Assembly (NCBI GenBank): GCA_963717145.1
Contig: OY970325.1
Location: 3,104,001 to 3,168,000 of the forward strand
Length of the DNA: 64,000 bases
Direction: 5' to 3'
From: an uncultured Armatimonadetes bacterium
GTDB lineage: Bacteria; Armatimonadota; UBA5829; DTJY01
Shown: positions 1 through 64,000 of the stretch, one piece after another
Layout of the letters: each line of letters starts with the position of its first letter
How positions within the stretch are numbered: the stretch's first letter is position 1
Program-made: the position numbers and the translations under genes
Notes under the pieces: generated by a model
The model's input: the letters and a program-made list of their open reading frames with translations, nothing else
The model's database searches: none
Told to the model about the DNA's origin: nothing

Positions 1-1439
1 TACTTTGTGAGCGATGTCGTAGACAGTCTCGACCTTTCCGCGATATACGCCTCATACGAGAAAGAGGCCCGAGGAGCGCCGCCGTTCCATCCGGCAATGC
101 TTACAAAGATCATATTCTACGGTTTGTGCCGGGGAGTGTATTCATCTCGAAAGCTCTCCCTGGCCACGTATGAAGATGTAGCCTTCCGGGTGCTTGCGGC
201 AGGAAATCATCCCGACTTCCGCACGATAAGCGAGTTCAGGAAGAGGCATCTCAAGTCCCTTGCGGACCTGTTTGTGCAAGTGCTCAGGCTATGCGCAAGC
301 GCCGGGCTTGTGTCGATGAAACACATAGCCATAGACGGAACAAAGCTGCTTGCCAACGCAAGCAAGCACTCCGCCATGAGCTACTCTCGGATGGTCGAGA
401 AAGAAAAAGAGCTTCAGGCTGAGATCGAGGCGCTCCTTGCGAAGGGTCTTTCTGTGGACGACCAGGAAGACGCGGAATATGGTCTTGACCGCCGAGGAGA
501 CGAACTCCCGGAGGAACTCGCAACCAGAGAGAAGCGGCTCGCCAAGATCAGGGAAGCAAAAGAAGCGCTGGAGCGCGAGGCCAAAGAGCGAGCATCAGCC
601 GAAGAAGCGATGCGAGCCCAAGAGAAGGCGGAGCAGGAAGCATCCGGGAAGAAGCCTCGCGGCAGAGAGCCGGGGCCCGTAAAGACAGAGCCGGAAGGGA
701 AGGCACAGCGGAACTTCACAGACCCGGAAAGCCGGATAATGAAGGACGCAAAGAAAGCCTTCGTGCAGGCATACAACGGACAAGCTGCGGTAGACGCAGA
801 TCATCAGATTGTAGTGGCGTGTGATCTCACGAACCAGGCAGCGGACTCACCGCATCTTAGTGACATGATCGAGGCAATCAAGGAGAACACCGGAAAGAAA
901 CCGGAAGAACTATCCGCCGATGCCGGATACTTCAGCAGCGACAACATAGAGATGGTCGAGCAGCAAGGGATCGACGCTTATATACCGCCTGACAGACAAC
1001 GTCATGGCAAAGAGCCGACGGCGCCTTCCTGCCTTGATCCGGCAAAGCAATCCGCCGCAGATCGCCAGAGAGCAAAGCTCTTGACTCCTCTTGGCCGAAA
1101 GATCTACGGGAGGCGGAAGGAGACGGTAGAGCCGGTGTTCGGCCAGATCAAGAGCGCACGGAACTTCCGAGGCTTCCTACTCCGAGGCCTTGCGAAAGCG
1201 AAGTCGGAGTGGACGCTTGCGTGTCTTGGGCACAACATGCTGAAGCTATACCGATACGGCGACCGGAAATCGATCTTCGATACGTAGATATATGACCTGG
1301 ATCAGGCTGATTATCAAGGTACAAGGGGTCTTTACAGACCCTCGCCGGAAATCCGGCGAAAAACACTATCGAACAGCAGCCAGCGCGACCCCGCAGATGG
1401 GAAACTCACCCACATAGCGGGGAATTCTCAGACAGGCTG
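1..1439 (+). mobile_element. IS1182-family insertion sequence, copy 1 (5' end lies before the window)
   Basis: Near-identical to 27157-28744. Right end ...ATTCTCAGACAGGCTG at 1439 is followed by target tetramer CTAG (1440-1443). Confidence 0.92.
7..1287 (+). CDS. IS1182-family transposase (N-terminus truncated by window edge)
   Basis: GAPPFHPAML, GVYSSRKL, HPDFRTISEFRKRH, AIDGTK, ADAGY and RKETVEPVFGQIK motifs. Confidence 0.93.
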   Translation: MSDVVDSLDLSAIYASYEKEARGAPPFHPAMLTKIIFYGLCRGVYSSRKLSLATYEDVAFRVLAAGNHPDFRTISEFRKRHLKSLADLFVQVLRLCASAGLVSMKHIAIDGTKLLANASKHSAMSYSRMVEKEKELQAEIEALLAKGLSVDDQEDAEYGLDRRGDELPEELATREKRLAKIREAKEALEREAKERASAEEAMRAQEKAEQEASGKKPRGREPGPVKTEPEGKAQRNFTDPESRIMKDAKKAFVQAYNGQAAVDADHQIVVACDLTNQAADSPHLSDMIEAIKENTGKKPEELSADAGYFSSDNIEMVEQQGIDAYIPPDRQRHGKEPTAPSCLDPAKQSAADRQRAKLLTPLGRKIYGRRKETVEPVFGQIKSARNFRGFLLRGLAKAKSEWTLACLGHNMLKLYRYGDRKSIFDT

Positions 1440-1441
1440 CT

Positions 1442-2044
1442 AGGTATTCTGATGCCGAACCTCTACTCAAGCGCGCGCTGAGGATTCAGGAGGAGGCGCT
1501 CGGGCAGGATCATCCGGCTGCGGCCATGTGCCTCAACAACCTGGGATTGCTATACCTTAATCAGCACAGATCCCAAGATGCCGAACCGCTCTTGAGGCGG
1601 GCGCTGAGGATTTGGGAGAAAGCCTGCGGACCGGACCATCTCGATGTGGCCCGATGCCTTAACAACCTGGGAGTCCTTTGCAGCACAGAGCGTAGATTTC
1701 GGGAGGCCGAGTCGCTGCTTAAGCGGGCTCTGAAGATCAGGGAGAAAGCCCTCGGGCCGGATAATCTCCGTGTAGGCAAGTCCGTCAGCGATCTGGCAGG
1801 TTTTTACTACACGCAACGCAGATTCCGGGAAGCCGAACCGCTGGCCAGGCGTGCGCTAGAGATCGCCGAGAATGCGCTGGGCCCGGACCATCCGAATCTG
1901 GTATCATGTCTAAGTAACTACGCTACTCTCCTCCGAGATATGAAACGGCCGGCTGAGGCCCGGAAGTACGAGGAGCGCGCAAAAGCGATTCAAATGAGAT
2001 ACGAGAATACCGGATTGACCAGATACCCAGGTGACCGGGTCTAG
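1442..2044 (+). pseudogene. C-terminal fragment of a kinesin-light-chain-type TPR repeat protein, interrupted by IS1182
   Basis: Frame is open from 1442 (RYSDAEPLLKRALRIQEEALGQDHPAAAMCLNNLG...), with 42-aa AEPLxxRALxIxExALGPDHP repeats starting immediately after the IS CTAG. Confidence 0.85.
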
Positions 2045-2093
2045 CTCAGCACCCGGGTTCTGGGGCAGCGCAGATCATTTGGCGTCCTGCTGT

Positions 2094-2138
2094 AGGTGTT
2101 GGGTGTTGGGGCGCGCTGACACCCGACACCCAACACCT
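2094..2138. repeat. Inverted heptamer array (TGTTGGG)n...(CCCAACA)n hairpin between convergent genes
   Basis: AGGTGTTGGGTGTTGGGG-cgcg-CTGACACCCGACACCCAACACCT; same family at 3892-3950 and 40848-40876. Confidence 0.8.
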
Positions 2139-2143
2139 TCTGC

Positions 2144-3874
2144 TCAGTCCAACTCCAGGATCATATCGTCCGTCGAGCCGCCGGCGGGGATCATGGGGAG
2201 GACGTTCGCCTCGCGGGCGACGAGGAAGTCGATGAGGCACGGGCGGTCGGTGATCTTCATCGCCGCCTCGAGCGCCGGCATGATCTCCTCCGACTTGGTC
2301 ACCCGCAGCCCCTCCGCGCCGTATGCCTTCGCCAGCATCACGAAATCCGGCTGGCACGAGATGTCGGTCGAGGCGTATCGTCGGTCGTAGAAGATCTGCT
2401 GCCACTGACGCACCATGCCGAGGTAGCCGTTGTTGAAGAGCGCGATCTTGATCGGCAGGCGCTGCTCGACCGCCGTCATCAGCTCCTGGTTGTTCATCAG
2501 GATGCTCCCGTCGCCCGCGATGACGAACACAGTCGCGTCCGGCATCCCCATCTGCGCGCCGATCGCCGCCGGGAGTCCGTAGCCCATCGTGCCGAGCCCG
2601 CCGCTGGAGAGGAACTGCCTCGGGCGCTTGGTCAGGATGCTCTGCGCGGCCCACATCTGGTGCTGGCCCACGTCGGTGCAGACGATGGCTGAGGGGGAAT
2701 GGTTGATGGTTGATGGTTCATGGTTGATGGGGGATGGGGGATCGATGATCGCGTTGATCGCGTCGAAGATCTCCTGCGGCATGATCCGATCGCCGTCTGA
2801 GGGCTGCCGAGTCACATGAGTCTTCTTCCAATGGGCCAACTGCTTGATCCACTCGACGTGTTTCGCCTCACGCACCTTCGTCCCGAGCGAGTGGAGGATG
2901 TTCTTCGCGTCGCCCACTATCGGGACCGTCGGGCGGCGCATCTTGCCGATCTCCGCCGGATCGACGTCGATGTGGACGATCTGTGCCTCGGGCGCGAAGG
3001 CCGATGTCTTGCCGGTGGATCGATCGCTGAACCGCATCCCGACCGCGATGAGGAGGTCGCACCCCTTCGCCGCGTGGTTGGCATAGGGCGAGCCGTGCAT
3101 GCCGAGCATCCCGAGGTTCATCGGATCGCCGTCGGGGAACGCGCCCTTGCCCATGAGCGTGTAGACAACCGGCATGTTTGCCTTCTCCATCAGCCGCCTC
3201 AACTCGCCCGACGCATCGGCGGCGATCACTCCTCCGCCGGCGATGATGAGCGGTCTCTCGGCGGCGTCGATCAGCGCGACCGCCTTCTTGATCTGGCCCG
3301 GGTGGCCGATGACGGTCGGCTTGTACCCGAGCATGTTGATCTTCGGCGGGCGCTCGTACTCGATCTCGGCGAAGGAGAGGTCGAGCGGGATGTCGATCAG
3401 CACCGGGCCGGGACGACCGGTCGAGGCGACGTGGAACGCCTCCTGCACGACCGCCGGGATCTCGCTGACGTCCTTCACGAGGTAGTTGTGCTTCACGATC
3501 GGATCGGTGACGCCGGTGGTGTCGGCCTCCTGGAACGCATCGGTGCCGAGCTTGAACGTGGCGACCTGGCCGGTGATCGCGACCATCGGCACGGAGTCCA
3601 TGTAGGCGGTCGCGATCCCGCAGACGAGGTTGAGCGCGCCGGGACCGGACGTGGCGAGGCAGACCCCCACCCTTCCGGTCGCGCGGGCATATCCATCCGC
3701 CGCGTGGGCCGCTCCCTGCTCATGGCGTACAAGGACATGGTGGATCTTGCCCTCCATCAACACGTCATGGATCGGGATCGTGGCCGCGCCCGGGTAGCCG
3801 AATATGATCTCGACTCCCTCGTCCGCGAGCGCCTCGATGAGCACCCGAGCGCCGTTCATCTTTTCACCTGTCAT
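2144..3874 (-). CDS. ilvB: Acetolactate synthase large (catalytic) subunit
   Basis: FGYPGAA, VRHEQGAAHAADGYARATG, TSGPGA, DVGQHQMWAAQ, SGGLGTMGYGLPAAIG, GDGS...NNGYLGMVRQWQ; GGAGGA RBS. Confidence 0.96.
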   Translation of the reverse strand: MTGEKMNGARVLIEALADEGVEIIFGYPGAATIPIHDVLMEGKIHHVLVRHEQGAAHAADGYARATGRVGVCLATSGPGALNLVCGIATAYMDSVPMVAITGQVATFKLGTDAFQEADTTGVTDPIVKHNYLVKDVSEIPAVVQEAFHVASTGRPGPVLIDIPLDLSFAEIEYERPPKINMLGYKPTVIGHPGQIKKAVALIDAAERPLIIAGGGVIAADASGELRRLMEKANMPVVYTLMGKGAFPDGDPMNLGMLGMHGSPYANHAAKGCDLLIAVGMRFSDRSTGKTSAFAPEAQIVHIDVDPAEIGKMRRPTVPIVGDAKNILHSLGTKVREAKHVEWIKQLAHWKKTHVTRQPSDGDRIMPQEIFDAINAIIDPPSPINHEPSTINHSPSAIVCTDVGQHQMWAAQSILTKRPRQFLSSGGLGTMGYGLPAAIGAQMGMPDATVFVIAGDGSILMNNQELMTAVEQRLPIKIALFNNGYLGMVRQWQQIFYDRRYASTDISCQPDFVMLAKAYGAEGLRVTKSEEIMPALEAAMKITDRPCLIDFLVAREANVLPMIPAGGSTDDMILELD

Positions 3875-3891
3875 GTGCATTCCTCCGAAAA

Positions 3892-3950
3892 AGGTATTAG
3901 GTGTTGGGTGTTAGGTGTTAGGGTGCCCCAACACCCAACACCTAACACCC
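3892..3950. repeat. Inverted heptamer array (TGTTRGG)n...(CCYAACA)n in the ilvB 5' UTR
   Basis: AGGTATTAGGTGTTGGGTGTTAGGTGTTAGGG-tg-CCCCAACACCCAACACCTAACACCC. Confidence 0.8.
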
Positions 3951-3963
3951 ACAACCCCCATGC

Positions 3964-3999
3964 AAAAAGCCCCTCATCCCCTAGCAGGGACGAGAGGCT
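3964..3999 (-). terminator. Intrinsic terminator of the T-box leader
   Basis: AGCCTCTCGTCCCTGCTAGGGGATGAGGGGCTTTTT: GC stem plus U-tract. Confidence 0.8.
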
Positions 4000-4121
4000 C
4001 TTGAACCTTTCGTGGTACCACCCCGATTCGCCAATGCCTCACGGCACCAACCTTCACGGGCACTTGGATCTGATCCGCATGCCACGGTCCTGTAACGGGA
4101 ACCACCCGGGGGAGACTACTC

Positions 4122-4194
4122 GGTGATCAGTGATCGGTGATCGGTGATCGGTGATCGGTTTTACTGATTACCGATAACTGATCACTGATGACTG
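4122..4194. repeat. Inverted heptamer array (GGTGATC)n...(RCYGATN)n inside T-box stem II
   Basis: GGTGATCAGTGATCGGTGATCGGTGATCGGTGATCGG-tttt-ACTGATTACCGATAACTGATCACTGATGACTG. Confidence 0.8.
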
Positions 4195-4335
4195 CTTTTC
4201 GTCCGCCCGGCTCGGAGGCGACATTCGACCTGCTTTCGGATGCCGGCTCTCAGCAACCCGGCTCTCTGGAATCGCTCCGGCAGGTCTACTCTTCCTCGTC
4301 AACGCCATTCGTGGGCCTATGCGATTGTTAGCCGA

Positions 4336-4365
4336 AATATACCACACCCCTGGCTGAATTGTCAA
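4336..4365 (-). promoter_or_regulatory. Sigma70-type promoter of the T-box/ilvB transcript
   Basis: TTGACA-18 nt-TATATT, with TG just upstream of the -10 box. Confidence 0.65.
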
Positions 4366-4528
4366 CCTCTCGACTACTCCCCAAGGGTCGCACCGCCTGC
4401 ACATCGCAGGTTTAAGACATCAGGAGTTCGCGCATAATCCTAACACAAGTGCCGGTTGCCCGGCGTAGGCTGAACCGCTACAGGTGATGCCGTCTTCGGC
4501 AGTAACCTGGGAGAGGATGGGAATTACT

Positions 4529-5095
4529 ATGGCCAATAACAAGCAACTGACCGATGAAGACGTAGATGAGATTGTCGAGGAGGCAGTCGATGAGGCAGTC
4601 GATGCCTCGATAGAGCGTGACGTGGCGGTCAATGTCGCCGCACGTGCGACGGCGAACGAGGCCGCCGCCAGGGAGGTCGCAAGGGAGCAGGCAGTGGCTG
4701 CCCACAGCGCTGAGGCGAAGGCAGCCGAGATGAACGCTCTCAGGCATGCCGCAAATGCCAGGGCGAACCAGGAGGCGGCGAGCGCCGAGACCTCGAGGTT
4801 CGGATTGTACCTCGTGCTCGCGCTTATCCTGGTGGCGCTCGTTGTTACGGCGGTGTGGCTCGCGACTCGAACGCCGGAGACGACCGTGATCACCCCGGAT
4901 GTGTCCGTCCCAGGACAGTCCCAGCAAGTCCCGGTAACGCCGCCGATTGAGACACCCGCGCCGCCTCCCGTGATCCAGGGCGCACCGGGCCCTCAAGGAC
5001 CTGCGGGAGCGCCGGGGGCTCAGGGACCCGTGGGAGCACCTGCTCCTGCGCAGCCGGCTGCTCCGGAGACCCCGGCAGCGCCGAGCGACCAGTAA
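4529..5095 (+). CDS. Membrane protein with Ala/Glu-rich N-terminus, one TM helix and Pro-rich collagen-like tail
   Basis: TM LYLVLALILVALVVTAVWL; GAPGPQGPAGAPGAQGPVGAP triplets. Confidence 0.7.
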   Translation: MANNKQLTDEDVDEIVEEAVDEAVDASIERDVAVNVAARATANEAAAREVAREQAVAAHSAEAKAAEMNALRHAANARANQEAASAETSRFGLYLVLALILVALVVTAVWLATRTPETTVITPDVSVPGQSQQVPVTPPIETPAPPPVIQGAPGPQGPAGAPGAQGPVGAPAPAQPAAPETPAAPSDQ

Positions 5096-5173
5096 CCCGA
5101 GCCTGAGCCCGGACCTATTGGGCAAACAATGCGGGCTGGTTGCCGGCCCGACTATTGAAAGGAGATCAACAAC

Positions 5174-5464
5174 ATGAACGTTAACACAGAAGGCTCCCCA
5201 TCGAGTGAGAGTTCTGCATGGGCAGCGATAGTGGTCGTCCTGCTGGTGGTCATCGCCATTCTGATGATCGGCTACTTCGCCTGGTATGTCCCGAGCCGGC
5301 AGAACACCATCGTAATAACGCCACCGGTGGAAACGCAGCAAGCGCAGCCGCCGATCCAGATTCAGCCGGGTGCGCCTGGTCCCCAGGGACCTGCCGGTCA
5401 GCCTGGGCCTCAAGGACCCGCCACAGAGCCGGCCCCGCCGCCAAAGACCCCGGCCGGCGAATGA
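5174..5464 (+). CDS. Small membrane protein with collagen-like Gly-X-Y tail (paralogous to the upstream C-terminus)
   Basis: AAAGGAG RBS; TM segment; TIVITPPVET...GAPGPQGPAGQPGPQGP. Confidence 0.7.
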   Translation: MNVNTEGSPSSESSAWAAIVVVLLVVIAILMIGYFAWYVPSRQNTIVITPPVETQQAQPPIQIQPGAPGPQGPAGQPGPQGPATEPAPPPKTPAGE

Positions 5465-5513
5465 TGAGTCGGGCATCGGCCCTGTTGTTTATTGACGAAG
5501 GAGGTAACAACAG

Positions 5514-5663
5514 ATGATATGGACCATATTCGTGATCCTGGTCATCCTTTGGCTGCTCGGCTTCCTCGGGCATGTCGGCGGAAACCTGATTCACATTCTA
5601 CTGGTCGTTGCGCTGATCGTAGTGATATACAATCTGCTGACCGGTAGGAGAGGCGGATCTTGA
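5514..5663 (+). CDS. lmo0937/DUF5670-like 49-aa membrane protein (absent from ORF track)
   Basis: AAGGAGGT RBS; MIWTIFVILVILWLLGFLGHVGGNLIHILLVVALIVVIYNLLTGRRGGS*. Confidence 0.8.
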   Translation: MIWTIFVILVILWLLGFLGHVGGNLIHILLVVALIVVIYNLLTGRRGGS

Positions 5664-5704
5664 GAGCCTCTGACATCAACTCACCAGGAAAAGAGGTTAT
5701 AGCG

Positions 5705-6223
5705 ATGTTACGATATGCCAACCGTGGCCCGATTGGGCTCAGAGCGATTCTGCCGGTTCTGGGGCTGTTGTCGCTCGCATTGTCGATGGTGATGCTAACG
5801 GGCTGCGCAAAGCAGTCGTCCGAGGCAACTGCGGAGATGCGCGACATCATCGCGTATCTCCCGGCCGAGGGAACGGTCGTCGCCCCGGCGTCGGCTCGGG
5901 CGGACATCTATTCCCCTTACACCGTGCCCGTGGACAAGATAAACGTGACCGTGGGGAAGAGCGTCCGCCGTGGGGAGGTGCTGATCGTCTTCTCCGCCCC
6001 GCAGAACGAGGCGTACTACGACCAGGCGACCGCGACGCTTGCTGCGGCCAAGAAGTCGCTGGATCACGCCCGCAGTCAGTTCAGCCAGGAACTCAAGGCC
6101 GCCCAGAAGCAGCTCGCGTTGTCCCGCTCGACCGAGAGGAAGGCAAAGGCGACTCCCCCGGACGATCCCTATGCTGACACCGGCGTACCATCAGCGAACC
6201 GCAGGCCGACGAACAGGCGGTGA
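5705..6223 (+). CDS. Efflux RND/MFP periplasmic adaptor lipoprotein, N-terminal part (frameshift ~6180-6200)
   Basis: Lipobox LTGC; VDKINVTVGKSVRRGEVL lipoyl half-motif; continues in the 6220 frame. Confidence 0.75.
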   Translation: MLRYANRGPIGLRAILPVLGLLSLALSMVMLTGCAKQSSEATAEMRDIIAYLPAEGTVVAPASARADIYSPYTVPVDKINVTVGKSVRRGEVLIVFSAPQNEAYYDQATATLAAAKKSLDHARSQFSQELKAAQKQLALSRSTERKAKATPPDDPYADTGVPSANRRPTNRR

Positions 6224-6861
6224 TCGACGCTCAGGCCAGGATGGCCGAAGGAATGGTCCCGTACCAGCAGGCCGTGGTTGCGGCCCAGGAGCAGTTCGAT
6301 GCGGCAAAGGCCGGCAGCAAGTCCGCACAGGTCACATCACCGATCACCGGCACAGTTCTCGCGGTGAACGTCACCGTGGGGCAGACGCCCAATCCGGAGC
6401 ACAAGAAGCCGCTGGTTACGGTGGTGAACCTGGAGGCTCTGAAGGTCGCGGCCGGAGTCGCGGAAGACCAACTGAGCCTGCTCAAGCCGAAGAACCCGGC
6501 CCTCGTGACGATCAAGGAAGTGCCGAACGTGGAGTTCGCCGGTTCGCTGGATGAGATCTACTCGGAGAAGGCCGGCTTCCTGCGTGGGAAGAAGTACGTG
6601 GCCCTCATGGACTTCAGAAACACCAACGGCCAGGCGAAACCGGGCATGGAGGCGACGGTCTCGATCAAGATCGGCGAGGTACACGATGTGCTTGCCGTGC
6701 CCGCCAACGCGGTGTACGAGGTGGACAAGCAGTACGCGGTCAAGCTGAAGAATGGCAAGGAATGGGCTCAGACGATCGTCGAGATCGGCCTGAGCGACGG
6801 CGAGTACACGCAGATCAAGTCAGGCATCAAAGAGGGCGACATAGTGAAGACCAACCCGTGA
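6220..6861 (+). CDS. Efflux RND/MFP periplasmic adaptor, C-terminal part
   Basis: VTSPITGTVLAVNV, AKPGMEATV, LAVPANAV, EIGLSDGEYTQIKSGIKEGD. Confidence 0.78.
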   Translation: MIDAQARMAEGMVPYQQAVVAAQEQFDAAKAGSKSAQVTSPITGTVLAVNVTVGQTPNPEHKKPLVTVVNLEALKVAAGVAEDQLSLLKPKNPALVTIKEVPNVEFAGSLDEIYSEKAGFLRGKKYVALMDFRNTNGQAKPGMEATVSIKIGEVHDVLAVPANAVYEVDKQYAVKLKNGKEWAQTIVEIGLSDGEYTQIKSGIKEGDIVKTNP

Positions 6862-6872
6862 TCGCAGCGCAA

Positions 6873-6968
6873 GATGTCCCCCTTACGAAGGGGGACCGGC
6901 CTCCGAGCGAGGACGCGGACGGAGATGTCCCCCTTACGAAGGGGGACCGGCCTCTGGGCCGAGGGGGT
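6873..6968. repeat. Tandem pair of REP-like palindromes GATGTCCCCCTTACGAAGGGGGACCGGCCTC
   Basis: Two direct copies; a reverse-complement copy with the TGGGCCGAGGGGGTT extension lies at ~29939-29984. Confidence 0.8.
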
Positions 6969-7002
6969 TTATGTTCGAGTCGCCAATCCCGTCGCACACA
7001 TA

Positions 7003-7048
7003 AGAAGGGGATGCCGGTCATCAGACCGGCATCCCCTCCCCGTTTTGT
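7003..7048. terminator. Probable bidirectional terminator
   Basis: AGGGGATGCCGGTC-atca-GACCGGCATCCCCT perfect 14-bp stem between convergent genes. Confidence 0.7.
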
Positions 7049-7065
7049 TCTTGTTCTTCTCTGCC

Positions 7066-7734
7066 CTACGCCGCGATCGTAGCCGTCTCCAGCTCACCCC
7101 ACTGGCCCGCCTCGCGCTTGCCGTAGAGCCACCGCATCTTGTAATGCGCCTGCTTGTTGCCGTCCTCCGGTAGGAAGGTCACGACGAACGGCCGCGGGGA
7201 AGCCAGTCCGACGTAGCGCATTTCGCTGACATCGGCGGGGGCCGTGCCGACCTTGACCCAGACCTCCGCGCCGGTCGCGCCCTCGGGCATCGCCTTGGTC
7301 GTGCCGCTCTCACCCTGGTTCTCGACCCGGAGCGTATGCCTCAGAAGCCCCCGGATGTCGATCAGGGCCGACGGCCTGTCGGGCAATGCTTCGACATCGA
7401 GGGCCATCTGCCCGGCGCCGCGCGCGGGGATCTCCAATGCCTCGCGGTCCTGGCTCGTCGTCGCGGGATTCGCCTGAATGCGCCCGATGAGCTGTCTGGC
7501 GAGCTGCTCCGCGGTCGCGCGCTTCACCTGCTTGTCGGCGGATGCGACCTTCGCGGCGTTGCGCGCCTCATCGAAGGCGACGCGCGCGGCACTGAACTCA
7601 GGCTCGGCGGTGGACAGCGGGATAAGATCGGCCGCCACCAGGCCGAAGTGCGCCAGGTTCGCGCCCACGTAGGTGGTAACGCGGCTGATCCAGAGCTGGA
7701 ACGCCACGTCGTTGGCTGGAACATAATCACCCAT
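7066..7734 (-). CDS. Hypothetical protein (helical N-domain, Ig/Fn3-like C-domain)
   Basis: AAGGAGG RBS; MGDYVPANDVAFQLW...; C-terminal YKMRWLYGKREAGQWGE. Confidence 0.7.
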   Translation of the reverse strand: MGDYVPANDVAFQLWISRVTTYVGANLAHFGLVAADLIPLSTAEPEFSAARVAFDEARNAAKVASADKQVKRATAEQLARQLIGRIQANPATTSQDREALEIPARGAGQMALDVEALPDRPSALIDIRGLLRHTLRVENQGESGTTKAMPEGATGAEVWVKVGTAPADVSEMRYVGLASPRPFVVTFLPEDGNKQAHYKMRWLYGKREAGQWGELETATIAA

Positions 7735-8002
7735 GATCATGTCCTCCTTGTTTGAATAGGCCGCCGGCCACCGATTCGGCAGGATCAGCCCGAGATGTGG
7801 CGGCAGACCGATGGTCTGCTCGCTGGTACCATTATCGGTAAGCGGTTTTCGAATCTCTAGCCAAACAGTGCGAGTTGTGGAACAATGATGTATGAATATT
7901 GCCACTCCTCCGACGAGGAGACGCCTTATTCCTTACCTGGCAGAGACTGGCATGCATATGGGCGTACAAGGGGAAGGCGCGCTCCCGGACGACGTTCCGA
8001 GG

Positions 8003-8167
8003 CTCGCAGGTGTCACCTCCGGGCCCGGAGTCGAGGCCCCGGAACTCGCAGGTGTCACCTCCGGGCCCGGAGTCGTCGTCCCGGAACTCGCAGGCCTCAC
8101 CTCCGGCCACGGAGTCGTCGCCCCGGAACTCGCAGGCGTCACCTCCGGCCCTGGAGTCGTCGCCCCT
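8003..8167. repeat. Four tandem 42-bp repeats (CTCGCAGGTGTCACCTCCGGGCCCGGAGTCGTCGCCCCGGAA-like)
   Basis: Four contiguous, slightly diverged units with an internal CTCCGG..CCGGAG palindrome; no unique spacers. Confidence 0.85.
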
Positions 8168-8293
8168 GCCCGCTTGAGGCATGCCGCCGAAGGGACAGAT
8201 CAGTAGTTGACAGCCCTCAGGGCATCCTGATAGACTGCCCGTGTAAGCCGATCCACAATAAGCACCACTACCGCCCACCGCTGAGGCACAGAG

Positions 8294-10771
8294 ATGACAG
8301 AGACGTTCGAGTACGACGTATTCCTGAGCCATAGCTCGAAGGACAAGTCGGTTGTGCGCAAGCTTGCCAAGCGGCTGAAGAAGGACGGACTGCGCGTCTG
8401 GTTCGACGAATGGGAGATCAAGCCAGGGGACCCTATCTCCCTGAAGATCGAGCAGGGACTGGAGCGGTCGCGCACGCTCATCCTGTGCATGTCGAAGAAC
8501 GCCTTCGCGTCGGAGTGGGTTACCCTCGAGCGCCACACCACCCTGTTCCGCGATCCCGCGAACGCCGATCGCCGATTCATCCCCCTGCGTCTCGATGATT
8601 CCGAGATCAGAGAGACGCTCAGGCAGTTCGCATATATGGACTGGCGGGAGGAGTCGGAAGAACAGTATGCGCGGTTGCTGGCGGCGTGCAAACCCGCATC
8701 GTCCGAGATTGTGCCTTCAGCCCGAGAAGGGGAAGAATCCGCGCCATCTAGAGTCCTTCTGGGTCATACCAAGGCTCTGAACTGCGTGGTCGTCACGCCG
8801 GACGGTCGAACAGCGGTCTCCGGCTCCGATGACAAGACCGTCCGGGTGTGGGATCTCGAGGCAGGTAGGCTCACCGCCACCCTGGAGGGACATACCGGCG
8901 AGGTATGGGGAGTAGCCGTGACCCCGGACGGACGGCTCGCGGTCTCCGGCTCTTATGACAACACCGTCCGGGTGTGGGATCTTGAGGCAGGCAGGCTTGC
9001 CGCCACCCTGAAGGGGCATACCCGCGCGGTATGGGGCATGGCCGTGACGCCGGACGGTCGAACAGCGATCTCCGGCTCTGTGGACAAGACCGTCCGGGTG
9101 TGGGATCTCGAGGCAGGCAGGCTCACCGCCACCCTGGAGGGGCATACCGACCGGGTATACGGTGTGGCCATGACGCCGGACGGTCGAACAGCGGTCTCCG
9201 GCTCTAGCGACGACACCGTCAGGGGCTGGGATCTCGAGGCAGGCAGGCTTACCACCACCCTGAAGGGGCATACCGAGCGGGTGTGGGGTGTGGCAGTGAC
9301 GCCGGACGGTCGAACAGCGGTCTCCGGCTCTGTGGACAAGACCGTCCGGGTGTGGGATCTCGAGGCAGGCAGGCTCACCGCCACCCTGGAGGGGCATACC
9401 GGCGCGGTATACGGTGTGGCCGTGACTCCGGACGGTCGAACGGCGGTCTCCGGCTCCACCGACGAAACCGTTCGGGTGTGGGATCTCGAAGCGGGCAGGC
9501 TCATCGCCACCCTGGAGGGACATACCGGCGCGGTATACGGTGTGGCCGTGACTCCGGACGGTCGAACAGCGGTCTCCGGCTCCACCGACGACACCGTCCG
9601 GGTGTGGGACCTGCCGCCCATGGGCACGGCACCCACGCAGGAAGCCGATACCCCGCGCTACACCAACGCTAAGGTGCTGCTTGTAGGCGAAAGCGGCGTA
9701 GGCAAAACGGCGTTGTCAATCCGACTCACGGAGAACAGGTTCGAACCCGCAACCAGTTCGACGGATGCAGTGAGGGCGAAGCGCCCTGACTGGGCAACGC
9801 AGCTGAAGCTACCGGGGGGTGATGCGAGAACTGGGATCGAGCGCGAGATCTGGCTCTGGGATTTCGCGGGGCAGGCGGACTACAGGCTCATCCACCAGCT
9901 CTACATGGACGAAACGGCACTTGCGGTACTTGTCTTCAACCCGCAGAGCGAGAACCCGTTCGAGGGCTTGGGCCAATGGGACCGCGACCTACGGCGTGCC
10001 GCGCGGAGATCATTCGGGAAGCTGTTAGTCGCAGGCAGGTGTGATCGCGGCGCTCTTATGGTCAGCCGAGAAAGCGTTGAGCGCTTCCAGACCGACAGAG
10101 GATTCGCCGATTACATCGAAACCAGCGCACTGCGCGGCACCGGCTGCGACCGACTCCGGCAGGCAATCGTCGACCATATTCCATGGAATGATATCCCATG
10201 GACAGCCTCGCCGCGGATCTTCCGCCTGCTTAAGGAAGAGATCGTTAGGCTGAAGGACGAAGGCAAAGCACTCCTGAGAATGGCAGAGCTGAGGCAACAA
10301 CTCGAAATGCGTCTGCCGCGAGAGGTTTTCACGCCAGAGCAGTTGCGCGCCGTCGCGGGCCTGCTTGCCGGACCCGGCGTTGTCTGGCAACTGGAGTTCG
10401 GCGACTTCGTACTCCTCCAGCCCGAGCGCATTAACTCCTACGCGGCCGCCGTCATCCGATCCGTCCGCGCCCACACAGAAGAGATCGGCTGTATAGCCGA
10501 AGAGGATGTGCTGGCCGGACGGCTCGACTACCAGGATGTGGACCGACTCCCCCCAGAGGAAGAGCAGATCGTGCTACGAGCGATGCACCAGACCTTTGTG
10601 GACCACGGGTTATGCCTGCGCGAGCACACCGATCAGGGCACACTTCTTATCTTCCCGAGCTACTTCAAGAGGGAGCGGCCGGAGTTGGTGGGGCATCCTG
10701 CCGAGTTTGTGACCTACCAGTTCAACGGAGCACTCGACGAGATCTACTACTCTGGTCGTCAGACTCCATAG
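8294..10771 (+). CDS. TIR-WD40(x7)-Roc GTPase-COR protein (prokaryotic Roco), N-terminal part
   Basis: TIR YDVFLSHSSKDK...VWFDEWEIKPGD...SEWVTLE; seven GH...WD repeats; P-loop GESGVGKT; WDFAGQ. Confidence 0.9.
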   Translation: MTETFEYDVFLSHSSKDKSVVRKLAKRLKKDGLRVWFDEWEIKPGDPISLKIEQGLERSRTLILCMSKNAFASEWVTLERHTTLFRDPANADRRFIPLRLDDSEIRETLRQFAYMDWREESEEQYARLLAACKPASSEIVPSAREGEESAPSRVLLGHTKALNCVVVTPDGRTAVSGSDDKTVRVWDLEAGRLTATLEGHTGEVWGVAVTPDGRLAVSGSYDNTVRVWDLEAGRLAATLKGHTRAVWGMAVTPDGRTAISGSVDKTVRVWDLEAGRLTATLEGHTDRVYGVAMTPDGRTAVSGSSDDTVRGWDLEAGRLTTTLKGHTERVWGVAVTPDGRTAVSGSVDKTVRVWDLEAGRLTATLEGHTGAVYGVAVTPDGRTAVSGSTDETVRVWDLEAGRLIATLEGHTGAVYGVAVTPDGRTAVSGSTDDTVRVWDLPPMGTAPTQEADTPRYTNAKVLLVGESGVGKTALSIRLTENRFEPATSSTDAVRAKRPDWATQLKLPGGDARTGIEREIWLWDFAGQADYRLIHQLYMDETALAVLVFNPQSENPFEGLGQWDRDLRRAARRSFGKLLVAGRCDRGALMVSRESVERFQTDRGFADYIETSALRGTGCDRLRQAIVDHIPWNDIPWTASPRIFRLLKEEIVRLKDEGKALLRMAELRQQLEMRLPREVFTPEQLRAVAGLLAGPGVVWQLEFGDFVLLQPERINSYAAAVIRSVRAHTEEIGCIAEEDVLAGRLDYQDVDRLPPEEEQIVLRAMHQTFVDHGLCLREHTDQGTLLIFPSYFKRERPELVGHPAEFVTYQFNGALDEIYYSGRQTP
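8756..9612 (+). repeat. Seven near-identical 126-bp WD40 coding repeats
   Basis: Recurrent ACGCCGGACGGTCGAACAGCGGTCTCCGGCTC and ACCGTCCGGGTGTGGGATCTCGAGGCAGGCAGGCTCACCGCCACCCTG at 126-bp period. Confidence 0.9.
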
Positions 10772-10775
10772 CACA

Positions 10776-11633
10776 TTGGCTTTCGAGCGTGACCAGCTCT
10801 GGCACTTTGCCGCGGATATGAGAACGCAGGACGACAAACGCCTTGGCTTCAAGATGAGCAAGAAGGCCGAAGGTGCTGCGGAACTCGCCGTGTATTTCGA
10901 TCCAGGCATCTCGGATGACACCAAGGTTACGTTCATCAAGTATGTACACGAGCATCTGCTTGAGAGGGCCCACGATGTCGTTCGCCTCCGACATTACGTC
11001 TGCCCAAACTGCCACAAGGCTGTGAAGGATAGTGAAGCCGCCTGGGAGCGGCTGAACAGCGGCAAGAAGGACATTCTGTGCGTCAACTGCGAGAAGCGCG
11101 TGCCCTTATGGGATTTGATCGAGAAGAAGTTCGCTTCGGAGGAGTCCCAGCGAAAGGTACGTAGGTTGGAGGAGGAGGCTAAGAGGGCAACCGACAATGA
11201 GAGCCTCGAACTGATCCTGGTAGGACATGCGTTCTCGATCGCCGGAGAGGCAGGGCAGATCTTCAGGCCCACTCCGAACTCCGACTGGGGTATCGACGGC
11301 GAAATCGAGTTCAAGGATTACGATGGGAAGGCGAGTGGACAACGGGTTTACCTCCAGCTGAAGTCGGGCGACTCATACCTACGCCAGCTTCGCCGTGACG
11401 GCACGGAAGTCTTCACAATCAATAAGCCGCGGCACGCCGATTACTGGCAGAAGCAGGCCTACCCCGTGATGCTGGTCGTCCGTACCTCCGACGGAAGAAT
11501 CCGCTGGATGAACGTGACCGAACGCCTGGAGAGTCTGGGGGCCTACACAAAGCAGATCGAATTCGACGGCGAGCCGTTCACGGCGCTGAACCTCCAGCGG
11601 ATGCGGGACAAGCTCGTCGGCCTGCCGGGGTAG
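10776..11633 (+). CDS. C-terminal part of the Roco protein: COR end, Zn-ribbon, DUF4365-like PD-(D/E)XK domain
   Basis: Frame is open upstream (TTLVVRLHSTLAFER); CPNC...CVNC; DWGIDGEIEF...YLQLKS. Confidence 0.8.
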   Translation: MAFERDQLWHFAADMRTQDDKRLGFKMSKKAEGAAELAVYFDPGISDDTKVTFIKYVHEHLLERAHDVVRLRHYVCPNCHKAVKDSEAAWERLNSGKKDILCVNCEKRVPLWDLIEKKFASEESQRKVRRLEEEAKRATDNESLELILVGHAFSIAGEAGQIFRPTPNSDWGIDGEIEFKDYDGKASGQRVYLQLKSGDSYLRQLRRDGTEVFTINKPRHADYWQKQAYPVMLVVRTSDGRIRWMNVTERLESLGAYTKQIEFDGEPFTALNLQRMRDKLVGLPG

Positions 11634-11657
11634 GTATTCCAGCAGGCCGGACTGCGC

Positions 11658-13001
11658 TTACACCTGATCGGTGGCCTTGCGGGGGGCGGTGACCGTGCGG
11701 TGGCGCGGGAGTCCCTTGCAGAGCGCCTTGCCCCGGCCGATGTACCGGTAGCTGAGGTTCACCAGCAGGCGCGGGATGATCTTGCCTCGCAGGGTGCACG
11801 CCCGCCACAGGATCGACTGGATCGAGTAGAAGCTCCGGTAGGTCGCCCGCTGGCCGGCGCGAAGCTCCTCCGCGGTCATGTTCTTCGGCTCGAACGCGAC
11901 GTTGCTCATCGTGTAGTGCGACCAGTCCCCATCCGTGATCCTGCCCGCATCCTCGAGTTCGCGGCGGGAGACCGTGCCGGGGAACGGGGTCAGCACCGAG
12001 AACTGCGCGGCGGCGAGCTTGTGCTTCTTCGCGAAGTCGGCCGTCCGCTTGAAGACCTCCTGCGTGTCCCCATCGAGCCCCAGCACGAACGACCCGATGA
12101 TCTCGATCCCCGCGCGGTGGATCTTGCCGATCGCGTCGCCGATGTCGAGCCCGATGTTCGGCCGCTTCGAAGTGGCGCGGAGGTTCTCCTGCGAGACGGA
12201 CTCCAAGCCGACAAACAGCGCCTGGCAGCCGCTTCGGACCGCGAGCTTCATCAGTTCGGGGTCCTTCGCCATGCTCAGGTCGCCCTGCCCCACCCACTTG
12301 ATCTTCAGCGGGATGAGCGCCTCGAAGAGTGCCTTCGCGCGCTTGGGTGAGCCGACGATGTTGTCATCCACGAAGCCGATCCAGCCGCCCAGGGACTTGA
12401 CCTCCGCGATGACCTCGGGAATCGGACGGAAGCGGTACTTCTTGCCGGAGATCGCGGTCACGGAGCAGAAACTGCAGCCGTTCGGGCATCCGCGCGCGGT
12501 CTGCACGTTGTTCAGCGTGAGGTATCGCTCGCCCCTGAGGAGATCGCGCCGTGGGAGCGGCATGTCCTCCATGGTCGCGAGCCCGCAGTTCTCGTAGCGC
12601 GGCTTCAGTCGGTTGGCTTCGAGATCGTCGAGGATCATGTGCCAGACCGGCTCGGCCTCCCCGACCACGACTGCGTCGGCATGCATCGCGGCCTCGTCGG
12701 GCAGGACGGTGGGATGGATGCCGCCCATCACGACGGGGATTCCGCGCCGTCGGAAGGCGTCCGCGATCTCGTAGGCCCTCGGCGCGGAGGCGGTCATGCA
12801 TGAGATGGCGACCCAGTCGGCGTCGGCTTCGAGGTCGGTCTTCTCGACGTTCTCGTCGATGAGCTGAACGTCGATGTGCGAGGGAGTCATTCCGGCGATC
12901 AGAGGGAGCGCAAGCGGTGGGGCGAGAACCTTTCCGCCCTGCCACCAGGTGTGCGTCCACGAGGGAGATATAATAAGGAGCTTCGGTCTCCTATCGGTCA
13001 T
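11658..13001 (-). CDS. B12-binding-domain radical SAM protein
   Basis: VVMGGIHPT cobalamin-binding motif; QTARGCPNGCSFC CxxxCxxC; FVDDN; GLES. Confidence 0.9.
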   Translation of the reverse strand: MTDRRPKLLIISPSWTHTWWQGGKVLAPPLALPLIAGMTPSHIDVQLIDENVEKTDLEADADWVAISCMTASAPRAYEIADAFRRRGIPVVMGGIHPTVLPDEAAMHADAVVVGEAEPVWHMILDDLEANRLKPRYENCGLATMEDMPLPRRDLLRGERYLTLNNVQTARGCPNGCSFCSVTAISGKKYRFRPIPEVIAEVKSLGGWIGFVDDNIVGSPKRAKALFEALIPLKIKWVGQGDLSMAKDPELMKLAVRSGCQALFVGLESVSQENLRATSKRPNIGLDIGDAIGKIHRAGIEIIGSFVLGLDGDTQEVFKRTADFAKKHKLAAAQFSVLTPFPGTVSRRELEDAGRITDGDWSHYTMSNVAFEPKNMTAEELRAGQRATYRSFYSIQSILWRACTLRGKIIPRLLVNLSYRYIGRGKALCKGLPRHRTVTAPRKATDQV

Positions 13002-13170
13002 ATGCTATTGCCCAACCTTCCTTGGCGAATCCGTGCCTGCCTGGCAGTCGCCTAAGGCGCGGTTGATTGCCGCGGTCGGGCTACAAGCATCATCAAAGCC
13101 AATTGAAGCATAGCACATTCCACGGCCCGACGCAAGGAATATGTTACCCACAGCGAGCGGATCTAATCCT

Positions 13171-13265
13171 CGGTATGGAGTGCGATGGCTCGACACGACG
13201 GAGGGACCGGAGGGCGTCGAGCCGCCCGCGACCAAAGCGATGTCGAGCCATCGCACTCCATACCG
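13171..13265. repeat. REP-like doublet with perfect 25-bp inverted repeats (CGGTATGGAGTGCGATGGCTCGACA)
   Basis: 13171-13195 is the exact reverse complement of 13241-13265. Confidence 0.8.
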
Positions 13266-13325
13266 GGCCTCGACCGCATGTGGGATGTGTGCTATCATGC
13301 CTGAGTAGAATCGGAGGAACCGCAC

Positions 13326-14501
13326 GTGTCTGTGACATCCAAGATCAGCAAACCGTCGCTAAGAAGATTCGACTTCGAGGCCCTTGTGAGGATCGGCCCG
13401 CTGGAGACAGTGAGGCGCGGACGACTGTACTACGCCCAGGGGCGCGCCACGGTCGAACATGCGGATGATGAGAAAGCCACCATCCAGGTCGACGGCAGTC
13501 AGGAGTACCCCTATGAGGTGAACGTCTGGCTGGATGATCTCTATCCCGAGCGGCGGGTCCATGCGCAATGCGATTGCCCGCACGCAGAGAATCAGCCCGG
13601 AGTGATGTGCAAGCACAAGGTCGCCGGCTTCCTCGCGCTGTACCACTACTACCGGACCCAGCGCAAGGTGCACTGGGCGGACATGATGCAGAGAGTCCTG
13701 GAGGCCGCCGAGATACCTCAGAAGAGCCGCGCCGAAAGCATCGTGTTCTTCAACCTGCTCAATTGGGGAGGCCGCTACCAGATACACCCCTACATGCTGC
13801 CGGTGAAATCCTTCACCGATGCGGCCATCGGCGACAGGGATGCGATGGCCGCCGAGATCCTCCGTATGGGTCTGGGAAGGAAAGCCCGCCGCGTACAGGG
13901 CACGCGAGGGCTTGGGAAGGCCGTATCGGCATCACCCGGCGAGATCGCCGCCGCCGGGATGCTGGCGGATTCGTGGCGGTATTATTCCGACATGTCGCTG
14001 AATGTCGTGCTGCCATTGCTCACGGACAGTATCGTCCTCACCGGGAACCACAATGCGGAGTTGAAGAAACAGGTGAGAGTCTCCACCGCTCCGGAACACC
14101 TCGATCTGGAGATCCAACGCCAGGACGGCGACCTGAAGATGATCGCATCGCTGTCATTCCAGGGCGCAAAACTCCCGTTGACTTCCATACGGCCGCAGAT
14201 CATCGAGAAGTCGCCGATGTGGTTGCTGACCGAATCGACGGTCTTCCCGGTGGAGGGCGAGTTCGCGCTCGTCGAGACGTTCCTCAAGCACCCGGAGATC
14301 GTCATCCCGGAGGCCGATGCGGACAGGTTCGTCGACGAGTACCTGCTTCCGATTGTGGAGCGTGTGTCCGTCAAGCTGGACGGCGTCGGCGAATGGCGGG
14401 ACGTCAGTGCGGAGCGGTCCCCGAGTATACTTGAAGGAGTCTCAAGGCGAGTTGGGGGCCGAGCTTCGGTTCGGCTACGACACATTCGAGGCGACGTTTG
14501 A
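13326..14501 (+). CDS. SWIM zinc-finger N-terminal part of an SNF2 helicase (frameshift ~14415-14425)
   Basis: RGRLYYAQG, CDCP...CKH SWIM motif; joins the downstream frame PRVYLKE. Confidence 0.8.
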   Translation: MSVTSKISKPSLRRFDFEALVRIGPLETVRRGRLYYAQGRATVEHADDEKATIQVDGSQEYPYEVNVWLDDLYPERRVHAQCDCPHAENQPGVMCKHKVAGFLALYHYYRTQRKVHWADMMQRVLEAAEIPQKSRAESIVFFNLLNWGGRYQIHPYMLPVKSFTDAAIGDRDAMAAEILRMGLGRKARRVQGTRGLGKAVSASPGEIAAAGMLADSWRYYSDMSLNVVLPLLTDSIVLTGNHNAELKKQVRVSTAPEHLDLEIQRQDGDLKMIASLSFQGAKLPLTSIRPQIIEKSPMWLLTESTVFPVEGEFALVETFLKHPEIVIPEADADRFVDEYLLPIVERVSVKLDGVGEWRDVSAERSPSILEGVSRRVGGRASVRLRHIRGDV

Positions 14502-16530
14502 CGAATCGCTCCCCAAGCTCAGCTTCGGTCGCGGCTCGGAGATGCTCGAGTTGTTCCGAGTACACCGGGATCCGGACGCCGAGCGCCAGGCATGGAAAGC
14601 GCTGTCCTCACATGGCCTGAAGCGCTCACTCGATGGCCGGACCTTTGTCTTGCGGCAGAACGTGAGCGCGGTCGACTTCCTGATACATCGCGTGCCGGCG
14701 CTCTCGATGGCGGGCTACGAAGTGTATGGCGAGGAGGACCTGAAGTCCGTGCGGGTGAACCGCAACCGGCCGAAGGTCTCGCTCTCGGTCTCGTCGGGGA
14801 TAGACTGGTTCGACGTGCAGGCGGTGGTAAGCTTCGGCGACCTGGAGGTCCCGATGGCGGCGCTACGTCGGGCGGTGAAGAAGCGCGAGAAGTACATCAA
14901 GCTCGCGGACGGGTCGATAGGCGAGGTCCCGGAGGAGTGGGCCCGGCAGTACCGGCATCTCTTCGAACTCGCCGGTGAGTCGGAGGGCGGCGTCCGGCTC
15001 ACGAAGTCCCAGGTCATGCTGCTCGATCAGGCTCTCTCGGAGGCGGATTCCGCCGAGGTCGACGAGGAGTTCGAGCGCCAACGTTCGAGGCTCAAGGATT
15101 TCGCGCAGATCGAGTCGAAGCCGCTGCCGGATGGTCTCTGCGGCGAACTGAGACACTACCAGAAAGCCGGCTACGACTGGCTGCATTTCCTGCACGAGTT
15201 CGAGTTCGGCGGCTGTCTGGCCGACGACATGGGGATCGGGAAGACGGTTCAGGCGCTCACCCTCCTGCAGTCACTGCGGGAGAGCGGCCATGCGAAGTCA
15301 GCCGACCTGATCGTGATGCCGCGATCGCTCCTGACGAACTGGGAGCGGGAGGCGGCCAGGTTTGCGCCGAGCCTCAAGGTCCACATGTACGCCAACCTCG
15401 ACCGGATACGCGATGTCTCGGAGTTCGAGAGATACGACCTGGTGCTGACGACATATGGCCTGATGCGCCGCGACATCGACATCCTGAGCAAGTACCGCTT
15501 CCACTTCGTGGTGCTAGATGAATCGCAGGCGGTGAAGAATCCTCTGTGCCAGACCGCGAGGGCGGCTCGCATGCTCGAGTGCGACCATCGGCTCGTGTTG
15601 ACGGGAACGCCGGTGGAGAACTCGACGACCGAGCTTTGGTCGCAGTTCGCATTTCTGAACCCCGGCATGCTCGGCTCGCTCGACTACTTCAAGAGGGAGT
15701 TCGTGAACCCGATCGAGCGCCATCAGGACGACGAGACCGCGCGATGTCTTCGTTCGCTGGTGTATCCGTTCATCCTGCGCCGAACCAAGAGCCAGGTCGC
15801 CCCCGAACTCCCGGCACGGACCGAGCGGATCGTCTACTGCGACATGGACCCGGTCCAGCAGAGGACTTACGACCGGCGGAGGGACGAGTATCGCGCCCTG
15901 CTCCTCGGAATGATCGACAGCGGAGGAATGAATAACGCGCGGATGAAGATCCTGGAGGGGCTGCTCCGCCTGCGCCAGATATGCGACCATCCGGTGCTGG
16001 CGGACAAGAGTTATAGGGGCGAGTCGGCGAAGATCGAGGTCCTAATGGAGACGCTGGAGACGCTCCGAGCGGAGAACCACAAGGCGCTGGTGTTCTCGCA
16101 GTTCACGCAGATGCTCAAGCTGATCAGGAACGACCTGGATATGCGCGGCATCCCCTACCTCTACCTCGATGGGAAGACGAAGGACCGCCAGGCGTTGGTC
16201 GACCGATTCCAGCAGGACGCGGAGATCCCGTTCTTCCTGATCAGCCTGAAAGCCGGCGGCGTGGGACTGAACCTGACGGCGGCGGATTACGTGATACACG
16301 TGGACCCATGGTGGAATCCGGCGGTCGAGGCTCAGGCGAGCGACCGGACCCACCGCATCGGCCAGGAGAACCCCGTCTTCATCCACAAGCTGATCGCGCG
16401 CGGCACGGTCGAGCAGAAGATGATCGAGCTTCAGGACCGGAAGCGCGACCTCGTGGACAAGCTGATCAGCACCGAAGGCAGCTTCTTCAAGTCGCTCACT
16501 GCCGAGGACGTCCGCGATCTGTTCAGCTAG
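14317..16530 (+). CDS. SNF2/SWI2-family DEAD/DEAH helicase (C-terminal part)
   Basis: LRHYQKAG, GCLADDMGIGKTVQ, VLDESQAVKN, LTGTPVEN, FSQF, ISLKAGGVGLNLTAAD, DPWWNP, QASDRTHRIGQ. Confidence 0.93.
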   Translation: MRTGSSTSTCFRLWSVCPSSWTASANGGTSVRSGPRVYLKESQGELGAELRFGYDTFEATFDESLPKLSFGRGSEMLELFRVHRDPDAERQAWKALSSHGLKRSLDGRTFVLRQNVSAVDFLIHRVPALSMAGYEVYGEEDLKSVRVNRNRPKVSLSVSSGIDWFDVQAVVSFGDLEVPMAALRRAVKKREKYIKLADGSIGEVPEEWARQYRHLFELAGESEGGVRLTKSQVMLLDQALSEADSAEVDEEFERQRSRLKDFAQIESKPLPDGLCGELRHYQKAGYDWLHFLHEFEFGGCLADDMGIGKTVQALTLLQSLRESGHAKSADLIVMPRSLLTNWEREAARFAPSLKVHMYANLDRIRDVSEFERYDLVLTTYGLMRRDIDILSKYRFHFVVLDESQAVKNPLCQTARAARMLECDHRLVLTGTPVENSTTELWSQFAFLNPGMLGSLDYFKREFVNPIERHQDDETARCLRSLVYPFILRRTKSQVAPELPARTERIVYCDMDPVQQRTYDRRRDEYRALLLGMIDSGGMNNARMKILEGLLRLRQICDHPVLADKSYRGESAKIEVLMETLETLRAENHKALVFSQFTQMLKLIRNDLDMRGIPYLYLDGKTKDRQALVDRFQQDAEIPFFLISLKAGGVGLNLTAADYVIHVDPWWNPAVEAQASDRTHRIGQENPVFIHKLIARGTVEQKMIELQDRKRDLVDKLISTEGSFFKSLTAEDVRDLFS

Positions 16531-19500
16531 TCCCCGTAGGGCGAACCGCGAAGAGCCGCGTCTGGCCGGGATCGAAGGGGCAGTCGATCTCCTGCCCTGA
16601 GCCCTCCCAACCATCGAAGAGGTCGCGGATGGTGACTGGCGTCGGCCACGCGAGCTTCACGCTTCCGGCTTTCGGACTCGTGACGCTGACGAGTTCGCGG
16701 GAAGAGTAGACGCAGTATTCCTGCGGCGCGTAGAAGTGAACTCCCGCCTCCTGTGCCCATTGCCGGATCAACGCGGTCGAATGAGGCGGAATCCCACACC
16801 AGATCAGCCGCCCGCCGTTCGCGAGAGGCCGCTCCGCGCCGGCGGACTTCCCGTCGGAGTAGCGGAGGAATCCCTCGCCCTCGATGAAGGCGCGCGGTCG
16901 GACCGTGGCGTCGGTGTCGGTGATGGGCGTGCCGTCGGTCAGGGTCATTCGGGCGGGCAAGGAGGCGTCCTCGATCTGGATCGGGAGGCCGAGGAGACCG
17001 GATACCGCGTCCGGCTGCCATACGCCCTGGACGGGATTGACCAGTCCGGGAGCGCCGACGACAATGATCGTGCGCCCGCCCTTCTCGATCAGCCGCTCGA
17101 GCCGGGCGATGTCCTCGGGCTTCGCGGCGGTGGCACAGGCGATCACGACGAGCTTGATCCGCTCGGGCAGGCGATCGAGGTCCGAGAGCAGCCACACACC
17201 GACCGGAGCGCCGGTCCGCCCGCAATGGAAGAGCAACTGCGTGTTCGTCCAGCGCAGGTACTCCGACTCGGGGCATGACCAGGCGAACGTCGGGCCGTCG
17301 ACGACGAACGCGATCTCCTCGGTCGGCGTCCGGTCGTACTTCAGAGCCTCACCCGCGACCCGGATCTGGCGCGCGAAGTCGGCCTGCAGACCGGCGTCGT
17401 GATGCCAGCTCGGCATGAGGGAGAACCACTCGTTCCCCGCACCGTGGACCGCGTTGTTGGCGGTCTCGCGCCTCTGCATCTGGATCGCGCCGTTCTGCGG
17501 ATTGCCCGGGTCGTACTCCCGATACCAGTGGAGCGGATGAAGCCACGAGAAGAGATCGTTGCTGTCACAGTAGATCTTGCCCGCCGCGAGGACGCTCTCG
17601 GTCGCCGAGATGTAGACGCTGTAACCGTTGAGGAAGTCGCGGAAGTTGTGCAGGGGGACGCCGCCGATCACATCGACGTTCGGATCGGCGAGCACCTTCT
17701 CGACCGCGAAGTTCCCGCCGATCGGGCCGCGGAACTCGCCGGCGAGCTGGATGACGTAGCCGAAGAAGACGGCGTTGATCGAGCGCCCGCCGGTCTCCTC
17801 CTTCGACACCTTCGCGAGCCGGCAGATCGTTTCCGAGGTGAGGTCGGCGTAGTATTGGTTGTATGCCGCTGCCATCTTTCGCTCAGGCGGGTAGAAGTCG
17901 TAGCCGGGACAACTGCGCTCCGAGGGAGGCGGGATCGGTGCGCCGAAGCGGTCCTCGTTCGGCTGACTGTAGTCGCCGAACAGCTTGTCGTTGCTGCCCC
18001 ACGCGAACCACTCCGACGTAACCTCGCCCATCAGCCACATTCCGAGCAGGCGGCTCGCCCACGGTTGGGCCTTGCAGTACCGGAGGAGCTTCCGCAGCTC
18101 GAGTTCCTGGTCGCGATACCACTCCTCGGAGGCGATCGATCCGGCACGGTTGCCGATTCCCTCTTCCCAGATGAGGCCGTTGATGCGGACGAGCTGATCC
18201 TCGTGGGTCTGATCCCAGATCGGTGGGAGGCGGAGGTTGATCGCGAGGAAGATCATAGCGTCGGGGTTGGCGGCGAATGCGCTTGCGACCTGCTCATCGA
18301 CCGAGCCGTAGTCGTAGACGCCGGGCCTGGGACAGTAGCGCCCGAGGTCGCACTGGATGGTGAGCACGCTCGCGCCCGATCGGCCGAAGTCGGCGGCGTT
18401 GCCGGGTTGGAAGTCGGGGGACTGGTAGCCGGTCCATGGGAATGGCTTGCCATTGACGAATAGCGTCGGCCGGCCATGATACATCCGCCGCTCGACGCGC
18501 GGGAGTTCGTTGGCGACGGATTGTGTAGTGGCCGTGCCTCCGTGCCGGCCAAATCCGCCATCGCATGTAGTGGCCGTGCCTCCGTGCCGGCTAACCACGT
18601 CGCTGGCCGGCACGGAGGCACGGCCACTACATGCGATCTCGACCTCGGCCTCCGGTCCATCGGCGCGGTATCCGTCGGCCACCAACCCGACCGTCGCGGG
18701 ACCGGGCGCGAGGTAGAATGGGACCGTCCGCTTCACCCGGCATCGGCCCTTCGCCAGATCGTCGATCTCCCCCGGAGTTAACCGGATGCGCCACACGACC
18801 CACGGCTCCCGCCGCACCTCCAGGTCGATCACCCGACCACCCGGCTGTAGGGGCGTGCCTTGTGCCGCCTGCGACGGCGTACCGGGCGGTGCAAGGCACG
18901 CCCCTACGGCGTGAGAATCCACATCCGGCGGCACAAGGCACGCCCCTACAGCGTCGATGGCGAATTCGGCCTTCTGCCCCGGATGGAGGATCGGCGGACA
19001 CCTCAGCTTGGTCACCTGGAGGCCGGGTGCGGGCGGGTAGTGGTATGTGCAATCGTTGAGGAAAAGCTCGTAGTCCGCATCCTTCTCGAGACCCTGGATG
19101 GAGAGCCGCATCACACCGGGATACCTGGGCGTCGGCGGCTCGGTACGGTCGGGCCAGCGCGCATCGGCGAACCGGAACTCGACCGTGCGCTCGGTCATCG
19201 GCTCGACCTTCTGCGGCTCACCGAGCACCCACTCCACCGCCTGATTCGCGGATCCCGGATGCCAGGGGAACTCCGCATACTGCGCCTTGACGAGGACCGA
19301 CTTGGCGGAGTTGTTGCGCACCCGGAAAGAGAGGCTGGTCGGCTCACGACGGATCAGCGGGCACTCGGCACTGAGGGATGCCGTGTCCGTGCCATTCGAC
19401 CTGATCCGCCAGCGCGTGCTCCATCCGCCACTCCGCCTCACGAGCGACATCTCGTTCACGGCGAACATCGACGCCCGCTCGAAGACGCCTTCGCCCGGCG

Positions 19501-19642
19501 AGCAGGCCCGCATCTCGAAGGTCGGGAGCCGGTCCACCATCGACCGGGAGTATGCATCGTCAGGGTATGTGGTCATCGCCGATTCCCCCTGGATACCAAG
19601 CAGGCATAGAAGCGCCACCAGCACGATCCGGTTCTTGTGCAC
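16523..19642 (-). CDS. Secreted glycoside-hydrolase-like protein (beta-galactosidase/GH42-like TIM barrel) with two in-frame REP insertions
   Basis: GGAGGAGG RBS and signal peptide; GRPTLFVNGKP, GEVTSEWFAWG, GDYSQPN; C-terminal trimerization-like region. Confidence 0.65.
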   Translation of the reverse strand: MHKNRIVLVALLCLLGIQGESAMTTYPDDAYSRSMVDRLPTFEMRACSPGEGVFERASMFAVNEMSLVRRSGGWSTRWRIRSNGTDTASLSAECPLIRREPTSLSFRVRNNSAKSVLVKAQYAEFPWHPGSANQAVEWVLGEPQKVEPMTERTVEFRFADARWPDRTEPPTPRYPGVMRLSIQGLEKDADYELFLNDCTYHYPPAPGLQVTKLRCPPILHPGQKAEFAIDAVGACLVPPDVDSHAVGACLAPPGTPSQAAQGTPLQPGGRVIDLEVRREPWVVWRIRLTPGEIDDLAKGRCRVKRTVPFYLAPGPATVGLVADGYRADGPEAEVEIACSGRASVPASDVVSRHGGTATTCDGGFGRHGGTATTQSVANELPRVERRMYHGRPTLFVNGKPFPWTGYQSPDFQPGNAADFGRSGASVLTIQCDLGRYCPRPGVYDYGSVDEQVASAFAANPDAMIFLAINLRLPPIWDQTHEDQLVRINGLIWEEGIGNRAGSIASEEWYRDQELELRKLLRYCKAQPWASRLLGMWLMGEVTSEWFAWGSNDKLFGDYSQPNEDRFGAPIPPPSERSCPGYDFYPPERKMAAAYNQYYADLTSETICRLAKVSKEETGGRSINAVFFGYVIQLAGEFRGPIGGNFAVEKVLADPNVDVIGGVPLHNFRDFLNGYSVYISATESVLAAGKIYCDSNDLFSWLHPLHWYREYDPGNPQNGAIQMQRRETANNAVHGAGNEWFSLMPSWHHDAGLQADFARQIRVAGEALKYDRTPTEEIAFVVDGPTFAWSCPESEYLRWTNTQLLFHCGRTGAPVGVWLLSDLDRLPERIKLVVIACATAAKPEDIARLERLIEKGGRTIIVVGAPGLVNPVQGVWQPDAVSGLLGLPIQIEDASLPARMTLTDGTPITDTDATVRPRAFIEGEGFLRYSDGKSAGAERPLANGGRLIWCGIPPHSTALIRQWAQEAGVHFYAPQEYCVYSSRELVSVTSPKAGSVKLAWPTPVTIRDLFDGWEGSGQEIDCPFDPGQTRLFAVRPTGTS
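18524..18631. repeat. GTAG-type REP triplet (GTAGTGGCCGTGCCTCCGTGCCGGC) inside a CDS
   Basis: Two direct units plus one inverted unit; 108 bp. Confidence 0.85.
18846..18950. repeat. GTAG-type REP triplet (GTAGGGGCGTGCCTTGTGCCGCC) inside a CDS
   Basis: One forward and two inverted units; 105 bp. Confidence 0.85.
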
Positions 19643-19759
19643 AATTCGGTCCTCCTCCGTTTCGGCCAGTATAGAGGATAAGCGCGCGCGTATCAACCGG
19701 GAGGATACGGAGGGTCACCGGCGGAACAGTGAGATGACCGATGACGAAATGGAGAGCAT

Positions 19760-21532
19760 ATGACTTCGCAAGCATGTCTGATGGCAACCCTGGTCCTGCT
19801 GCTGGTGTCCGGGTCAGTAGCCGGCGTGATGAAAGACGGAGGCGGCATGGTAGTAGCATCCGGTGGCAAGAGCAGTTGCGCGATCATCATCCCCGACGGT
19901 GCAAGCCCTGTCGTCAAGTACGCGGCGCAGGAGCTTCAGCACTACCTGGCCGAGATATCCGGAACGACGCTGAAGATCGTGTGTGAACGTGATGCAGTCG
20001 GACAGCACGGATTCGTCCTGGGCCGATGCGATCGAAACGGGGAGTTACAGAAGAGGCTCGGCGAACTGCGCGAGGATGGGGTTCTCATCAAGACAGTCGG
20101 CGAGGACATCGTGCTTCTCGGACAGAACGATCGCGGCCAGATCTACAGCGTCTACGTCCTGCTCGAACGGTTCCTCGGAGTGAAGTTCTTTGCGGGCGAC
20201 TGCACATTTGTCCCGAAACAGTCGGAGATCGTGCTGCCCACGATCGACTATGCCTATACACCGCCGTTCATGTACCGGGAGACGCTCTATTGGGACAGCT
20301 TCCCTCGGGATATCGCGACGAGTCAGCGGCTGAACGGCCCATACACCAAGTGTGATGCAGAGGTCGGCGGGAAGATTCAGTTTCAGCCCTACGTCCACAG
20401 CTTCAACAAGCTCGTGCCGCCTGAGAAGTACTTCGCCGAGCATCCCGAGTACTTCAGCCTGATCGAGGGCAAGCGGACGAACCTGACCGTCCACGGCCAG
20501 CTTTGCCTCACCAACCCCGATGTGCTCAAGATCGCGACCGAGCAGGTGCTCAAGTGGATCGAGGAATACCCGGAGGTCCCGATCTTCGACGTCTCCCAGA
20601 ACGACGGCAACGGCCCCTGCGAGTGCGAGAACTGCATGGCGGTGGTCAACGAGGAGGGCTCGCAGCACGGGCCGATCCTCCGATTCGTCAACGCGATCGC
20701 CGATGAGGTCGGCAAGAAGTATCCCGACAAGTGGGTCGAGACCCTCGCCTATGCGTACTCGACTAAGCCGCCGGCGATCACCAGACCGAGGAAGAACGTC
20801 ATCATCCGCCTGTGCCACGCGGGATGCTACTTCCACGGCTTCGAGGAATGCGGACTCGGCGCGAACCTTGCGGCGAACCTGAGCGAGTGGAGCAAGGTGA
20901 CCGACAACATCTTCATCTGGCACTATGCGACCAACTTCGCGCACTACATCGCGCCGTGCCAGAATCTCAACGGCCTGGTCAAGGACATCAGGTATTACGC
21001 CACGCACAACGTCCGGGGGCTGATGGTGCAGGCCGACTACCAGAGTCCCGGCGGCGACATGGCCGAACTTCGTCAGTACCTCGCCGCCCAACTGATGTGG
21101 GATCCGAGCCGCGATCCGGGAGTCATCCGGCGGGAGTTCTGCAACGGTTACTATGGGGCGGCGGCCGGCGACGTGCTCAGGTACGTCATGCTGCTCGACA
21201 AGGCCGCCGAGGATCCGAACGTCCACGCGTTCGGCGCATGGGATCCGAAGGGAACGGCGTCCCCCGCGCTCGTGAAGGAGGGCCTGAAGCTGCTCGACCG
21301 TGCGCGGTCGAGGCGACTGAGCGCCGAGGAAGCGGACCGGGTGGACAGGCTGTTCCTGCCGCTGTGGTACATGCAGTTGAGCTATCCCGACGAGTATGGA
21401 CTGGCATCCAACAAGGCACCCGCCATCGTGAAGGAGTTCAGGCGAATCGCAGAGGCGAGCAAGATCACACATATCAACGAGGGCGCTGAGATCAAGCCGT
21501 GGCTCGGAGGTATGGAGTCGAGGTACCCATGA
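19760..21532 (+). CDS. DUF4838-like secreted protein
   Basis: Signal peptide; YAAQELQHYL, HSFNKLVPPEKYFAEHPEYFSL, QLCLTNPDV, SQNDGNGPCECENC, LMWDP. Confidence 0.8.
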   Translation: MTSQACLMATLVLLLVSGSVAGVMKDGGGMVVASGGKSSCAIIIPDGASPVVKYAAQELQHYLAEISGTTLKIVCERDAVGQHGFVLGRCDRNGELQKRLGELREDGVLIKTVGEDIVLLGQNDRGQIYSVYVLLERFLGVKFFAGDCTFVPKQSEIVLPTIDYAYTPPFMYRETLYWDSFPRDIATSQRLNGPYTKCDAEVGGKIQFQPYVHSFNKLVPPEKYFAEHPEYFSLIEGKRTNLTVHGQLCLTNPDVLKIATEQVLKWIEEYPEVPIFDVSQNDGNGPCECENCMAVVNEEGSQHGPILRFVNAIADEVGKKYPDKWVETLAYAYSTKPPAITRPRKNVIIRLCHAGCYFHGFEECGLGANLAANLSEWSKVTDNIFIWHYATNFAHYIAPCQNLNGLVKDIRYYATHNVRGLMVQADYQSPGGDMAELRQYLAAQLMWDPSRDPGVIRREFCNGYYGAAAGDVLRYVMLLDKAAEDPNVHAFGAWDPKGTASPALVKEGLKLLDRARSRRLSAEEADRVDRLFLPLWYMQLSYPDEYGLASNKAPAIVKEFRRIAEASKITHINEGAEIKPWLGGMESRYP

Positions 21533-23058
21533 AAGCTGTTGGAGTGATGATCATGCTGATCGCTGTGACATGCATCGGACGGGGAAACGCCCGGACGATC
21601 CTGCTCGTGGACGATCATGATGTCCTCTATCGCTCCGGCACCGAGCGCGTGCTGAACCCCGCAGAGCGCTTCGAGGGCAATCCGGTCATCAAGCAGGACA
21701 AGCTCTGGGAGACTGCGCTCGGATGGGTCAGCGCCTATCGTGACCCCACGAGCGGGAAGTACCAACTCTGGTACCAGGGCTATGCGGGAGGTCGGGCGCA
21801 GCAGAAGACTCACCGATGTGTCGTTTGCTATGCCGAATCGGACGACGGCGTCCATTTCAGGAAGCCGAACCTCGGCCTCTTCTCGTTCAATGATATCAAA
21901 GAGACGAACATCGTGCTCATAGCAAACGGCGGCTACTCCGACCGCTATGGGAACGCGGTGGTCTTCGATCCGCGCGACAAAGATCCGAGCCGCCGGTACA
22001 AGATGGCCTACACCGATTTCGCGATCGACGAGGGCAAGGAATACCCCGGCCTGAACGTGGCGTTCTCTCCCGACGGCATCCATTGGACGAAGTACCCCAA
22101 AGCGCCGCTCCACAGGACGTCATATGGACACTATGAGATCCCGGTTCCCTATGAGGATGAGACCGGCGGCGAGCTGTGGCCCAACCCGCTCACGATGTCC
22201 GATGCGGTCGATGTCTTCTATGATCCCGTGCGCAAGGCCTTCGTCAGTTACGCCAAGATGTGGATCGACGGCCCGGCCGGCGGAATGCACTGGAAGCACG
22301 CGATGGGCCGGATCGAGAGCAAAGACTTCATCCACTGGGACGACCCCGAGCTGGTGCTCACGCCGGATGACCTCGACCCGCCGAGCGTCGAGTTTCACAC
22401 CTCGCCGGTCTTCTACTACAACGACCGCTATTTCTGCCTGAACCAGATACTGAACCGCGCGGTCGGTGGCGGGGTCATGGACATCGAACTCATGGTCAGC
22501 CACGATGGTTACGCGTGGGAGCGGCCGTTCAGGAAGGAGTTCTTCCTGCCACGCAGTCAGCCGGGAAGATTCGACAGCGGCTCGATCCTGACGAATTCGA
22601 CGCCGGTGATCCTCGGAGACGAGATGCGATTCTACTACGGCGGCTACCAGGGCGGCGCGACGGGTGGCGACGACGAGAACATGCCGAGCGGGATAGGGTT
22701 CGCCTCGATCCCGCTCGATCGGTTCGCCGGCATCAGACCTGTGGCAAAGAGCGATCAGCCGACGCTCCGGAAGCCTCTGGAGCACATCGGGCAGGTCACG
22801 CTCAAGCCGATCGATTCGAGTAAGGTCAAGAGCATCACGCTCAACGCCGACGCGTCCAACGGCTCGATCCGCGTGGAACTGCTCAACTCCCGAGGCCGGA
22901 GAATCCGAGGCTTCTCGGCAGACGACTGTGTCCCGATCAAGGGCGATTCCCTCGCGCACGAGGTGGCGTGGAAGGGCAAGACTGACGTGCCCCACGAGCG
23001 ATGCATGATCCGCATCCACCTCGACAATGCGACGGTGTTTGCACTCTCAGTCCTGTAG
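21529..23058 (+). CDS. Secreted five-bladed beta-propeller glycoside hydrolase-like protein (GH32/43/130-like)
   Basis: YAESDDGVHFRKP, SPDGIHW, SKDFIHW and SHDGYAW Asp-box repeats. Confidence 0.7.
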   Translation: MKAVGVMIMLIAVTCIGRGNARTILLVDDHDVLYRSGTERVLNPAERFEGNPVIKQDKLWETALGWVSAYRDPTSGKYQLWYQGYAGGRAQQKTHRCVVCYAESDDGVHFRKPNLGLFSFNDIKETNIVLIANGGYSDRYGNAVVFDPRDKDPSRRYKMAYTDFAIDEGKEYPGLNVAFSPDGIHWTKYPKAPLHRTSYGHYEIPVPYEDETGGELWPNPLTMSDAVDVFYDPVRKAFVSYAKMWIDGPAGGMHWKHAMGRIESKDFIHWDDPELVLTPDDLDPPSVEFHTSPVFYYNDRYFCLNQILNRAVGGGVMDIELMVSHDGYAWERPFRKEFFLPRSQPGRFDSGSILTNSTPVILGDEMRFYYGGYQGGATGGDDENMPSGIGFASIPLDRFAGIRPVAKSDQPTLRKPLEHIGQVTLKPIDSSKVKSITLNADASNGSIRVELLNSRGRRIRGFSADDCVPIKGDSLAHEVAWKGKTDVPHERCMIRIHLDNATVFALSVL

Positions 23059-23154
23059 GGAACGTGCCGCCGTGCCGTTCCGCTCTGTTGGAAGTCTGCA
23101 GACACTGATCGCATGCGATAGAGAGCGGAACGGCACGGCGGCACGTTCCCTACA
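23054..23154. repeat. GTAG-type REP doublet (GTAGGGAACGTGCCGCCGTGCCGTTCCGCTCT) supplying the upstream TAG stop
   Basis: Inverted arms of about 33 bp; related copy at 34787-34864. Confidence 0.85.
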
Positions 23155-23183
23155 TATCCAGTTCTGCAGAAAGGTGAAGGACC

Positions 23184-24230
23184 GTGACATCACGTGAACG
23201 CATACTTGCGGCGATGAGGTTCGAGAAGGTCGACCGAGTGCCGGTTTCGCCCTGGCACTTCTGCAAGGTCGATCGGGAGAGCCCGCTCGGCCGGGAGCTT
23301 CTGGCCAAGACCGACCTCTTCCAGGACGTCCCCTCCGGCGGCGACCCGATTCTCGGCAAGGCGGTCAGGAGAGACTCCGAGAAACAGGGCGATACCACCA
23401 TCACGACCGTTCACACGCCCAAGGGGGACCTCGTGAGCAGGATGAGGCGCACGGAGATCACCAGCGCGCAGGTCGAATTCTTCCTCAAGGGGCCGGAGGA
23501 CGTCGAGAAGATGCTCTCCGTCCCCTACGATCCGCCGGATTTCGACCTCTCCGGTTACCATGCATGGCAAGACTTCATTGGCGACGAGGGGCTGGTGCTG
23601 ATCGGGCTCGTCAACGGCGTCGCGGTCCCGGCGTCGTGGTTCTCGCCCGAGGGTTTCTGCATCACATGGGCCGATGACCCTGACCTGATCGAGCGGATGA
23701 CGGCGATCATGACCGAGCGGATCATCAGCTACGTCGAGCGCCTGTGCGAGGCCGGAGTCGATGCCTTCAGGATCGTCGGCGGGGAATACGCCTCCGTCCA
23801 GCTCGGCCCGGATGCGTTCAAGCGGCTCTGCGTGAAGTACGACCGCGAACTGGTCGCTGCCATGCACAGGCACGGCGCGATCGCTCACTATCACAATCAC
23901 GGGCCGGTGATGCCCTACCTGGAGGACTTCGCGGCGATCGGGATGGACTGCGTCGACCCCCTCGAGTCGCCTCCGTGGGGGAATGCGGACCTCGGCGAGG
24001 CACGGCGGCGGCTCGGCGACCGAGTGTGCTTCCAGGGCAACCTCGACGACATGGAGGTCGTCGACAAGCTGCCGACGGCGGAGGTGCTGGCGATCGCGCG
24101 CGAGCGGCTCGATTCGGCGGGCGACCGGGGCTTCATCCTCGGCGGCACGACCTCCGGCACGTTCGGCGAGCAGGGAGCGCGGAACTTCATCGCCATGGCG
24201 GAGATGGTGGCGGGTGTAGGCGTTCCCTGA
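23184..24230 (+). CDS. Uroporphyrinogen decarboxylase-family (URO-D/MtaA-like) protein
   Basis: MTSRERILAAMRFEKVDRVPV; HYHNHG; FQGNLD; GFILG. Confidence 0.8.
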   Translation: MTSRERILAAMRFEKVDRVPVSPWHFCKVDRESPLGRELLAKTDLFQDVPSGGDPILGKAVRRDSEKQGDTTITTVHTPKGDLVSRMRRTEITSAQVEFFLKGPEDVEKMLSVPYDPPDFDLSGYHAWQDFIGDEGLVLIGLVNGVAVPASWFSPEGFCITWADDPDLIERMTAIMTERIISYVERLCEAGVDAFRIVGGEYASVQLGPDAFKRLCVKYDRELVAAMHRHGAIAHYHNHGPVMPYLEDFAAIGMDCVDPLESPPWGNADLGEARRRLGDRVCFQGNLDDMEVVDKLPTAEVLAIARERLDSAGDRGFILGGTTSGTFGEQGARNFIAMAEMVAGVGVP

Positions 24231-24232
24231 CG

Positions 24233-25708
24233 GTAACAGTTCAGGCTTGTGGATCATTTTGCGAGAGCAGTGAGAGTTTTTCCGACATTGTCGGCTTGCA
24301 ATAGGAAGGACCCTTGGCCGGGCGGGTGGAACATGCCTGTGTGGAAGAGTTCGACGGTCTGACAAGAGAAGAATTGGTGGGCATTGTCCTGGAGCAGCGG
24401 GAGATGATCCAGCGTCTCGTCAAGGAACTGGAGGATCTCAAGGCAAAGCTCTCGGGTGGCGGCAGTTCCACCCCCATACCTGACTGGGTCAAGCCGAACC
24501 GCAAAGAGCGCCGGGCAGCCGAACGAAAGAAGCGCCAGAAGTCGTTCGTGCGCAGGCGGGAGACACCCACCCGTGTAGTCGAGCACGCGCACTCGAAGTG
24601 TCCGGACTGCGGCCGAGCGCTCACAGGGGGCACGGTAAAGAGACTCCGCCAAGTCATCGACATCCCCATCGTGCCTGTGGACGTAGTCGAGCACAGGTTC
24701 ATCGCCAGAAGATGCGGATACTGTGGCAAGAGTCATGTGCCGAAGGTTGACCTTTCCGGCCAGGTTGTAGGCAAGCATCGGGTAGGCGTGAACCTGATGA
24801 GCCTGATATCGTATCTTTCGACGGTAGGTCGCATGACAAAGCGGACGATACAGGGATTGCTGAAGGCTCTGTATGGTCTTCAGCTCTCTGTGGGAGAGAT
24901 AAGCGAGATATTGCACACGGTGGCAGACTGTGGCAAAAAAGAGAAAGAGCGGCTACTCTCGCTTGTACGTGGAAGCCCATACATAAACGCAGACGAGACG
25001 GGCTGGAGAGAGGATGGGCTGAACGGATACATCTGGACCTTCTCCACTAAGAACGTGCGATACTTCATCTACCGGCGGAGTCGGAGTGGAGAGATCCCGA
25101 AGGAAACGATAGGCGGCGACTACGAAGGGGTAGTGGTAACGGATTGCTATGCCGGATACAACCCGGTAGTTGCAGACCGCCAGATATGCTGGGCACATCT
25201 GGCCAGGGATCTGCACAAACTGAAGGAGAGGAACGCGGACGACACGGGCGTCATCGCATGGGCGGATGCGGTGAAGGGTGTTTACGATCGGGCAAAGGAG
25301 TTCCGGAGCAAGAAGGCGGAGGTTCGCAAGTGGAAGCGAGTACTCTTCGAGGAAGAGGTAGAGGCGCTCTCAGGTCCGTATGTCGGCTCAGATGCTCCAC
25401 AGCAGACGCTGGCAAAGAGATTCATAGATCGCTTGCACGAGTTGTTCATGTTCGTAGAGTACCCGGAAGTACCGTCGGACAACAATGGCGCAGAACGAGC
25501 GCTGAGGCCGTGTGTGATCGCCCGCAAGGTATGCGGAGGCACACGAAGCGCGAAGGGTTCCGAGACAAAGATGACGCTCATGAGTCTGTTTGGCACATGG
25601 CACGTCAGGGGTCTGGACATGCTCGAATCATGCAGGCAACTGCTCGCAGGCAAGTCTGTCCTCTTCCCTGCCTGATCAAACTCGTTATCCCCAAGCGTGA
25701 ACTGTTAC
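24233..25708 (+). mobile_element. IS66-family insertion sequence, single-ORF type
   Basis: IRs GTAACAGTTCAGGCTTG / CAAGCGTGAACTGTTAC; 8-bp TSD CCCTGACG at 24225-24232 and 25709-25716. Confidence 0.93.
24314..25675 (+). CDS. IS66-family transposase
   Basis: Coiled coil, CPDCG...CGYCG zinc finger, NADETGW, TDCYAGY, QICWAHLARD, DNNGAERALRP. Confidence 0.93.
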   Translation: MAGRVEHACVEEFDGLTREELVGIVLEQREMIQRLVKELEDLKAKLSGGGSSTPIPDWVKPNRKERRAAERKKRQKSFVRRRETPTRVVEHAHSKCPDCGRALTGGTVKRLRQVIDIPIVPVDVVEHRFIARRCGYCGKSHVPKVDLSGQVVGKHRVGVNLMSLISYLSTVGRMTKRTIQGLLKALYGLQLSVGEISEILHTVADCGKKEKERLLSLVRGSPYINADETGWREDGLNGYIWTFSTKNVRYFIYRRSRSGEIPKETIGGDYEGVVVTDCYAGYNPVVADRQICWAHLARDLHKLKERNADDTGVIAWADAVKGVYDRAKEFRSKKAEVRKWKRVLFEEEVEALSGPYVGSDAPQQTLAKRFIDRLHELFMFVEYPEVPSDNNGAERALRPCVIARKVCGGTRSAKGSETKMTLMSLFGTWHVRGLDMLESCRQLLAGKSVLFPA

Positions 25709-25717
25709 CCCTGACGT

Positions 25718-25746
25718 TTGACACTCCATGGCACGGGTGATATACT
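25718..25746 (+). promoter_or_regulatory. Sigma70 promoter for thiC
   Basis: TTGACA-17 nt-TATACT with extended TG. Confidence 0.75.
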
Positions 25747-25857
25747 CCGGGTGGAAGCATGTAGACAGCCGCCAGGGGTGCTCCCATGTCAGGCATCTGA
25801 CTCCATCTGTTCCATCCCTTTTCTATCTGTGCTATCTGTGTTCTGAAGGACTAAGTT

Positions 25858-27156
25858 ATGACTCAACTTGAACAAGCGCGGGCAGGCAAGACGACGCCCG
25901 AGATGAAGATAGTCGCCGAGCAGGAGCGGCTCGATCCGGAGTTCATCCGATCGGGGGTCGCCGCTGGGACGATCGTGATCCCCGCGAACGTCAACCGCGA
26001 GCTTCCGAAGCCCTGCGGGATCGGTGCGGGACTGCGCACGAAGGTCAACGCCAACATCGGCACCTCGGGCGACTTCCCGAACGTCGAGGATGAACTGGAG
26101 AAGCTTCGGGTCGCGGTCGAAGCAGGCGCTGACACTATGATGGACCTCAGCACCGGAGGCGATCTCGCCGCCGTGCGCCGGACGATCACCGACAACTGCC
26201 CCGTGCCGCTGGGGACCGTCCCGATCTACGAGGTCGCGGTCAAGGCGGCGGACAACGGCTCGGTCGTCGGCATGTCGGAGGACGATCTCTTCCGCGTGAT
26301 CGAGCGAAATGCGACGGATGGGATCGATTTCGTGACCGTCCATTGCGGCATCACTCGGGAATCGCTCGGACGCCTGCGGGAACAGGGACGGGTCGCCGAT
26401 GTGGTGAGTCGGGGCGGCGCGTTCCTGATCTGCTGGATGCTCGGCAACGACCGGGAGAACCCGCTCTACGAGCGGTTCGATGACCTGCTCGATATCTGCC
26501 GCGCACACGATGTCTGCCTGAGTCTCGGCGATGGGATGCGTCCGGGATGCCTCGCCGATGCGACCGACCGCCCGCAGATCCAGGAGCTGATCATCCTCGG
26601 AGAACTGGTCGATCGCGCCCGGGCCGCCGGAGTCCAGGCAATGGTCGAAGGGCCGGGACATATACCGCTGAACCAGATCATCACCAACGTACAGATCGAG
26701 AAGACGCTCTGCAAGGGCGCGCCGTTCTACGTGCTCGGCCCGCTGGTGACCGATGTCGCGCCGGGTTACGACCATATCACGGCGGCGATCGGTGGAGCGA
26801 TTGCGGCGGCGGCGGGTGTCGATTTCCTGTGCTATGTTACGCCGTCCGAGCACCTCGGGCTTCCGGGCCCGGATGAGGTCCGGCAGGGGGTCGCCGCCTC
26901 ACGGATCGCGGCACATGCGGGCGATATCGCGAAGGGGATTCCCGGCGCGATGGACTGGGACCGCGAGATGTCGGTTGCCCGCAAGAAGCTCGACTGGGAG
27001 CGCCAGGCGGAATTGTGCATCGACCCAATCATGTTCCGCAAGTTCCGCTCCGAGCGCGCGACCCACGAGGACGACGTCTGCTCGATGTGCGGCAAGTACT
27101 GCGCGATGAAAGTCGTGGAGGCGTATCTCAGGCCTGATGTTAAAGCATCAGGCTAG
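25858..27156 (+). CDS. thiC: Phosphomethylpyrimidine synthase
   Basis: [61 protein letters not shown]. Confidence 0.97.
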
Positions 27157-28744
27157 CAGCCTGTCTGAGAATTCCCCGCTATGTGGGTGAGTTTCCCATC
27201 TGCGGGGTCGCGCTGGCTGCTGTTCGATAGTGTTTTTCGCCGGATTTCCGGCGAGGGTCTGTAAAGACCCCTTGTACCTTGATAATCAGCCTGATCCAGG
27301 TCATATATCTACGTATCGAAGATCGATTTCCGGTCGCCGTATCGGTATAGCTTCAGCATGTTGTGCCCAAGACACGCAAGCGTCCACTCCGACTTCGCTT
27401 TCGCAAGGCCTCGGAGTAGGAAGCCTCGGAAGTTCCGTGCGCTCTTGATCTGGCCGAACACCGGCTCTACCGTCTCCTTCCGCCTCCCGTAGATCTTTCG
27501 GCCAAGAGGAGTCAAGAGCTTTGCTCTCTGGCGATCTGCGGCGGATTGCTTTGCCGGATCAAGGCAGGAAGGCGCCGTCGGCTCTTTGCCATGACGTTGT
27601 CTGTCAGGCGGTATATAAGCGTCGATCCCTTGCTGCTCGACCATCTCTATGTTGTCGCTGCTGAAGTATCCGGCATCGGCGGATAGTTCTTCCGGTTTCT
27701 TTCCGGTGTTCTCCTTGATTGCCTCGATCATGTCACTAAGATGCGGTGAGTCCGCTGCCTGGTTCGTGAGATCACACGCCACTACAATCTGATGATCTGC
27801 GTCTACCGCAGCTTGTCCGTTGTATGCCTGCACGAAGGCTTTCTTTGCGTCCTTCATTATCCGGCTTTCCGGGTCTGTGAAGTTCCGCTGTGCCTTCCCT
27901 TCCGGCTCTGTCTTTACGGGCCCCGGCTCTCTGCCGCGAGGCTTCTTCCCGGATGCTTCCTGCTCCGCCTTCTCTTGGGCTCGCATCGCTTCTTCGGCTG
28001 ATGCTCGCTCTTTGGCCTCGCGCTCCAGCGCTTCTTTTGCTTCCCTGATCTTGGCGAGCCGCTTCTCTCTGGTTGCGAGTTCCTCCGGGAGTTCGTCTCC
28101 TCGGCGGTCAAGACCATATTCCGCGTCTTCCTGGTCGTCCACAGAAAGACCCTTCGCAAGGAGCGCCTCGATCTCAGCCTGAAGCTCTTTTTCTTTCTCG
28201 ACCATCCGAGAGTAGCTCATGGCGGAGTGCTTGCTTGCGTTGGCAAGCAGCTTTGTTCCGTCTATGGCTATGTGTTTCATCGACACAAGCCCGGCGCTTG
28301 CGCATAGCCTGAGCACTTGCACAAACAGGTCCGCAAGGGACTTGAGATGCCTCTTCCTGAACTCGCTTATCGTGCGGAAGTCGGGATGATTTCCTGCCGC
28401 AAGCACCCGGAAGGCTACATCTTCATACGTGGCCAGGGAGAGCTTTCGAGATGAATACACTCCCCGGCACAAACCGTAGAATATGATCTTTGTAAGCATT
28501 GCCGGATGGAACGGCGGCGCTCCTCGGGCCTCTTTCTCGTATGAGGCGTATATCGCGGAAAGGTCGAGTCCGTCTACGACATCGCTCACAAAGTATGCGA
28601 GATGTCCTTGGGGAAGCCACTCCGAGATCGACGGCGGCATCAAGAATATCTGGTCGGGTTGATAAGGAAGGTATGGCTTGCTCATACCAGTATTTTACTA
28701 TATATCTGGCACCTTGTGCCAGAGGTTATTTCGTGGACAGGCTG
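27157..28744 (-). mobile_element. IS1182-family insertion sequence, copy 2 (complete, 1588 bp)
   Basis: IRs CAGCCTGTCTGAGAAT / ATTTCGTGGACAGGCTG; CTAG duplicated at 27153-27156 and 28745-28748. Confidence 0.95.
27309..28685 (-). CDS. IS1182-family transposase
   Basis: Full-length 458 aa; matches copy 1 except VVDG/VVDS. Confidence 0.94.
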   Translation of the reverse strand: MSKPYLPYQPDQIFLMPPSISEWLPQGHLAYFVSDVVDGLDLSAIYASYEKEARGAPPFHPAMLTKIIFYGLCRGVYSSRKLSLATYEDVAFRVLAAGNHPDFRTISEFRKRHLKSLADLFVQVLRLCASAGLVSMKHIAIDGTKLLANASKHSAMSYSRMVEKEKELQAEIEALLAKGLSVDDQEDAEYGLDRRGDELPEELATREKRLAKIREAKEALEREAKERASAEEAMRAQEKAEQEASGKKPRGREPGPVKTEPEGKAQRNFTDPESRIMKDAKKAFVQAYNGQAAVDADHQIVVACDLTNQAADSPHLSDMIEAIKENTGKKPEELSADAGYFSSDNIEMVEQQGIDAYIPPDRQRHGKEPTAPSCLDPAKQSAADRQRAKLLTPLGRKIYGRRKETVEPVFGQIKSARNFRGFLLRGLAKAKSEWTLACLGHNMLKLYRYGDRKSIFDT

Positions 28745-28756
28745 CTAGTGGGGTGT

Positions 28757-28803
28757 AAGCATGCTGAAGCAAGCTCTTCGTATTAGCTTGCTTCAGCATG
28801 CTT
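28757..28803. repeat. Perfect 19-bp inverted repeat (AAGCATGCTGAAGCAAGCT) between IS and thiL
   Basis: 28757-28775 pairs with 28785-28803; 9-nt loop. Confidence 0.75.
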
Positions 28804-28847
28804 GATATGCGCTAGGCCCATTATTGATGATGGGACGGGGGATCGGC

Positions 28848-29855
28848 GTGAAGCTCTCCGAACTCGGTGAAGAAGCGCTGATAGAGAGAATCGTGAAGGA
28901 GCACGGACTCCCTGTGTCCGGGCCGGGACTGATCGTCGGCGTGGGGGATGATGCCGCTGTACTCGATACAGGTGCGAATGACTACATCGTCGTCACCACC
29001 GACATGCTCATCGAGGGCACGCACTTCCGCTTCGACATCAACACGCCCTACCAACTCGGCTGGAAGTCGGTCGCCGCCAACATCAGCGACATCGGCGCGA
29101 TGGGCGGCCTCCCGACCTGGACCTTCGTCTCCATGGCATTTCGTGCGGAGATGGATGTCGCGTTCGTCGACGACCTCTACCGAGGCATGACGGAGTGCGC
29201 CCGGCGGTTCGGTAGCATGGTGGTCGGCGGCGACACGAACGCGGTCGATGCCGAGTCGGTGATCAGCATCACCCAGATGGGGACGGTCGAGCCGGAGCAC
29301 GTCGTTCGGCGCGTCGGCGCGCGTCCGGGTGATCGGATACTCGTCACCGGGCGGCTCGGTGACTCGCGCGGAGGGCTCGAACTGCTCCTCAGGTATGGGC
29401 TGGATGAGGCAACCCGTATGCACCCCCGGCTCGCGGAGGCCCACCTGATGCCGATCCCTCGAGTCCCGGAGGCCCGTGCGGCGGTTCAGACCGGCGGCCT
29501 GCGCGCGATGATGGACCTGAGCGACGGATTGGGCGCGGACCTGCCGAAGTTGTGCAAGGCGAGCGGTATCGGAGCCGTCGTCTACGCGGACCGGCTCCCG
29601 ATCAGCGAGGACCTGCGGGCTGCGGCGGCTCTCCTCGGCAAGGATGCGGTGGACCTGGCGGCGGGCGGCGGTGAGGACTTCGAGTTGCTCATGGCGGTCT
29701 CACCGGATGGTGTCGAGCAGGTGATTGAGGCCATTCAGGAAGCCACCGGCACCCGCGTGACGGAGATTGGCGAGATCACCGATGGCCGCTCGGTGGAGAT
29801 CGACCGCAACGGCGACAGAAAGCCGCTCAAAGGCGGGTGGGAGCACTTTGCATGA
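28848..29855 (+). CDS. thiL: Thiamine-monophosphate kinase
   Basis: GVGDDAAV, TTDMLIEGTHF, AANISDIGAMGG, VVGGDT, MDLSDGL, GGEDFELL, GWEHF. Confidence 0.95.
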   Translation: MKLSELGEEALIERIVKEHGLPVSGPGLIVGVGDDAAVLDTGANDYIVVTTDMLIEGTHFRFDINTPYQLGWKSVAANISDIGAMGGLPTWTFVSMAFRAEMDVAFVDDLYRGMTECARRFGSMVVGGDTNAVDAESVISITQMGTVEPEHVVRRVGARPGDRILVTGRLGDSRGGLELLLRYGLDEATRMHPRLAEAHLMPIPRVPEARAAVQTGGLRAMMDLSDGLGADLPKLCKASGIGAVVYADRLPISEDLRAAAALLGKDAVDLAAGGGEDFELLMAVSPDGVEQVIEAIQEATGTRVTEIGEITDGRSVEIDRNGDRKPLKGGWEHFA

Positions 29856-29856
29856 A

Positions 29857-29984
29857 GCTCCCCTCCTTGATGAGGAGGGGTTGGGGACGGTCCGCTTGGC
29901 GGCTTGGCGGTTCCATCTCCGGATGGCGACGCCGTGGGAACCCCCTCGGCCCAGAGGCCGGTCCCCCTTCGTAAGGGGGACATC
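29857..29984. repeat. Composite repeat cluster between thiL and tsaE
   Basis: CCCCTCCTTGATGAGGAGGGG hairpin, CTTGGCGGCTTGGCGGTTCCATCTC (reverse copy at 34740-34772) and the reverse copy of the 6873-6968 element. Confidence 0.7.
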
Positions 29985-30004
29985 CAGTCCGACCCCTACG
30001 ACGG

Positions 30005-30458
30005 GTGAGAGAGACCAGCTTGAAGAGGCTTTCTTTTCGCACAACCAGCCCTGATGAGACCGAGGCCCTCGGCGAGCGGCTCGGGCGCGCGCTCGAGCCG
30101 GAGACCGTCGTCGCCCTCTTCGGCGAACTGGGGGCGGGCAAGACGACGCTCACGAAGGGAATCGCGCGCGGACTCGACGTGCCGGACCTCGTCCACAGCC
30201 CGACGTTCACTCTGATCCACGAGCACGAGGGCCGCGTGCGCATGAATCATATCGACCTCTACCGCCTCGACACATCACACCTGCCCGATCTGGGGTACGA
30301 GGAATACGTCTACGGCCCGGGAGTGACCGTCATCGAGTGGGCCGAGCGCGCGGGAGACCTGCTCCCGGAAGACCGCCTGGAGATTCGGATCACGGGCGAT
30401 GGTGACGAGCGCATCATTGAGGTCGTCGCGACGGGTCCGCATTCCGAGGGGATGATCG
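30005..30458 (+). CDS. tsaE: tRNA threonylcarbamoyladenosine ATPase TsaE; 3' end cut by IS3 (reads through to 30694)
   Basis: GELGAGKTT, VHSPTFTL, HIDLYRL, VIEWAE; native-looking sequence ends at the IS left end. Confidence 0.9.
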
Positions 30459-30936
30459 TGATCTTGCCTCGAATTAGTGGGCACCGGATAATAAGAGATG
30501 AGGTGACCCAAGATGAAGAGGCAGTATTCAGAAAGCTTCAAGGCGGAGGCGGTGAAGTTGGCCTTTTCCGGCAGGGCGAGCAAAGCTCGGATCGCAAAGG
30601 AACTGGGAGTCAACATCAACAGCCTGGACGCCTGGATCAGGAAGTACAAGGAGAGCCTGGGAGAGATCGATCCCAGGAAGAGAGAGTCCCTTGAGGACGA
30701 AGTGAAGCGTCTCCGCAAGGAGAACGATCTCCTCCGAGAGGAGAGAGACATATTAAAAAAAGCGGCGGCGTACTTTGCGAGGGAGCAGCAGTGAAGTACG
30801 CCTTCATCGCTGCTCAAGACGGCCGCTTCAGGATCGGGACGATCTGCGGGGTGCTCGGTGTGAGCCGGAGCGGCTACTACGCGTGGCAGGGGCGTCCCGA
30901 AAGCGATCGCGCCAGGAAGAACGAGAAGCTGCTCAC
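30459..30936 (+). mobile_element. Truncated IS3-family copy (IRL, orfA, start of orfB)
   Basis: Starts TGATCTTGCCTCGAATTAGTGGGCA; 478 bp matching 30937-31414 with two visible substitutions. Confidence 0.9.
30513..30794 (+). CDS. IS3-family transposase OrfA (truncated copy)
   Basis: YSESFKAEAV HTH, ENDLLREERDILKKA; TTAAAAAAAG slippery site. Confidence 0.88.
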   Translation: MKRQYSESFKAEAVKLAFSGRASKARIAKELGVNINSLDAWIRKYKESLGEIDPRKRESLEDEVKRLRKENDLLREERDILKKAAAYFAREQQ

Positions 30937-30990
30937 TGATCTTGCCTCGAATTAGTGGGCACCGGATAATAAGAGATGAGGTGACCCAAG

Positions 30991-31272
30991 ATGAAGAGGC
31001 AGTATTCAGAAAGCTTCAAGGCGGAGGCGGTGAAGTTGGCTTTTTCCGGCAGGGCGAGCAAAGCTCGGATCGCAAAGGAACTGGGAGTCAACATCAACAG
31101 CCTGGACGCCTGGATCAGGAAGTACAAGGAGAGCCTGGGAGAGATCGATCCCAGGAAGAGAGAGTCCCTTGAGGACGAAGTGAAGCGTCTCCGCAAGGAG
31201 AACGATCTCCTCCGAGAGGAGAGAGACATATTAAAAAAAGCGGCGGCGTACTTTGCGAGGGAGCAGCAGTGA
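30991..31272 (+). CDS. IS3-family transposase OrfA
   Basis: As above; A7G -1 frameshift motif at ~31231-31240. Confidence 0.9.
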   Translation: MKRQYSESFKAEAVKLAFSGRASKARIAKELGVNINSLDAWIRKYKESLGEIDPRKRESLEDEVKRLRKENDLLREERDILKKAAAYFAREQQ

Positions 31273-32138
31273 AGTACGCCTTCATCGCTGCTCAAGACGG
31301 TCGCTTCAGGATCGGGACGATCTGCGGGGTGCTCGGTGTGAGCCGGAGCGGCTACTACGCGTGGCAGGGGCGTCCCGAAAGCGATCGCGCCAGGAAGAAC
31401 GAGAAGCTGCTCACACGGATCAGGGAGGTCCACGCCGAGAGCAGAGACACCTACGGTAGCCCGAGGGTTCACATACGGCTTCGGCAGGCGGGTGAGACCT
31501 GCAGCAGAGGCCGTGTGGCCAGGCTCATGACAGCAAACGGAATCCGCGCAAGACAGAAACGGAAGTTCCGTGTTACGACTAACTCCAGGCACAACCAGCC
31601 TGTGGCGGCGAATCTGCTCAAGAGAAACTTCGAGGTAGCCAGACCGAACAGTGTCTGGGTAAGCGACATAACGTATGTGCATACCCGTGAGGGTTGGCTC
31701 TATCTTTCGGCGGTGATGGATCTTTACTCGCGCCAGATAGTGGGCTGGTCGATGAAAGAGACGCTTGGGAGTGTGCTCGCAAGTGAGGCGCTCAGGATGG
31801 CATACAAGAACAGAAGACCGGTCGGCGAAGTCATCCATCATTCGGATCGAGGGTGTCAGTACGCGAGCGGCGAATTTCGTAGGCTTCTCGAAGCCTACGA
31901 AATTCGAGCCAGCATGAGCGGCGCCGGGAACTGCTATGACAACGCCCCGATGGAGAGCTTCTTTGCGACGCTTAAGGCCGAGCTGATACATCATCGAACA
32001 TACTCCTCACGAGAGGAAGCGAGATCTGATATCTTCGAGTACATCGAAGTGTTCTACAATCGGCAGCGACTCCACTCGAGCCTCGGCTATCGGAGTCCCG
32101 CCAACTTCGAGGCGGCCGCTCTCGAACGAGCGGCCTAG
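31269..32138 (+). CDS. IS3-family transposase OrfB (DDE integrase core)
   Basis: YGSPRV, WVSDITY, HSDRGCQY, GNCYDNAPMESFF, YNRQRLHSSLGYRSP. Confidence 0.94.
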   Translation: MKYAFIAAQDGRFRIGTICGVLGVSRSGYYAWQGRPESDRARKNEKLLTRIREVHAESRDTYGSPRVHIRLRQAGETCSRGRVARLMTANGIRARQKRKFRVTTNSRHNQPVAANLLKRNFEVARPNSVWVSDITYVHTREGWLYLSAVMDLYSRQIVGWSMKETLGSVLASEALRMAYKNRRPVGEVIHHSDRGCQYASGEFRRLLEAYEIRASMSGAGNCYDNAPMESFFATLKAELIHHRTYSSREEARSDIFEYIEVFYNRQRLHSSLGYRSPANFEAAALERAA

Positions 32139-32169
32139 GTGATCTGTCCACGAAAACGGGGCAGGATCA

Positions 32170-32225
32170 GAGTATGAGTAGGAGTAGGAGTATGAGTAGG
32201 AGTATGAGTAGGAGTATGAGTATGA
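32170..32225. repeat. Hexamer tandem array (GAGTAK)x9 abutting the IS3 right end
   Basis: GAGTATGAGTAGGAGTAGGAGTATGAGTAGGAGTATGAGTAGGAGTATGAGTATGA. Confidence 0.85.
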
Positions 32226-32334
32226 GGGGAAGGGGGAGGGAGAGCAACCCCTAACCCACTGGTTGAATGCTCCCGACTTGGGGTAACATCAACCTGCCGA
32301 TCAGCGGCGCAATCCACGTAAGGAGATGATCATC

Positions 32335-32862
32335 ATGTTGAGCAGCAAGATGCAGGACGCACTGAACACCCAGATCAACGCGGAACTCTATTCGGCGTAC
32401 TTCTACCTGTCGATGTCCGCCTACTATGAATCCGTCAACCTGCCCGGGTTCGCCAATTGGATGCACGTCCAGTACCAGGAAGAAACGTTTCACGCGCTGA
32501 AGTTCTACGGCTACGTCACCAGTCGCGGAGGACGCGTGATCCTGACGGCGATAGACGCTCCACCGACGGAGTGGGGATCGGCCCTCGCGCCGTTCGAGGA
32601 CACCTACAAGCACGAGCAGAAGGTCACAGGACTCATCAACAACCTCGTCAACCTGGCCATCGACGAGCGGGATCACGCCAGCAATGCGATGCTCCAATGG
32701 TTCGTGACGGAGCAGGTCGAGGAGGAGAAGAACGCGAGCGACATCGTGGCAGAGATCAAGCTGCTCAAGGATGCGCCGGATGGGATATTCAGAATTGATC
32801 GGGAACTGGCAACTCGAGTCTACGTCCCGCCGACACCTGCAACTGAAGGAGGAGCACTGTGA
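32335..32862 (+). CDS. ftnA: Non-heme ferritin
   Basis: LNTQINAELYSAYFYLSM, EETFHA, HEQKVT, LQWFVTEQVEEE. Confidence 0.92.
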   Translation: MLSSKMQDALNTQINAELYSAYFYLSMSAYYESVNLPGFANWMHVQYQEETFHALKFYGYVTSRGGRVILTAIDAPPTEWGSALAPFEDTYKHEQKVTGLINNLVNLAIDERDHASNAMLQWFVTEQVEEEKNASDIVAEIKLLKDAPDGIFRIDRELATRVYVPPTPATEGGAL

Positions 32863-33365
32863 CATCCGAGGGATTGAAAGCCGCCATCGATCTCGAGCAG
32901 CGCGGACACGACTACTATGTCGGCGTCGCCGCTGGTTCGGACAACCCGCTGACGAGGGCAGCATTCTCGGCTCTGGCCGATGAGGAGCTTCGGCACATGG
33001 AACGCGCCAAGCAACTATATGACGAATCCGGCGCGGCCGACTCGCCCGCCGTACCGCTCGGTTCAGTCGAGGAGGTCGTGCGCGCGATCTTCGAGCAGTC
33101 GGACTGGAGTATGCGGAAGACGTGGCGCATGGACAACGCCGAGGCCTATGACCATGCGATGGGATTGGAGCGCCAAAGCATCGATTTGTACGGCCGGTTC
33201 GCCGAGGAAACCGAGTCATCCGCCGAGCGGGAGTTCTTCAACAGGCTGAAACACGAGGAACTCGGTCACCTGTCGGCGCTTCAGAACGTGTCGAACTACC
33301 TCGATCACACCGGCGACTGGTTTGCGTCCCAGGAAAACCAGGTCTGGAACTGGATGAACATGTAG
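32859..33365 (+). CDS. Ferritin-like/rubrerythrin-family protein
   Basis: AIDLEQRGHDYY...LADEELRH and AMGLERQSIDLY...EELGH diiron motifs. Confidence 0.85.
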   Translation: MTSEGLKAAIDLEQRGHDYYVGVAAGSDNPLTRAAFSALADEELRHMERAKQLYDESGAADSPAVPLGSVEEVVRAIFEQSDWSMRKTWRMDNAEAYDHAMGLERQSIDLYGRFAEETESSAEREFFNRLKHEELGHLSALQNVSNYLDHTGDWFASQENQVWNWMNM

Positions 33366-33452
33366 GAGAGTGTGGGAGTGTGGGGGTATGGGAGTATGGG
33401 AGTATCCGGACTCCCATACTCCCACACTCCCACACTCCCATAATCTCCCTAC
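33362..33452. repeat. Inverted octamer array (GTRTGGGA)n...(CTCCCAYA)n bounded by GTAG...CTAC, containing both convergent stop codons
   Basis: TAG stops at 33363-33365 (+) and 33449-33451 (-); related short array at 42466-42486. Confidence 0.85.
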
Positions 33453-34663
33453 GTCTTGTACGCCGGCAGCTTCCACGGCTTGCGGTACTCGCGCTGGTAT
33501 GAGAGGCACTCCTCGGCCTTTCGGTCGCCGATGATCTCGCCCTTCGCGCCGTCCCACTTGATGCTTCCGCCATGGAGGTAGGACAGATTCGCCAGGTGGC
33601 AGCAGACCGTTGTGCAATAAGTCGTCTCAATGTCCGACCGGCACGTGCCACGAGTCTTGATGTTGTCCAGGAAGTCCTGAATGTGGTCGCCGTTCTCGTA
33701 CTTCTTCTCAGGGCCGGGATGGTCGCCGTAGGGTGACCACTTGATGCCGCCGCGCTCGACGATGAGCTTGCCCTTCTCTCCGATGAACTCCGCTCCCCCG
33801 CCGCCGCCTCCATCGAGGCCCTCTTTGCCGATATGCGCCTCCCACTGCATCACGTAGTTCGGGAAACGGTAGACCGTGATCGATGTATCGGGAGTATCCT
33901 GGTCGTCGTCCTCCGGGCAGAAGAACTTGCCGCCGACCGATGATACCTCGAGCGGATGCCACTCGTTCATGCCGAGGAGCACGATGTCGATCATGTGAGC
34001 GCCCCAGTTGCCGGCGTTCCCCGTACCCCAGTCGAAGTAGCACCTCCAGTTGTACGGGTGGATGGTGTCGTGGTAAGGGCGCTTCGGCCCGGGTCCGAGC
34101 CAGAAATCCCAGTCGACGTGACCCGGCGGCTCCTTGATCGGATTCCTGCCGACTCCCGATTTTCCGCAGACCCATGCGCGGCACACTCGCACGGTCCCGC
34201 AGCCTCCCGACCGCACGAAGTCGATGGCATCGCGGAAGTGGCCCTGGCTTCGCTGCATGGTGTTGATCTGCACGACCCGCTTGTGGTGCCTGGCCGCGCC
34301 GAGCATCGCCTGAGCCTCGACGATGCTGTGGGAGAGTGGCTTCTCCGAGAAGATGTCCTTGCCCGCCTCACATGCGGTGATGAACGGAAGCGCGTGCCAG
34401 TGGTCAGGCGTGGCGATCATGACGGCGTCGATTTCCTTCATCTCCAGGAGGTCGCGGAAGTCCGTGAAGGCTTGCGGCCGCTTGCCGGTCTGCTTCTCGA
34501 CATCCACGAGCGCCTTGCCGAGGATGTCGGCGTCCACGTCGCACAGGGCCGCCACCTCGACCTCCGGGTGCTTGATGAAGCCGCGCATGTTGTTCGACCC
34601 CATGCCGCCGACCCCGATGCACCCGACGACGATCTTCTCGTTTGCCGATACATTATCTGCCAT
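33449..34663 (-). CDS. Gfo/Idh/MocA-family oxidoreductase
   Basis: IGVGGMG, IATPDHWH, GKDIFSEKP, WDFWLGPGP, NWGAHMID. Confidence 0.92.
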   Translation of the reverse strand: MADNVSANEKIVVGCIGVGGMGSNNMRGFIKHPEVEVAALCDVDADILGKALVDVEKQTGKRPQAFTDFRDLLEMKEIDAVMIATPDHWHALPFITACEAGKDIFSEKPLSHSIVEAQAMLGAARHHKRVVQINTMQRSQGHFRDAIDFVRSGGCGTVRVCRAWVCGKSGVGRNPIKEPPGHVDWDFWLGPGPKRPYHDTIHPYNWRCYFDWGTGNAGNWGAHMIDIVLLGMNEWHPLEVSSVGGKFFCPEDDDQDTPDTSITVYRFPNYVMQWEAHIGKEGLDGGGGGGAEFIGEKGKLIVERGGIKWSPYGDHPGPEKKYENGDHIQDFLDNIKTRGTCRSDIETTYCTTVCCHLANLSYLHGGSIKWDGAKGEIIGDRKAEECLSYQREYRKPWKLPAYKT

Positions 34664-34786
34664 ACCGATCCCTCCATCCGCGCTCATGACGTTCCATGGT
34701 AGAGTTGTCCGCCCGCCCGCCGAATCCCTGCCGGATCGGGAGATGGAACCGCCAAGACGCCAAGATCGCCAAGGGGAATAAGTGAG

Positions 34787-34864
34787 GTAGGGAACGCGGC
34801 GCTGTCCCGTTCCGCTCTGTTGGAGACCTTCCGGCCACGGAACGGGACGGCGGCCGTTCCCTAC
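34787..34864. repeat. GTAG-type REP doublet (GTAGGGAACG...CGTTCCCTAC)
   Basis: Same family as 23054-23154, sharing CCGTTCCGCTCTGTTGGA. Confidence 0.8.
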
Positions 34865-34874
34865 AATAGTGCAC

Positions 34875-37775
34875 TCACTCCCAGGAGATGTCGTATCCGG
34901 CGAGGGACGGCAAGAGGTGCTTCTCGCGGGAGAGGAGGAACGAACGGACCTCCATCTTCGCTGCGTCTGATGGCACGGAGAGGGATATCGGGCCGGAGGG
35001 GCGAGGGGTGAATGCCGGGTCGAAAGCGGATTCCTCGAGCTGGGGGTCGTCGAAGGTGGCGCGCATCGAGCCGGCCAACTGCTGCCCATCGTAGCAGATG
35101 TGCGAGGCGACGAGCATGAACCGCGCGTACTTCGACCCCTCGGGCGCATGCATCGCCGCTCCGGCCGGACGATCGAGCGTCGGGCGGAATGCCATCACCT
35201 TGCAGTAGTCGAGGAACTTCATGTCCTTGTCATAGAACTCGAGGTAGGCCGACATCCATGCGTGGTGCGTCTTGTCGTAGCTCGCGGGCACGTCGTTCTG
35301 CATGGCGATCCGGAAGGCATAGAGCTTGCCGGCCTTGACCTCGATCGGCTTCTTCTGGGTCGCAGTGACGATTTTCATCGGCTCGGGCTTCAATGTGAGA
35401 GTGCCTGAGGACTCCGCCGGACCCGAGACCTCCCACCTGTCGAGGCTCTCGAAGTCCTCACGGAAGACCGGGCGCTTGCTGCCGGAGAAGACGCTCCCGA
35501 GCCGGACCTCGTAGTTCGCGGCCCGCGCCTGGCCTTGGGCCGAGATCATGCGGATCGGGTAGAGGTTGAGGAATGTCGTCTGCGGGAGCGATCGGAAGCT
35601 GAGCGCCCGCCAGCGCCACTCGCTCCGACCTGAGGGCTGGTGGAAATCGTCGTCGCCGAGGAGGACGTATTTGTTCACCCGATTGCCCTCCAGATCGAAC
35701 TCGTGGAACCTTGCCATGACACCCATAGAGGTCCGATCGCCGAGGTCGTACCTCGTCCAGCCGCAGACGGTGAGGTCGGTGTCCGGCGGCACGAGGTCGA
35801 GGCGCATCGCCGCACAGTCCTGGCCGTCGGATGTGCCGCGCGTGAGCCTGAGCGACTGAACCGCCCCGATCGGATGTTCGATTCTGTCCACGAACCGGCC
35901 ACTCTCCGACGTCTTGCCATGCCAGTAGTCGCCGACGGGCGGCTGCCAGTCAGAGACCGAGGTATCGGCGTGCATCGTGTTGCCGCTCTCCCGCAGATGC
36001 ATCACACTCGCCCAGTCGGGGATGCCGTCGCCGTCCGAGTCGGCCATATCGCCGCCCATGAGCAGGTTTCGTGGTTGCCAGTCGGTCCAGCGGCCGTCCT
36101 TGAGTTGGAAGCGTGCCTGGGTGATGATGTCGGTCGCGAGCACGGGCCACATGCGGCACTTCTCATCTCCCTCGGGCGTCTTCGGGGCGACCAAGCTGAT
36201 CGTCACCCGCTTCCTGCCCTTGGGAACATCGAGCAATTCGCACCGCGAACCCTCACCCCCGGCCCCTCTCCCTTCAGAAGGGAGAGGGGAGACGCAACCC
36301 CCCTCTCCCTTCTGAAGGGAGAGGGGTCGGGGGTGAGGGTTCGCGCTCCTGCAAAGTTCCTGCAACTCGGTCGGGAGGTCTTTCCACCCCATCGGCTTGG
36401 TGGAGAAGAGAGAGACAAATACCGACTTGTTCGCCTTGTCGCGCAGGATGATGCTGTGGAGGATGTCGGTCCGCGGGTTGTCGGGCGCGTCACAGAGGAT
36501 GACATCTCGGTCGGAGGCGCCTCGGAAGAGCCCATGGACCGTCCCGCCCTCCAGCTTCCACGTCGCGCGCCAGTCCTTCGAGCCGTCGCCCTTTCGCAGG
36601 TTGCTCAGGAATGAGTAGCTCGGCTGCGTAAACTGCATATCGGCGGGCGCATTCGCCAAACCGGTGGCAAAGTCACCTCGACCGTGCCAGACCCAGTCGT
36701 ATGTGTGCTCAACATCACTCTCCACCTCATAGATGTCGAGCAGCCAGTTGTCTGAGAGGGCGACCGTCCGCCTCAGGGTCACCCCATCATAGGCGGTATC
36801 CACCGATGCCGTCGCGGTGTGATAGTCGCCGGTGAAATCCTTCGATTCGAGCTTCCCCTCGCACTCCTTCTGGGGCGTTTCATCGACGACGACCGTGTTG
36901 TGCGAGAGCGTCATCTTGTACCACTCCCGATGGATCGGCAGATTGTATGGCCAGCCGCGACCGGGATCAGGCGCGACGGTCCGGCCAAAGGTGAAGTAGT
37001 TCACCGCGAGCTTGTCCCGATGCCCATGCCCCCCGCCGTGAGGGCCGAAATCGAGAGAGACGAACTGACCGCCCCGGCGCAGGAACGCCAGTCCGCTGGC
37101 ATCCATCACGGCGCTCGACAGGGCGTTCGGATGCCGCTTCGGATTCTCCAGGCCGACGAAAAGCGCTTCATACCCCGCTCGCTTGCTCAACTTGGCAATG
37201 AAGTCCTCGAAGATCGGATCGCCGTATCGGCCCGCCGCGATCTCGCAGTGCATCGTACTCGGCCCCTGCTCCATCCCGTCGTTGGTCGCGGGCGACTTCC
37301 CGTTGGGCATGAGGCACTTGAACGGCGCTTCGAACATCTTCTTCAGCTCGGGGGTCTTATACAGATCGATCCCCGAGTGCCAGGCGGCCTCGGCAATCTT
37401 CACCATCGCCGACAGCGTATAGGCGTGGTAGGACCACGAGCCCTCGTACCATGCGCCGTCGGAGAGCACGCTGTTCTCCATCTGGTAGTAGAACCCGCCG
37501 TCGCCGTTCAGCACCTTGTCGAGCAGCTTCTCGTCCCTGAGGCAGAGGGCGACGGAGATCAGACCGGCGTTGTGCCAAGTCTGCCAGTTGCTCTTGCCTG
37601 CCTTGTACCGCTCGACGGTCGCCGCCAACTTCCGGAGCAGGCTCTCAGCCTTCGCGCGCTCCTCAGGCGTCCCGACATCCGCGCCGAGGACGAGATCGTA
37701 TGCCCATGCGATGTCGATCAGCCAGATCGCCTCGTTCAGCGTCTGATCGGATATCTTCGCGGCCGATGGGCCCTG
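34875..37775 (-). CDS. Heparinase II/III-like polysaccharide lyase with C-terminal carbohydrate-binding-like domains (main frame)
   Basis: QTLNEAIW, SNWQTWHN, DGAWYEGSWSYHAY, FGPHGGGHGHRDKL, TLSHNTVVVD. Confidence 0.82.
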   Translation of the reverse strand, partial: QGPSAAKISDQTLNEAIWLIDIAWAYDLVLGADVGTPEERAKAESLLRKLAATVERYKAGKSNWQTWHNAGLISVALCLRDEKLLDKVLNGDGGFYYQMENSVLSDGAWYEGSWSYHAYTLSAMVKIAEAAWHSGIDLYKTPELKKMFEAPFKCLMPNGKSPATNDGMEQGPSTMHCEIAAGRYGDPIFEDFIAKLSKRAGYEALFVGLENPKRHPNALSSAVMDASGLAFLRRGGQFVSLDFGPHGGGHGHRDKLAVNYFTFGRTVAPDPGRGWPYNLPIHREWYKMTLSHNTVVVDETPQKECEGKLESKDFTGDYHTATASVDTAYDGVTLRRTVALSDNWLLDIYEVESDVEHTYDWVWHGRGDFATGLANAPADMQFTQPSYSFLSNLRKGDGSKDWRATWKLEGGTVHGLFRGASDRDVILCDAPDNPRTDILHSIILRDKANKSVFVSLFSTKPMGWKDLPTELQELCRSANPHPRPLSLQKGEGGCVSPLPSEGRGAGGEGSRCELLDVPKGRKRVTISLVAPKTPEGDEKCRMWPVLATDIITQARFQLKDGRWTDWQPRNLLMGGDMADSDGDGIPDWASVMHLRESGNTMHADTSVSDWQPPVGDYWHGKTSESGRFVDRIEHPIGAVQSLRLTRGTSDGQDCAAMRLDLVPPDTDLTVCGWTRYDLGDRTSMGVMARFHEFDLEGNRVNKYVLLGDDDFHQPSGRSEWRWRALSFRSLPQTTFLNLYPIRMISAQGQARAANYEVRLGSVFSGSKRPVFREDFESLDRWEVSGPAESSGTLTLKPEPMKIVTATQKKPIEVKAGKLYAFRIAMQNDVPASYDKTHHAWMSAYLEFYDKDMKFLDYCKVMAFRPTLDRPAGAAMHAPEGSKYARFMLVASHICYDGQQLAGSMRATFDDPQLEESAFDPAFTPRPSGPISLSVPSDAAKMEVRSFLLSREKHLLPSLAGYDISWE
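36244..36345. repeat. 102-bp palindromic element (CCCTCACCCCC...CCCTCTCCC.TCAGAAGGGAGAGGGG) in-frame in the lyase gene
   Basis: Terminal IR CGCGAACCCTCACCCCC/GGGGGTGAGGGTTCGCG plus two internal hairpins. Confidence 0.85.
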
Positions 37776-38293
37776 CCCCCGCGGGTATCGAGCAGTGGAT
37801 AGCTGTCATAGATCTCCGCATAGGCGAGCAGGATATCGAGCGACTTGCGGGCGTATGCCTTGTTGCCGAAGAAAAGGGCCGCGAGTCCGAGGCTGCGCGC
37901 CGCCGATGCAAGCCCATCGTGCTGGCCGCCGTATGCACGGGCATCGTAGGGCAGGCCGGAGTAGACCTTCTTGCACTTCGGGCACTTATGCCGAGTCGGT
38001 GACAGCATTTCGAGCGGCTCGATGCAGGCCGGGCACACGTATGTGACCGAATGCCGGCCGGTCGACGGCGGCAACTCGATCTTGTGGTCGAGCCACTTGT
38101 CGGCCTGCGCCTTCAGGGCATCGAGCATCGCCTTCGCCCAGTCGAGCCGCTCGGCCTTTGCCTCGATGCCGGGCACCTCCGACCGCTCGATGAAGAGGTA
38201 GGGATGCTCCTTCCACGTGGGCTTGATGACATCGGCACAGGCCACCGAGGTCACTGCGAGCAGGATGATGCAGATGATGCGTGTGAAATCCAT
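37736..38293 (-). CDS. N-terminal part of the lyase (signal peptide, CPAC...CPKC); frameshift in the G5 run at 37776-37780
   Basis: AAGGAG RBS; MDFTRIICIILL; adding one G joins DTRGG to QGPSAAKISDQTLNE. Confidence 0.8.
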   Translation of the reverse strand: MDFTRIICIILLAVTSVACADVIKPTWKEHPYLFIERSEVPGIEAKAERLDWAKAMLDALKAQADKWLDHKIELPPSTGRHSVTYVCPACIEPLEMLSPTRHKCPKCKKVYSGLPYDARAYGGQHDGLASAARSLGLAALFFGNKAYARKSLDILLAYAEIYDSYPLLDTRGGRAHRPRRYPIRR

Positions 38294-38304
38294 GGTACTC
38301 CTTC

Positions 38305-38380
38305 GAATGGTTGATAGTTGATGGGGAATGGCTGATGGGGGATTGGTCCGCCATTGACCATGAACCATCAACCATTCCCC
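38305..38380. repeat. Inverted heptamer array (ATGGTTG)n...(CCATCAA)n
   Basis: Same family as the ilvB in-frame insert (2690-2740) and 39573-39617. Confidence 0.8.
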
Positions 38381-38381
38381 C

Positions 38382-39521
38382 TCATCTCTCCTCCGCCAGG
38401 GTCTCCACCATCGCGAAGAAGTTCTCCTCCGGGGTCGGCGGGACGATCAGGTTCGATACGCCGACGAGGATGCCGCCGTACTCCCTCGCGGCCTCGAGGC
38501 AGGCCCGCGTCTCGGCGATGACCTCTTCCTTCGTGCCCCTGTGCAGGACGTAGGAGCTGATGTTCCCGAGCAGCGTGAGATGCGGATATGTCTCCCTCAG
38601 CCGCCTCAGGTCCATTCCCGCGCGGCTGTCTATCTCGTAGAAGCCGTCGACCGCCGGGAAGAGATCGTCCGCGATCGGCCAGAGATTCCCATCGCTCGCG
38701 AAGCAGTGGCACTTCCCGAGCGCCCGGCATGCGTCCGTGAGCCGCTGGAAGCCGGGCGCCATCACCTCGCGGAAGAACTTCGGCGAGTAGATCGGTCCGT
38801 CCTGCGAGGCCATGTCGCCGCCTCCGAGCATGGCATGGACGTTCACGCCGGCATAGGAGTTGATCCGCTTGATCGTGTACTCGGTCTGTACCTCGACGTA
38901 GCGCTTGACCAGGTCCGGGCGGAGGGCGATCATCTCGAACCACTCGGTCGTGCGGTTGGGGATGCCGAGACCCGCGCCCTGCATCGCAACCGCGCGGTTG
39001 CCCTCGAAGTGCTTTGCCATATCCTCGATCGTTCGATGGCCGTCGTCCACCGGATCGTAATCGTCGAGCCGCTCCCACATGCGGCCGATCTGCGCATCGA
39101 GGCCCTCCTCGGTCAGCAGGGCCCTCGGGGAGTGGTCGACGGTCTGGTAAAGCTCCGTGTCCGGGTCATACCGCATCACCTTCCACGTGGCATCCCGGCT
39201 GCCGTACATGAATGTGTTGTCGTCAATGCGGGCGGTCGGCTTCTCGTTCAGTCGCCAGTAGCCAGGGCGAACGAGGTCGCAGTCGAGCGCATCCGCGATA
39301 GCGATCGTGTCCTGCCGGGTGCGCGCGAGGAACTCCTTGTGGGCATCCTCACCGGTCCAGAGTGCGACTGCCTCCCGGTACTGCTGGATCGCCCCGCCGA
39401 CGTGCGCGTCACGTCCGAGGAGCAGGGACGCCGTGCGCGAGCAGATCGATGCATGATAGACCGGGACGCGGTCGGTCGGCTTCTTCTCTATGGTTGCGAG
39501 CACGCGCTCGTAGGGTGTCAT
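38382..39521 (-). CDS. Uroporphyrinogen decarboxylase-family protein
   Basis: MTPYERVLATIEKKPTDRVPV; GGDMASQDGPIYSP; ASDGN; LLGNIS. Confidence 0.8.
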   Translation of the reverse strand: MTPYERVLATIEKKPTDRVPVYHASICSRTASLLLGRDAHVGGAIQQYREAVALWTGEDAHKEFLARTRQDTIAIADALDCDLVRPGYWRLNEKPTARIDDNTFMYGSRDATWKVMRYDPDTELYQTVDHSPRALLTEEGLDAQIGRMWERLDDYDPVDDGHRTIEDMAKHFEGNRAVAMQGAGLGIPNRTTEWFEMIALRPDLVKRYVEVQTEYTIKRINSYAGVNVHAMLGGGDMASQDGPIYSPKFFREVMAPGFQRLTDACRALGKCHCFASDGNLWPIADDLFPAVDGFYEIDSRAGMDLRRLRETYPHLTLLGNISSYVLHRGTKEEVIAETRACLEAAREYGGILVGVSNLIVPPTPEENFFAMVETLAEER

Positions 39522-39594
39522 GGGCAGGGCCCTCCACTATTCCTATACGCCGTGGAAGCACGCGTCCCCTCCAAGGGTGATGATTGCCTGCCCA

Positions 39595-40827
39595 TCAATC
39601 ATCGACCATCAACCCTTCCCGATTCTCGTAGACCTTCGACACGCCCGCCGCGAAGTCGTCCATGTCGGCCTTCGATCCGAGGAGGAACGGGTGGTGGAAA
39701 GCGACGCACTCCTCGCGCCAGGCCTTCTCGCAGACCGGCAGCGCGAACCGGCTCGGGTCGATCGCCTGCCAGTACTCTTCGCTCCAGTGGTGGCGCTTCT
39801 TCGTCTGCGGGTTGTAGAGGGTCGCGCGGCTGAGCGGCTCGAAGATGATCCAGGGCCCGAGGTTGATCTCAGCCGAGAGCGCGTTCATGAACGCCGACCG
39901 CGGCGCACCGAAGACCACTGGATCGTAGCGGAAGACGAACGAGAAGTAGGCCTGACGCGTGATCTGCGGATGGCGTTTCATCGGCTTGATGCCGGGGATC
40001 TGCGCAAGAAGTGAGTTCAGGTACTGAGCATTCACATCCCGCAGGTTCGTCTGGTCCTCCAGCCGCTCGATCTGGGCCAGCAGCACGGCCGCCTGGAACT
40101 CGGTCATGCGGTAGTTGCCGCTCTGGATCGGCGACTTCTCGCCCTCCCGAGGCCGTCCGCAGTGCCTGAGCGCGGAGAGCCTGTCAAACAGATCGTCGTC
40201 GTTCGTAGTGACCACGCCGCCCTCGCCCGAGGTGATCACCTTGCTGTGCTGCATGCTGAACGACCCAATGTCTCCGATCGCCCCCGCGCCCATCTCCCGC
40301 CACCGCGACCCATGCGACTGCGCGCAGTCCTCGATGACGCCCAGGCCGTGCTTCCGGGCGATCTCCATGATGCGGTCCATATCCGCCATGCACCCGTAAA
40401 GGTGTACGGGGATGATAGCGCGGGTACCAGAGGAGATCGCCGCCTCGACGAGCGCGGGATCGATACAGTAGGTTTCGGGGTCGACATCGACGATGATCGG
40501 AATAGCGTTCACGTCGAGGCACGCGGCGGCGGTCGCCTGCCATGTGTAGCCGGGGACGATTACCTCGTCGCCCGCGCCGATATCGAGCGCCTCGAGTGCG
40601 AGCTGGAGCGTAACCGTGCCGTTCATCAGGCAGACGGCGTACTTCGCGCGGGAGAAAGCGGCGAACTTCTCGCAGAACTCGGCCTCCTTGGGGCGGTTGG
40701 CGGCGGCCCAATCGCCCGACCGGCATACCTCGAGCAGGAGTTCCTCCTCCCGCTCGTTTCGGATCGGCCAGGTTTGCCAGGGTTTGGTCCTGACCGGCTC
40801 ACCGCCATGGATCGCGAGTTTGGTCAT
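39595..40827 (-). CDS. DegT/DnrJ/EryC1/StrS aminotransferase (BtrR/StsC-like)
   Basis: NGTVTL, PVHLYG, EDCAQSHG, SFSMQHSKVITSGEGG, GNYRMTEFQAA. Confidence 0.9.
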   Translation of the reverse strand: MTKLAIHGGEPVRTKPWQTWPIRNEREEELLLEVCRSGDWAAANRPKEAEFCEKFAAFSRAKYAVCLMNGTVTLQLALEALDIGAGDEVIVPGYTWQATAAACLDVNAIPIIVDVDPETYCIDPALVEAAISSGTRAIIPVHLYGCMADMDRIMEIARKHGLGVIEDCAQSHGSRWREMGAGAIGDIGSFSMQHSKVITSGEGGVVTTNDDDLFDRLSALRHCGRPREGEKSPIQSGNYRMTEFQAAVLLAQIERLEDQTNLRDVNAQYLNSLLAQIPGIKPMKRHPQITRQAYFSFVFRYDPVVFGAPRSAFMNALSAEINLGPWIIFEPLSRATLYNPQTKKRHHWSEEYWQAIDPSRFALPVCEKAWREECVAFHHPFLLGSKADMDDFAAGVSKVYENREGLMVDD

Positions 40828-40882
40828 CGAGTGCTCCCTTTATAAAAAGGTGTTAGGGATCCCAACGCCAACACCTGCCATA

Positions 40883-40980
40883 TGTAGGAGGGATTTGTCG
40901 GGATGGTTTGTGCCCGACAATCCCGATCTGCTCCCATCGGAATTGTCGGGCACAAACCATCCCGACAAATCCCTCCTACA
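40883..40980. repeat. GTAG-type long REP doublet (about 38-bp arms) supplying the AAC(3)-fusion stop
   Basis: TGTAGGAGGGATTTGTCGGGATGGTTTGTGCCCGACAA...TTGTCGGGCACAAACCATCCCGACAAATCCCTCCTACA. Confidence 0.85.
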
Positions 40981-42472
40981 TCCCCCTCAGGAGTTCCCAG
41001 AAGGCTCGGCACGAACGGGCGATGCTCTCCCTCGGCCAGATCACCATCGGGCCGCCGAAGCTCCTGCATCGCAGGATCGAGATCAACTCCTTGATCTCGC
41101 CATTCCCGAATCCGGGCTCGGCCGGTTCTCCCTCGAACCGGCCGTCCTTGATGTAGAGCTGGCCGATCAGTCCCTTCGAGATGCCGTGAGAGTAGACCCT
41201 AAGGAACGGGTTCTGGCCGACAGCCGCGAACTCCGCCGGATCGAACGCGAGATCGACGCCGAGTTCCTTCAGCAGGCCGGTGGACTCGGCGGTGTTGACT
41301 ATCGACGTACTGCTGTTCCTGACCATGAGCCTCAGGCCGCTCGCCCTGGCCGCCGATGCCACCGTCTCGAGGCGAGCCGTGCCTGCGGTGAGGTCGCCGG
41401 TGGGAGCCGACTTTACCAGCGCGCAAGCACCGACTTGCATGGCAAACTTGATGGCGTCTCCAACGTTCTTGGTCCCGCTGACGTCGACCGCGGTTACCGA
41501 CAGGCTCGAATCCAGCACCGCCCTGGCCGATCGCTCCAGACCGTAACTGATCAGCTCCCGAAGCAACTCCGGGCCGATCTCTATGCCGGTGATGCCGAAG
41601 CCCCACAACTCGTGCTGAAGCGCATCGAAGTCGGCGGGCTCATCTAACCGCACGGAGAGTGTGAAATCCTCGGCGGCCAACTCCTTCCGTCGGATCGTGC
41701 CTCGCTGCCGAACGCAGTCGGCGCAGGCGGGATTCTCACAGAGCACGGCGGCGGGATCGTGCTTCAGGGCATCGACGGCGACTCGGACCGTGCCCGCAGC
41801 ATCCATCAGCCGGCAGATGGCCTTCCCGATCCTGCCGGTCCGCATGACGCCCGCTTCCCGAAACAGCGGATCGAGGCCGATGAAGTCCCGATGCGGGCCG
41901 GGAAACCGCTGGAGGGTGATCTCGTGTACCCGGCCGTCTGAGGGGTCGCGGTATCGGGCGAACCGTGGCGTGAGATATGGGCTGTCGGCGTAGTCCTCTG
42001 CGGTGTGGAGGAGCGTATTGCGGTCCTGATCGACCCCGAGGAGCAGGACCTTCCCGCCCCACTCGATCAACTTGCTGAATGGTGTACCGAGTCCGCAGGC
42101 GGTCGTCGCCCTAACGTGATCGGCGATCAACTCCTCGGCACGCGCTCCGGACGCTGCGATCGGATGCGTCGGGTGGATGCTTCGGACGGTTTCCGGGCGC
42201 TTCCTGAACGTCTCAGTGATCGCGCCCATCTGAGACGGCGACTGATCGACCTCGAACACCTCTCCCGAAGTGATCGAGGGTATGTACAGCGTCGGCATGG
42301 CGATCGTGCCGCCCGGCCCGACGGCCTCGACCAGGGCATCGATGACAGAATCAGCGCCGCCCTCGACTCGTCCGATGCTCGAGAGCGCGCTGTGGACCAT
42401 GAGGATGTCGCCCTCCCGCACGCCGAGTTCCCGCAGCCCGCGAACTATATCATCCTTCCCTATCACTCCCAT
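40976..42472 (-). CDS. AAC(3)-family N-acetyltransferase fused to a sugar-phosphate isomerase/epimerase-like TIM barrel
   Basis: LMVHSALSSIG...GTIAMPT, RSIHPTH, LLLGVDQDRNTLLHTAE; LCENPACADC linker; FDPAEF, LYIKDG, GNGEIKE. Confidence 0.82.
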   Translation of the reverse strand: MGVIGKDDIVRGLRELGVREGDILMVHSALSSIGRVEGGADSVIDALVEAVGPGGTIAMPTLYIPSITSGEVFEVDQSPSQMGAITETFRKRPETVRSIHPTHPIAASGARAEELIADHVRATTACGLGTPFSKLIEWGGKVLLLGVDQDRNTLLHTAEDYADSPYLTPRFARYRDPSDGRVHEITLQRFPGPHRDFIGLDPLFREAGVMRTGRIGKAICRLMDAAGTVRVAVDALKHDPAAVLCENPACADCVRQRGTIRRKELAAEDFTLSVRLDEPADFDALQHELWGFGITGIEIGPELLRELISYGLERSARAVLDSSLSVTAVDVSGTKNVGDAIKFAMQVGACALVKSAPTGDLTAGTARLETVASAARASGLRLMVRNSSTSIVNTAESTGLLKELGVDLAFDPAEFAAVGQNPFLRVYSHGISKGLIGQLYIKDGRFEGEPAEPGFGNGEIKELISILRCRSFGGPMVIWPRESIARSCRAFWELLRGM

Positions 42473-42497
42473 ACTCCCATTCTCCCGCTCCACGGCC

Positions 42498-42555
42498 GTA
42501 GGGGAGGCCTTCTACGGCCTCCCGCACCGGGCGGGCGTTGAAAGCCCGCCCCTAC
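42498..42555. repeat. GTAG-type REP doublet supplying the GH2 stop
   Basis: GTAGGGGAGGCCTTCTACGGCCTCCC...GGGCGGGCGTTGAAAGCCCGCCCCTAC. Confidence 0.75.
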
Positions 42556-45500
42556 GGGACACTCTGGCTCGGCGGAATCAGCCGGAGCCTGATCTCGCCC
42601 TTCAATGTGTCGCCCGGCTTGAGTATCCGCCCGATGCCGTATGCGCCGTCGTACTCCGGTATACCCGTCGCCGAACCGCCGTAGTAATCGAGGACCTTCA
42701 GCGATACCGAGTCCACTCCCACCGTCGCTCGTACATGCTGCGTCCCGTCGGAGACCACCTCGATCCCCGCGCCCGTGGCGTTCGTCAGGCGGGCCGTGTA
42801 TATGTTCCGCTTCGTGCTGCGAAAATCATTGCAGCCGAGGGGATGACCGTCGAGACCGTATGGCCGGTCCCCCGGGGGAACATCCTGCTCGACATCGGGA
42901 TGCGCGACGGCGGTTCCAGTCGGTCGGCCGATGTGGTCTGAGGGATAGTACGACCATTCGGCCCGACGGTCCCATTCGAGCTTGTCGGAACTGAGCGGGA
43001 GTTCGAACTCCAGGCCGACCTCTCGCGAGGCTCTTTCGGGGCCGCTGTATGCAAAGTCGTAGCCGATCGCCACATCGCCCGAGTCGTCCATCGCGACCTG
43101 GAAACCTCCCCTGAAGTCATTCCCGTAGTCGCCCTTCCACTCCACACCGTCGGGATTCGTTTCGACCCCGGTGAACCGCCATCCCGCCGGGCTTACCCCG
43201 GAAGGACTCGCGTTGTCCATCACGTGGAGCGCGGGACCGGAGACGAGGATGACCTCACCGCCTGCGGTGGCCTTCATCAGCCCGCCGGTGTTTCGGTCGA
43301 ACGCGATCTCGCAGCCGCTGCCGACGAGCCGCACCAGGGATGCCCCGCTGAGATACTTCACGGGCTCCTCGATCACACGCGCGGGCCGACCAGACCACTC
43401 CGGCTTGGGGATGTCGCGATCCCTGAACGTCAGGTTACACGCGTCAATCATCTGCTTATCGGCGCTCAGGAATTCGAGCGTGAGGATGTCGTCGGGCCCG
43501 GGTTGACGGACCGGTATGCTGAGTTCGCCCGACGTGCCCTGAGGCACATCGGCATGCACTTCGCCACTCTGCTTGCCCATCCGCCACTTGCAGGCGACAT
43601 CCCTGAGATTCGTGAACGCATATCGGTTCTCGACCTGCACCTGGACCGACTTGCCGGGCATCGGAATGGCAAGCGGACTCTCGGCGATCTGCACCGGTGA
43701 GAAGAGCTTCTTCGTCAGCCACCACTCCGGCCTCGGTCTGCGCCAGCCGTCGATCGTCCCCCAGACGTAGTCGCCGACGATCCCGCGGCCCGGCATCTTG
43801 TAGATTCGATCGGCAAAGGTCATCCTCGGGTGGCCCGCGCGCCAGTAGCGCATGGCCGCACCCGGAACGAGCGCCTGGTCATCTATCCATGCCCAGATCA
43901 TCACGCCCAAGTGGTGGTCGCTGTGGTAGATGGCGTCGCGCGGCTCGGGATGGGCGGTGACCCAGTAGTCGCGCAGGCCGGGATCGAGTTCCAGACCAGC
44001 GTAGAGTCCCCAGCCGTGGAAGTTGGCCATCCCCTCATCATACAGGACCGGCATGTTCAGGTCGGCGGTGTCCTTCATGCGCTGCATACTGGTCGGATTG
44101 TGATAGGTCGCGATCTCGAGGTTCCCGGACTGGCCGGCGCTGCACGGACGAGTCGGGTCGGATCGCTTCACCCAGTCCCAGTTGATGGCGAAGTTGCGCC
44201 CAAAGCCGCTTTCGTTGCAGAGGGACCAGATCGAGACACACGGATGGTTCCGGTCGCGCTCGATCAGTTCGCTCGTCACGCTGATGAAGAACGGCGCGTA
44301 TCGCAGGTCGTTCGCATAGGTCTTCTCCGGGCCGAACATGCCGGTATCAACCCAGATGAACGGCGCTTCATCCTCGACATAGAGGCCCATCTCGTCGGCG
44401 AGATCGGGGACCGAGGGATGCGTGGGGAAGTGAGAGGTACGGATCGCGTTCAGATTGCAGCCCTTGATCAGTTCGAGGTCCTGGCGCACGACATCTTCGG
44501 TGACCGCCCTGCCCATCAGGGGGTGCGCGTCGAGCCGGTTCGTGCCCCAGAATTTCACGGGTTGGCCGTTGACCAGGTACGTCCGGCCTCTGATCTCGAC
44601 TTCCTTGAATCCGAACCGCTGCTCGATCTGTGCCGAGGCCTGACCGGGGACGATCACCTCGGCCGTGATGCGGTAAAGGCGCGGGCTCTCGCAGTTCCAC
44701 TGCTCGGGCGACGTGACTCTCGCCTTGAGAGTGACACGCCGCATCTCCCACGGGCCGAGGGTCACCTTCGCATCGAGCCCGGAGAGCGGGACCTGCTTGC
44801 CGCGCGGATCGATCACCGTGAGCCTGACCTCGGCGTCCTTGATCTCGCGGCTCTGCTCGTTGGAGACGTCCACATCGACCATCAGGTCGGCGTCGCGGTA
44901 GTGCTCATCGAAGTCCGTACTCAGGGCGAGCCGGGAAATGTGCGCGGGCTCGACGCAGAAGATCTCGATCGGCCGCCAAATACCTGCGAGATTCCAATAG
45001 GCGTAGAAGCTCATCCGGTCGAGATCATTGGCGAATGAGTGATCGTGCACCAGAATCTCGAACTCGTTCTCCTTGCCCGGCCTCGCGGCGTCGGTGAGAT
45101 CGAGTTCAAAACCGGTCGCGCCCACGTGACCCCCGACCTTCTGACCATTCATCCAGATCTCCGCCTGGCTGTATATCCCGTGGGCCCTCAGCTTGATCCG
45201 CTTGCCGGCCCAATCAGCCGGGATCGTCACCTTCCTCCGGTACGCCGCGCGGCCCGATTCGGCGATGAATCCCTTCATCTCCCAGTGTGACGGCGTCTCG
45301 ATGGCGTGCCAGTCGACGCCGGACTGATCCGATGGGAATCCCTCGGGCGGATCGACCGCGAAGTCCCATTTCCCATCGAGGGAGATGCGGCGCGAGCCGG
45401 CCTTGGGACACGGGGTCAGCCGCTTGGAGATCTCGTCGGCCTCGACTCGGGCGCGGCCGCTTCCGGCGGGCGAGTCAGCTTCGATGTCGAGTGATCCGGC

Positions 45501-45767
45501 GGTTCCTAGTGGCAGGTCGACCTGCCAGAGTCCGTTCGCACCGGTGCGGGCGGTCTGCTGCCAGGGTCCGACGGGGTTGCGGCCCGACACTTTGACCTCA
45601 GCGCCCAGGACGGGGTTCGCTCCATCGTCGGTCGAGACGGTACCTATGAGATGGCCGATCAGATCGCCGGCCACAGCGATGTCGAGCGTTTTCACGGCGC
45701 TCCCTTCCTCGGCGAAACAGAGGCTGCCGATCAGCAGCGTCAGAACGAATGCCGACACTATCTTCAT
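42552..45767 (-). CDS. Glycoside hydrolase family 2 (beta-galactosidase-like)
   Basis: SLDGKWDF, GIWRP, WNCESPRLY, NAIRTSHFP, DEMGLYVEDE, RDRNHPCVSIWSLCNES. Confidence 0.9.
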   Translation of the reverse strand: MKIVSAFVLTLLIGSLCFAEEGSAVKTLDIAVAGDLIGHLIGTVSTDDGANPVLGAEVKVSGRNPVGPWQQTARTGANGLWQVDLPLGTAGSLDIEADSPAGSGRARVEADEISKRLTPCPKAGSRRISLDGKWDFAVDPPEGFPSDQSGVDWHAIETPSHWEMKGFIAESGRAAYRRKVTIPADWAGKRIKLRAHGIYSQAEIWMNGQKVGGHVGATGFELDLTDAARPGKENEFEILVHDHSFANDLDRMSFYAYWNLAGIWRPIEIFCVEPAHISRLALSTDFDEHYRDADLMVDVDVSNEQSREIKDAEVRLTVIDPRGKQVPLSGLDAKVTLGPWEMRRVTLKARVTSPEQWNCESPRLYRITAEVIVPGQASAQIEQRFGFKEVEIRGRTYLVNGQPVKFWGTNRLDAHPLMGRAVTEDVVRQDLELIKGCNLNAIRTSHFPTHPSVPDLADEMGLYVEDEAPFIWVDTGMFGPEKTYANDLRYAPFFISVTSELIERDRNHPCVSIWSLCNESGFGRNFAINWDWVKRSDPTRPCSAGQSGNLEIATYHNPTSMQRMKDTADLNMPVLYDEGMANFHGWGLYAGLELDPGLRDYWVTAHPEPRDAIYHSDHHLGVMIWAWIDDQALVPGAAMRYWRAGHPRMTFADRIYKMPGRGIVGDYVWGTIDGWRRPRPEWWLTKKLFSPVQIAESPLAIPMPGKSVQVQVENRYAFTNLRDVACKWRMGKQSGEVHADVPQGTSGELSIPVRQPGPDDILTLEFLSADKQMIDACNLTFRDRDIPKPEWSGRPARVIEEPVKYLSGASLVRLVGSGCEIAFDRNTGGLMKATAGGEVILVSGPALHVMDNASPSGVSPAGWRFTGVETNPDGVEWKGDYGNDFRGGFQVAMDDSGDVAIGYDFAYSGPERASREVGLEFELPLSSDKLEWDRRAEWSYYPSDHIGRPTGTAVAHPDVEQDVPPGDRPYGLDGHPLGCNDFRSTKRNIYTARLTNATGAGIEVVSDGTQHVRATVGVDSVSLKVLDYYGGSATGIPEYDGAYGIGRILKPGDTLKGEIRLRLIPPSQSVP

Positions 45768-45792
45768 CAATCTGTCTTCCTTGATTACAGCC

Positions 45793-45876
45793 TGTAGCCT
45801 AGCCCCTTGTGGGCGTTCGACGGGGACAAGCCCCTAGGCTACGGCTGTGCGAACGCCCACAAGGGGCTAGGCTACA
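45793..45876. repeat. GTAG-type REP triplet (GTAGCCTAGCCCCTTGTGGGCGTTCG) supplying the cyclase stop
   Basis: Forward unit, degenerate middle unit and inverted unit. Confidence 0.8.
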
Positions 45877-46525
45877 GGCTGTCGATGAGCACCGCCCTGG
45901 CCGGGGATGCGCAGGCTCCCCGGATCGGCAGCGGGAGCACGATCAGCGTGCCGGTGCGTTTCTCGAACTGCTCCAGATTCATCAGTGGCGCGAGGAGGAG
46001 CACATCCTGCCTGAAGAAGCGCTCGAAGAATCCCTGCGGATCATCGAGGCTGTCCCATCGAGGGAGGTCAGCCCCGACCAGCGCAGGCCTCAGCGAGAGA
46101 ATGTGGTCCATCGCCGCCGCAGAGAAATGCGGGGAATCGACGAGGAAGCGCGAATCCTCCCAGTTGCGTCCCCATTCGGTACACACGAGCACCGCCAACC
46201 CCTCTGGTATATCCGCAGTCAGGGGCAGGAGTTCCTCCACGCCGATGATCTCTCTCGGAGCTTTGGGCTTGAGGCGCAGGATGTGGGCGTCGAGAAACAG
46301 CTCGTCCGGGCGCAACTGATCGACCGTGCGCATCTCCGGAAACATGTGGGCGCCCGTCTCAAGATAAGTGCCGGTCTGGACGTTCATCGAAACATTCTGA
46401 GAGTAAGTCGGGTACGACACCCAATCCACGGGCGGGACCTGCTCCATGCTGAAAGGCTCATATGGTGGGCCGTAGGTCCACATGCCCTCGTAGATCGGCC
46501 CGGTGATGTCGAGTATTCGCGGCAT
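45872..46525 (-). CDS. Cyclase/kynurenine formamidase-family protein
   Basis: LDITGPIYEGM, QTGTYLETGAH, LPLPIRGACASPARAV. Confidence 0.8.
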   Translation of the reverse strand: MPRILDITGPIYEGMWTYGPPYEPFSMEQVPPVDWVSYPTYSQNVSMNVQTGTYLETGAHMFPEMRTVDQLRPDELFLDAHILRLKPKAPREIIGVEELLPLTADIPEGLAVLVCTEWGRNWEDSRFLVDSPHFSAAAMDHILSLRPALVGADLPRWDSLDDPQGFFERFFRQDVLLLAPLMNLEQFEKRTGTLIVLPLPIRGACASPARAVLIDSL

Positions 46526-46978
46526 GGTTGATCCCCCATCCCGGTATTCCGCAACAACTTCCACCGTTCCTGCCGACTGCGCTATGGTAGGACTACGGGC
46601 GGTAGCTAGATTGGTAAGAAAGAAAGCAATAATTTTTTCAGAAAGCCGTAGCTACTTGGACATATCTGTGGTATAATGGGGACGCAAGAAGGCCCTTGCT
46701 GTCCCACTTCAACTACAAACCGGCTTCCATGAAGGTCCCCGGCTGCGCGCACTCGAGTACAGGATGTGATCATCTCCTGTGCGAGCAAAGTCCGCCGAAG
46801 AGCGGACTAACTCTGCTCCATAACGGAGCATTTAGAGGCGTAAGCATGAAGCATGTCAAGGCAACAGGCCGCGTAAGTGCGGCCGAAACCTCCCTACCCG
46901 TCTCACCATGTGTTACCCGGCTACAGATGTACCTATCCCAAAAGGGCCATAAGGACAACTCCGTCTGGGTGATCGAGC

Positions 46979-48727
46979 ATGCCTGAGTACCCGAAAACGA
47001 CAACTTCAACACTCGATCTGTCGAAGCGCAGACCGTTGGCGCAACCCAAGGCCACGCCTGAGGAACTGCTCGAACGCGCAAACGCGCTTCTCCATGCGTC
47101 CGAGAGAATCCTGCAGGCCGGACGTGCCGAGGAGTTGCTGCAGATCACCGTGGATGCGGCGCGACATATCACCGGGGCGCGGCTCGCAGCGGCGGACTAT
47201 GCGTGTTCCGACGGTGAATCTGCGATCGGGGCCAGCTCCGTAGATCCGACTCTCGGGACATTCCCGATGCTCGCCAGAACTCGCGGGCGGCTGCTCTTCG
47301 AGATCGCAAGGGCCGGCAAGTCAATCAGACTAACGGATGAACAGGTTCAGGCCGACGACACATGGAACCGTCTTCCGGCAGGCCATGTGCCGCTGCGCGG
47401 GCTTCTGATCATGCCGATCCCAGGACAGGGCCACATCCTGGTCTCCGACAAACCCGACGGCGGGGAGTTCACGCGTGATGACGAGGCCATCCTGGCGCGG
47501 CTTGCGGCAATCACATCGGGCGCCCTGCGGCTTCTCGAGGCAAGACACGAGGCCGAGCGGAGGGCCAAGCAGGCAGAAGACGGCCAGCGGACTCTCGACG
47601 CACTGATGGATTTCATCCCTGAGGGAATCGCAATCACCGACGGCGCTAACGTCACGATCCACAGGGTCAGCCGGCATGGACAGGAACTCGGCGGTCAGCA
47701 TCACGAAGCCGTCGAAGGCATCCCTGTGGAGGATCACTTTGCGAACTGGGGCATCCTTGGCCCCGACGGGAATACTCTTGCGAACTCGGACCTTCCGCTG
47801 AGTCGCGCCGCCCGAAACGGCGAGATCACCGTCAACCAGGAATGGGTCATCGAGAGGCCGGACGGGACCAAGATCACTACGCTCTGCAGCGCCGCCCCGA
47901 TACGCGACGAGAGCGGCGAGGTCGTCGGCGGAGTGATGGCATGGCGGGACATCACCGACATCAGGACGTCGCGGACCGAACTGGAGAAGGCCTATGAGCG
48001 CGAGCGGCATTCGTCGGAGGTCCTCCAGCGGGCCCTCGCCCCTCGGAAACTCTCCGTCGGCCCGGGTTACCGTACCGCCAGCAGATACCTTCCCGCTCAT
48101 TCGGGACATGAGATCGGCGGGGACTTCTACGACGTTTTCACTACCGATGGCGGCAAGGTAGCCGTCCTCATCGGGGATGTCGCGGGCAAGGGACTCGACG
48201 CAGCCGGACTCGCGGCCGCCACTCGCAGCACGGTGCGCGCATTCGCGTTCAAATCATCATCCGCAGGCGAGGCCCTCACTCACGCGAATTGCGTTCTGTA
48301 TCCCCAGCAGCCCTGGGGCTCGTTCGTGACCGTGTCACTGGCAATCATCGACCCACCCACCGGCCAGATCACCTACGCCAGCGCCGGACACCCGCCGGCG
48401 GCGGTTCGACGTGAGAACGGAGACATCGAGTTCTTCGAGATCGGCTGTCCACCGTTCGGCCTGGCGGAGGACATGGAGTTCGAGGAGCACGGATTCGATC
48501 TCTTCCCTCGCGACAAGATCGTCTTCTACACGGATGGGGTCTCCGAGGCGCGGCACGACGCAACTCTATTCGGAACCGAGGGGGTCGAGCGGATACTTCG
48601 GAATCACGGCGATTGTGCACCCGATGACTTCCTGAACAAGCTGCTCGGGGCCGCCGGCAAGTGGGCTCAGGGGCAGCTCAAGGATGACGCCGCCGTCATA
48701 GTGATCGAGCGCGCAGCCAACGATTGA
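46979..48727 (+). CDS. GAF-PAS-SpoIIE (PP2C) phosphatase
   Basis: LPAGHVPLRG GAF; PAS/PAC; IGGDFYDV, IGDVAGKG, ASAGHPP, YTDGVSEA, DDAA. Confidence 0.9.
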   Translation: MPEYPKTTTSTLDLSKRRPLAQPKATPEELLERANALLHASERILQAGRAEELLQITVDAARHITGARLAAADYACSDGESAIGASSVDPTLGTFPMLARTRGRLLFEIARAGKSIRLTDEQVQADDTWNRLPAGHVPLRGLLIMPIPGQGHILVSDKPDGGEFTRDDEAILARLAAITSGALRLLEARHEAERRAKQAEDGQRTLDALMDFIPEGIAITDGANVTIHRVSRHGQELGGQHHEAVEGIPVEDHFANWGILGPDGNTLANSDLPLSRAARNGEITVNQEWVIERPDGTKITTLCSAAPIRDESGEVVGGVMAWRDITDIRTSRTELEKAYERERHSSEVLQRALAPRKLSVGPGYRTASRYLPAHSGHEIGGDFYDVFTTDGGKVAVLIGDVAGKGLDAAGLAAATRSTVRAFAFKSSSAGEALTHANCVLYPQQPWGSFVTVSLAIIDPPTGQITYASAGHPPAAVRRENGDIEFFEIGCPPFGLAEDMEFEEHGFDLFPRDKIVFYTDGVSEARHDATLFGTEGVERILRNHGDCAPDDFLNKLLGAAGKWAQGQLKDDAAVIVIERAAND

Positions 48728-48736
48728 CTGACGTGA

Positions 48737-48778
48737 GACTCTAGACTTTAGGCTTTGGACTTTCGACCTTCGACTCCC
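48737..48778. repeat. Heptamer tandem array (GACTTTN)x6, single arm
   Basis: GACTCTA GACTTTA GGCTTTG GACTTTC GACCTTC GACTCCC, followed by TGaTATAAT (48784-48792). Confidence 0.7.
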
Positions 48779-48801
48779 CTCCGTGATATAATCTCCCCGC
48801 A

Positions 48802-49389
48802 ATGATCTACGCCGATTGCCCGCCACTGCCCAGGGAGTTCTACCTCCGGGACACCATCGAAGTCGCGAGATCGATCCTCGGCAAGGTGATCGTCCACCGC
48901 ACGCCTGAGACTCTGATCGCCGGGCGGATCGTCGAGGCCGAGGCATACACGAGCAATGACCCGTCATGCCACGCGTGCCGTGGGATGACGAAACGAAATG
49001 CCCAGATGTTCGGTGAGCCGGGGCATGCGTACATCTACTTCACTTACGGAATGTACTACTGCCTGAACGCCGTGACAGCGCCGGAGGGGGTCGCCGAGGC
49101 GGTGCTCATCCGGGCGGCCGAGCCGCTCCAGGGCATCGACCTGATGGTGAGGAATCGGGGCACGGACGTGTTGACCAATCTCGCGAGCGGACCGGGGAAG
49201 CTCTGCATGGCGTTCGGGCTCGAAAAGAGCCAGAACGGGCTCGACCTCACCGGCAGCGACCTCATGATCGTCGACGACGGCTTCGTCCCCAGCGAGATCG
49301 TGACTGCCACGCGCATCGGAATCCGCCTCGCCACCGACTACCCCTGGCGGTTCTACGTCAAGGGCAACCCACACGTGTCACGGCGGTAA
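48802..49389 (+). CDS. mpg: DNA-3-methyladenine glycosylase (MPG)
   Basis: GRIVEAEAY, HAYIYFTYGMYYCLN, AVLIRAAEP, SGPGKLC, RIGI...PWRFY. Confidence 0.93.
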   Translation: MIYADCPPLPREFYLRDTIEVARSILGKVIVHRTPETLIAGRIVEAEAYTSNDPSCHACRGMTKRNAQMFGEPGHAYIYFTYGMYYCLNAVTAPEGVAEAVLIRAAEPLQGIDLMVRNRGTDVLTNLASGPGKLCMAFGLEKSQNGLDLTGSDLMIVDDGFVPSEIVTATRIGIRLATDYPWRFYVKGNPHVSRR

Positions 49390-49529
49390 ATTCGAAATTC
49401 GAAGCTCGAAATTCGAAACAAATCCGAATGACTGAAATCAGAAAAGGCAAACAAACCGCTGCGGATGGGTCGTTTGCCTTTTGCTTGTTTGCATTTTGTT
49501 TCGAATTTCGAGCTTCGAATTTCGAATTT
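49388..49529. repeat. Empty (TCGAAAT)n element with perfect 35-bp terminal inverted repeats
   Basis: AAATTCGAAATTCGAAGCTCGAAATTCGAAACAAA (49388-49422) and its exact reverse complement (49495-49529); overlaps the mpg TAA. Confidence 0.9.
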
Positions 49530-49534
49530 TGCCC

Positions 49535-50716
49535 TCAGGCTATCTCTTCGTCGGTGAGGTAACACGCCGGGTCGGGCGCCCAGATGTCGCTGTGGACCGC
49601 CTCCGCTCGGACGCGGAAGTTTCCGTTGCAGATATCGAGCCACTTGCACGAGGCGCATCGCCCGGTCAGCAGCTTTTTGCGGTCTTTGAGACCGGCCATC
49701 AGCGGGTCGGAGGTGTCCGTCCAGATCTCGCTGAACGGACGCTCCCGGACATTCCCGAACGAGTGATGCCACCAGAACTGATCGGCGTGGACGTTGCCCT
49801 CGTTGTCGATGTCCGCGATGCCGATCCCGGAGCTGTTCCCGCCGTTCCATTCGAGGAGCTGGAGCACCTCGTCCACGCGGGGACTGCCCTCTCGGAGCAT
49901 GCGCATGTAGAGGTACGGCCCGTCGCAGTGGTTATCGACGGTGAGGATATCGACATCGAGCCCGCGCCGCATCATGTCCGCCGTGCGATCGATGATCAGG
50001 TCAACGGCCTTCCGCGATTCCTCGTGCGTAAGGTCATCCGCCTGCATCGCGCTTCCACGACCGGTGTAGACGAGGTGGTAGAAGCACGCGCGGTTGATCT
50101 TGTGCTCCTCGATGAAGTCGAAGATGCGCGTCGAGCTGCTCGTAGTTGTGGCGCGTGAGAGTCAGCCGTAGACCGACCTTCTGCCCGACGGCGACGCAGT
50201 TGTCGAAGCCGCGCATCGCCGCCTCGAACGCGCCTTCCTTTCCGCGGAAGAAGTCGTTCGACTCGCCGATCCCGTCCAGGCTGAAATGCCGACGTAGCCG
50301 AAATCGGTCTCCTTGATGCGCTCGGCGACCTTCTCCGTGATGAGCGTGCCGTTCGTCGAGATCACGGGCCGGATGCCGAGTTCCTTGCAGAGCGCGGCGT
50401 TCTCGTACATGTCCTCTCGGATCAACGGCTCGCCGCCGGAGAAGAGGAACACCGGCGCGCCGAACTCGCCGAGGTCGCGGATGATCGTCTGGATCTCCTC
50501 GGTTGACATCTCGTTCGGATACGCCTTGTTGTCGGAGTCGGCGTAGCAGTGGATGCATTTGAGGTTGCACCGGCGCGTCCCGTTCCAGACCACGATCGGC
50601 TTCTTGTCGGCCGAGTACTGGAGCAGGTGCGCGGGCATCCCCTCGCTCTTGCGTCCATATCGAAGCGGGTCACCGGTCGTCGCCGTCCCGCAGTATAGTT
50701 TTGTTATTCCAATCAT
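49535..50716 (-). CDS. ahbC: AhbC/NirJ1-like radical SAM/SPASM protein (alternative heme pathway), two frameshifts (~50285, ~50128)
   Basis: MIGITKLYCG...LRYGR, CNLKCIHC, SGGEP, YVGIS-LDG, RACFYHLVYTGRG, TVDNHCDG, CNGNFRVRAEA..DPACYL. Confidence 0.8.
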
Positions 50717-50729
50717 TGTTTTCCCTTCT

Positions 50730-51161
50730 TCACCGGGCCAGGCACGGAGGAATCCATACGCCTCTTCCTCTAAGGGTCAGCCGCGTTCGAACTCCAACGT
50801 CAACCGCCTGACTCAAGAACTGCCGATCGCGAAACGCACGAAGCAGATTCTTTGAGTCCATCCTAAGAACGAGACTCCGAACAACCCACTTTGGATCTGG
50901 AGCAAGCGTGAGCAGTTGTATGGCATCTCTGGCCTCATCAGAGGTCAGGTTGCGCAAGCCAGGGCATGTCCTGAATTCTGCAAAGGCATCGTCCAGAGCA
51001 GCTTCCTTCGAACCGATCTGTGCGTAGACTCCATCATAAACTTGCTCGAACCGGCGCAGGTGCACCGCAGTGGAAAATCCTCTGTGCATCCGCATCAGCA
51101 TGTAGCCGACAAACAGCACTATGAATACTCCGACGATGCCTATCACGATCCAGATCGTCAC
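50730..51161 (-). CDS. Hypothetical membrane-anchored protein
   Basis: N-terminal TM MTIWIVIGIVGVFIVLFVGYML; GGAG RBS. Confidence 0.55.
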   Translation of the reverse strand: MTIWIVIGIVGVFIVLFVGYMLMRMHRGFSTAVHLRRFEQVYDGVYAQIGSKEAALDDAFAEFRTCPGLRNLTSDEARDAIQLLTLAPDPKWVVRSLVLRMDSKNLLRAFRDRQFLSQAVDVGVRTRLTLRGRGVWIPPCLAR

Positions 51162-51233
51162 GGCTGACTCCAGTTGACCGCACGATCAGCAGGCTAGCCT
51201 ACCGTCGCACGTTCCGTTGTCTGTACGGTACTC

Positions 51234-52145
51234 CTATTGCGAGGCTTTGATCTCAGGTCTGGAGGTTCGAACAAAGGCTTTCCAGTCCTGACTGTTCTCT
51301 GCTCGCTCGACTACCTCGAGAACATAATCCAGGTCTTGTCCCACGAGCCGCCAATACTCATCCGGGTGGGACAGCAGGTCCTTGCGGTACAACTCGCTGC
51401 ACGTCGCAGCTTTGGAAGCGAGGCCCTGATCTGCGACCCCAGGTTTCGGTGGTTTGAGTAAGATATTGGAGACAACCCGAAGGTAAAGAAGAAGCACGAA
51501 TCGGAGCACGTTTATGCCAACTGACAAGACGGTTTCATCATAGGCAAAACCGAACCCCAATGGTTCCTTTTGCCCTTCCTTACCTATCTCTACCACTTGC
51601 CGAAGCACCGTTATCTCGTAGCAATGAGCCATGGATGATAGAACTGCGTACTCAGTCCACCCCAGTCGGAGTTGATCCCTGACAAGATTGGTTAGCTGGA
51701 ACTGCCGAACACCTTTTCCCTTTGGCCCGAAACTCCAGTAGGTGTCGTCCGGGTACAACGACACATGTACTATCCGAAAGAAGGCTTCGTAAGCTATTCG
51801 CATCAGCGCGAAAGCATCTTCATAGTAGCCCCTCACTAGTCTATCGAATGCTGAATAGATTGGTTTGATATTCTCTACGGTGAAGACGAACTGCACCAGT
51901 CTGTGTCCTGGCCATTCCTTCCTATCTGCCCCGAAGTTAACGTAGCCTGCAATATCCACCAGCACCTTATAGGTGCACTCAAACTGATTCACGAATCGAC
52001 CACGTTTGTCCAGAACCAGTGCCAAGTGCTCCTCTTCGCGCTCTCTGATCCAATCGGTGACGTCGCGGCCTGGGTTCTCTTGGCAGAAGGCGTCGAACTC
52101 TCGAGTCAGAGCCTCAATATCGATGCCTGATCCCATGTCAGTCAT
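51234..52145 (-). CDS. Hypothetical protein, DUF5677/HEPN-like motifs, AT-richer than neighbours
   Basis: GYYEDAFALMRIAYE and YAVLSSMAH motifs; start overlaps the cobA stop region. Confidence 0.6.
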   Translation of the reverse strand: MTDMGSGIDIEALTREFDAFCQENPGRDVTDWIREREEEHLALVLDKRGRFVNQFECTYKVLVDIAGYVNFGADRKEWPGHRLVQFVFTVENIKPIYSAFDRLVRGYYEDAFALMRIAYEAFFRIVHVSLYPDDTYWSFGPKGKGVRQFQLTNLVRDQLRLGWTEYAVLSSMAHCYEITVLRQVVEIGKEGQKEPLGFGFAYDETVLSVGINVLRFVLLLYLRVVSNILLKPPKPGVADQGLASKAATCSELYRKDLLSHPDEYWRLVGQDLDYVLEVVERAENSQDWKAFVRTSRPEIKASQ

Positions 52146-53649
52146 GGGCGAGCGCTCCTCCCAAGCGTTCCTGCAACGCTCTCACCAACCCCTCGATCGT
52201 GTAGTCCTCCGCGACGATGTCCGGCTTGAGGCCGTGCTCCTCGGCGGTCTGGGCCGTGATCGGGCCTATACAGGCGATCGTGACGCCCTCGAGGACCGAC
52301 TCCCGGCCGACGAGCTGCACGAAATTCTTCACCGTCGAGGAGCTTGTGAACGTGATGATATCGATCTCGCCCTTCTGAAGCATCTCTTTGATCGGCGGCG
52401 CGCAGGACTCCTCGATCACCGTTTGATAAGACGTCACGACATCGACCTGCGCTCCCTTTTCCCGGAGCTTCTCCGGCAGGACTTCGCGCGCGTCTTTCGC
52501 CCCCGGAATCAGGATGCGCTTCCCGGCAGGGTCACTGAACTCCTCGGCGACCGATTCCGCGACAAACTTCGACGGGGTGAAATCGACCCTCACTCCCAGA
52601 CTCGCGATCGACTCAGCCGTTGCCGGACCGATCGCGCCGATCTTCGGTCCCTTGAGCGACCGCACGTCGCGCCCAAGCTGGTGCAGGCGGTCGACCGCAG
52701 CACGAACGGCGTTCGCGCTCGTGAAGAGCACCCAATCGTATGTCTCTATACGCTCCAAGGCGGCATCGAGTTCGTCAAAACTCTCCGGCGGCGAGATGCG
52801 GATGACCGGGAACTCGATCGGTTCCGCACCCTGCTCCCGGAGGAGTTCGGACAGCTCGCTCGCCTGGTCGCGGCTCCTCGTGACGAGCACCTTCTTCCCG
52901 AACAGCGGCCGGTTGTCGAACCAGCGCAGCTTCTCCCGCAGATTGACGACCTCGCCGACGACGGTGACCGCCGGCGACTTGAACCCGGTGGATTGCACCT
53001 TCTCCACAATGTCAGTGAGCGTCCCGACGAGCGTCTCCTGCTCGGTCCGCGTGCCCCATCGGACTAGCGCAACCGGGGTCGATGGATCGCGTCCGTTCGC
53101 CGTCAACTGCGAAACGATGTTCGGCAGGTTCTCCACGCCCATGAGGAAAACGAGGGTATCGAGCCCGAGGGAGATCTTATCCCACTTGATGCGCGACTCC
53201 TCGCCTTTCTCGTGGCCGGTGATGATCCCGAGCGCCGAGCAGCAGTCCCGATGCGTGACCGGGATGCCCGCGTATGCCGGGGCCGCGATCGCCGAGGTGA
53301 CTCCCGGCACTTCCTCCCACTCGATGCCCTGCTCGACGAGGGTCTCCGCCTCCTCGCCGCCGCGCCCGAAGACAAACGGGTCGCCACCCTTCAGGCGCGT
53401 GACGGTCTTGCCCTCCTTCGCCTTGTCCACGAGCAGTTGGTTGATGTCCCCCTGCTTCATGGTATGCGCGCTCGACGCCTTGCCGACGTAGATCAACTCG
53501 GCATCATTCCGTGCGCAGGCCAGAATCGAGGGATGCACCAGGCGATCGTATACGATCACATCCGCCTTGCGGATGCACTCCATTCCCTTCACCGTCAACA
53601 GACCCGGATCACCGGGTCCTGCACCAACTAGATAGACTCTGCCGTTCAT
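52138..53649 (-). CDS. cobA: Uroporphyrinogen-III C-methyltransferase / uroporphyrinogen-III synthase fusion (CobA-HemD)
   Basis: VYLVGAGPGDPGLLT, RLKGGDPFVFGRGGEE, VLVTR, FTSANAV, FTSSSTV, CIGPITA. Confidence 0.95.
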   Translation of the reverse strand: MNGRVYLVGAGPGDPGLLTVKGMECIRKADVIVYDRLVHPSILACARNDAELIYVGKASSAHTMKQGDINQLLVDKAKEGKTVTRLKGGDPFVFGRGGEEAETLVEQGIEWEEVPGVTSAIAAPAYAGIPVTHRDCCSALGIITGHEKGEESRIKWDKISLGLDTLVFLMGVENLPNIVSQLTANGRDPSTPVALVRWGTRTEQETLVGTLTDIVEKVQSTGFKSPAVTVVGEVVNLREKLRWFDNRPLFGKKVLVTRSRDQASELSELLREQGAEPIEFPVIRISPPESFDELDAALERIETYDWVLFTSANAVRAAVDRLHQLGRDVRSLKGPKIGAIGPATAESIASLGVRVDFTPSKFVAESVAEEFSDPAGKRILIPGAKDAREVLPEKLREKGAQVDVVTSYQTVIEESCAPPIKEMLQKGEIDIITFTSSSTVKNFVQLVGRESVLEGVTIACIGPITAQTAEEHGLKPDIVAEDYTIEGLVRALQERLGGALAHD

Positions 53650-53661
53650 ATTCACACTCGC

Positions 53662-54272
53662 CAAATTCGAAATTCGAACTACGAAATCCGAAACAATGAA
53701 GCAAAAAGCAAATCAGAAACCAAACCTTACCTTGCCAAAGCTGTTCAACTTTCGCCCTGGACTTTTCGCATGATTGCGCCGAAGATGTTCATCAGCTCGG
53801 TGGCCTCCTGCACGAACTTGCCTCTGTCTTTCTCGATATCGGGACTGCCTTGCGTTTCAATCAATCCCAGCCAGTAGCGGCACTCCTTAGCTTCCTTGCG
53901 ACAGATCTTGATTCGCATCAGGAAGTCCTTCTTGCTCAGCCCATCATTTGCCTCGATGTAGTTCGCGCCAACTGACCCGGATGCTCTGACAAGCTGCTTT
54001 GAGTCTTCGGTGTTGGCCAGAGTCTTCGGAAGCGCTCTGATGAACGTCCGTACGTCCTTAGCGAACAGGAAAGTCCTATCCTCAAGATCATACCGCTTTC
54101 CACCCTGTCCCTCGGTCATGCGCCACTCCTCGGACATCGGCTTTGGTGCTTCGAATTTCAGGTTTGCCTTACTGTTTCGAATTTCGAGTTTCGGATTTGG
54201 CTCTTGGTTTCGTGCTTCGGATTTCGAATTTGCCTTATTGTTTCGAATTTCGAGTTTCGGATTTCGAATTTG
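53662..54272. mobile_element. Putative four-helix-bundle cassette bounded by 36-bp (TCGAAAT)n inverted repeats
   Basis: Left CAAATTCGAAATTCGAACTACGAAATCCGAAACAAT (53662-53697); right ATTGTTTCGAATTTCGAGTTTCGGATTTCGAATTTG (54237-54272); extra units at 54150-54232. Confidence 0.65.
53745..54119 (-). CDS. Four helix bundle protein (23S rRNA IVP / Avd-like family)
   Basis: DLEDRTFLFA...QLVRASGSVGANYIEA...SKKDFLMRIKICRKEAKECRYWL...EATELMNIF; GAGGAG RBS. Confidence 0.92.
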   Translation of the reverse strand: MTEGQGGKRYDLEDRTFLFAKDVRTFIRALPKTLANTEDSKQLVRASGSVGANYIEANDGLSKKDFLMRIKICRKEAKECRYWLGLIETQGSPDIEKDRGKFVQEATELMNIFGAIMRKVQGES

Positions 54273-55845
54273 ACAACACCGAGTCCTTTGGGGTCTCGTT
54301 CAACTCCGGATAATCAAGATTGTAGTTTAGGCCGCGGCTCTCCTTGCGGGAGATCGCCGATTCGATGATCAGTGAGGCGGTGGTGACCATGTTCCGCAGC
54401 TCGAGCAGTTCACTGGTGAGCCGGCCCGTTGCGTACAGCTTCTCGACCCGGCATCCCAGTTCGCGGATTTCGTCTTTCGCCTTCTGAAGTCGCTCGTTCG
54501 TGCGCACGATCCCGACATACCGCCACATCGTTCGCTGAATCTCAGCCTTGAGGCCGTCGACGACATCGGGATCGATCTCCACGGTGTGCGCGGCTTTCTG
54601 GAAGTCGGGAATCTCCTCATCACCACCGACCGACGCGTATTGCATCGAGTCGCTGACCGCCCTGTGCGCAAAGACAACCGCCTCCAGTAGCGAGTTCGAT
54701 GCGAGCCGATTCGCGCCGTGGACTCCGGTGCAGGCGACTTCTCCACACGCGTAGAGCCGCTCGATCGAGGTCCGCGCGTTCACGTCGGTCAGCACGCCGC
54801 CGCAACTGTAGTGCGCCGCCGGGACGATCGGAATCTGCTCCGTGGTGATATCTATGCCCACCGAGAGGCACTTCTGGTGGATGGTCGGGAAGCGCTTCCT
54901 GATGTGCTCGGGGTCGAGATGAGTCACGTCCAGGAAGACGCACTCGTCGCCGCTCTTCTTCAACTCGGCGTCGATCGCGCGGGCGACGATATCCCTCGGC
55001 GCGAGGCAGCCCATCTCGTGGTAGTTCTCCATGAACGTGCTGCCGTCTTTGAGCCGGAGGATGCCGCCCTCTCCTCGGACTGCCTCTGAGATGAGGAACG
55101 ACCGCGCATCCGGGTGGTGGAGCGAGGTCGGATGGAACTGGATGAACTCCATGTTGGCGATGTCCGCGCCCGCTCGGAACGCCATCGCCACGCCGTCGCC
55201 GGTCGCGATCTCGGGGTTCGTGGTGTGGAGGTAGACCTGACCCGCGCCGCCGGTCGCGAGCATCGTAACTCTCGCGCGGAAAGTGGTGACTTCCTCGGTC
55301 TCGGTGTCGAGCACGTATGCCCCATAGCAGACCAGGCCATCCTCACTCGGTCTGGTGATCAGATCGATCGCATACTCGTGCTCGAAGACGCGGATGTTCT
55401 CCTGATGCTTGCACTGAACGATCAACGCGCGCTCGATCTCGTGACCGGTGAGGTCGGCGGAATGGAGGATGCGCCTCATGGAGTGTCCGCCCTCGCGGCC
55501 GAGCGCGAACTGGGTCTCGCCGGTGGGCGTCTTCTCCCTGCTGAACTTCACGCCGAACTCGACCAGTTCGCGGATTCGGTCGGGCCCTTCCTTGACGAGA
55601 ATCTCGACCGCCTCCTCGCAGCAGAGGCCTGCCCCCGCCACGAGTGTGTCGCGGATATGAAGATCGAACTTATCATCCGGGCTGGTGACTCCCGCGATCC
55701 CACCCTGGGCGTAGTTCGTATTCGATTCGGTATCGCTCTTTTTCGTGACGAGTGCGACCCTGCCGAGCTTCGACACCTTGAGCGCGAAACTCAGGCCTGC
55801 AATGCCGCTCCCGAGAACGAGATAATCTACATCGATAACTGCCAT
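54235..55845 (-). CDS. nadB: L-aspartate oxidase
   Basis: GSGIAGL, NTNYAQGGI, REGGHS, QFHPT, LISEAVRGEG, LAPRDIVARAI, AAHYSCGG, HGANRLASNSLLE, ESRG. Confidence 0.96.
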   Translation of the reverse strand: MAVIDVDYLVLGSGIAGLSFALKVSKLGRVALVTKKSDTESNTNYAQGGIAGVTSPDDKFDLHIRDTLVAGAGLCCEEAVEILVKEGPDRIRELVEFGVKFSREKTPTGETQFALGREGGHSMRRILHSADLTGHEIERALIVQCKHQENIRVFEHEYAIDLITRPSEDGLVCYGAYVLDTETEEVTTFRARVTMLATGGAGQVYLHTTNPEIATGDGVAMAFRAGADIANMEFIQFHPTSLHHPDARSFLISEAVRGEGGILRLKDGSTFMENYHEMGCLAPRDIVARAIDAELKKSGDECVFLDVTHLDPEHIRKRFPTIHQKCLSVGIDITTEQIPIVPAAHYSCGGVLTDVNARTSIERLYACGEVACTGVHGANRLASNSLLEAVVFAHRAVSDSMQYASVGGDEEIPDFQKAAHTVEIDPDVVDGLKAEIQRTMWRYVGIVRTNERLQKAKDEIRELGCRVEKLYATGRLTSELLELRNMVTTASLIIESAISRKESRGLNYNLDYPELNETPKDSVLSNSKSETRNSKQ

Positions 55846-56228
55846 GAAAGCTTCTCTTTTCATTGCCGCCGGAAGCGCATTCCCGGCCGCGTCTGTCTTC
55901 GCTTTTTCCGTAGCAATTATCTCACTTCATGGCAGTCTGAGTCAACACGTCGCGTTGTGTCGGGTGCATTTCCGCAGAGTGGGTGCGCCTCTCGATATGC
56001 CGCCAGAGCGGCTACTCGAGGAGATCGGTGTTTGGGTTACCGGGGGAAACCAACCGTCTAGTGTCGAGTAGGTTTCTCTGGAAACCATATCGAGACACGG
56101 TGGCATTGCCACCCACTGAACTCGAATGCACCCCGTTGTGTCTTGGGGCGGTTGCTTGTTTCCGGCTCACCAGCATGATATACTCTCATGTCTCCACTGA
56201 ATCTGCAAGCAGCGTCGAGGTGCAACCT

Positions 56229-58007
56229 ATGAGTTCTACGCTTTTCAAGAAGATTGACTATTCCCTTTCCAAACTGCTGCTCGACATAGAACAAGGAGAG
56301 ATAGGGCTGCCTGACATCCAGCGGCCGTTTGTGTGGGACGCGGCAAAGGTCAGAGACCTATTTGACTCCATGTACAAAGGCTTTCCCGTGGGTTACCTTC
56401 TCTTCTGGTCGAACGACCACATGGATAGGACACGGCACATCGGAGCTACTGACAAGCAGAACCAGATACCGAGATTGCTCATCGTCGACGGCCAACAGCG
56501 CTTGACTTCGCTATATGCAGTCCTCAACGGAAGACCTGTGGTGACCAAGGATTACGCTGTGAGCCATATCAGGATAGCCTTCAGGCCTAGGGATGCGCAG
56601 TTCGAGGTGACGGACGCCGCGGTGGTCCGCGACCCGGAGTTCATCCCTGACATAAGCAAGTTGTGGTCCACCGAGATGTCGCGCAACCGCTTTGTCAAAG
56701 ATTTCATCGCCAGACTGCGGCAGAGCCGAGAGGTTTCGGAGGACGAGGAGGACCATCTTTCCGAGAGCGTCGACAGGCTGTATGACGTGCAGAACTATCC
56801 TTTCACTGCAATGGAGATATCTTCGACTGTTGGCGAGGAACAGGTCTCTGACATCTTCGTCCGCGTGAACAGCAAAGGAGTGACGCTAAAGCAGGCTGAC
56901 TTCATACTTACCTTGCTGTCGGTGTTTTGGGATGAGGGAAGGGCACAGCTGGAGCTCTTCTGCCGCGACTGCCGACAGCCAGTGCCTGCTGGTGGAGCGG
57001 CATCAGCTTTCAACTATTTCATGCAGCCGGACGCTGACCACTTGCTTCGAGTCTGTGTTGGGCTTGGCTTCAAACGTGCTCGTCTGCAACACGTCTATTC
57101 GATACTTCGGGGAAAGGACCTGGAAACGGGTGAGTTCTCAGATGCGCGTCGTGAAGAGCAGTTTGAAGTATTGAAGGCGGCTCAGGCACAGGCGCTCAGT
57201 CTGACGAACTGGCACCAGTTCCACAAGGTACTTATCCGGGCAGGTTTTCGCAGCAAGAGCATGATCACGTCGGAGACTGCTCTCCTATACTCCTACGTCA
57301 TGTTTCTTATCGGCAGATGCGTGTACGAAGTGGATCCGTACGAGTTGCGGGATGTGATGGCTCGATGGTTCTTCGTAACTGCCCTAACTGGTAGATACAC
57401 CGGCTCTCCGGAGACTGTGATGGAGTCCGACCTCGTACGGCTCAGGGGGGTGACAACTGGCGCAGGCTTCCTGTCCACGCTGAACCAGACAATGGCGACT
57501 ACGCTCACGGACGACTACTGGAGCATCACTCTGGTCAATGAACTCGAGACCGCTTCCGCACGTACGCCGCTCTGGTTTGCCTATCTGGCGGCGCTGAACC
57601 TTCTCGATGCGAAGGTTCTTTTCTCGAAGATGAGAGTATCTGAGTTGCTTGATCCTGCGCTGAGGACAGTAAAGTCATCTACAGAGCGGCACCACTTGTT
57701 CCCAAAGGATCATCTCAGCAAACAGGGCATCACCGAAGTCCGGGAGACCAACCAGTTGGCGAACTATGCCCTCGTCGAGTGGGACGACAATATCGCCATT
57801 TCCGGGTCGCCACCCAGTTCGTACTTCCCCCTATACGCCGCCAGATGTGGCCCGGTTGAGTTGCGCGATATGATGATGCACCATGCGCTGCCACAGGGAT
57901 GGGAGTCAATGGATTATTGGGGATTCCTGGAAGAGCGAAGACGTCTGATCGCTCGGGTTGTCCGGCAAGGCTACATAGCGTTGTCTGAATCTGTCTCCGG
58001 AGAGTAG
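56229..58007 (+). CDS. GmrSD-like restriction endonuclease (DUF262 plus C-terminal HNH-like DUF1524)
   Basis: LPDIQRPFVW, DGQQRLTS, IFVRVNS, ERHHLFPK...NQLANY. Confidence 0.85.
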   Translation: MSSTLFKKIDYSLSKLLLDIEQGEIGLPDIQRPFVWDAAKVRDLFDSMYKGFPVGYLLFWSNDHMDRTRHIGATDKQNQIPRLLIVDGQQRLTSLYAVLNGRPVVTKDYAVSHIRIAFRPRDAQFEVTDAAVVRDPEFIPDISKLWSTEMSRNRFVKDFIARLRQSREVSEDEEDHLSESVDRLYDVQNYPFTAMEISSTVGEEQVSDIFVRVNSKGVTLKQADFILTLLSVFWDEGRAQLELFCRDCRQPVPAGGAASAFNYFMQPDADHLLRVCVGLGFKRARLQHVYSILRGKDLETGEFSDARREEQFEVLKAAQAQALSLTNWHQFHKVLIRAGFRSKSMITSETALLYSYVMFLIGRCVYEVDPYELRDVMARWFFVTALTGRYTGSPETVMESDLVRLRGVTTGAGFLSTLNQTMATTLTDDYWSITLVNELETASARTPLWFAYLAALNLLDAKVLFSKMRVSELLDPALRTVKSSTERHHLFPKDHLSKQGITEVRETNQLANYALVEWDDNIAISGSPPSSYFPLYAARCGPVELRDMMMHHALPQGWESMDYWGFLEERRRLIARVVRQGYIALSESVSGE

Positions 58008-58037
58008 CCGTGCCGAGGGGTGAGATCGCTGGCATTC

Positions 58038-58958
58038 CTAGACGTACCGCAGTTCGGCGAGGATGCGGTCCGCGCCGGCGGAGAGGAGGATATCGGCCAG
58101 TTCGAGGCCGAGTTCCTCGGGCTGATCGGGAGGACCGATCACCTTGCCACGGACGACTTGAGAGCCGTCGAGGCTTGCGACCACTCCGTCGAGGACCAGC
58201 ATGCCGTCCTCCATCCGGGCGAGCGCCCCGATCGGGACCTGGCAGCCTCCTTCGAGGACCTTCATGAGCGACCGCTCGGCTCGAACGGCCAGGTGTGTCT
58301 CAGGGTGATCGAGGACTCGGAGGAGCGCGAGCGTCTCGGCATCGTCGCTGCGCGCCTGGATCGCCAGCGCGCCTTGACCAACCGCTGGGAGCGATATCTC
58401 GGGCGGGAGCTTCTCGGTGATCCGGTCAGACCAGCCCATGCGGTTCAGCCCGGCGCACGCGAGGATGATCGCGTCGTACTCGCCCTCATCGAGCTTTCGA
58501 AGGCGCGTGTCGAGGTTGCCCCGGACATCCAGTATTTCCAAATCGGCTCGGTAGTTGTGGAGTTGAGCCCGTCTTCGCAGGCTGCTGCTCCCGATCCGTG
58601 CGCCGGTGGGCAGATCGGCGAGTCCCAGCCCGTTCGAAATCAATGCGTCGCTCGGATCCTGGCGCTCCGGGACCGCCGCGATGCAGAGGCCGTCCGCCAT
58701 CTCGGTCGGGACGTCTTTCATGCTGTGGACGACGAAATCGACCTCGCGAGCCAGGAGCGCCTGCTCGAGCTCCTTGACGAAGAGGCCTTTGTCGCCGATC
58801 TTGGCGAGCGGGACATCGAGGATCTTATCGCCCTTCGTCTTGATGATCTGCACCTCGACTTCGAGGCCCGCATGCGCATGCCTCAGGCACTCCACTATCT
58901 GATTCGACTGTGTGAGAGCAAGCGCGCTCCCCCGCGTCCCGACTGTCAGTTTGCGCAT
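58038..58958 (-). CDS. hemC: Hydroxymethylbilane synthase (porphobilinogen deaminase)
   Basis: GTRGSALAL, KGLFVKELE, VHSMKDVP, SSLRRRAQ, RGNLDTRL, GQGALA, GGCQVP. Confidence 0.97.
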   Translation of the reverse strand: MRKLTVGTRGSALALTQSNQIVECLRHAHAGLEVEVQIIKTKGDKILDVPLAKIGDKGLFVKELEQALLAREVDFVVHSMKDVPTEMADGLCIAAVPERQDPSDALISNGLGLADLPTGARIGSSSLRRRAQLHNYRADLEILDVRGNLDTRLRKLDEGEYDAIILACAGLNRMGWSDRITEKLPPEISLPAVGQGALAIQARSDDAETLALLRVLDHPETHLAVRAERSLMKVLEGGCQVPIGALARMEDGMLVLDGVVASLDGSQVVRGKVIGPPDQPEELGLELADILLSAGADRILAELRYV

Positions 58959-58965
58959 CCGATGC

Positions 58966-60438
58966 CTACCTCTTGTCTGTCTCGTGCGGGACGACGTCGC
59001 AGGTCTCCTGATAGAAGGTCAGCATCCGTTCCTTCAGCTTGGCCAATTCTGTTGAGAGCGACGGATCGTCGATCTTGTTGTGGAGTTCCTGCGGATCCTT
59101 GCGCAGGTCATACAACTCGTCCGATTCGTAGAGCCTGCGGACGTACTTGAAATCCTTCATGCGACACATAGTCGCCTTGGTGTGCTCCGGCCCCTCGCTC
59201 TGCTGCAGGTTCACGCGCGGCCAATAAAGCCCCGTCGGCACCTGGGAGCTTGAACTCTCAAGCTCCATGCAATGCCGCTCGCCATGGAGCCGTCCGCCCT
59301 CGCAGAATACCGCGTCCCGATGCTCGTCGGTCTCCCCGGCGATCAGCGGCAGGAGCGACTTGCCGAAATGCGTGTGCTTCGGCTCGATCCCGGTGAGCGC
59401 CTCGACCGTCGCCGGGAAGTCGATCAGTTCGACGAGGGCATCGCTGACACGGGGCTTCACCTTGACCCCCGCGGGCGGCTTCACGATAAATGGCACGCGT
59501 GAGAGGCAGTCCTCGAACGTGTTCTGGTTCTTCTCGACGAGGCCATAATCGCCGGTGAAGTCGCCGTGATCGCTGAACATGAAGACCGCCGTGTCGTCAT
59601 AGATGCCGGCGTCCTTGAGCGCGTCCATGACCATCCCGAACTGGTGATCGACGCGGGCGCACATGCCGTAGTACGTCGCCCGGAGTTCCGTCCATCGGTC
59701 CTCAGTCCAGGTGTCGAGGTTCTGGCGCTCGTAGATGCCTCTGACCATGCTCGGCTTCCCTTCCCATCCTTTGGGAGTCGGCGCGCGTTTGGGCAGCTTG
59801 CTCCGGTCGATCATGCTGAACCAGGGCTCCTCCACCCCATACGGGCAGTGCGGATATCCGAGTGAGAGGAAGATGCAGAGCGGCTGATCCTCGGGTCGAT
59901 TGCGGATGAAGTCGACCGCGCCCAGGACGTTCGCCCAGTCGTTGTCGTAGTATGTCCCCTCACCGGGAGTGTCGAGCTTGCCGACGTAGAACGAGTAGTA
60001 GGTGTCGCTCCCAGGCTCTCCGCGCCATTCCTTCTGGCGATCGAGGCCTCGCCCGGCCTGTACGGGTCGAGTCGGCCTGTACTTGAGCGTGCGGTACGGG
60101 TCGATCGGGAGCTGGCCCGGCACGAGGTCGTTCTTTCCGCCCCACCAGACGAAGTACCCGGCGTCCTTGAGCGTCTTGAGCAGGACCGGCTCGTCCGCGT
60201 GCATCATGTGGTACATCGTGCGGTGGCCTCTGACGTGAGGGTACCAGCCGCTCATGAATGAGCACCGACTCGGCGTGCAGACGGGGTTCTGGCAGAAGGC
60301 GTTCCGGAACGAGACGGCGTCGCTCTTGACGATCTCATCGAGGTTCGGGGTGACCGCCCCGGGATTGCCCACGTGCCCGAGTACGTCGCCCCTCCACTCG
60401 TCGGGGTTGAAAATGATGATATGAGGTTGCCCGGCCAT
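58966..60438 (-). CDS. Sulfatase-like hydrolase
   Basis: NPVCTPSRCSFMSG formylglycine motif; SDHGD; ELYDLRKDPQEL. Confidence 0.9.
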   Translation of the reverse strand: MAGQPHIIIFNPDEWRGDVLGHVGNPGAVTPNLDEIVKSDAVSFRNAFCQNPVCTPSRCSFMSGWYPHVRGHRTMYHMMHADEPVLLKTLKDAGYFVWWGGKNDLVPGQLPIDPYRTLKYRPTRPVQAGRGLDRQKEWRGEPGSDTYYSFYVGKLDTPGEGTYYDNDWANVLGAVDFIRNRPEDQPLCIFLSLGYPHCPYGVEEPWFSMIDRSKLPKRAPTPKGWEGKPSMVRGIYERQNLDTWTEDRWTELRATYYGMCARVDHQFGMVMDALKDAGIYDDTAVFMFSDHGDFTGDYGLVEKNQNTFEDCLSRVPFIVKPPAGVKVKPRVSDALVELIDFPATVEALTGIEPKHTHFGKSLLPLIAGETDEHRDAVFCEGGRLHGERHCMELESSSSQVPTGLYWPRVNLQQSEGPEHTKATMCRMKDFKYVRRLYESDELYDLRKDPQELHNKIDDPSLSTELAKLKERMLTFYQETCDVVPHETDKR

Positions 60439-60506
60439 AAGTGATCTCCTCGGCTTTGACGCTGCCGTTGACATGTTCGACGAGTAGCCCCCGAGAATCC
60501 TGCGGG

Positions 60507-61319
60507 CTACTCGTGCTCGTGGTTATGCGTCAACTCGTGCATGTGAGGATGGACGTGGACCTGGCCCTCGTGCCTGTGGGCATGAGCGTGGATGAGATTC
60601 ACCGAGAGAAGCAGATCGAGGTCCGCCAGCGCCGCCATCAGCGGTCCGTCGTACACGAGGCGGTGCTCCTCCGACAGGATCAGCGCCCGGTCCGCGACAT
60701 CGGCGGCAAAGCTCAGGTCGTGGGTGCAGGTGATGAACGTCATCCTGCCCTGATGGAGTGCGCCCAGATACTCGACGAGCCACTGCTGCGTCCGTGGATC
60801 GAGACCGGCGCTCGGCTCATCGAGAAGGATCACCTGTGGCCCGCACGTGAGCAGCCCGGCCAGCGCCACCTTCTTCTTCTCTCCTCCGCTCAGCATTCCC
60901 GGAGAGCGCCCCCGCAGCCCTTCGATTCCGAACAGCCGCAGGGTGTCCTCAAGCCGCCGCTCGACCTCCTTGATCGGCAGGCGGAGTTGCATCGGCCCGA
61001 ACGACAGCTCCTCCTCGACCGTGGAGCAGAACAATTGCGCGTCGGAATTCTGGAATAGCAGCCCGACTCTCTGCCGAAATTCCCGGGAGAACGGCGGCGT
61101 CTCGACCGTCTCCTCGGTGAGCGCCGTACCGAAGGCCTCGATCCGGCCCTCGGAGGCGAAGTAGAGGCCGTCGAGCAGGTGGAGCAGGGTCGATTTCCCA
61201 CTCGCGTTTGCGCCGAGGATCGCGATTCGTTCGCCCTCCCGGACTTCGAAGGTCATATCGGTCAGCGCCGGCTCCCCACCGGGATACAGGTAGCTGACTT
61301 TGTCGAGCGTGTAAACCAT
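60507..61319 (-). CDS. cbiO: ECF cobalt/nickel transporter ATPase
   Basis: GANASGKST, LSGGEKKK, LLDEP; His-rich C-terminus. Confidence 0.88.
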   Translation of the reverse strand: MVYTLDKVSYLYPGGEPALTDMTFEVREGERIAILGANASGKSTLLHLLDGLYFASEGRIEAFGTALTEETVETPPFSREFRQRVGLLFQNSDAQLFCSTVEEELSFGPMQLRLPIKEVERRLEDTLRLFGIEGLRGRSPGMLSGGEKKKVALAGLLTCGPQVILLDEPSAGLDPRTQQWLVEYLGALHQGRMTFITCTHDLSFAADVADRALILSEEHRLVYDGPLMAALADLDLLLSVNLIHAHAHRHEGQVHVHPHMHELTHNHEHE

Positions 61320-61335
61320 GCCACTCCTATCGACG

Positions 61336-61431
61336 GGCGACCGTTGAAGGATCGCCCCTACGGCTCCCACGGCGACCGTTGAAGGATCGCCCCTACGGCT
61401 CCCACGGCGACCGTTGAAGGGTCGCCCCTAC
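61336..61431. repeat. Three tandem 35-bp GTAG-type REP units (GTAGGGGCGAYCCTTCAACGGTCGCC) supplying the cbiQ stop
   Basis: GGCGACCGTTGAAGGRTCGCCCCTAC x3 with an identical linker. Confidence 0.85.
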
Positions 61432-62294
61432 GGCATCCGATCGAGGATCAGGAACGCGGCCACCGTCAGTATGGTCCCGGTGACCCAGATCACATCCCTG
61501 AGCCTCAGTCCGGGCACGGGAGCGATGCGGGTCTCACCGTCGAATCCGCGCGCCACCATCGCGTGATGCGTCTCCTGGGCGAGGCGGTACGTCCGGCGGA
61601 ACAGACTGCCGATCCCCGCCGCGACCCACCGCTGCTCCTGCCTTAGGGAACGCTCCGCGATCGTCCGGCTCAGTTTCGCCAGGTGGATCTCCTCCGCCGC
61701 TCGAAGCAGCACGGAGAGGTATCTCTGCATCATCGCGAGCACCATCCCGAACGCCCTGGGCATCCCGAGCCGTCGCAGCCCGTTCAGCAGCGCCGCTCGG
61801 TCGGTCGTCGCAACGAGCAGGAACGCCAGGGTGATACAGGTCGTCGACCGGAGCAGAAGCCGTGCGGCCACGATCAGTCCATTCCACGTAATGCTGACAG
61901 GCAGCGTCCACGGGCCGATCCGATCGAAGAGCGAAACGGCCGGCGCTCCCGGCGTGACGACGTTGAGCACCGCGGGCAGGGCGATCGCCAAGCTGAATAG
62001 CGGCACACCGAGCCACATTCGAGTGAGCCGTCCGAAGCTGATCCCGCTGATGAGGACGACCGAGGTCACGACGACGAACAATGCTGCGAGAGGAATCAGA
62101 CTGTGGAGCAGTGTGGCCGCCACGATCAGGATGACGAACCCAGCGATCTTCGCCCGAGGTTCGATGTGCGAGAACCGGGACTCAGTGGCACACTCGCCGG
62201 CCATCTCGCGGGCAAGGGCTTCCCCGAGACTCGCCAGCGCGCGCCTGACGGTGTTGCGCTTTCTATGACTCTTCTTCGCTCTCACGTCGTGCAA
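61428..62294 (-). CDS. cbiQ: ECF transporter T component
   Basis: IEPRAKI, multiple TM helices, MMQRY, AKLSR, AMVARGFDG. Confidence 0.88.
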   Translation of the reverse strand: MHDVRAKKSHRKRNTVRRALASLGEALAREMAGECATESRFSHIEPRAKIAGFVILIVAATLLHSLIPLAALFVVVTSVVLISGISFGRLTRMWLGVPLFSLAIALPAVLNVVTPGAPAVSLFDRIGPWTLPVSITWNGLIVAARLLLRSTTCITLAFLLVATTDRAALLNGLRRLGMPRAFGMVLAMMQRYLSVLLRAAEEIHLAKLSRTIAERSLRQEQRWVAAGIGSLFRRTYRLAQETHHAMVARGFDGETRIAPVPGLRLRDVIWVTGTILTVAAFLILDRMP

Positions 62295-62601
62295 GTATCC
62301 TGCCCAGAAGCAAAGTCAGCGCGACCACAATGACCACGCCGATCACCGCGGACAGTATATAGGAGACGCTGAGTGTGTGCAACGGGGCGCTCTCCTGTCC
62401 TTTGAGGGCGTAGTCGGGCATCGGAGCGTGCCAGAGATCGGCAATGCGGCCCAGCCCGCCCGGCACGTGGCCGACCATCTTGTCGAGTTCATCCGCGCTC
62501 CACTCGCCCCACGCCGATCCCGCGCCGAACCTCGCCGGTATGATCAGTCCCAGCGGGGAGAGGATGATGAGCGCGCCTAACGCGATCCAGAGCTTCTTCA
62601 T
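62263..62601 (-). CDS. PDGLE/CbiN-like accessory membrane protein
   Basis: LSPLGL...AWGEW...APMPDY motif. Confidence 0.8.
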   Translation of the reverse strand: MKKLWIALGALIILSPLGLIIPARFGAGSAWGEWSADELDKMVGHVPGGLGRIADLWHAPMPDYALKGQESAPLHTLSVSYILSAVIGVVIVVALTLLLGRILARRESEEES

Positions 62602-63284
62602 CGCTTTGCCCCCAGCAGAGACGCATCCGCCTTCTGGAGATACGCCACCACCAGGCCGGTGACTACCGCCTCCACGACTCCGAAGAACAGCAGGTGCTCG
62701 ACCGCCATTACACCTACCGCGACCTTGAGCCCATAAGGAGAATAGAGCGCTCGTCCGGCCGCATCATGGGCGATGAGCGGCTGGATGCCGAGCATCACCG
62801 CAGTCGCGAGCGCCGCCGCGTTGATCCCGACGTATCCGCCGAGTGCCGCGCCGATCCACCGTCTGCGCGAGGTAGCTTTCGACCGCCCCGCGATCAGCCG
62901 GTAGACGCCGTATCCCGCGAATGGCATCACCATTGCCATGTTGAGGCAGTTCGCCCCTATCGCGGTGATGCCACCATCGCCGAACATCACCGCCTGCACG
63001 ATCAGCGCGACCGAAACCGCGAGACATGCGGCCCATGGTCCGAGCAGTACCGCGATCAATACGGCACCGACGGCATGGCCGGTCGAGCCGCCGGGGATCG
63101 GGATGTTGAACAGCATGATCACGAAGCTGAATGCCGCGCCGAGTGCGAGCATCGGAACCTGCCGACTGCGCAGAGTCCGGCCGACGATCCGCGACGCCGC
63201 CACCCAGAACGGGGCTGCCACTATGTACGCCGCACCGTAGGTCTGCGGCCCGAGATATCCATCAGGAATGTGCACGGCTATCAC
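62598..63284 (-). CDS. cbiM: ECF cobalt/nickel S component
   Basis: HIPDGYL N-terminus, FNIPIPGGSTGHAVG, FGDGGITAIGAN. Confidence 0.93.
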   Translation of the reverse strand: MIAVHIPDGYLGPQTYGAAYIVAAPFWVAASRIVGRTLRSRQVPMLALGAAFSFVIMLFNIPIPGGSTGHAVGAVLIAVLLGPWAACLAVSVALIVQAVMFGDGGITAIGANCLNMAMVMPFAGYGVYRLIAGRSKATSRRRWIGAALGGYVGINAAALATAVMLGIQPLIAHDAAGRALYSPYGLKVAVGVMAVEHLLFFGVVEAVVTGLVVAYLQKADASLLGAKR

Positions 63285-63979
63285 CCTTCTCCTTTGTGCC
63301 CGTATGCTCCGCCAAGAACGAAGTGCATGGTAAACCGCATGTCCCCACCGTCATTGGGAAACGCCACCCCCGACGTGATCCCAAACCGGTCGTTAGCCTG
63401 GTAGCTGAATCCTACGGAGGAGTTGTTACCATCGCCGCTCGTGTAATCAGCCATCAGTATCAGCCTGCTGGTGACAGCCTTGTCTACCCCTGCAAACCAT
63501 TGGCTGCTGCCGTCGATGCCTGCAACTCCCAGGTGTCCCCGCACTGCGCCGAGATCCTTGGCAGCTACGGCATAGGGACAGCTCTTCAGGTGTTTGCCCA
63601 TGTCGCAGATGCCTACAGCAATCGCCGGGTTGCGATCACCTTCGCTGAGCACGAGGCGTTTTGCATTCAGCAGCACATGAGTCTCGGCCCCTTTGCTGAC
63701 GTCGTAATCCAGACCCGCTTCGAGGCTGGGGGTCAGCCCGAGTTCGGCGTTCAGTATCCATGTCTTCTCATTTCCCCGTGCAAAAGTGCCATCGCACTGA
63801 ATCTCAATAGAGTACATCCCGTTCCCGACCATGTCCGCCGTCGGAATGAACGCCAACCCGGTGTAGCACGCACTTGCCGGCAAGCCCGCCATTCCCATCT
63901 GGACCATTGCCGCCATTATCGCACGCGCGGCGAGCCCAAGTAAACGGGCTTTCACACCCGTAACTGCTACGAATCTCAC
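63281..63979 (-). CDS. Hypothetical exported beta-strand-rich protein (possible outer-membrane barrel)
   Basis: AAGGAGGT RBS; signal-like N-terminus; IPTAD motif; alternating amphipathic strands. Confidence 0.6.
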   Translation of the reverse strand: MRFVAVTGVKARLLGLAARAIMAAMVQMGMAGLPASACYTGLAFIPTADMVGNGMYSIEIQCDGTFARGNEKTWILNAELGLTPSLEAGLDYDVSKGAETHVLLNAKRLVLSEGDRNPAIAVGICDMGKHLKSCPYAVAAKDLGAVRGHLGVAGIDGSSQWFAGVDKAVTSRLILMADYTSGDGNNSSVGFSYQANDRFGITSGVAFPNDGGDMRFTMHFVLGGAYGHKGEG

Positions 63980-64000
63980 AATCGTGTTACCTCCTTGGCA

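Follow-up and report, generated by a model that had tools for sequence, protein, structure and literature searches.

Described Systems Related to the Locus

For some two decades, research has used bacterial Roco proteins chiefly as structural substitutes for LRRK2, the Parkinson's-disease protein, and we know of no physiological role for the proteins used as such models; the abstracts of papers on them treat them purely as structural models. The Roco protein of Chlorobium tepidum, Roco2 of Methanosarcina barkeri, LRRK1 and LRRK2 resemble the gene analyzed here in that Roc is followed by COR-A and COR-B and preceded by repeats, with a fold common to the Roco structures 3dpu, 6hlu, 8r4b, 4wnr, 8e05 and 8fo9; LRRK2 is additionally alike in being a Roco protein that also bears a WD40 propeller. 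These Roco proteins differ from it in their sensor repeats, which are LRR and not WD40, in their output, which is a kinase or nothing instead of a TIR domain plus a DREN nuclease, and in G4, which is NKxD in place of [G/A/S]RxD.

Kaur, Iyer, Burroughs and Aravind (2021, PMC8195603) predicted prokaryotic Roc-COR counter-invader (conflict) systems, named AP-GTPase. As outlined there, these systems share with our locus a Roc-type GTPase with a COR switch, fast-evolving N-terminal repeats and a variable C-terminal effector, TIR being among the effectors listed, and the order found here, Roc-COR followed by a zinc ribbon and DREN as C-terminal effector, is that of an AP-GTPase. Nevertheless, the outlined systems have LRRs at the N-terminus and only one effector, at the C-terminus, whereas here the repeats are WD40, the TIR domain is far N-terminal and DREN is a second effector. 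Neither DUF4365 nor AP-GTPase was found in eight supplementary files of PMC8195603, whose Figure 6D with its source data may list the architecture, and our literature search found in print neither the TIR-WD40-Roc-COR-Zn ribbon-DREN architecture nor an experiment on such a protein.

The NLR-like anti-phage STAND proteins Avs and bNACHT also combine an effector, an NTP switch and a repeat sensor in one polypeptide encoded by a single gene, and kill the infected cell through effector oligomerization, but their switch is a STAND ATPase and not a Ras-like GTPase with COR. Matches of our protein to AAA_16 (E 0.0053) and nSTAND3 (E 0.28) each span about 25 residues and are at the level of the P-loop only, so that membership of the STAND/NLR class was rejected. 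The same effector modules occur in the short-Argonaute systems SPARDA (DREN-APAZ with a short pAgo) and SPARTA (TIR-APAZ with a short pAgo); DREN, the nuclease of SPARDA, is described as an inactive monomer on its own and as active as a tetramer upon filament formation. APAZ, Argonaute and a nucleic-acid guide are absent from our locus, where both effectors lie in one protein predicted to be controlled by a GTPase. Finally, homogenized WD40 repeats with few hypervariable positions are a hallmark of the fungal NWD/HET-E proteins, and the 42-aa repeats of HET-E, HET-D and NWD resemble ours in being near-identical within a gene, with few variable surface positions and a varying repeat number. These fungal proteins are products of eukaryotic allorecognition genes and differ in carrying a NACHT ATPase and HET or another N-terminal death domain.

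Gene Organization and Domain Layout

The gene occupies positions 8294-11633 on the + strand of the window, the whole stretch of 64,000 nt that was analyzed, and the parts of the locus delimited below, from the promoter-like site to the nuclease domain, are on this strand. It codes for a TIR domain, seven WD40 blades, Roc, COR, a four-Cys zinc ribbon and a DUF4365/DREN nuclease domain, and it is split in two ORFs, 8294..10771 (825 aa) and 10776..11633 (285 aa), the frame of the second being open already from 10713. We recovered every element that a previous sequence-only reading had named, each where it had been placed. The motifs seen in the translations are SEWVTLE (with Glu79), GESGVGKT, WDFAGQ, AGRCD (G4), CPNC...CVNC and GIDGEIEF...YLQLK. 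Upstream of the start codon, at a distance of 58 nt, a consensus scan found a promoter-like site at 8207..8236 (TTGACA, an 18 nt spacer and TAGACT, with TG), although the scan returned 2 sites versus 0.8 expected and is not evidence of function.

The TIR domain (aa 1-133, 8294..8692) matches Pfam TIR_2 at aa 9-129 (E 2.9e-32). Its nearest solved relatives are the NAD+ hydrolase AbTIR (8g83, E 3.3e-13), 7uxr and 7uwg, with whose Trp and Glu residues W75 and E79 (W75-x3-E79) align; the domain thus combines a TIR fold with a Glu four residues past a conserved Trp, as NADase-type TIR domains do. The WxxxE motif with a putative catalytic Glu that the sequence-only reading had singled out is borne out by alignment with AbTIR. 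This residue, Glu79, is encoded by codon 8528-8530 and kept in 157 of 164 homologues. The domain is also near the PADLOC/NCBIfam TIR models of SPARTA, retron-TIR and Thoeris (Aga_TIR, E 1.3e-11). These similarities suggest that it is a putative NADase effector.

The presumed sensor, at 8741..9640, is a seven-bladed WD40 propeller, as had been read from the sequence. Pfam delimited seven WD40 stretches (E 3.8e-82), seven GHT-anchored units of 42 aa were counted, and TRF found a period of 126 nt in the DNA (6.5 copies, 85% matches); in the model of the full-length homologue P0002 (pLDDT 85.6, pTM 0.79), 28 strands at residues 153-439, mostly with pLDDT >90, form the seven blades. No LRR family was among the best 25 of the 46 Pfam families for the first ORF. 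The repeats are homogenized within each protein, which indicates concerted evolution: repeat identity inside one protein has a median of 0.67, and reaches 0.81 in the window, versus 0.51 between proteins. Variation concentrates at five hypervariable loop positions of the repeat (4, 5, 7, 23 and 25), and the number of repeats differs among homologues, up to 13 per protein. Repeats that are homogenized yet variable at a few loop positions are what a ligand sensor would be expected to show.

The Roc G domain (aa 460-632, 9671..10189) was recognized by Pfam at aa 460-628 as Roc (PF08477, E 4.9e-19; 69.2 bits versus a cut-off of 27 bits) and Ras (E 6.9e-23). As the sequence-only reading had it, this GTPase domain contains the P-loop GESGVGKT (9686-9709), G3 WDFAGQ and an atypical G4, GRCD, to which G5, TSA, can be added. 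In alignments to Rab38 and RabA1a, GRCD lies opposite NKCD, and the homologues have [G/A/S]RxD at this place; since neither the Asn nor the Lys of NKxD is present in G4, specificity for GTP is not assured, and control of the protein by GTP is a prediction. The other motifs are well kept among homologues (P-loop Lys in 239/247, DxxGQ in 246-247/247), and TSA is conserved too.

The region downstream of Roc, described previously as COR-like, gave no COR match in a Pfam search of the translated gene. Its fold was examined in the homologue P0018, 78% identical to the window over Roc-COR, whose AlphaFold model (pLDDT 90.3, pTM 0.86) matched the RocCOR tandem 3dpu_A in Foldseek with E 6.5e-20, over 542 alignment columns and with a TM by target of 0.64; further matches were 6hlu_A (9.6e-20), LRRK1 8e05 (3.5e-19) and LRRK2 8fo9 (7.9e-19). 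VIA gave Z scores of 21.5-24.5 with 315-464 residues aligned, versus about 168 for bare Rab G domains; the alignment to LRRK2 (Z 24.5, 464 residues) covers LRRK2 residues 1326-1920, and that to 4wnr (Z 23.4) includes 315 of 323 residues. Residues from about 225 to 540 of the P0018 model match the COR of CtRoco, MbRoco2, LRRK1 and LRRK2, placing COR directly C-terminal of Roc. The fold matches to the C. tepidum and M. barkeri proteins, LRRK1 and LRRK2 thus identify a true Roco protein, and structure prediction, suggested earlier as a check on the domain assignment, confirmed Roc-COR in the homologue model. The COR of the window itself is cut by the frame break: its first part (COR-A plus the beginning of COR-B, assigned from the fold of the homologue model) is at 10190..10747 in the frame of the first ORF, and its last part (COR-B) at 10749..10988 in that of the second. 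The latter aligns column for column with homologues and, in the P0002 model, forms strands plus a helix at residues 832-892 (TLVVRLH...LW.FAAD...FI.YVHEHL).

The CPNC/CVNC pattern noticed previously marks a four-Cys zinc ribbon (10995..11111), which forms short strands at 894-938 of the P0002 model and whose four Cys are kept in 225-229 of 229 homologues. A long linker helix (11112..11222; residues 950-986 of the P0002 model) joins it to the nuclease domain, which with the stop codon extends over 11223..11633. This last domain had been read as nuclease-like from a D-x-GID...QLK pattern, an assignment now supported by a match to DUF4365 (PF14280, E 4.6e-20; 72.5 bits versus a cut-off of 24.3 bits) and by matches to two PDB entries named 'DUF4365 domain-containing protein', 9qbq_A (E 1.6e-4) and 9qbp_A (E 8.8e-4), under the family name that the DREN domain of SPARDA bears as well; its D...E and Q-x-K align with 9qbq_A. 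It therefore has the profile match, the acidic residues (E in GEAGQ, GIDGEIEF) and the Q/E-x-K (in YLQLK) of a DUF4365/DREN PD-(D/E)XK domain, and these residues are widely kept among 218 homologues (D in 213, the two E in 203 and 208, Q in 203 and K in 190), so it is a putative nuclease effector. PADLOC also matched it to Aga_REase (E 4.6e-14), at profile positions 22-125 of 429 only; this match being partial, and no neighbor gene being conserved, the locus was rejected as a SPARDA system, with which it has the domain in common but not the system.

The Frame Break within COR-B

A single indel had been proposed to join the two ORFs, and we found one frame change, at base 10748; neither part of the gene shows a further stop or frame change. 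The first ORF ends in ...LDEIYYSGRQTP*, and frame 0 reads ...TTLVVRLHSTLAFERDQLW; homologues at the join read ...LDEIY[A/S]TLVVRLHHT... in one frame. In 9/9 matched loci (12 were queried, the pattern being unmatched in 3) a whole Ala/Ser codon stands where the window has the orphan base 10748, and the window is two bases shorter than the homologues at the break.

An assembly error is the most probable cause of the break, since reading frames are also interrupted in essential genes of this assembly: the rpoB domain is divided into 4 pieces, rpoC was seen in two open frames (257 and 474 aa) and dnaE in one of 327 aa, and a class-I tRNA synthetase is spread over 3 frames. The neighboring HlyD and SWIM-SNF2 genes are also split, and their relatives are whole. 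The organism therefore probably has an intact gene. Alternatively, the copy in the window could be a true pseudogene, in which the loss of two bases in COR-B has disabled an immune gene that was costly or toxic to its own cell, leaving a locus now functionless. This is unlikely, although several observations speak for it: the break is outside any homopolymer, in the context of a short TAC/TACTC repeat; splits also occur in 14 of 61 homologous loci, among them L042, L052 and L054, which are on contigs with short-read-style names and break in unique sequence outside the repeats, and L031 and L065, which contain in-frame stops; and on either side of the region there are transposase genes, at 7-1287, 24314-25675 and 27309-28685. 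However, the breaks in rpoB, rpoC, dnaE and the tRNA synthetase cannot be real, and both halves of our gene are otherwise free of stops and keep all the conserved motifs. We give hardly any credence to programmed ribosomal frameshifting at TAC TAC T as a way of joining both ORFs into one protein: a single shift would indeed join the frames exactly at the conserved position, but no change of frame occurs in the nine compared loci or in the aligned full-length homologues, the site is without a recognized slippery heptamer, and frame breaks are common throughout the assembly.

Predicted Role of the Protein

The gene belongs to a widespread family whose members are stand-alone Roco proteins about 1,100 aa long. 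Taking the split as an assembly error, we consider it probable, on balance, that these act as GTPase-switched, NLR-like abortive-infection sensors with putative NADase and nuclease effectors. An immune role is suggested by the domain composition, and in such a sensor a Roco GTPase would stand in place of the usual STAND ATPase. The resting protein would be auto-inhibited; binding of a phage- or infection-derived ligand to the variable face of the propeller would alter the nucleotide state of Roc-COR and the COR-mediated oligomeric state. TIR and DREN effectors both need self-association for activity, and oligomerization might gather the TIR domains, leading to hydrolysis of NAD+, and the DREN domains, leading to DNA cutting, so that the infected cell would stop growing or die. 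We see about even chances for the broader proposal that Roco proteins serve prokaryotes as receptors of innate immunity, and that in this family LRRK2-type Roc-COR couples a hypervariable WD40 sensor to TIR NADase and DREN nuclease suicide effectors in one polypeptide.

If true, this would be the first physiological function for bacterial Roco proteins and would add GTPase-switched receptors to the ATPase-switched NLRs of prokaryotic immunity. Animal DAPK and LRRK, and the ROCO receptors that have been proposed for brown algae, would then have a prokaryotic immune ancestry. Bacteria would have a counterpart of the fungal WD40 receptors that diversify their repeats, and the two effectors known from Argonaute systems would prove to be modules that can be moved to, and driven by, another kind of switch. 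Research on LRRK2 would gain a system linking ligand binding, nucleotide state and oligomerization to an easily scored output. The family offers a testable function, with NAD+ loss, DNA cleavage and phage protection as readouts, obvious point mutants, and five variable positions of the sensor that can be swapped.

Distribution and Genomic Context

The sequence-only reading had made its proposal depend on homologues keeping the fusion and the catalytic residues, and both were retained: the order TIR-Roc-COR-Zn ribbon-DREN occurs in 140 of the 269 proteins retrieved, the rest being mostly fragments, and the catalytic columns are kept in 87-100% of homologues. Homologues with this architecture are single proteins, the full-length ones of about 1,100 aa, and the family comprises 1,261 clusters at 50% identity with E <= 1e-30. 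There was no conserved neighbor gene in 61 homologous loci, indicating that the gene stands alone. Its distribution is patchy, mixes phyla and is mobile-like: the gene was present in 0/40 relatives, and of a further 400 genomes of the phylum 5 had it, at only 50-62% identity. The best matches, with identities reaching 87%, include proteins that bear the names of other phyla, and the clade that holds the window in the tree is starred and also contains Acidobacteriota, Nitrospirota, Planctomycetota and Thermodesulfobacteriota. Phyla were assigned through metagenome bins, and at least the contigs labeled 'Heliomicrobium' seem to be in the wrong bin, which weakens the argument for transfer. Over Roc-COR-DREN the window is 69-87% identical to homologues across phyla, a conservation unusually high for an immune gene that counts against the immune reading.

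A look for full-length homologues in defense islands had been suggested; such homologues do exist, but the island context is weak. Twelve of the 136 nearest neighbors matched PADLOC at E <= 1e-10 (136 of 224 neighbor ORFs scanned), a proportion without a matched control that includes unspecific matches (GlgB and two subtilases). Defense genes among the neighbors include a GajA/AriA-like ATPase with mad2, DolB, MzaA with DRT, and PDC-S70.

This weak context would also fit a regulated cell-death, kin-recognition or developmental signaling switch of social or filamentous bacteria, similar to HET-E/NWD and not directed against phages, in which TIR may be an adaptor or signal generator and not deplete NAD+. 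Such a switch would agree with the homogenized, locally hypervariable WD40 repeats, with the many carriers among Nostoc, Blastocatellia and Planctomycetota, with the tie to a multicellular habit that Kaur et al. draw for such systems, and with the stable synteny of the locus in Nostoc and Pyrinomonadaceae, which indicates vertical inheritance within these groups. We nonetheless regard it as quite improbable, because the effectors are the same two modules used by short-Argonaute defense systems, the Glu that is catalytic in NADase-type TIRs has been kept, no adjoining gene able to read a TIR-made signal is conserved, and the distribution is patchy even inside one phylum. The abortive-infection sensor is preferred here. 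Relatives with other additions also occur, carrying AAA_21/AAA_15, HATPase_c or a receiver domain.

Domain architecture and conservation of the Roco family

The Roco gene is distributed over two adjoining reading frames of the forward strand, ORF1 (8294..10771, 825 aa) and ORF2 (10776..11633, 285 aa), the latter in another frame than ORF1 and open from position 10713. ORF1 codes for a TIR_2 domain (residues 9–129, Pfam E 2.9e-32), seven WD40 stretches (E 3.8e-82) and a G domain (residues 460–628) that is matched by both Roc (PF08477, E 4.9e-19) and Ras (E 6.9e-23), and ORF2 codes for a DUF4365 domain (E 4.6e-20). The motifs listed in an earlier, sequence-only reading (SEWVTLE, GESGVGKT, WDFAGQ, GRCD, CPNC/CVNC and GIDGEIEF...YLQLK) were all found in the translations. 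The G4 motif, described there as atypical, is indeed so: in alignments to Rab38 and RabA1a, AGRCD of the window stands opposite ANKCD or GNKCD, with Asn changed to Gly, Lys changed to Arg and Asp kept. The gene is preceded by a promoter-like site of its own and occurs as a single copy in its genome. Three further DUF4365 matches are found in the contig of the same genome, around positions 3292264, 4815629 and 860094, in frames of 829, 687 and 322 aa, respectively.

In a word-indexed search, 8,000 candidates were scored and 1,790 proteins reached E ≤ 0.001; among the 120 matches listed, identity to the window over Roc-COR was 69–87%, and most were proteins of 1,100–1,130 aa with TIR_2, WD40, Roc and DUF4365. 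An exhaustive search of 50%-identity representatives with homologue P0018 as query gave 1,261 clusters at E ≤ 1e-30. The source names of these proteins are only "TIR domain-containing protein" or "small GTP-binding protein", and PADLOC 2.0.0 holds no full-length model for the family.

We took a census of architectures and motifs in 269 retrieved homologues, using domain HMMs built from a sequence alignment. The complete order TIR-Roc-COR-Zn-DREN, DREN being the DUF4365 nuclease domain, is present in 140 of the 269, so that the proposed fusion is also found in full-length homologues; another 56 show Roc-COR-Zn-DREN, many of them fragments that start within a WD40 blade or with the P-loop, and the remainder are shorter pieces or variants. 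Conservation extends to the putative catalytic residues of both effector domains, with the TIR Glu kept in 157/164 proteins and the DREN Asp, Glu, Glu, Gln and Lys in 213, 203, 208, 203 and 190 of 218. It is also high in the GTPase, for the P-loop Lys (239/247), the Asp, Gly and Gln of G3 (247, 246 and 246 of 247), the Arg and Asp of G4 (239 and 241 of 247) and the Thr-Ser-Ala of G5 (242, 240 and 242 of 247), and the four Cys of the zinc ribbon are kept in 225–229 of 229. Variants in the family include double propellers with 11–13 repeats, forms without WD40, and proteins with an N-terminal receiver domain, HATPase_c or an extra C-terminal AAA_21/AAA_15 ATPase. In two homologues, P0140 and P0149, this last region (OLD/AbiEii-like) follows DREN, and may be either a third module or read-through into a neighbouring defence gene.

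Fold of the Roc-COR region

No Pfam family matched COR in the window protein, and a phmmer search of PDB sequences matched G domains only; two homologues were therefore modelled, and COR was settled by fold. The 700 aa of P0018 cover the last WD40 blade and all that follows it; identity to the window over Roc-COR is 78%. The model, built with an alignment of 55 rows, reached a pLDDT of 90.3 and a pTM of 0.86. Its best Foldseek matches in PDB are the RocCOR structures of the C. tepidum Roco protein (3dpu_A, E 6.5e-20; 6hlu_A, E 9.6e-20), together with LRRK1 (8e05, E 3.5e-19), LRRK2 (8fo9, E 7.9e-19) and RocCORdC of M. barkeri Roco2 (4wnr, E 3.2e-13). With VIA-align, 315–464 residues from the stretch around 44–541 of the model were aligned to RocCOR structures at Z 21.5–24.5, as against only about 168 residues, at Z around 21, for plain Rab/Ras G domains. 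In the model, the 150–300 further residues are COR-A plus COR-B.

The second model, of the full-length homologue P0002 (1,119 aa; pLDDT 85.6, pTM 0.79), comprises a TIR domain (7–132) followed by a disordered linker, seven blades with 28 strands (153–439), Roc (453–630), COR (636–900), a zinc ribbon (around 900–940), a long helix (950–986) and the nuclease domain (990–1113). Judging from these modelled folds, the product of the window gene is a bona fide Roco protein, and the Foldseek and VIA-align results bear out the Roc and the COR-like region of the sequence-only reading.

Origin of the frame break

Homologues read GALDEIY-(A/S)-TLVVRLHHT in a single frame. In the window, GALDEIY is in the frame of ORF1 and is followed by an orphan base at 10748, after which TLVVRLHSTLAFERDQLW continues in the frame of ORF2. 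When 12 homologous loci were compared at this point, the pattern was matched in nine, and all nine contained a complete Ala or Ser codon, in agreement with the earlier suggestion that one indel joins the two ORFs; on the same grounds, programmed ribosomal frameshifting was rejected. The break is the sole stop or shift in the gene, and the conserved motifs downstream of it are all intact.

We consider that the break is probably an artefact of assembly. The assembly is a single contig of 5.37 Mb, and essential genes checked outside the window are frame-broken as well: one domain of rpoB lies in four pieces, whose frames are open for 897, 236 (a TGA included), 897 and 113 aa; rpoC is split into frames of 257 and 474 aa; the frame that holds dnaE is 327 aa long; and a class-I tRNA synthetase is spread over three frames. 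Such lesions would be impossible in a living cell, and the assembly must therefore contain many indel errors, which argues against a true pseudogene at the window locus. This second reading seems rather unlikely to us, but it retains some weight because the lesion is a loss of two bases outside a homopolymer and because 14 of 61 homologous loci are also split (43 being single ORFs and four unclear at one end, in our reading), some of them in unique sequence on contigs with short-read-style names.

Two neighbours of the Roco gene are likewise split in the window, a HlyD-type adaptor (5660–6861, with a 227-aa frame; 403–407 aa in orthologues of 80–81% identity) and a SWIM-SNF2 helicase (13326–16530, with a 398-aa frame; 1,063–1,096 aa in six relatives). 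The clustering of these three split genes at 5.6–16.5 kb, with mostly full-length Pfam matches for the genes at 28–64 kb, had been taken as an argument for real decay, which was dropped because essential genes elsewhere are broken. Any split gene or pseudogene in this genome is to be distrusted. It is chiefly the family, and less the possibly mis-assembled copy of the window, that is of interest.

Homogenised repeats of the putative WD40 sensor

The WD40 region of the window is a tandem array in the DNA itself (period 126, 6.5 copies, 85% matches) and codes for seven 42-aa repeats that are 81% identical to one another. Across 61 family members with at least five detected repeats, median repeat identity was 0.67 within a protein versus 0.51 between proteins, indicating homogenisation of the repeats within genes. 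Among the 38 proteins whose within-protein identity is at least 0.6, differences were concentrated at five positions, namely 4, 5 and 7 (GHT-x-x-V-x) and 23 and 25 (GS-x-D-x-T), where 49–62% of the repeats deviate from the consensus of their own protein, with at most 26% at every other position. From established WD40 structure, we take these five positions to be in the D-A and B-C loops, on the top face of the propeller. Fungal HET-E/NWD receptors show the same pattern of homogenised repeats with few variable positions.

Putative effector domains

The nearest solved relatives of the TIR domain are AbTIR (8g83, E 3.3e-13), 7uxr, 7uwg, PdTIR (3h16) and TcpB, with the Trp and the Glu aligned. These nearest relatives are bacterial NAD+-cleaving TIRs, and the window TIR is a putative NADase. 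Its PADLOC and NCBIfam matches are to the TIR parts of the SPARTA, SAVED-TIR, retron-TIR and Thoeris models.

The C-terminal domain matched Aga_REase of PADLOC (E 4.6e-14) and two PDB entries named "DUF4365 domain-containing protein" (9qbq, E 1.6e-4; 9qbp, E 8.8e-4), with D...E and Q-x-K aligned. According to a 2025 preprint, DUF4365 is DREN, the PD-(D/E)XK nuclease of SPARDA, which is an inactive monomer when isolated and cuts DNA non-specifically once filament formation unites four copies. Induced proximity is thus a requirement of both types of effector, and a switch controlling oligomerisation would provide exactly that.

Distribution, phylogeny and gene neighbourhood

The family was not detected in any of the 40 genomes examined of the same family or class (E ≤ 1e-20) and was detected in five of 400 other sampled genomes of the phylum (E ≤ 1e-100), each of these five from a different family and only 50–62% identical to the window. 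Taking one genome per species, relatives are encoded at 268 loci; the labels of the 78 loci kept include Acidobacteriota, Planctomycetota, Cyanobacteriota, Nitrospirota, Chloroflexota, Verrucomicrobiota, Armatimonadota, Bacteroidota and Pseudomonadota, among others, as well as Methanothrix. In a quick maximum-likelihood tree built from Roc-COR (64 rows, with phylum labels from metagenome bins), the window belongs to a starred clade of six, the other members being Acidobacteriota (two), Nitrospirota, Planctomycetota and Thermodesulfobacteriota. The seven Planctomycetota rows require seven changes, while Methanothrix is placed within the bacteria.

Two contigs labelled Heliomicrobium (Bacillota; L036 and L019) share up to 7,962 nt of flank, at 84% identity, with three from Blastocatellia (L054, L017 and L022); this common flanking DNA suggests mis-binning of the former rather than transfer between phyla. 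Except for these probably mis-binned contigs, flanks of loci from different phyla showed no DNA similarity, and the flank comparison revealed no larger mobile unit around the family loci. When 603 ORFs flanking 61 loci were clustered, no conserved neighbour was found: the largest cluster was present in nine loci, and the clusters next in size reflect synteny among six Nostoc loci.

The sequence-only reading had advised looking for homologues in defence islands, for which the neighbourhood is suggestive at most: in an uncontrolled count, 12 of 136 nearest neighbours matched PADLOC at E ≤ 1e-10. The scan covered 136 of 224 nearest-neighbour ORFs, from loci up to L057 and with few of the Nostoc duplicates. 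The matches comprise a GajA/AriA-like ATPase with mad2, DolB, MzaA with a DRT reverse transcriptase, PDC-S70 and an IetA-like protein, besides two PDC-M51A, two subtilases and GlgB. None of seven pattern matches in IMG/VR viral contigs was a relative, and PLSDB plasmids held only three distant Roc-COR relatives, at 35% identity, on cyanobacterial plasmids.

Proposed role

The best-supported interpretation is that of an NLR-like sensor for abortive infection, built as a single polypeptide and with a Roco GTPase in place of the STAND ATPase. Beyond the anatomy and its conservation, which the analysis shows, we infer that the WD40 face would sense a ligand, that Roc-COR would then switch oligomeric state, and that TIR and DREN would be activated by proximity. 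As a rival explanation, the family might act in cell death or recognition with no relation to phages.

Proteins of this kind are already known as a prediction, since Kaur et al. (2021; PMC8195603) predict prokaryotic counter-invader systems around "AP-GTPase"-COR proteins, in which the N-terminal LRRs evolve fast and the C-terminal domain is one of at least 24 alternatives, TIR included. In the accessible literature we found no description of the TIR-WD40-Roc-COR-Zn-DREN architecture, which may be listed in Figure 6D or the source data of that article; the accessible supplementary text mentions neither AP-GTPase nor DUF4365. Nor did the accessible literature, recent discovery papers included, describe an anti-phage protein that is a Roco or resembles LRRK2, or an experiment on any Roco protein in phage defence.

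Other features of the window

The Roco gene sits among transposase genes, which bracket the region at 7–1287, 24314–25675 and 27309–28685; two are DDE_Tnp_1/DUF772 genes with near-identical domain scores and one is of the IS66 family. Adjoining the first of them, a 172-aa ORF (1526–2044) with TPR_10/TPR_12 repeats only may be the remnant of a larger repeat protein. A 42-bp tandem repeat (8003–8166, 3.9 copies, 90% matches), unique in the genome, is situated in the intergenic space between the divergent ORF 7066–7905 (−) and the Roco gene. This divergent ORF (279 aa) and ORF 16523–19696 (−; 1,057 aa) matched no Pfam family at E ≤ 1e-5.

A 674-aa ORF at 55983–58007 contains GmrSD_N (E 9.4e-32), typical of type IV restriction enzymes, and no C-terminal nuclease domain in Pfam at E ≤ 1e-5; the adjoining ORF 58020–59150 has no Pfam match and, since the assembly contains errors, a single gene may underlie both. 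Lastly, at 39595–42493 (−), an ORF of the Antibiotic_NAT family (aminoglycoside 3-N-acetyltransferase, E 3.7e-55) is next to one for a DegT/DnrJ/EryC1 aminotransferase (E 8.7e-90); rather than conferring resistance, the two may work as a pair in aminosugar modification.

Follow-up and report, generated by a model that had tools for sequence, protein, structure and literature searches.

A four-helix-bundle gene enclosed by inverted heptamer arrays between nadB and cobA of an Armatimonadetes bacterium: a candidate intervening-sequence-type cassette with gene-less relatives

Introduction

The 64,000-nt stretch of an uncultured Armatimonadetes genome (G000) analysed here, referred to as the window, carries a small gene between nadB and cobA, enclosed by inverted arrays of a heptamer word, and a gene-less element built of the same word at the end of mpg. 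The locus raises the question of what such a gene, its arms and its gene-less counterpart represent: a mobile or RNA-excision system, as the initial annotation proposed, a set of host elements, or a chance neighbourhood. To our knowledge, the protein family concerned, PF05635, has been without a function since its discovery in rRNA intervening sequences (IVSs).

Architecture of the nadB-cobA cassette

The four-helix-bundle gene (53745-54119, minus strand) encodes 124 amino acids and matches PF05635 (E 7.9e-13; 49 bits, cut-off 33.8) and TIGR02436 (E 7.4e-20; 71.2 bits, cut-off 24). The start at 54119 is preferred because GAGGAG lies 8 nt before this ATG; the in-frame ATG upstream, at 54137, is the less likely start. 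The gene is co-oriented with its host operon, nadB and cobA-hemD also being on the minus strand. The L-aspartate oxidase gene nadB (54235-55863) is recognised by the Pfam domains FAD_binding_2 (E 1.3e-96) and Succ_DH_flav_C, and the cobA-hemD fusion (52138-53649, or to 53664) by TP_methylase and HEM4. Alignment with the relatives G001 and G006 makes the ATG at 53649 (MNGRVYLVG), 12 nt past the arm end, the likely start of the fusion. In a consensus scan of 49200-56100, the sole sigma-70-like promoter match lies upstream of nadB (55916-55945, minus strand), and the cassette interior contains none.

Both sides of the gene are occupied by heptamer arrays. The 3'-side arm (53662-53718, minus strand), identified as one half of an inverted pair, reads ...TTGTTTCGGATTTCG...AATTTG on the coding strand and holds an inner zone of GCAAA words. 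The 5'-side block (54142-54272, minus strand), delimited by direct repeats, inverted pairs and a word scan, consists of three (AAATNCG)n modules ending in CGAAACA at a spacing of 33 nt (54142-54198, 54175-54231 and 54208-54264), rather than the single inverted repeat initially described on the nadB side. A repeat search pairs 53662-53718 with 54216-54272 over 57 nt at 79% complementarity, and the predicted RNA fold joins the 3'-side arm to the outer module of the 5' block. The enclosure of the gene by 36-nt inverted repeats (53662-53697 and 54237-54272) and its position between nadB and cobA were thus correctly recognised from the sequence, but the pairing is imperfect, since only 31 of the 36 positions match. 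The 13-mer of TCGAAAT type occurs 23 times in the window with up to two mismatches, compared with 0.94 expected, and none of 100 shuffles reached this count. Furthermore, the earlier reading that the arm encodes the NadB tail holds: alignment with the tails of G006 and G001 indicates that the final 11 codons and the stop of ...VLS-NSKSETRNSKQ come from the cassette arm.

The gene-less element at mpg and other hairpins

The gene-less sister element (49388-49529, no strand assigned) lies between the convergent mpg (methylpurine DNA glycosylase; 48802-49389, plus strand; Pfam Pur_DNA_glyco, E 4.4e-67) and radical-SAM genes. Its initially reported coordinates and perfect pairing are confirmed: within 142 nt, two 35-nt arms of the TCGAAAT word (49388-49422 and 49495-49529) are 100% complementary and separated by 72 nt, and the first arm overlaps, with its first base pair, the TAA stop of mpg (49387-49389). 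Between the arms lies an inner stem (49442-49482, AAAAGGCAAAC...GTTTGCCTTTT), with T runs after it on either strand. As RNA, the element is predicted to fold at -77.7 kcal/mol (z -9.2).

This element is one of many in the source genome, where about 55 TCGAAAT arrays are found, with gene-less forms comprising at least 13 long elements and two short hairpins; the 13 long ones, the mpg copy and 12 others, can be aligned across both arms and inner zone. About 70 gene-less hairpins are built of a second word, CCATCAA. Each of four words in this genome has one gene-carrying pair, accompanied by 12, 70, 2 and 1 gene-less pairs, respectively. The arm order is constant in 14/14 TCGAAAT and 70/71 CCATCAA pairs. 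The hairpins lie a median of 5.5 nt past a gene end, and those of CCATCAA lie between co-directional genes in 45 and between convergent genes in 16 of 71 cases. Two orphan words, AGTATGGG (40 hairpins) and ACTCGT (7 hairpins), have no resident gene. A fifth cassette of the same genome carries a PD-(D/E)XK GxxExxY gene.

With a median identity of 63%, the gene-less TCGAAAT copies are old as judged by their divergence. An orthologous copy of the mpg-site element occupies the matching position in G006. The corresponding spacers of G001 and G007 hold elements built of different words. Recent movement is not supported, because the copies have diverged and the mpg copy is common to G006. The earlier picture of full and empty forms as autonomous and MITE-like partners stands only in part: word, arm order and inner zone are common to both forms, but the one junction comparable with an empty site shows no target duplication, the protein has no catalytic domain, the copies are old, orphan word families exist and the cassette also occurs in G001.

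Insertion history at the nadB-cobA junction

Comparison with relatives provides the ancestral state of the junction. In the sister genus G006, the nadB stop overlaps the cobA start (ATGA) and no cassette is present; nadB and cobA are likewise adjacent in G005 and G010. In contrast, G000 and the genus G001 carry the cassette at the identical point, both with arm-encoded NadB tails; at this locus the cassette is thus no newcomer. The contrast between the empty junction of G006 and the occupied junction of G000 and G001 shows that gene and arms entered as one unit, as anticipated. The insertion lies in the last nadB codons, 10 nt upstream of the start of cobA, and took place in an ancestor of the two genera; the present NadB consequently terminates in arm-encoded residues. 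Of the two sites for which empty forms were to be sought, nadB-cobA is empty in G006, and the mpg site of G006 is occupied by the orthologous element. No target-site duplication was found at nadB-cobA in G000 or G001 relative to the empty G006 junction, where divergence could hide 1-2 nt, and no conserved motif was found flanking the insertion sites. The orthologues of the four-helix gene in G001, G009 and G007 retain their arms.

Recurrence across genomes and operons

The association between gene and arms extends far beyond this locus. Relative to shifted controls, flanking inverted repeats exceed the 95th percentile at 72 of 80 genome loci and, overall, in 139 of the 152 testable relatives of the cassette gene, which come from many phyla. 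The self-similarity of the flanks peaks at a lag of 7; the expectation that homologues would be flanked by inverted heptamer arrays is therefore borne out. The polarity of the arms is fixed in these sequences, with two or more CGAAA words upstream in 93 of 142 loci and TTTCG there in only 3 of 142. In 69/109 loci both neighbours share the strand of the gene, whereas in 8/109 both are encoded opposite to it. Under a looser flank rule, 71 loci have both neighbours co-stranded, and the neighbours at the 39 of these run through Pfam are varied, with LeuC/LeuD, PheS/PheT, E2/E3, TldD/PmbA and ATP synthase alpha/gamma among the pairs. Relatives of the same clade in many phyla combine the same word and polarity with many different operon gene pairs. 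Across phyla the cassette protein is 52-76% identical, compared with 69-84% for NadB within the Armatimonadota family of G000. Within that family, PF05635 genes are absent from 5 of 11 genomes and number 15 in G001; all four G000 copies lie between protein-coding ORFs. A literature search found cassettes of this kind described only inside rRNA genes.

The cassette protein and its heptamer word

The AlphaFold model of the protein (pLDDT 89.6) predicts helices at residues 13-28, 34-59, 63-86 and 93-121. The closest folds are BT_0352 (2rld; TM 0.70/0.80), which is also matched by phmmer (E 4e-9), and Xcc0516 (2gsc; TM 0.58/0.63), each structure containing five chains. A correspondence between five repeat units and a pentameric ring is unsupported, the arm length being broadly distributed with a median of 45 nt and a mode of 6 units. 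The accessible text of PMC3936711 gives RxxxSxxxNxxE as the PF05635 family motif. It is present here (R45 A S G S49 V G A N53 Y I E56), and S49, N53 and E56 are among 40 columns invariant in 30 homologues of 65-93% identity. Judged by substitution rates against the G001 orthologue (dN 0.166, dS 1.613, dN/dS about 0.10), the gene is under purifying selection. PF05635, with more than 8000 matches, and TIGR02436 gave the only profile matches; no nuclease, transposase or polymerase domain was detected in the protein.

The predicted co-variation between protein clade and repeat unit is likewise observed. Inverted heptamer arrays enclose all four PF05635 genes of G000, with a different word for each gene. 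Over 30 family loci, protein distance correlates with word distance (Mantel r 0.31, reached in none of 5000 permutations), a correlation that shared ancestry of linked DNA can also produce in the absence of binding. In the 11 family genomes, word and protein clade are found together: CCATCAA arrays and the IVP3 orthologue are found in exactly the same three, and this word drifts together with its protein. Of 41 genomes, five contain TCGAAAT arms, and four of these five encode the orthologous protein; in G006 the hairpins are present and no orthologue was found.

Interpretation

Taking these data together, we consider it somewhat better than an even chance that the segment 53662-54272 is a selfish cassette of the IVS type residing in an operon spacer, with a protein that recognises its own word and gene-less hairpins as satellites. 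Read-through from the nadB promoter would transcribe the cassette, and its arms would pair, in RNA and/or single-stranded DNA, into a long stem. RNase III, the gene for which is present in G000, may cut this stem as it does in rRNA IVSs; such a cut would be harmless, since each flanking cistron is translated on its own. The cassette protein is proposed to bind its own heptamer word, which would explain why the word sequence, beyond mere pairing, is conserved, and the element at 49388-49529 and its kin would be ORF-less derivatives recognised by the same protein. Over 138 loci, G:U and A:C arm mismatches number 335 and 293, respectively (p 0.10), giving no sense-strand signal; selection on a sense-RNA stem is therefore unsupported, and pairing could be important in DNA, or in RNA and DNA alike. 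A broader proposal, that PF05635 proteins are word-specific binders that maintain or copy hairpins, every clade having a word of its own, and that together with the gene-less satellites they define a new class of protein-guided, transposase-less mobile elements, explaining rRNA IVSs and intergenic heptamer repeats together, is tentative and on balance doubtful.

The opposite reading, rather unlikely in our view, regards the hairpins as host-serving RNA or DNA elements (bidirectional terminators, mRNA stabilisers or processing sites) of REP/BIME type and the proteins as host regulators binding to them, immobile today and shaped by vertical descent and slippage. The placement of the hairpins just past gene ends, mostly in co-directional or convergent spacers, is consistent with it, as are the inner stem and T runs of the gene-less element, its retention at mpg in G006, the age of the gene-less copies and the purifying selection on the protein. 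It is difficult to reconcile, however, with an empty ancestral nadB-cobA junction, with different-word elements in the mpg-site spacers of G001 and G007, and with cassettes that, in many phyla, are flanked by gene pairs unrelated to one another and whose protein is about as conserved across phyla as NadB is within one family. Moreover, the absence of PF05635 from 5 of 11 family genomes argues against a core host function. It is also quite improbable that an unlinked enzyme (a transposase of Y1/RAYT or other type working on DNA hairpins, or a reverse transcriptase with an Avd-like protein) moves the elements, with the four-helix gene as cargo or accessory. Elements of IS200/IS605 type are not known to duplicate their target, which agrees with the junction; G000 contains five Y1_Tnp matches, and the fold resembles Avd, a reverse-transcriptase cofactor in diversity-generating retroelements (4dwl; TM 0.68/0.75, E 0.075). 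Nevertheless, G001 has its 15 PF05635 genes and neither a Y1_Tnp nor an RVT_1 match, G000 gives no RVT_1 match at E up to 1e-5, G003 and G008 have Y1_Tnp and no PF05635 gene, and across phyla the four-helix gene is the only component that accompanies the arms. Finally, the abundance of TCGAAAT arrays in the genome might suggest that an ordinary small gene came by chance to have a copy of a frequent intergenic repeat on either side. This explanation has a negligible probability and is refuted by the own-word enclosure of all four G000 paralogues and by the 139 enclosed relatives; the arms kept by the orthologues in G001, G009 and G007 also speak against it.

The locus joins two puzzles, the orphan PF05635 family and the long-standing one of intergenic heptamer repeats. 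One genome holds four paralogues with their own words and gene-less hairpins, a relative offers a clean empty site, and the element has given a host enzyme, NadB, a new C-terminus. Many of the functional associations reported for PF05635 genes may be operon-spacer insertions; the gene placed between cmr3 and cmr2 in the accessible text of PMC3936711 may be an example. The four protein-word pairs would allow a natural 4x4 test of specificity. Should the protein bind its word, they would provide a collection of small, orthogonal pairs of protein and nucleic acid, and if the stem is cut, the elements would act as natural operon insulators.

Comparison with known systems

REPIN-RAYT systems, reportedly described by Bertels and Rainey in 2011, consist of a single-copy gene flanked by palindromic repeats that are also scattered as gene-less intergenic hairpins, without target duplication. 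The cassette shares this arrangement and the lack of duplication, but its gene encodes a four-helix bundle, in which no known catalytic motif is recognised, instead of a Y1 transposase, its repeats are tandem heptamer arrays and not GTAG-type REPs, and the distribution of Y1_Tnp genes does not follow that of the cassettes. MITEs and Correia-type elements are short inverted repeats, co-transcribed with their neighbours and sometimes supplying gene ends, and Correia elements are reported RNase III targets. The resemblance lies in an inverted-repeat element that supplies a gene end and is probably co-transcribed with its neighbours, whereas the cassette has neither target-site duplication nor parent transposase and its arms consist of a word repeated in tandem. 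The Avd protein of diversity-generating retroelements, which acts bound to nucleic acid and a polymerase, has the same four-helix-bundle fold (4dwl, 8ub7), but only 11-12% sequence identity to the cassette protein (Foldseek E 0.075), and no reverse transcriptase, template or variable repeat was found near the cassette.

Intergenic heptamer repeats of unexplained function include the STRR of cyanobacteria. The TAACTGA repeats of Beggiatoaceae, cyanobacteria and Bacteroidetes, treated in the available portion of PMC4679880, are similarly tandem 7-nt intergenic words near gene ends or starts common to distant phyla, but are described there mainly as direct repeats. That portion mentions no four-helix-bundle or IVS gene, with no occurrence of "four helix", "intervening sequence" or "S23".

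The closest likeness is to the 23S rRNA IVSs. In the consulted part of PMC4990558, the Coxiella burnetii helix-45 IVS, with its S23p ORF, has a terminal stem of 28 bp and heptamers repeated in tandem ahead of the ORF, with RNase III cleavage at the first repeat. The same text also names Leptospira, Xanthomonas and Brucella for ORF-bearing IVSs, notes that ORF-less ones exist, and regards these transposase-free elements as selfish and of unknown origin. In both systems, as far as that description extends, a long inverted-repeat stem closes a loop that encodes a member of this protein family, with heptamers before the ORF. The present cassette differs in residing in the protein-coding nadB-cobA operon and not in 23S helix 25 or 45, in arms that are whole arrays of a clade-specific word, in the dozens of same-word gene-less satellites in its genome, and in a protein under purifying selection, in contrast to the Coxiella ORF reported there as decaying. 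What is new relative to these systems is that every PF05635 gene of one genome is wrapped in a word of its own, and that each word also forms gene-less hairpins.

Cassette and Gene-less Element in the Window

The four-helix-bundle gene of the window (124 codons, minus strand, 53745-54119) matches PF05635 (E 7.9e-13) and TIGR02436 (E 7.4e-20) and lies between nadB (54235-55863, minus strand) and a cobA-hemD fusion (52138-53649, minus strand). Profile matches and a repeat search thus bear out the position given in the initial annotation, between nadB and cobA within inverted arrays of the heptamer TCGAAAT, a word with 23 matches in the window vs 0.94 expected, a marked excess over chance. The longest inverted arm pair joins 53662-53718 with 54216-54272 (57 nt, 79%). 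The 36-nt inverted arms described earlier are present, but their pairing is imperfect (31/36), and the nadB side, for which a single arm had been proposed, carries three modules at 33-nt spacing (54142-54272). The second element, which has arms of the same word and no gene, is confirmed at 49388-49529, with perfect 35-nt arms and overlapping the mpg stop codon.

Two further observations concern the neighborhood of this gene-less element. The spacer between a SpoIIE-type phosphatase gene (stop at 48727) and the mpg start (48802) contains a single array of some five GACTTTN heptamers (48740-48775), for which no inverted partner was seen. The radical-SAM/SPASM (ahbC/D-like) gene at 49535-50716 (minus strand) contains an in-frame TGA-type stop, and about 50 of its codons resemble another frame, overlapped by an ORF at 50034-50570; either the gene carries two frameshifts or is a pseudogene, or the assembly is in error here.

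Arms around Homologues

Over 8000 relatives of the window protein are found in the databases; the best 120 share 65-93% identity and carry labels from several phyla. Eighty loci from genome contigs and 80 from metagenome contigs were fetched; the nearest metagenome locus with DNA shows 76% identity, and protein relatives among the best 120 listed reach 93% and 82%. A locus counted as testable if each of its flanks reached 100 nt (n = 152), and an arm was called when it exceeded the 95th percentile among 221 shifted controls. When homologues were tested in this way for the flanking inverted heptamer arrays proposed at the outset, an inverted repeat was found at 139 of the 152 loci, with flank self-similarity maximal at lag 7. 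The word-arm arrangement is general for the clade of the window protein. Arm polarity is constant, with CGAAA-type words 5' of the gene (93/142 loci vs 3/142 in the swapped sense) and TTTCG-type words 3' of it (102/142 vs 8/142). Two other candidate regularities were rejected: an inner GGCAA zone is a minority feature (29/142 loci upstream vs 11/142 in the swapped sense), and five units per arm, matching a pentamer ring, are not favored, arm lengths being broad with a mode of six units.

The arms lie close to host genes, starting a median of 7 nt past the upstream ORF; 26 of 83 overlap the end of that ORF. Among 109 loci with enough flank, both neighbors share the strand of the gene in 69 and both are opposite in eight. 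A looser flank rule gives 71 loci with both neighbors on the gene's strand, and Pfam analysis of 39 of these returned many different operon partner pairs, including LeuC/LeuD, LeuA/LeuC, PheS/PheT, E2/E3, TldD/PmbA, PntA/PntB, ATP synthase alpha/gamma, PaaB/PaaA and ABC ATPase/permease, among others. At two Bacteroidota loci (L103:442-1836 and L109:598-1854), FolD and the PF05635 domain share one stop-free open frame; translation may run through the arm as a linker, or FolD may have lost its stop codon.

Paralogues, Words and Satellites in One Genome

The genome holding the window (G000) contains four PF05635 genes, each within inverted heptamer arrays and each with a different word: AAATTCG (the window copy), GTTGATG/CCATCAA, AATGCAA and GGGTTNT/ANAACCC. 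The TCGAAAT word was not found around the other three paralogues (genome 2982875-2983378, 3893650-3894018 and 3610433-3610924), each of which carries its own. Each of the four words has a single pair that carries the gene (gap 428-546 nt), accompanied by gene-less hairpin pairs numbering 12 for TCGAAAT (some with a common arm), 70 for CCATCAA, and 2 and 1 for the remaining two. Arm order is fixed inside a word family (TCGAAAT, 14/14 pairs; CCATCAA, 70/71). By crude gene calls, the median distance from a gene end to the hairpin that follows it is 5.5 nt, and the CCATCAA hairpins occur in 45 co-directional, 16 convergent and 7 divergent contexts, with 3 within genes. Thirteen long TCGAAAT elements (140-165 nt) have alignable arms and an inner GCAAA-word zone (median identity 63%) around a variable, G+C-rich center.

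A TRF-based census of the same genome sorted 164 inverted word-array pairs into 23 families, some without a resident gene. The octamer AGTATGGG forms 40 hairpins here with no resident PF05635 gene and flanks such a gene in another genome of the family (G004, locus L216), so that the hairpins look like orphan satellites. The orphan word ACTCGT has seven hairpins and likewise no resident gene. Within the window, a GGGTGTT/AACACCC heptamer hairpin is seen at 3892-3957 (genome 3107892-3107957); its word forms four hairpins genome-wide, with no gene-carrying copy. The octamer family AAGCCAGG comprises eight pairs, seven of them gene-less hairpins elsewhere in the genome; the eighth, outside the window at G000:C1:2092697-2093173, encloses a 131-aa GxxExxY/PD-(D/E)XK (PDDEXK_3) gene with no PF05635, so a nuclease-fold gene, too, is packaged in word hairpins.

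Insertion and Turnover of Sites

NadB was found in 10 of 11 family genomes, G000 included (E up to 1e-50). The cassette occurs at exactly one identical point in G000 and its relative G001, within the final codons of nadB, and therefore the C-terminal residues of NadB are arm-encoded in both: the sequence ends NSKSETRNSKQ* in G000, and in G001 a 28-residue arm-encoded tail ends in a TGA that overlaps the ATG of the cassette gene. An empty nadB-cobA site, sought in relatives, is present in the sister genus (G006), where the cobA start overlaps the nadB stop (ATGA); the two genes also adjoin in G005 and G010. Judged from these junctions, the cassette is an insertion. No target duplication is visible at the nadB-cobA junction, and a search of the 30 nt beyond 24 TCGAAAT ends and 138 CCATCAA ends revealed no target motif.

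Downstream of mpg, the spacer contains a TCGAAAT element in G000, an orthologous but diverged one in G006, and elements of different words in G001 (TCACTCA) and G007 (GGTTATC). In the G001 element (L192, 3' of mpg), GGAGTGA/(TCACTCA)n arrays enclose a G+C-rich REP-like palindrome. Taken with the nadB site, filled in G000 and G001 and empty in G006, this pattern requires a minimum of one loss, replacement or second gain, and does so regardless of whether G001 or G006 is the nearer kin.

The orthologue in G009 (63% identity) and that in G007, a fragment at the end of a contig, occupy contexts different from nadB-cobA, with flanks that read as ABC-transporter-type genes, and retain TCGAAAT arms. 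In G009, four tandem modules of about 95 nt (arm plus inner zone) stand on one side of the gene (L013:1126-1440); compared with the three modules of the window, this shows that arm modules have been amplified.

Protein, RNA and Mobility Analyses

Between G000 and G001 the PF05635 orthologues differ by dN 0.166 and dS 1.613, and 40 columns are invariant among 30 homologues. The predicted structure of the window protein (pLDDT 89.6) has four helices; its top fold matches are 2rld and 2gsc, followed by Avd (4dwl) and the DGR RNP (8ub7) at E 0.075-0.1. In the predicted RNA fold of the whole cassette (-220 kcal/mol, z -3.5, 20 shuffles), the outer 5' module is the partner of the 3' arm; the gene-less element is predicted to fold at -77.7 kcal/mol (z -9.2). 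The sole promoter-like site within 49200-56100 lies upstream of nadB, with none inside the cassette. The asymmetry of G:U vs A:C pairs in the arms is not significant and gives no sense-strand signal. A single sub-threshold Rfam match, of a plant miRNA hairpin model to the gene-less element (38.8 bits vs a gathering score of 95), is taken as chance.

The distribution of the cassettes over the 11 family genomes is followed neither by RVT_1 nor by Y1_Tnp. A contig that fuses 53697 to 54238 arm to arm was considered as an excision product and rejected (likeness below 95); its most likely origin is a gene-less hairpin in a different organism, its source being a small share of two DNA runs from one soil sample that gave diverged contigs only.

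Discussion

The co-variation of protein clade with repeat word anticipated in the initial annotation is seen in the four paralogues with four words, in cross-genome co-occurrence and in the correlation between protein and 5'-arm similarity over 30 loci (Mantel r 0.31, reached by 0 of 5000 permutations). PF05635 genes number 15, 13, 9, 6, 4 and 3 in six family genomes and are absent from five. Of 41 relatives, five have TCGAAAT arms, all of them inside the taxonomic family, and four of the five have the orthologous protein; CCATCAA arrays and the orthologue of IVP3, the paralogue paired with that word, occur in an identical 3 of 11 genomes, counts that come from kin genomes and are hence non-independent. 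With divergence of the IVP3 protein the word drifts (CAACCAT, TGACCAT, TAGCCAT). Because different words co-exist in one host, the arms cannot be host-specific or site-specific in origin. Linkage through descent alone could explain the protein-word correlation.

Taking these findings together, we lean, with modest confidence, toward an IVS-type selfish cassette. Such a cassette would ride host operons in the manner of an intervening sequence (IVS) of 23S rRNA, its four-helix-bundle protein would be a putative recognizer of its own word, and the gene-less hairpins would be its satellites. Searches of the openly available full-text literature turned up PF05635 cassettes with word arms in rRNA genes (PMC4990558) and in no other setting. 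In that literature, heptamer repeats are reported without any link to a PF05635 gene (PMC4679880), and a PF05635 gene inside cas operons is interpreted as a functional association (PMC3936711). An RNase III gene is present in G000; in the Coxiella IVS, which has a 28-bp stem with several heptamers, the first heptamer is where RNase III cuts (PMC4990558).
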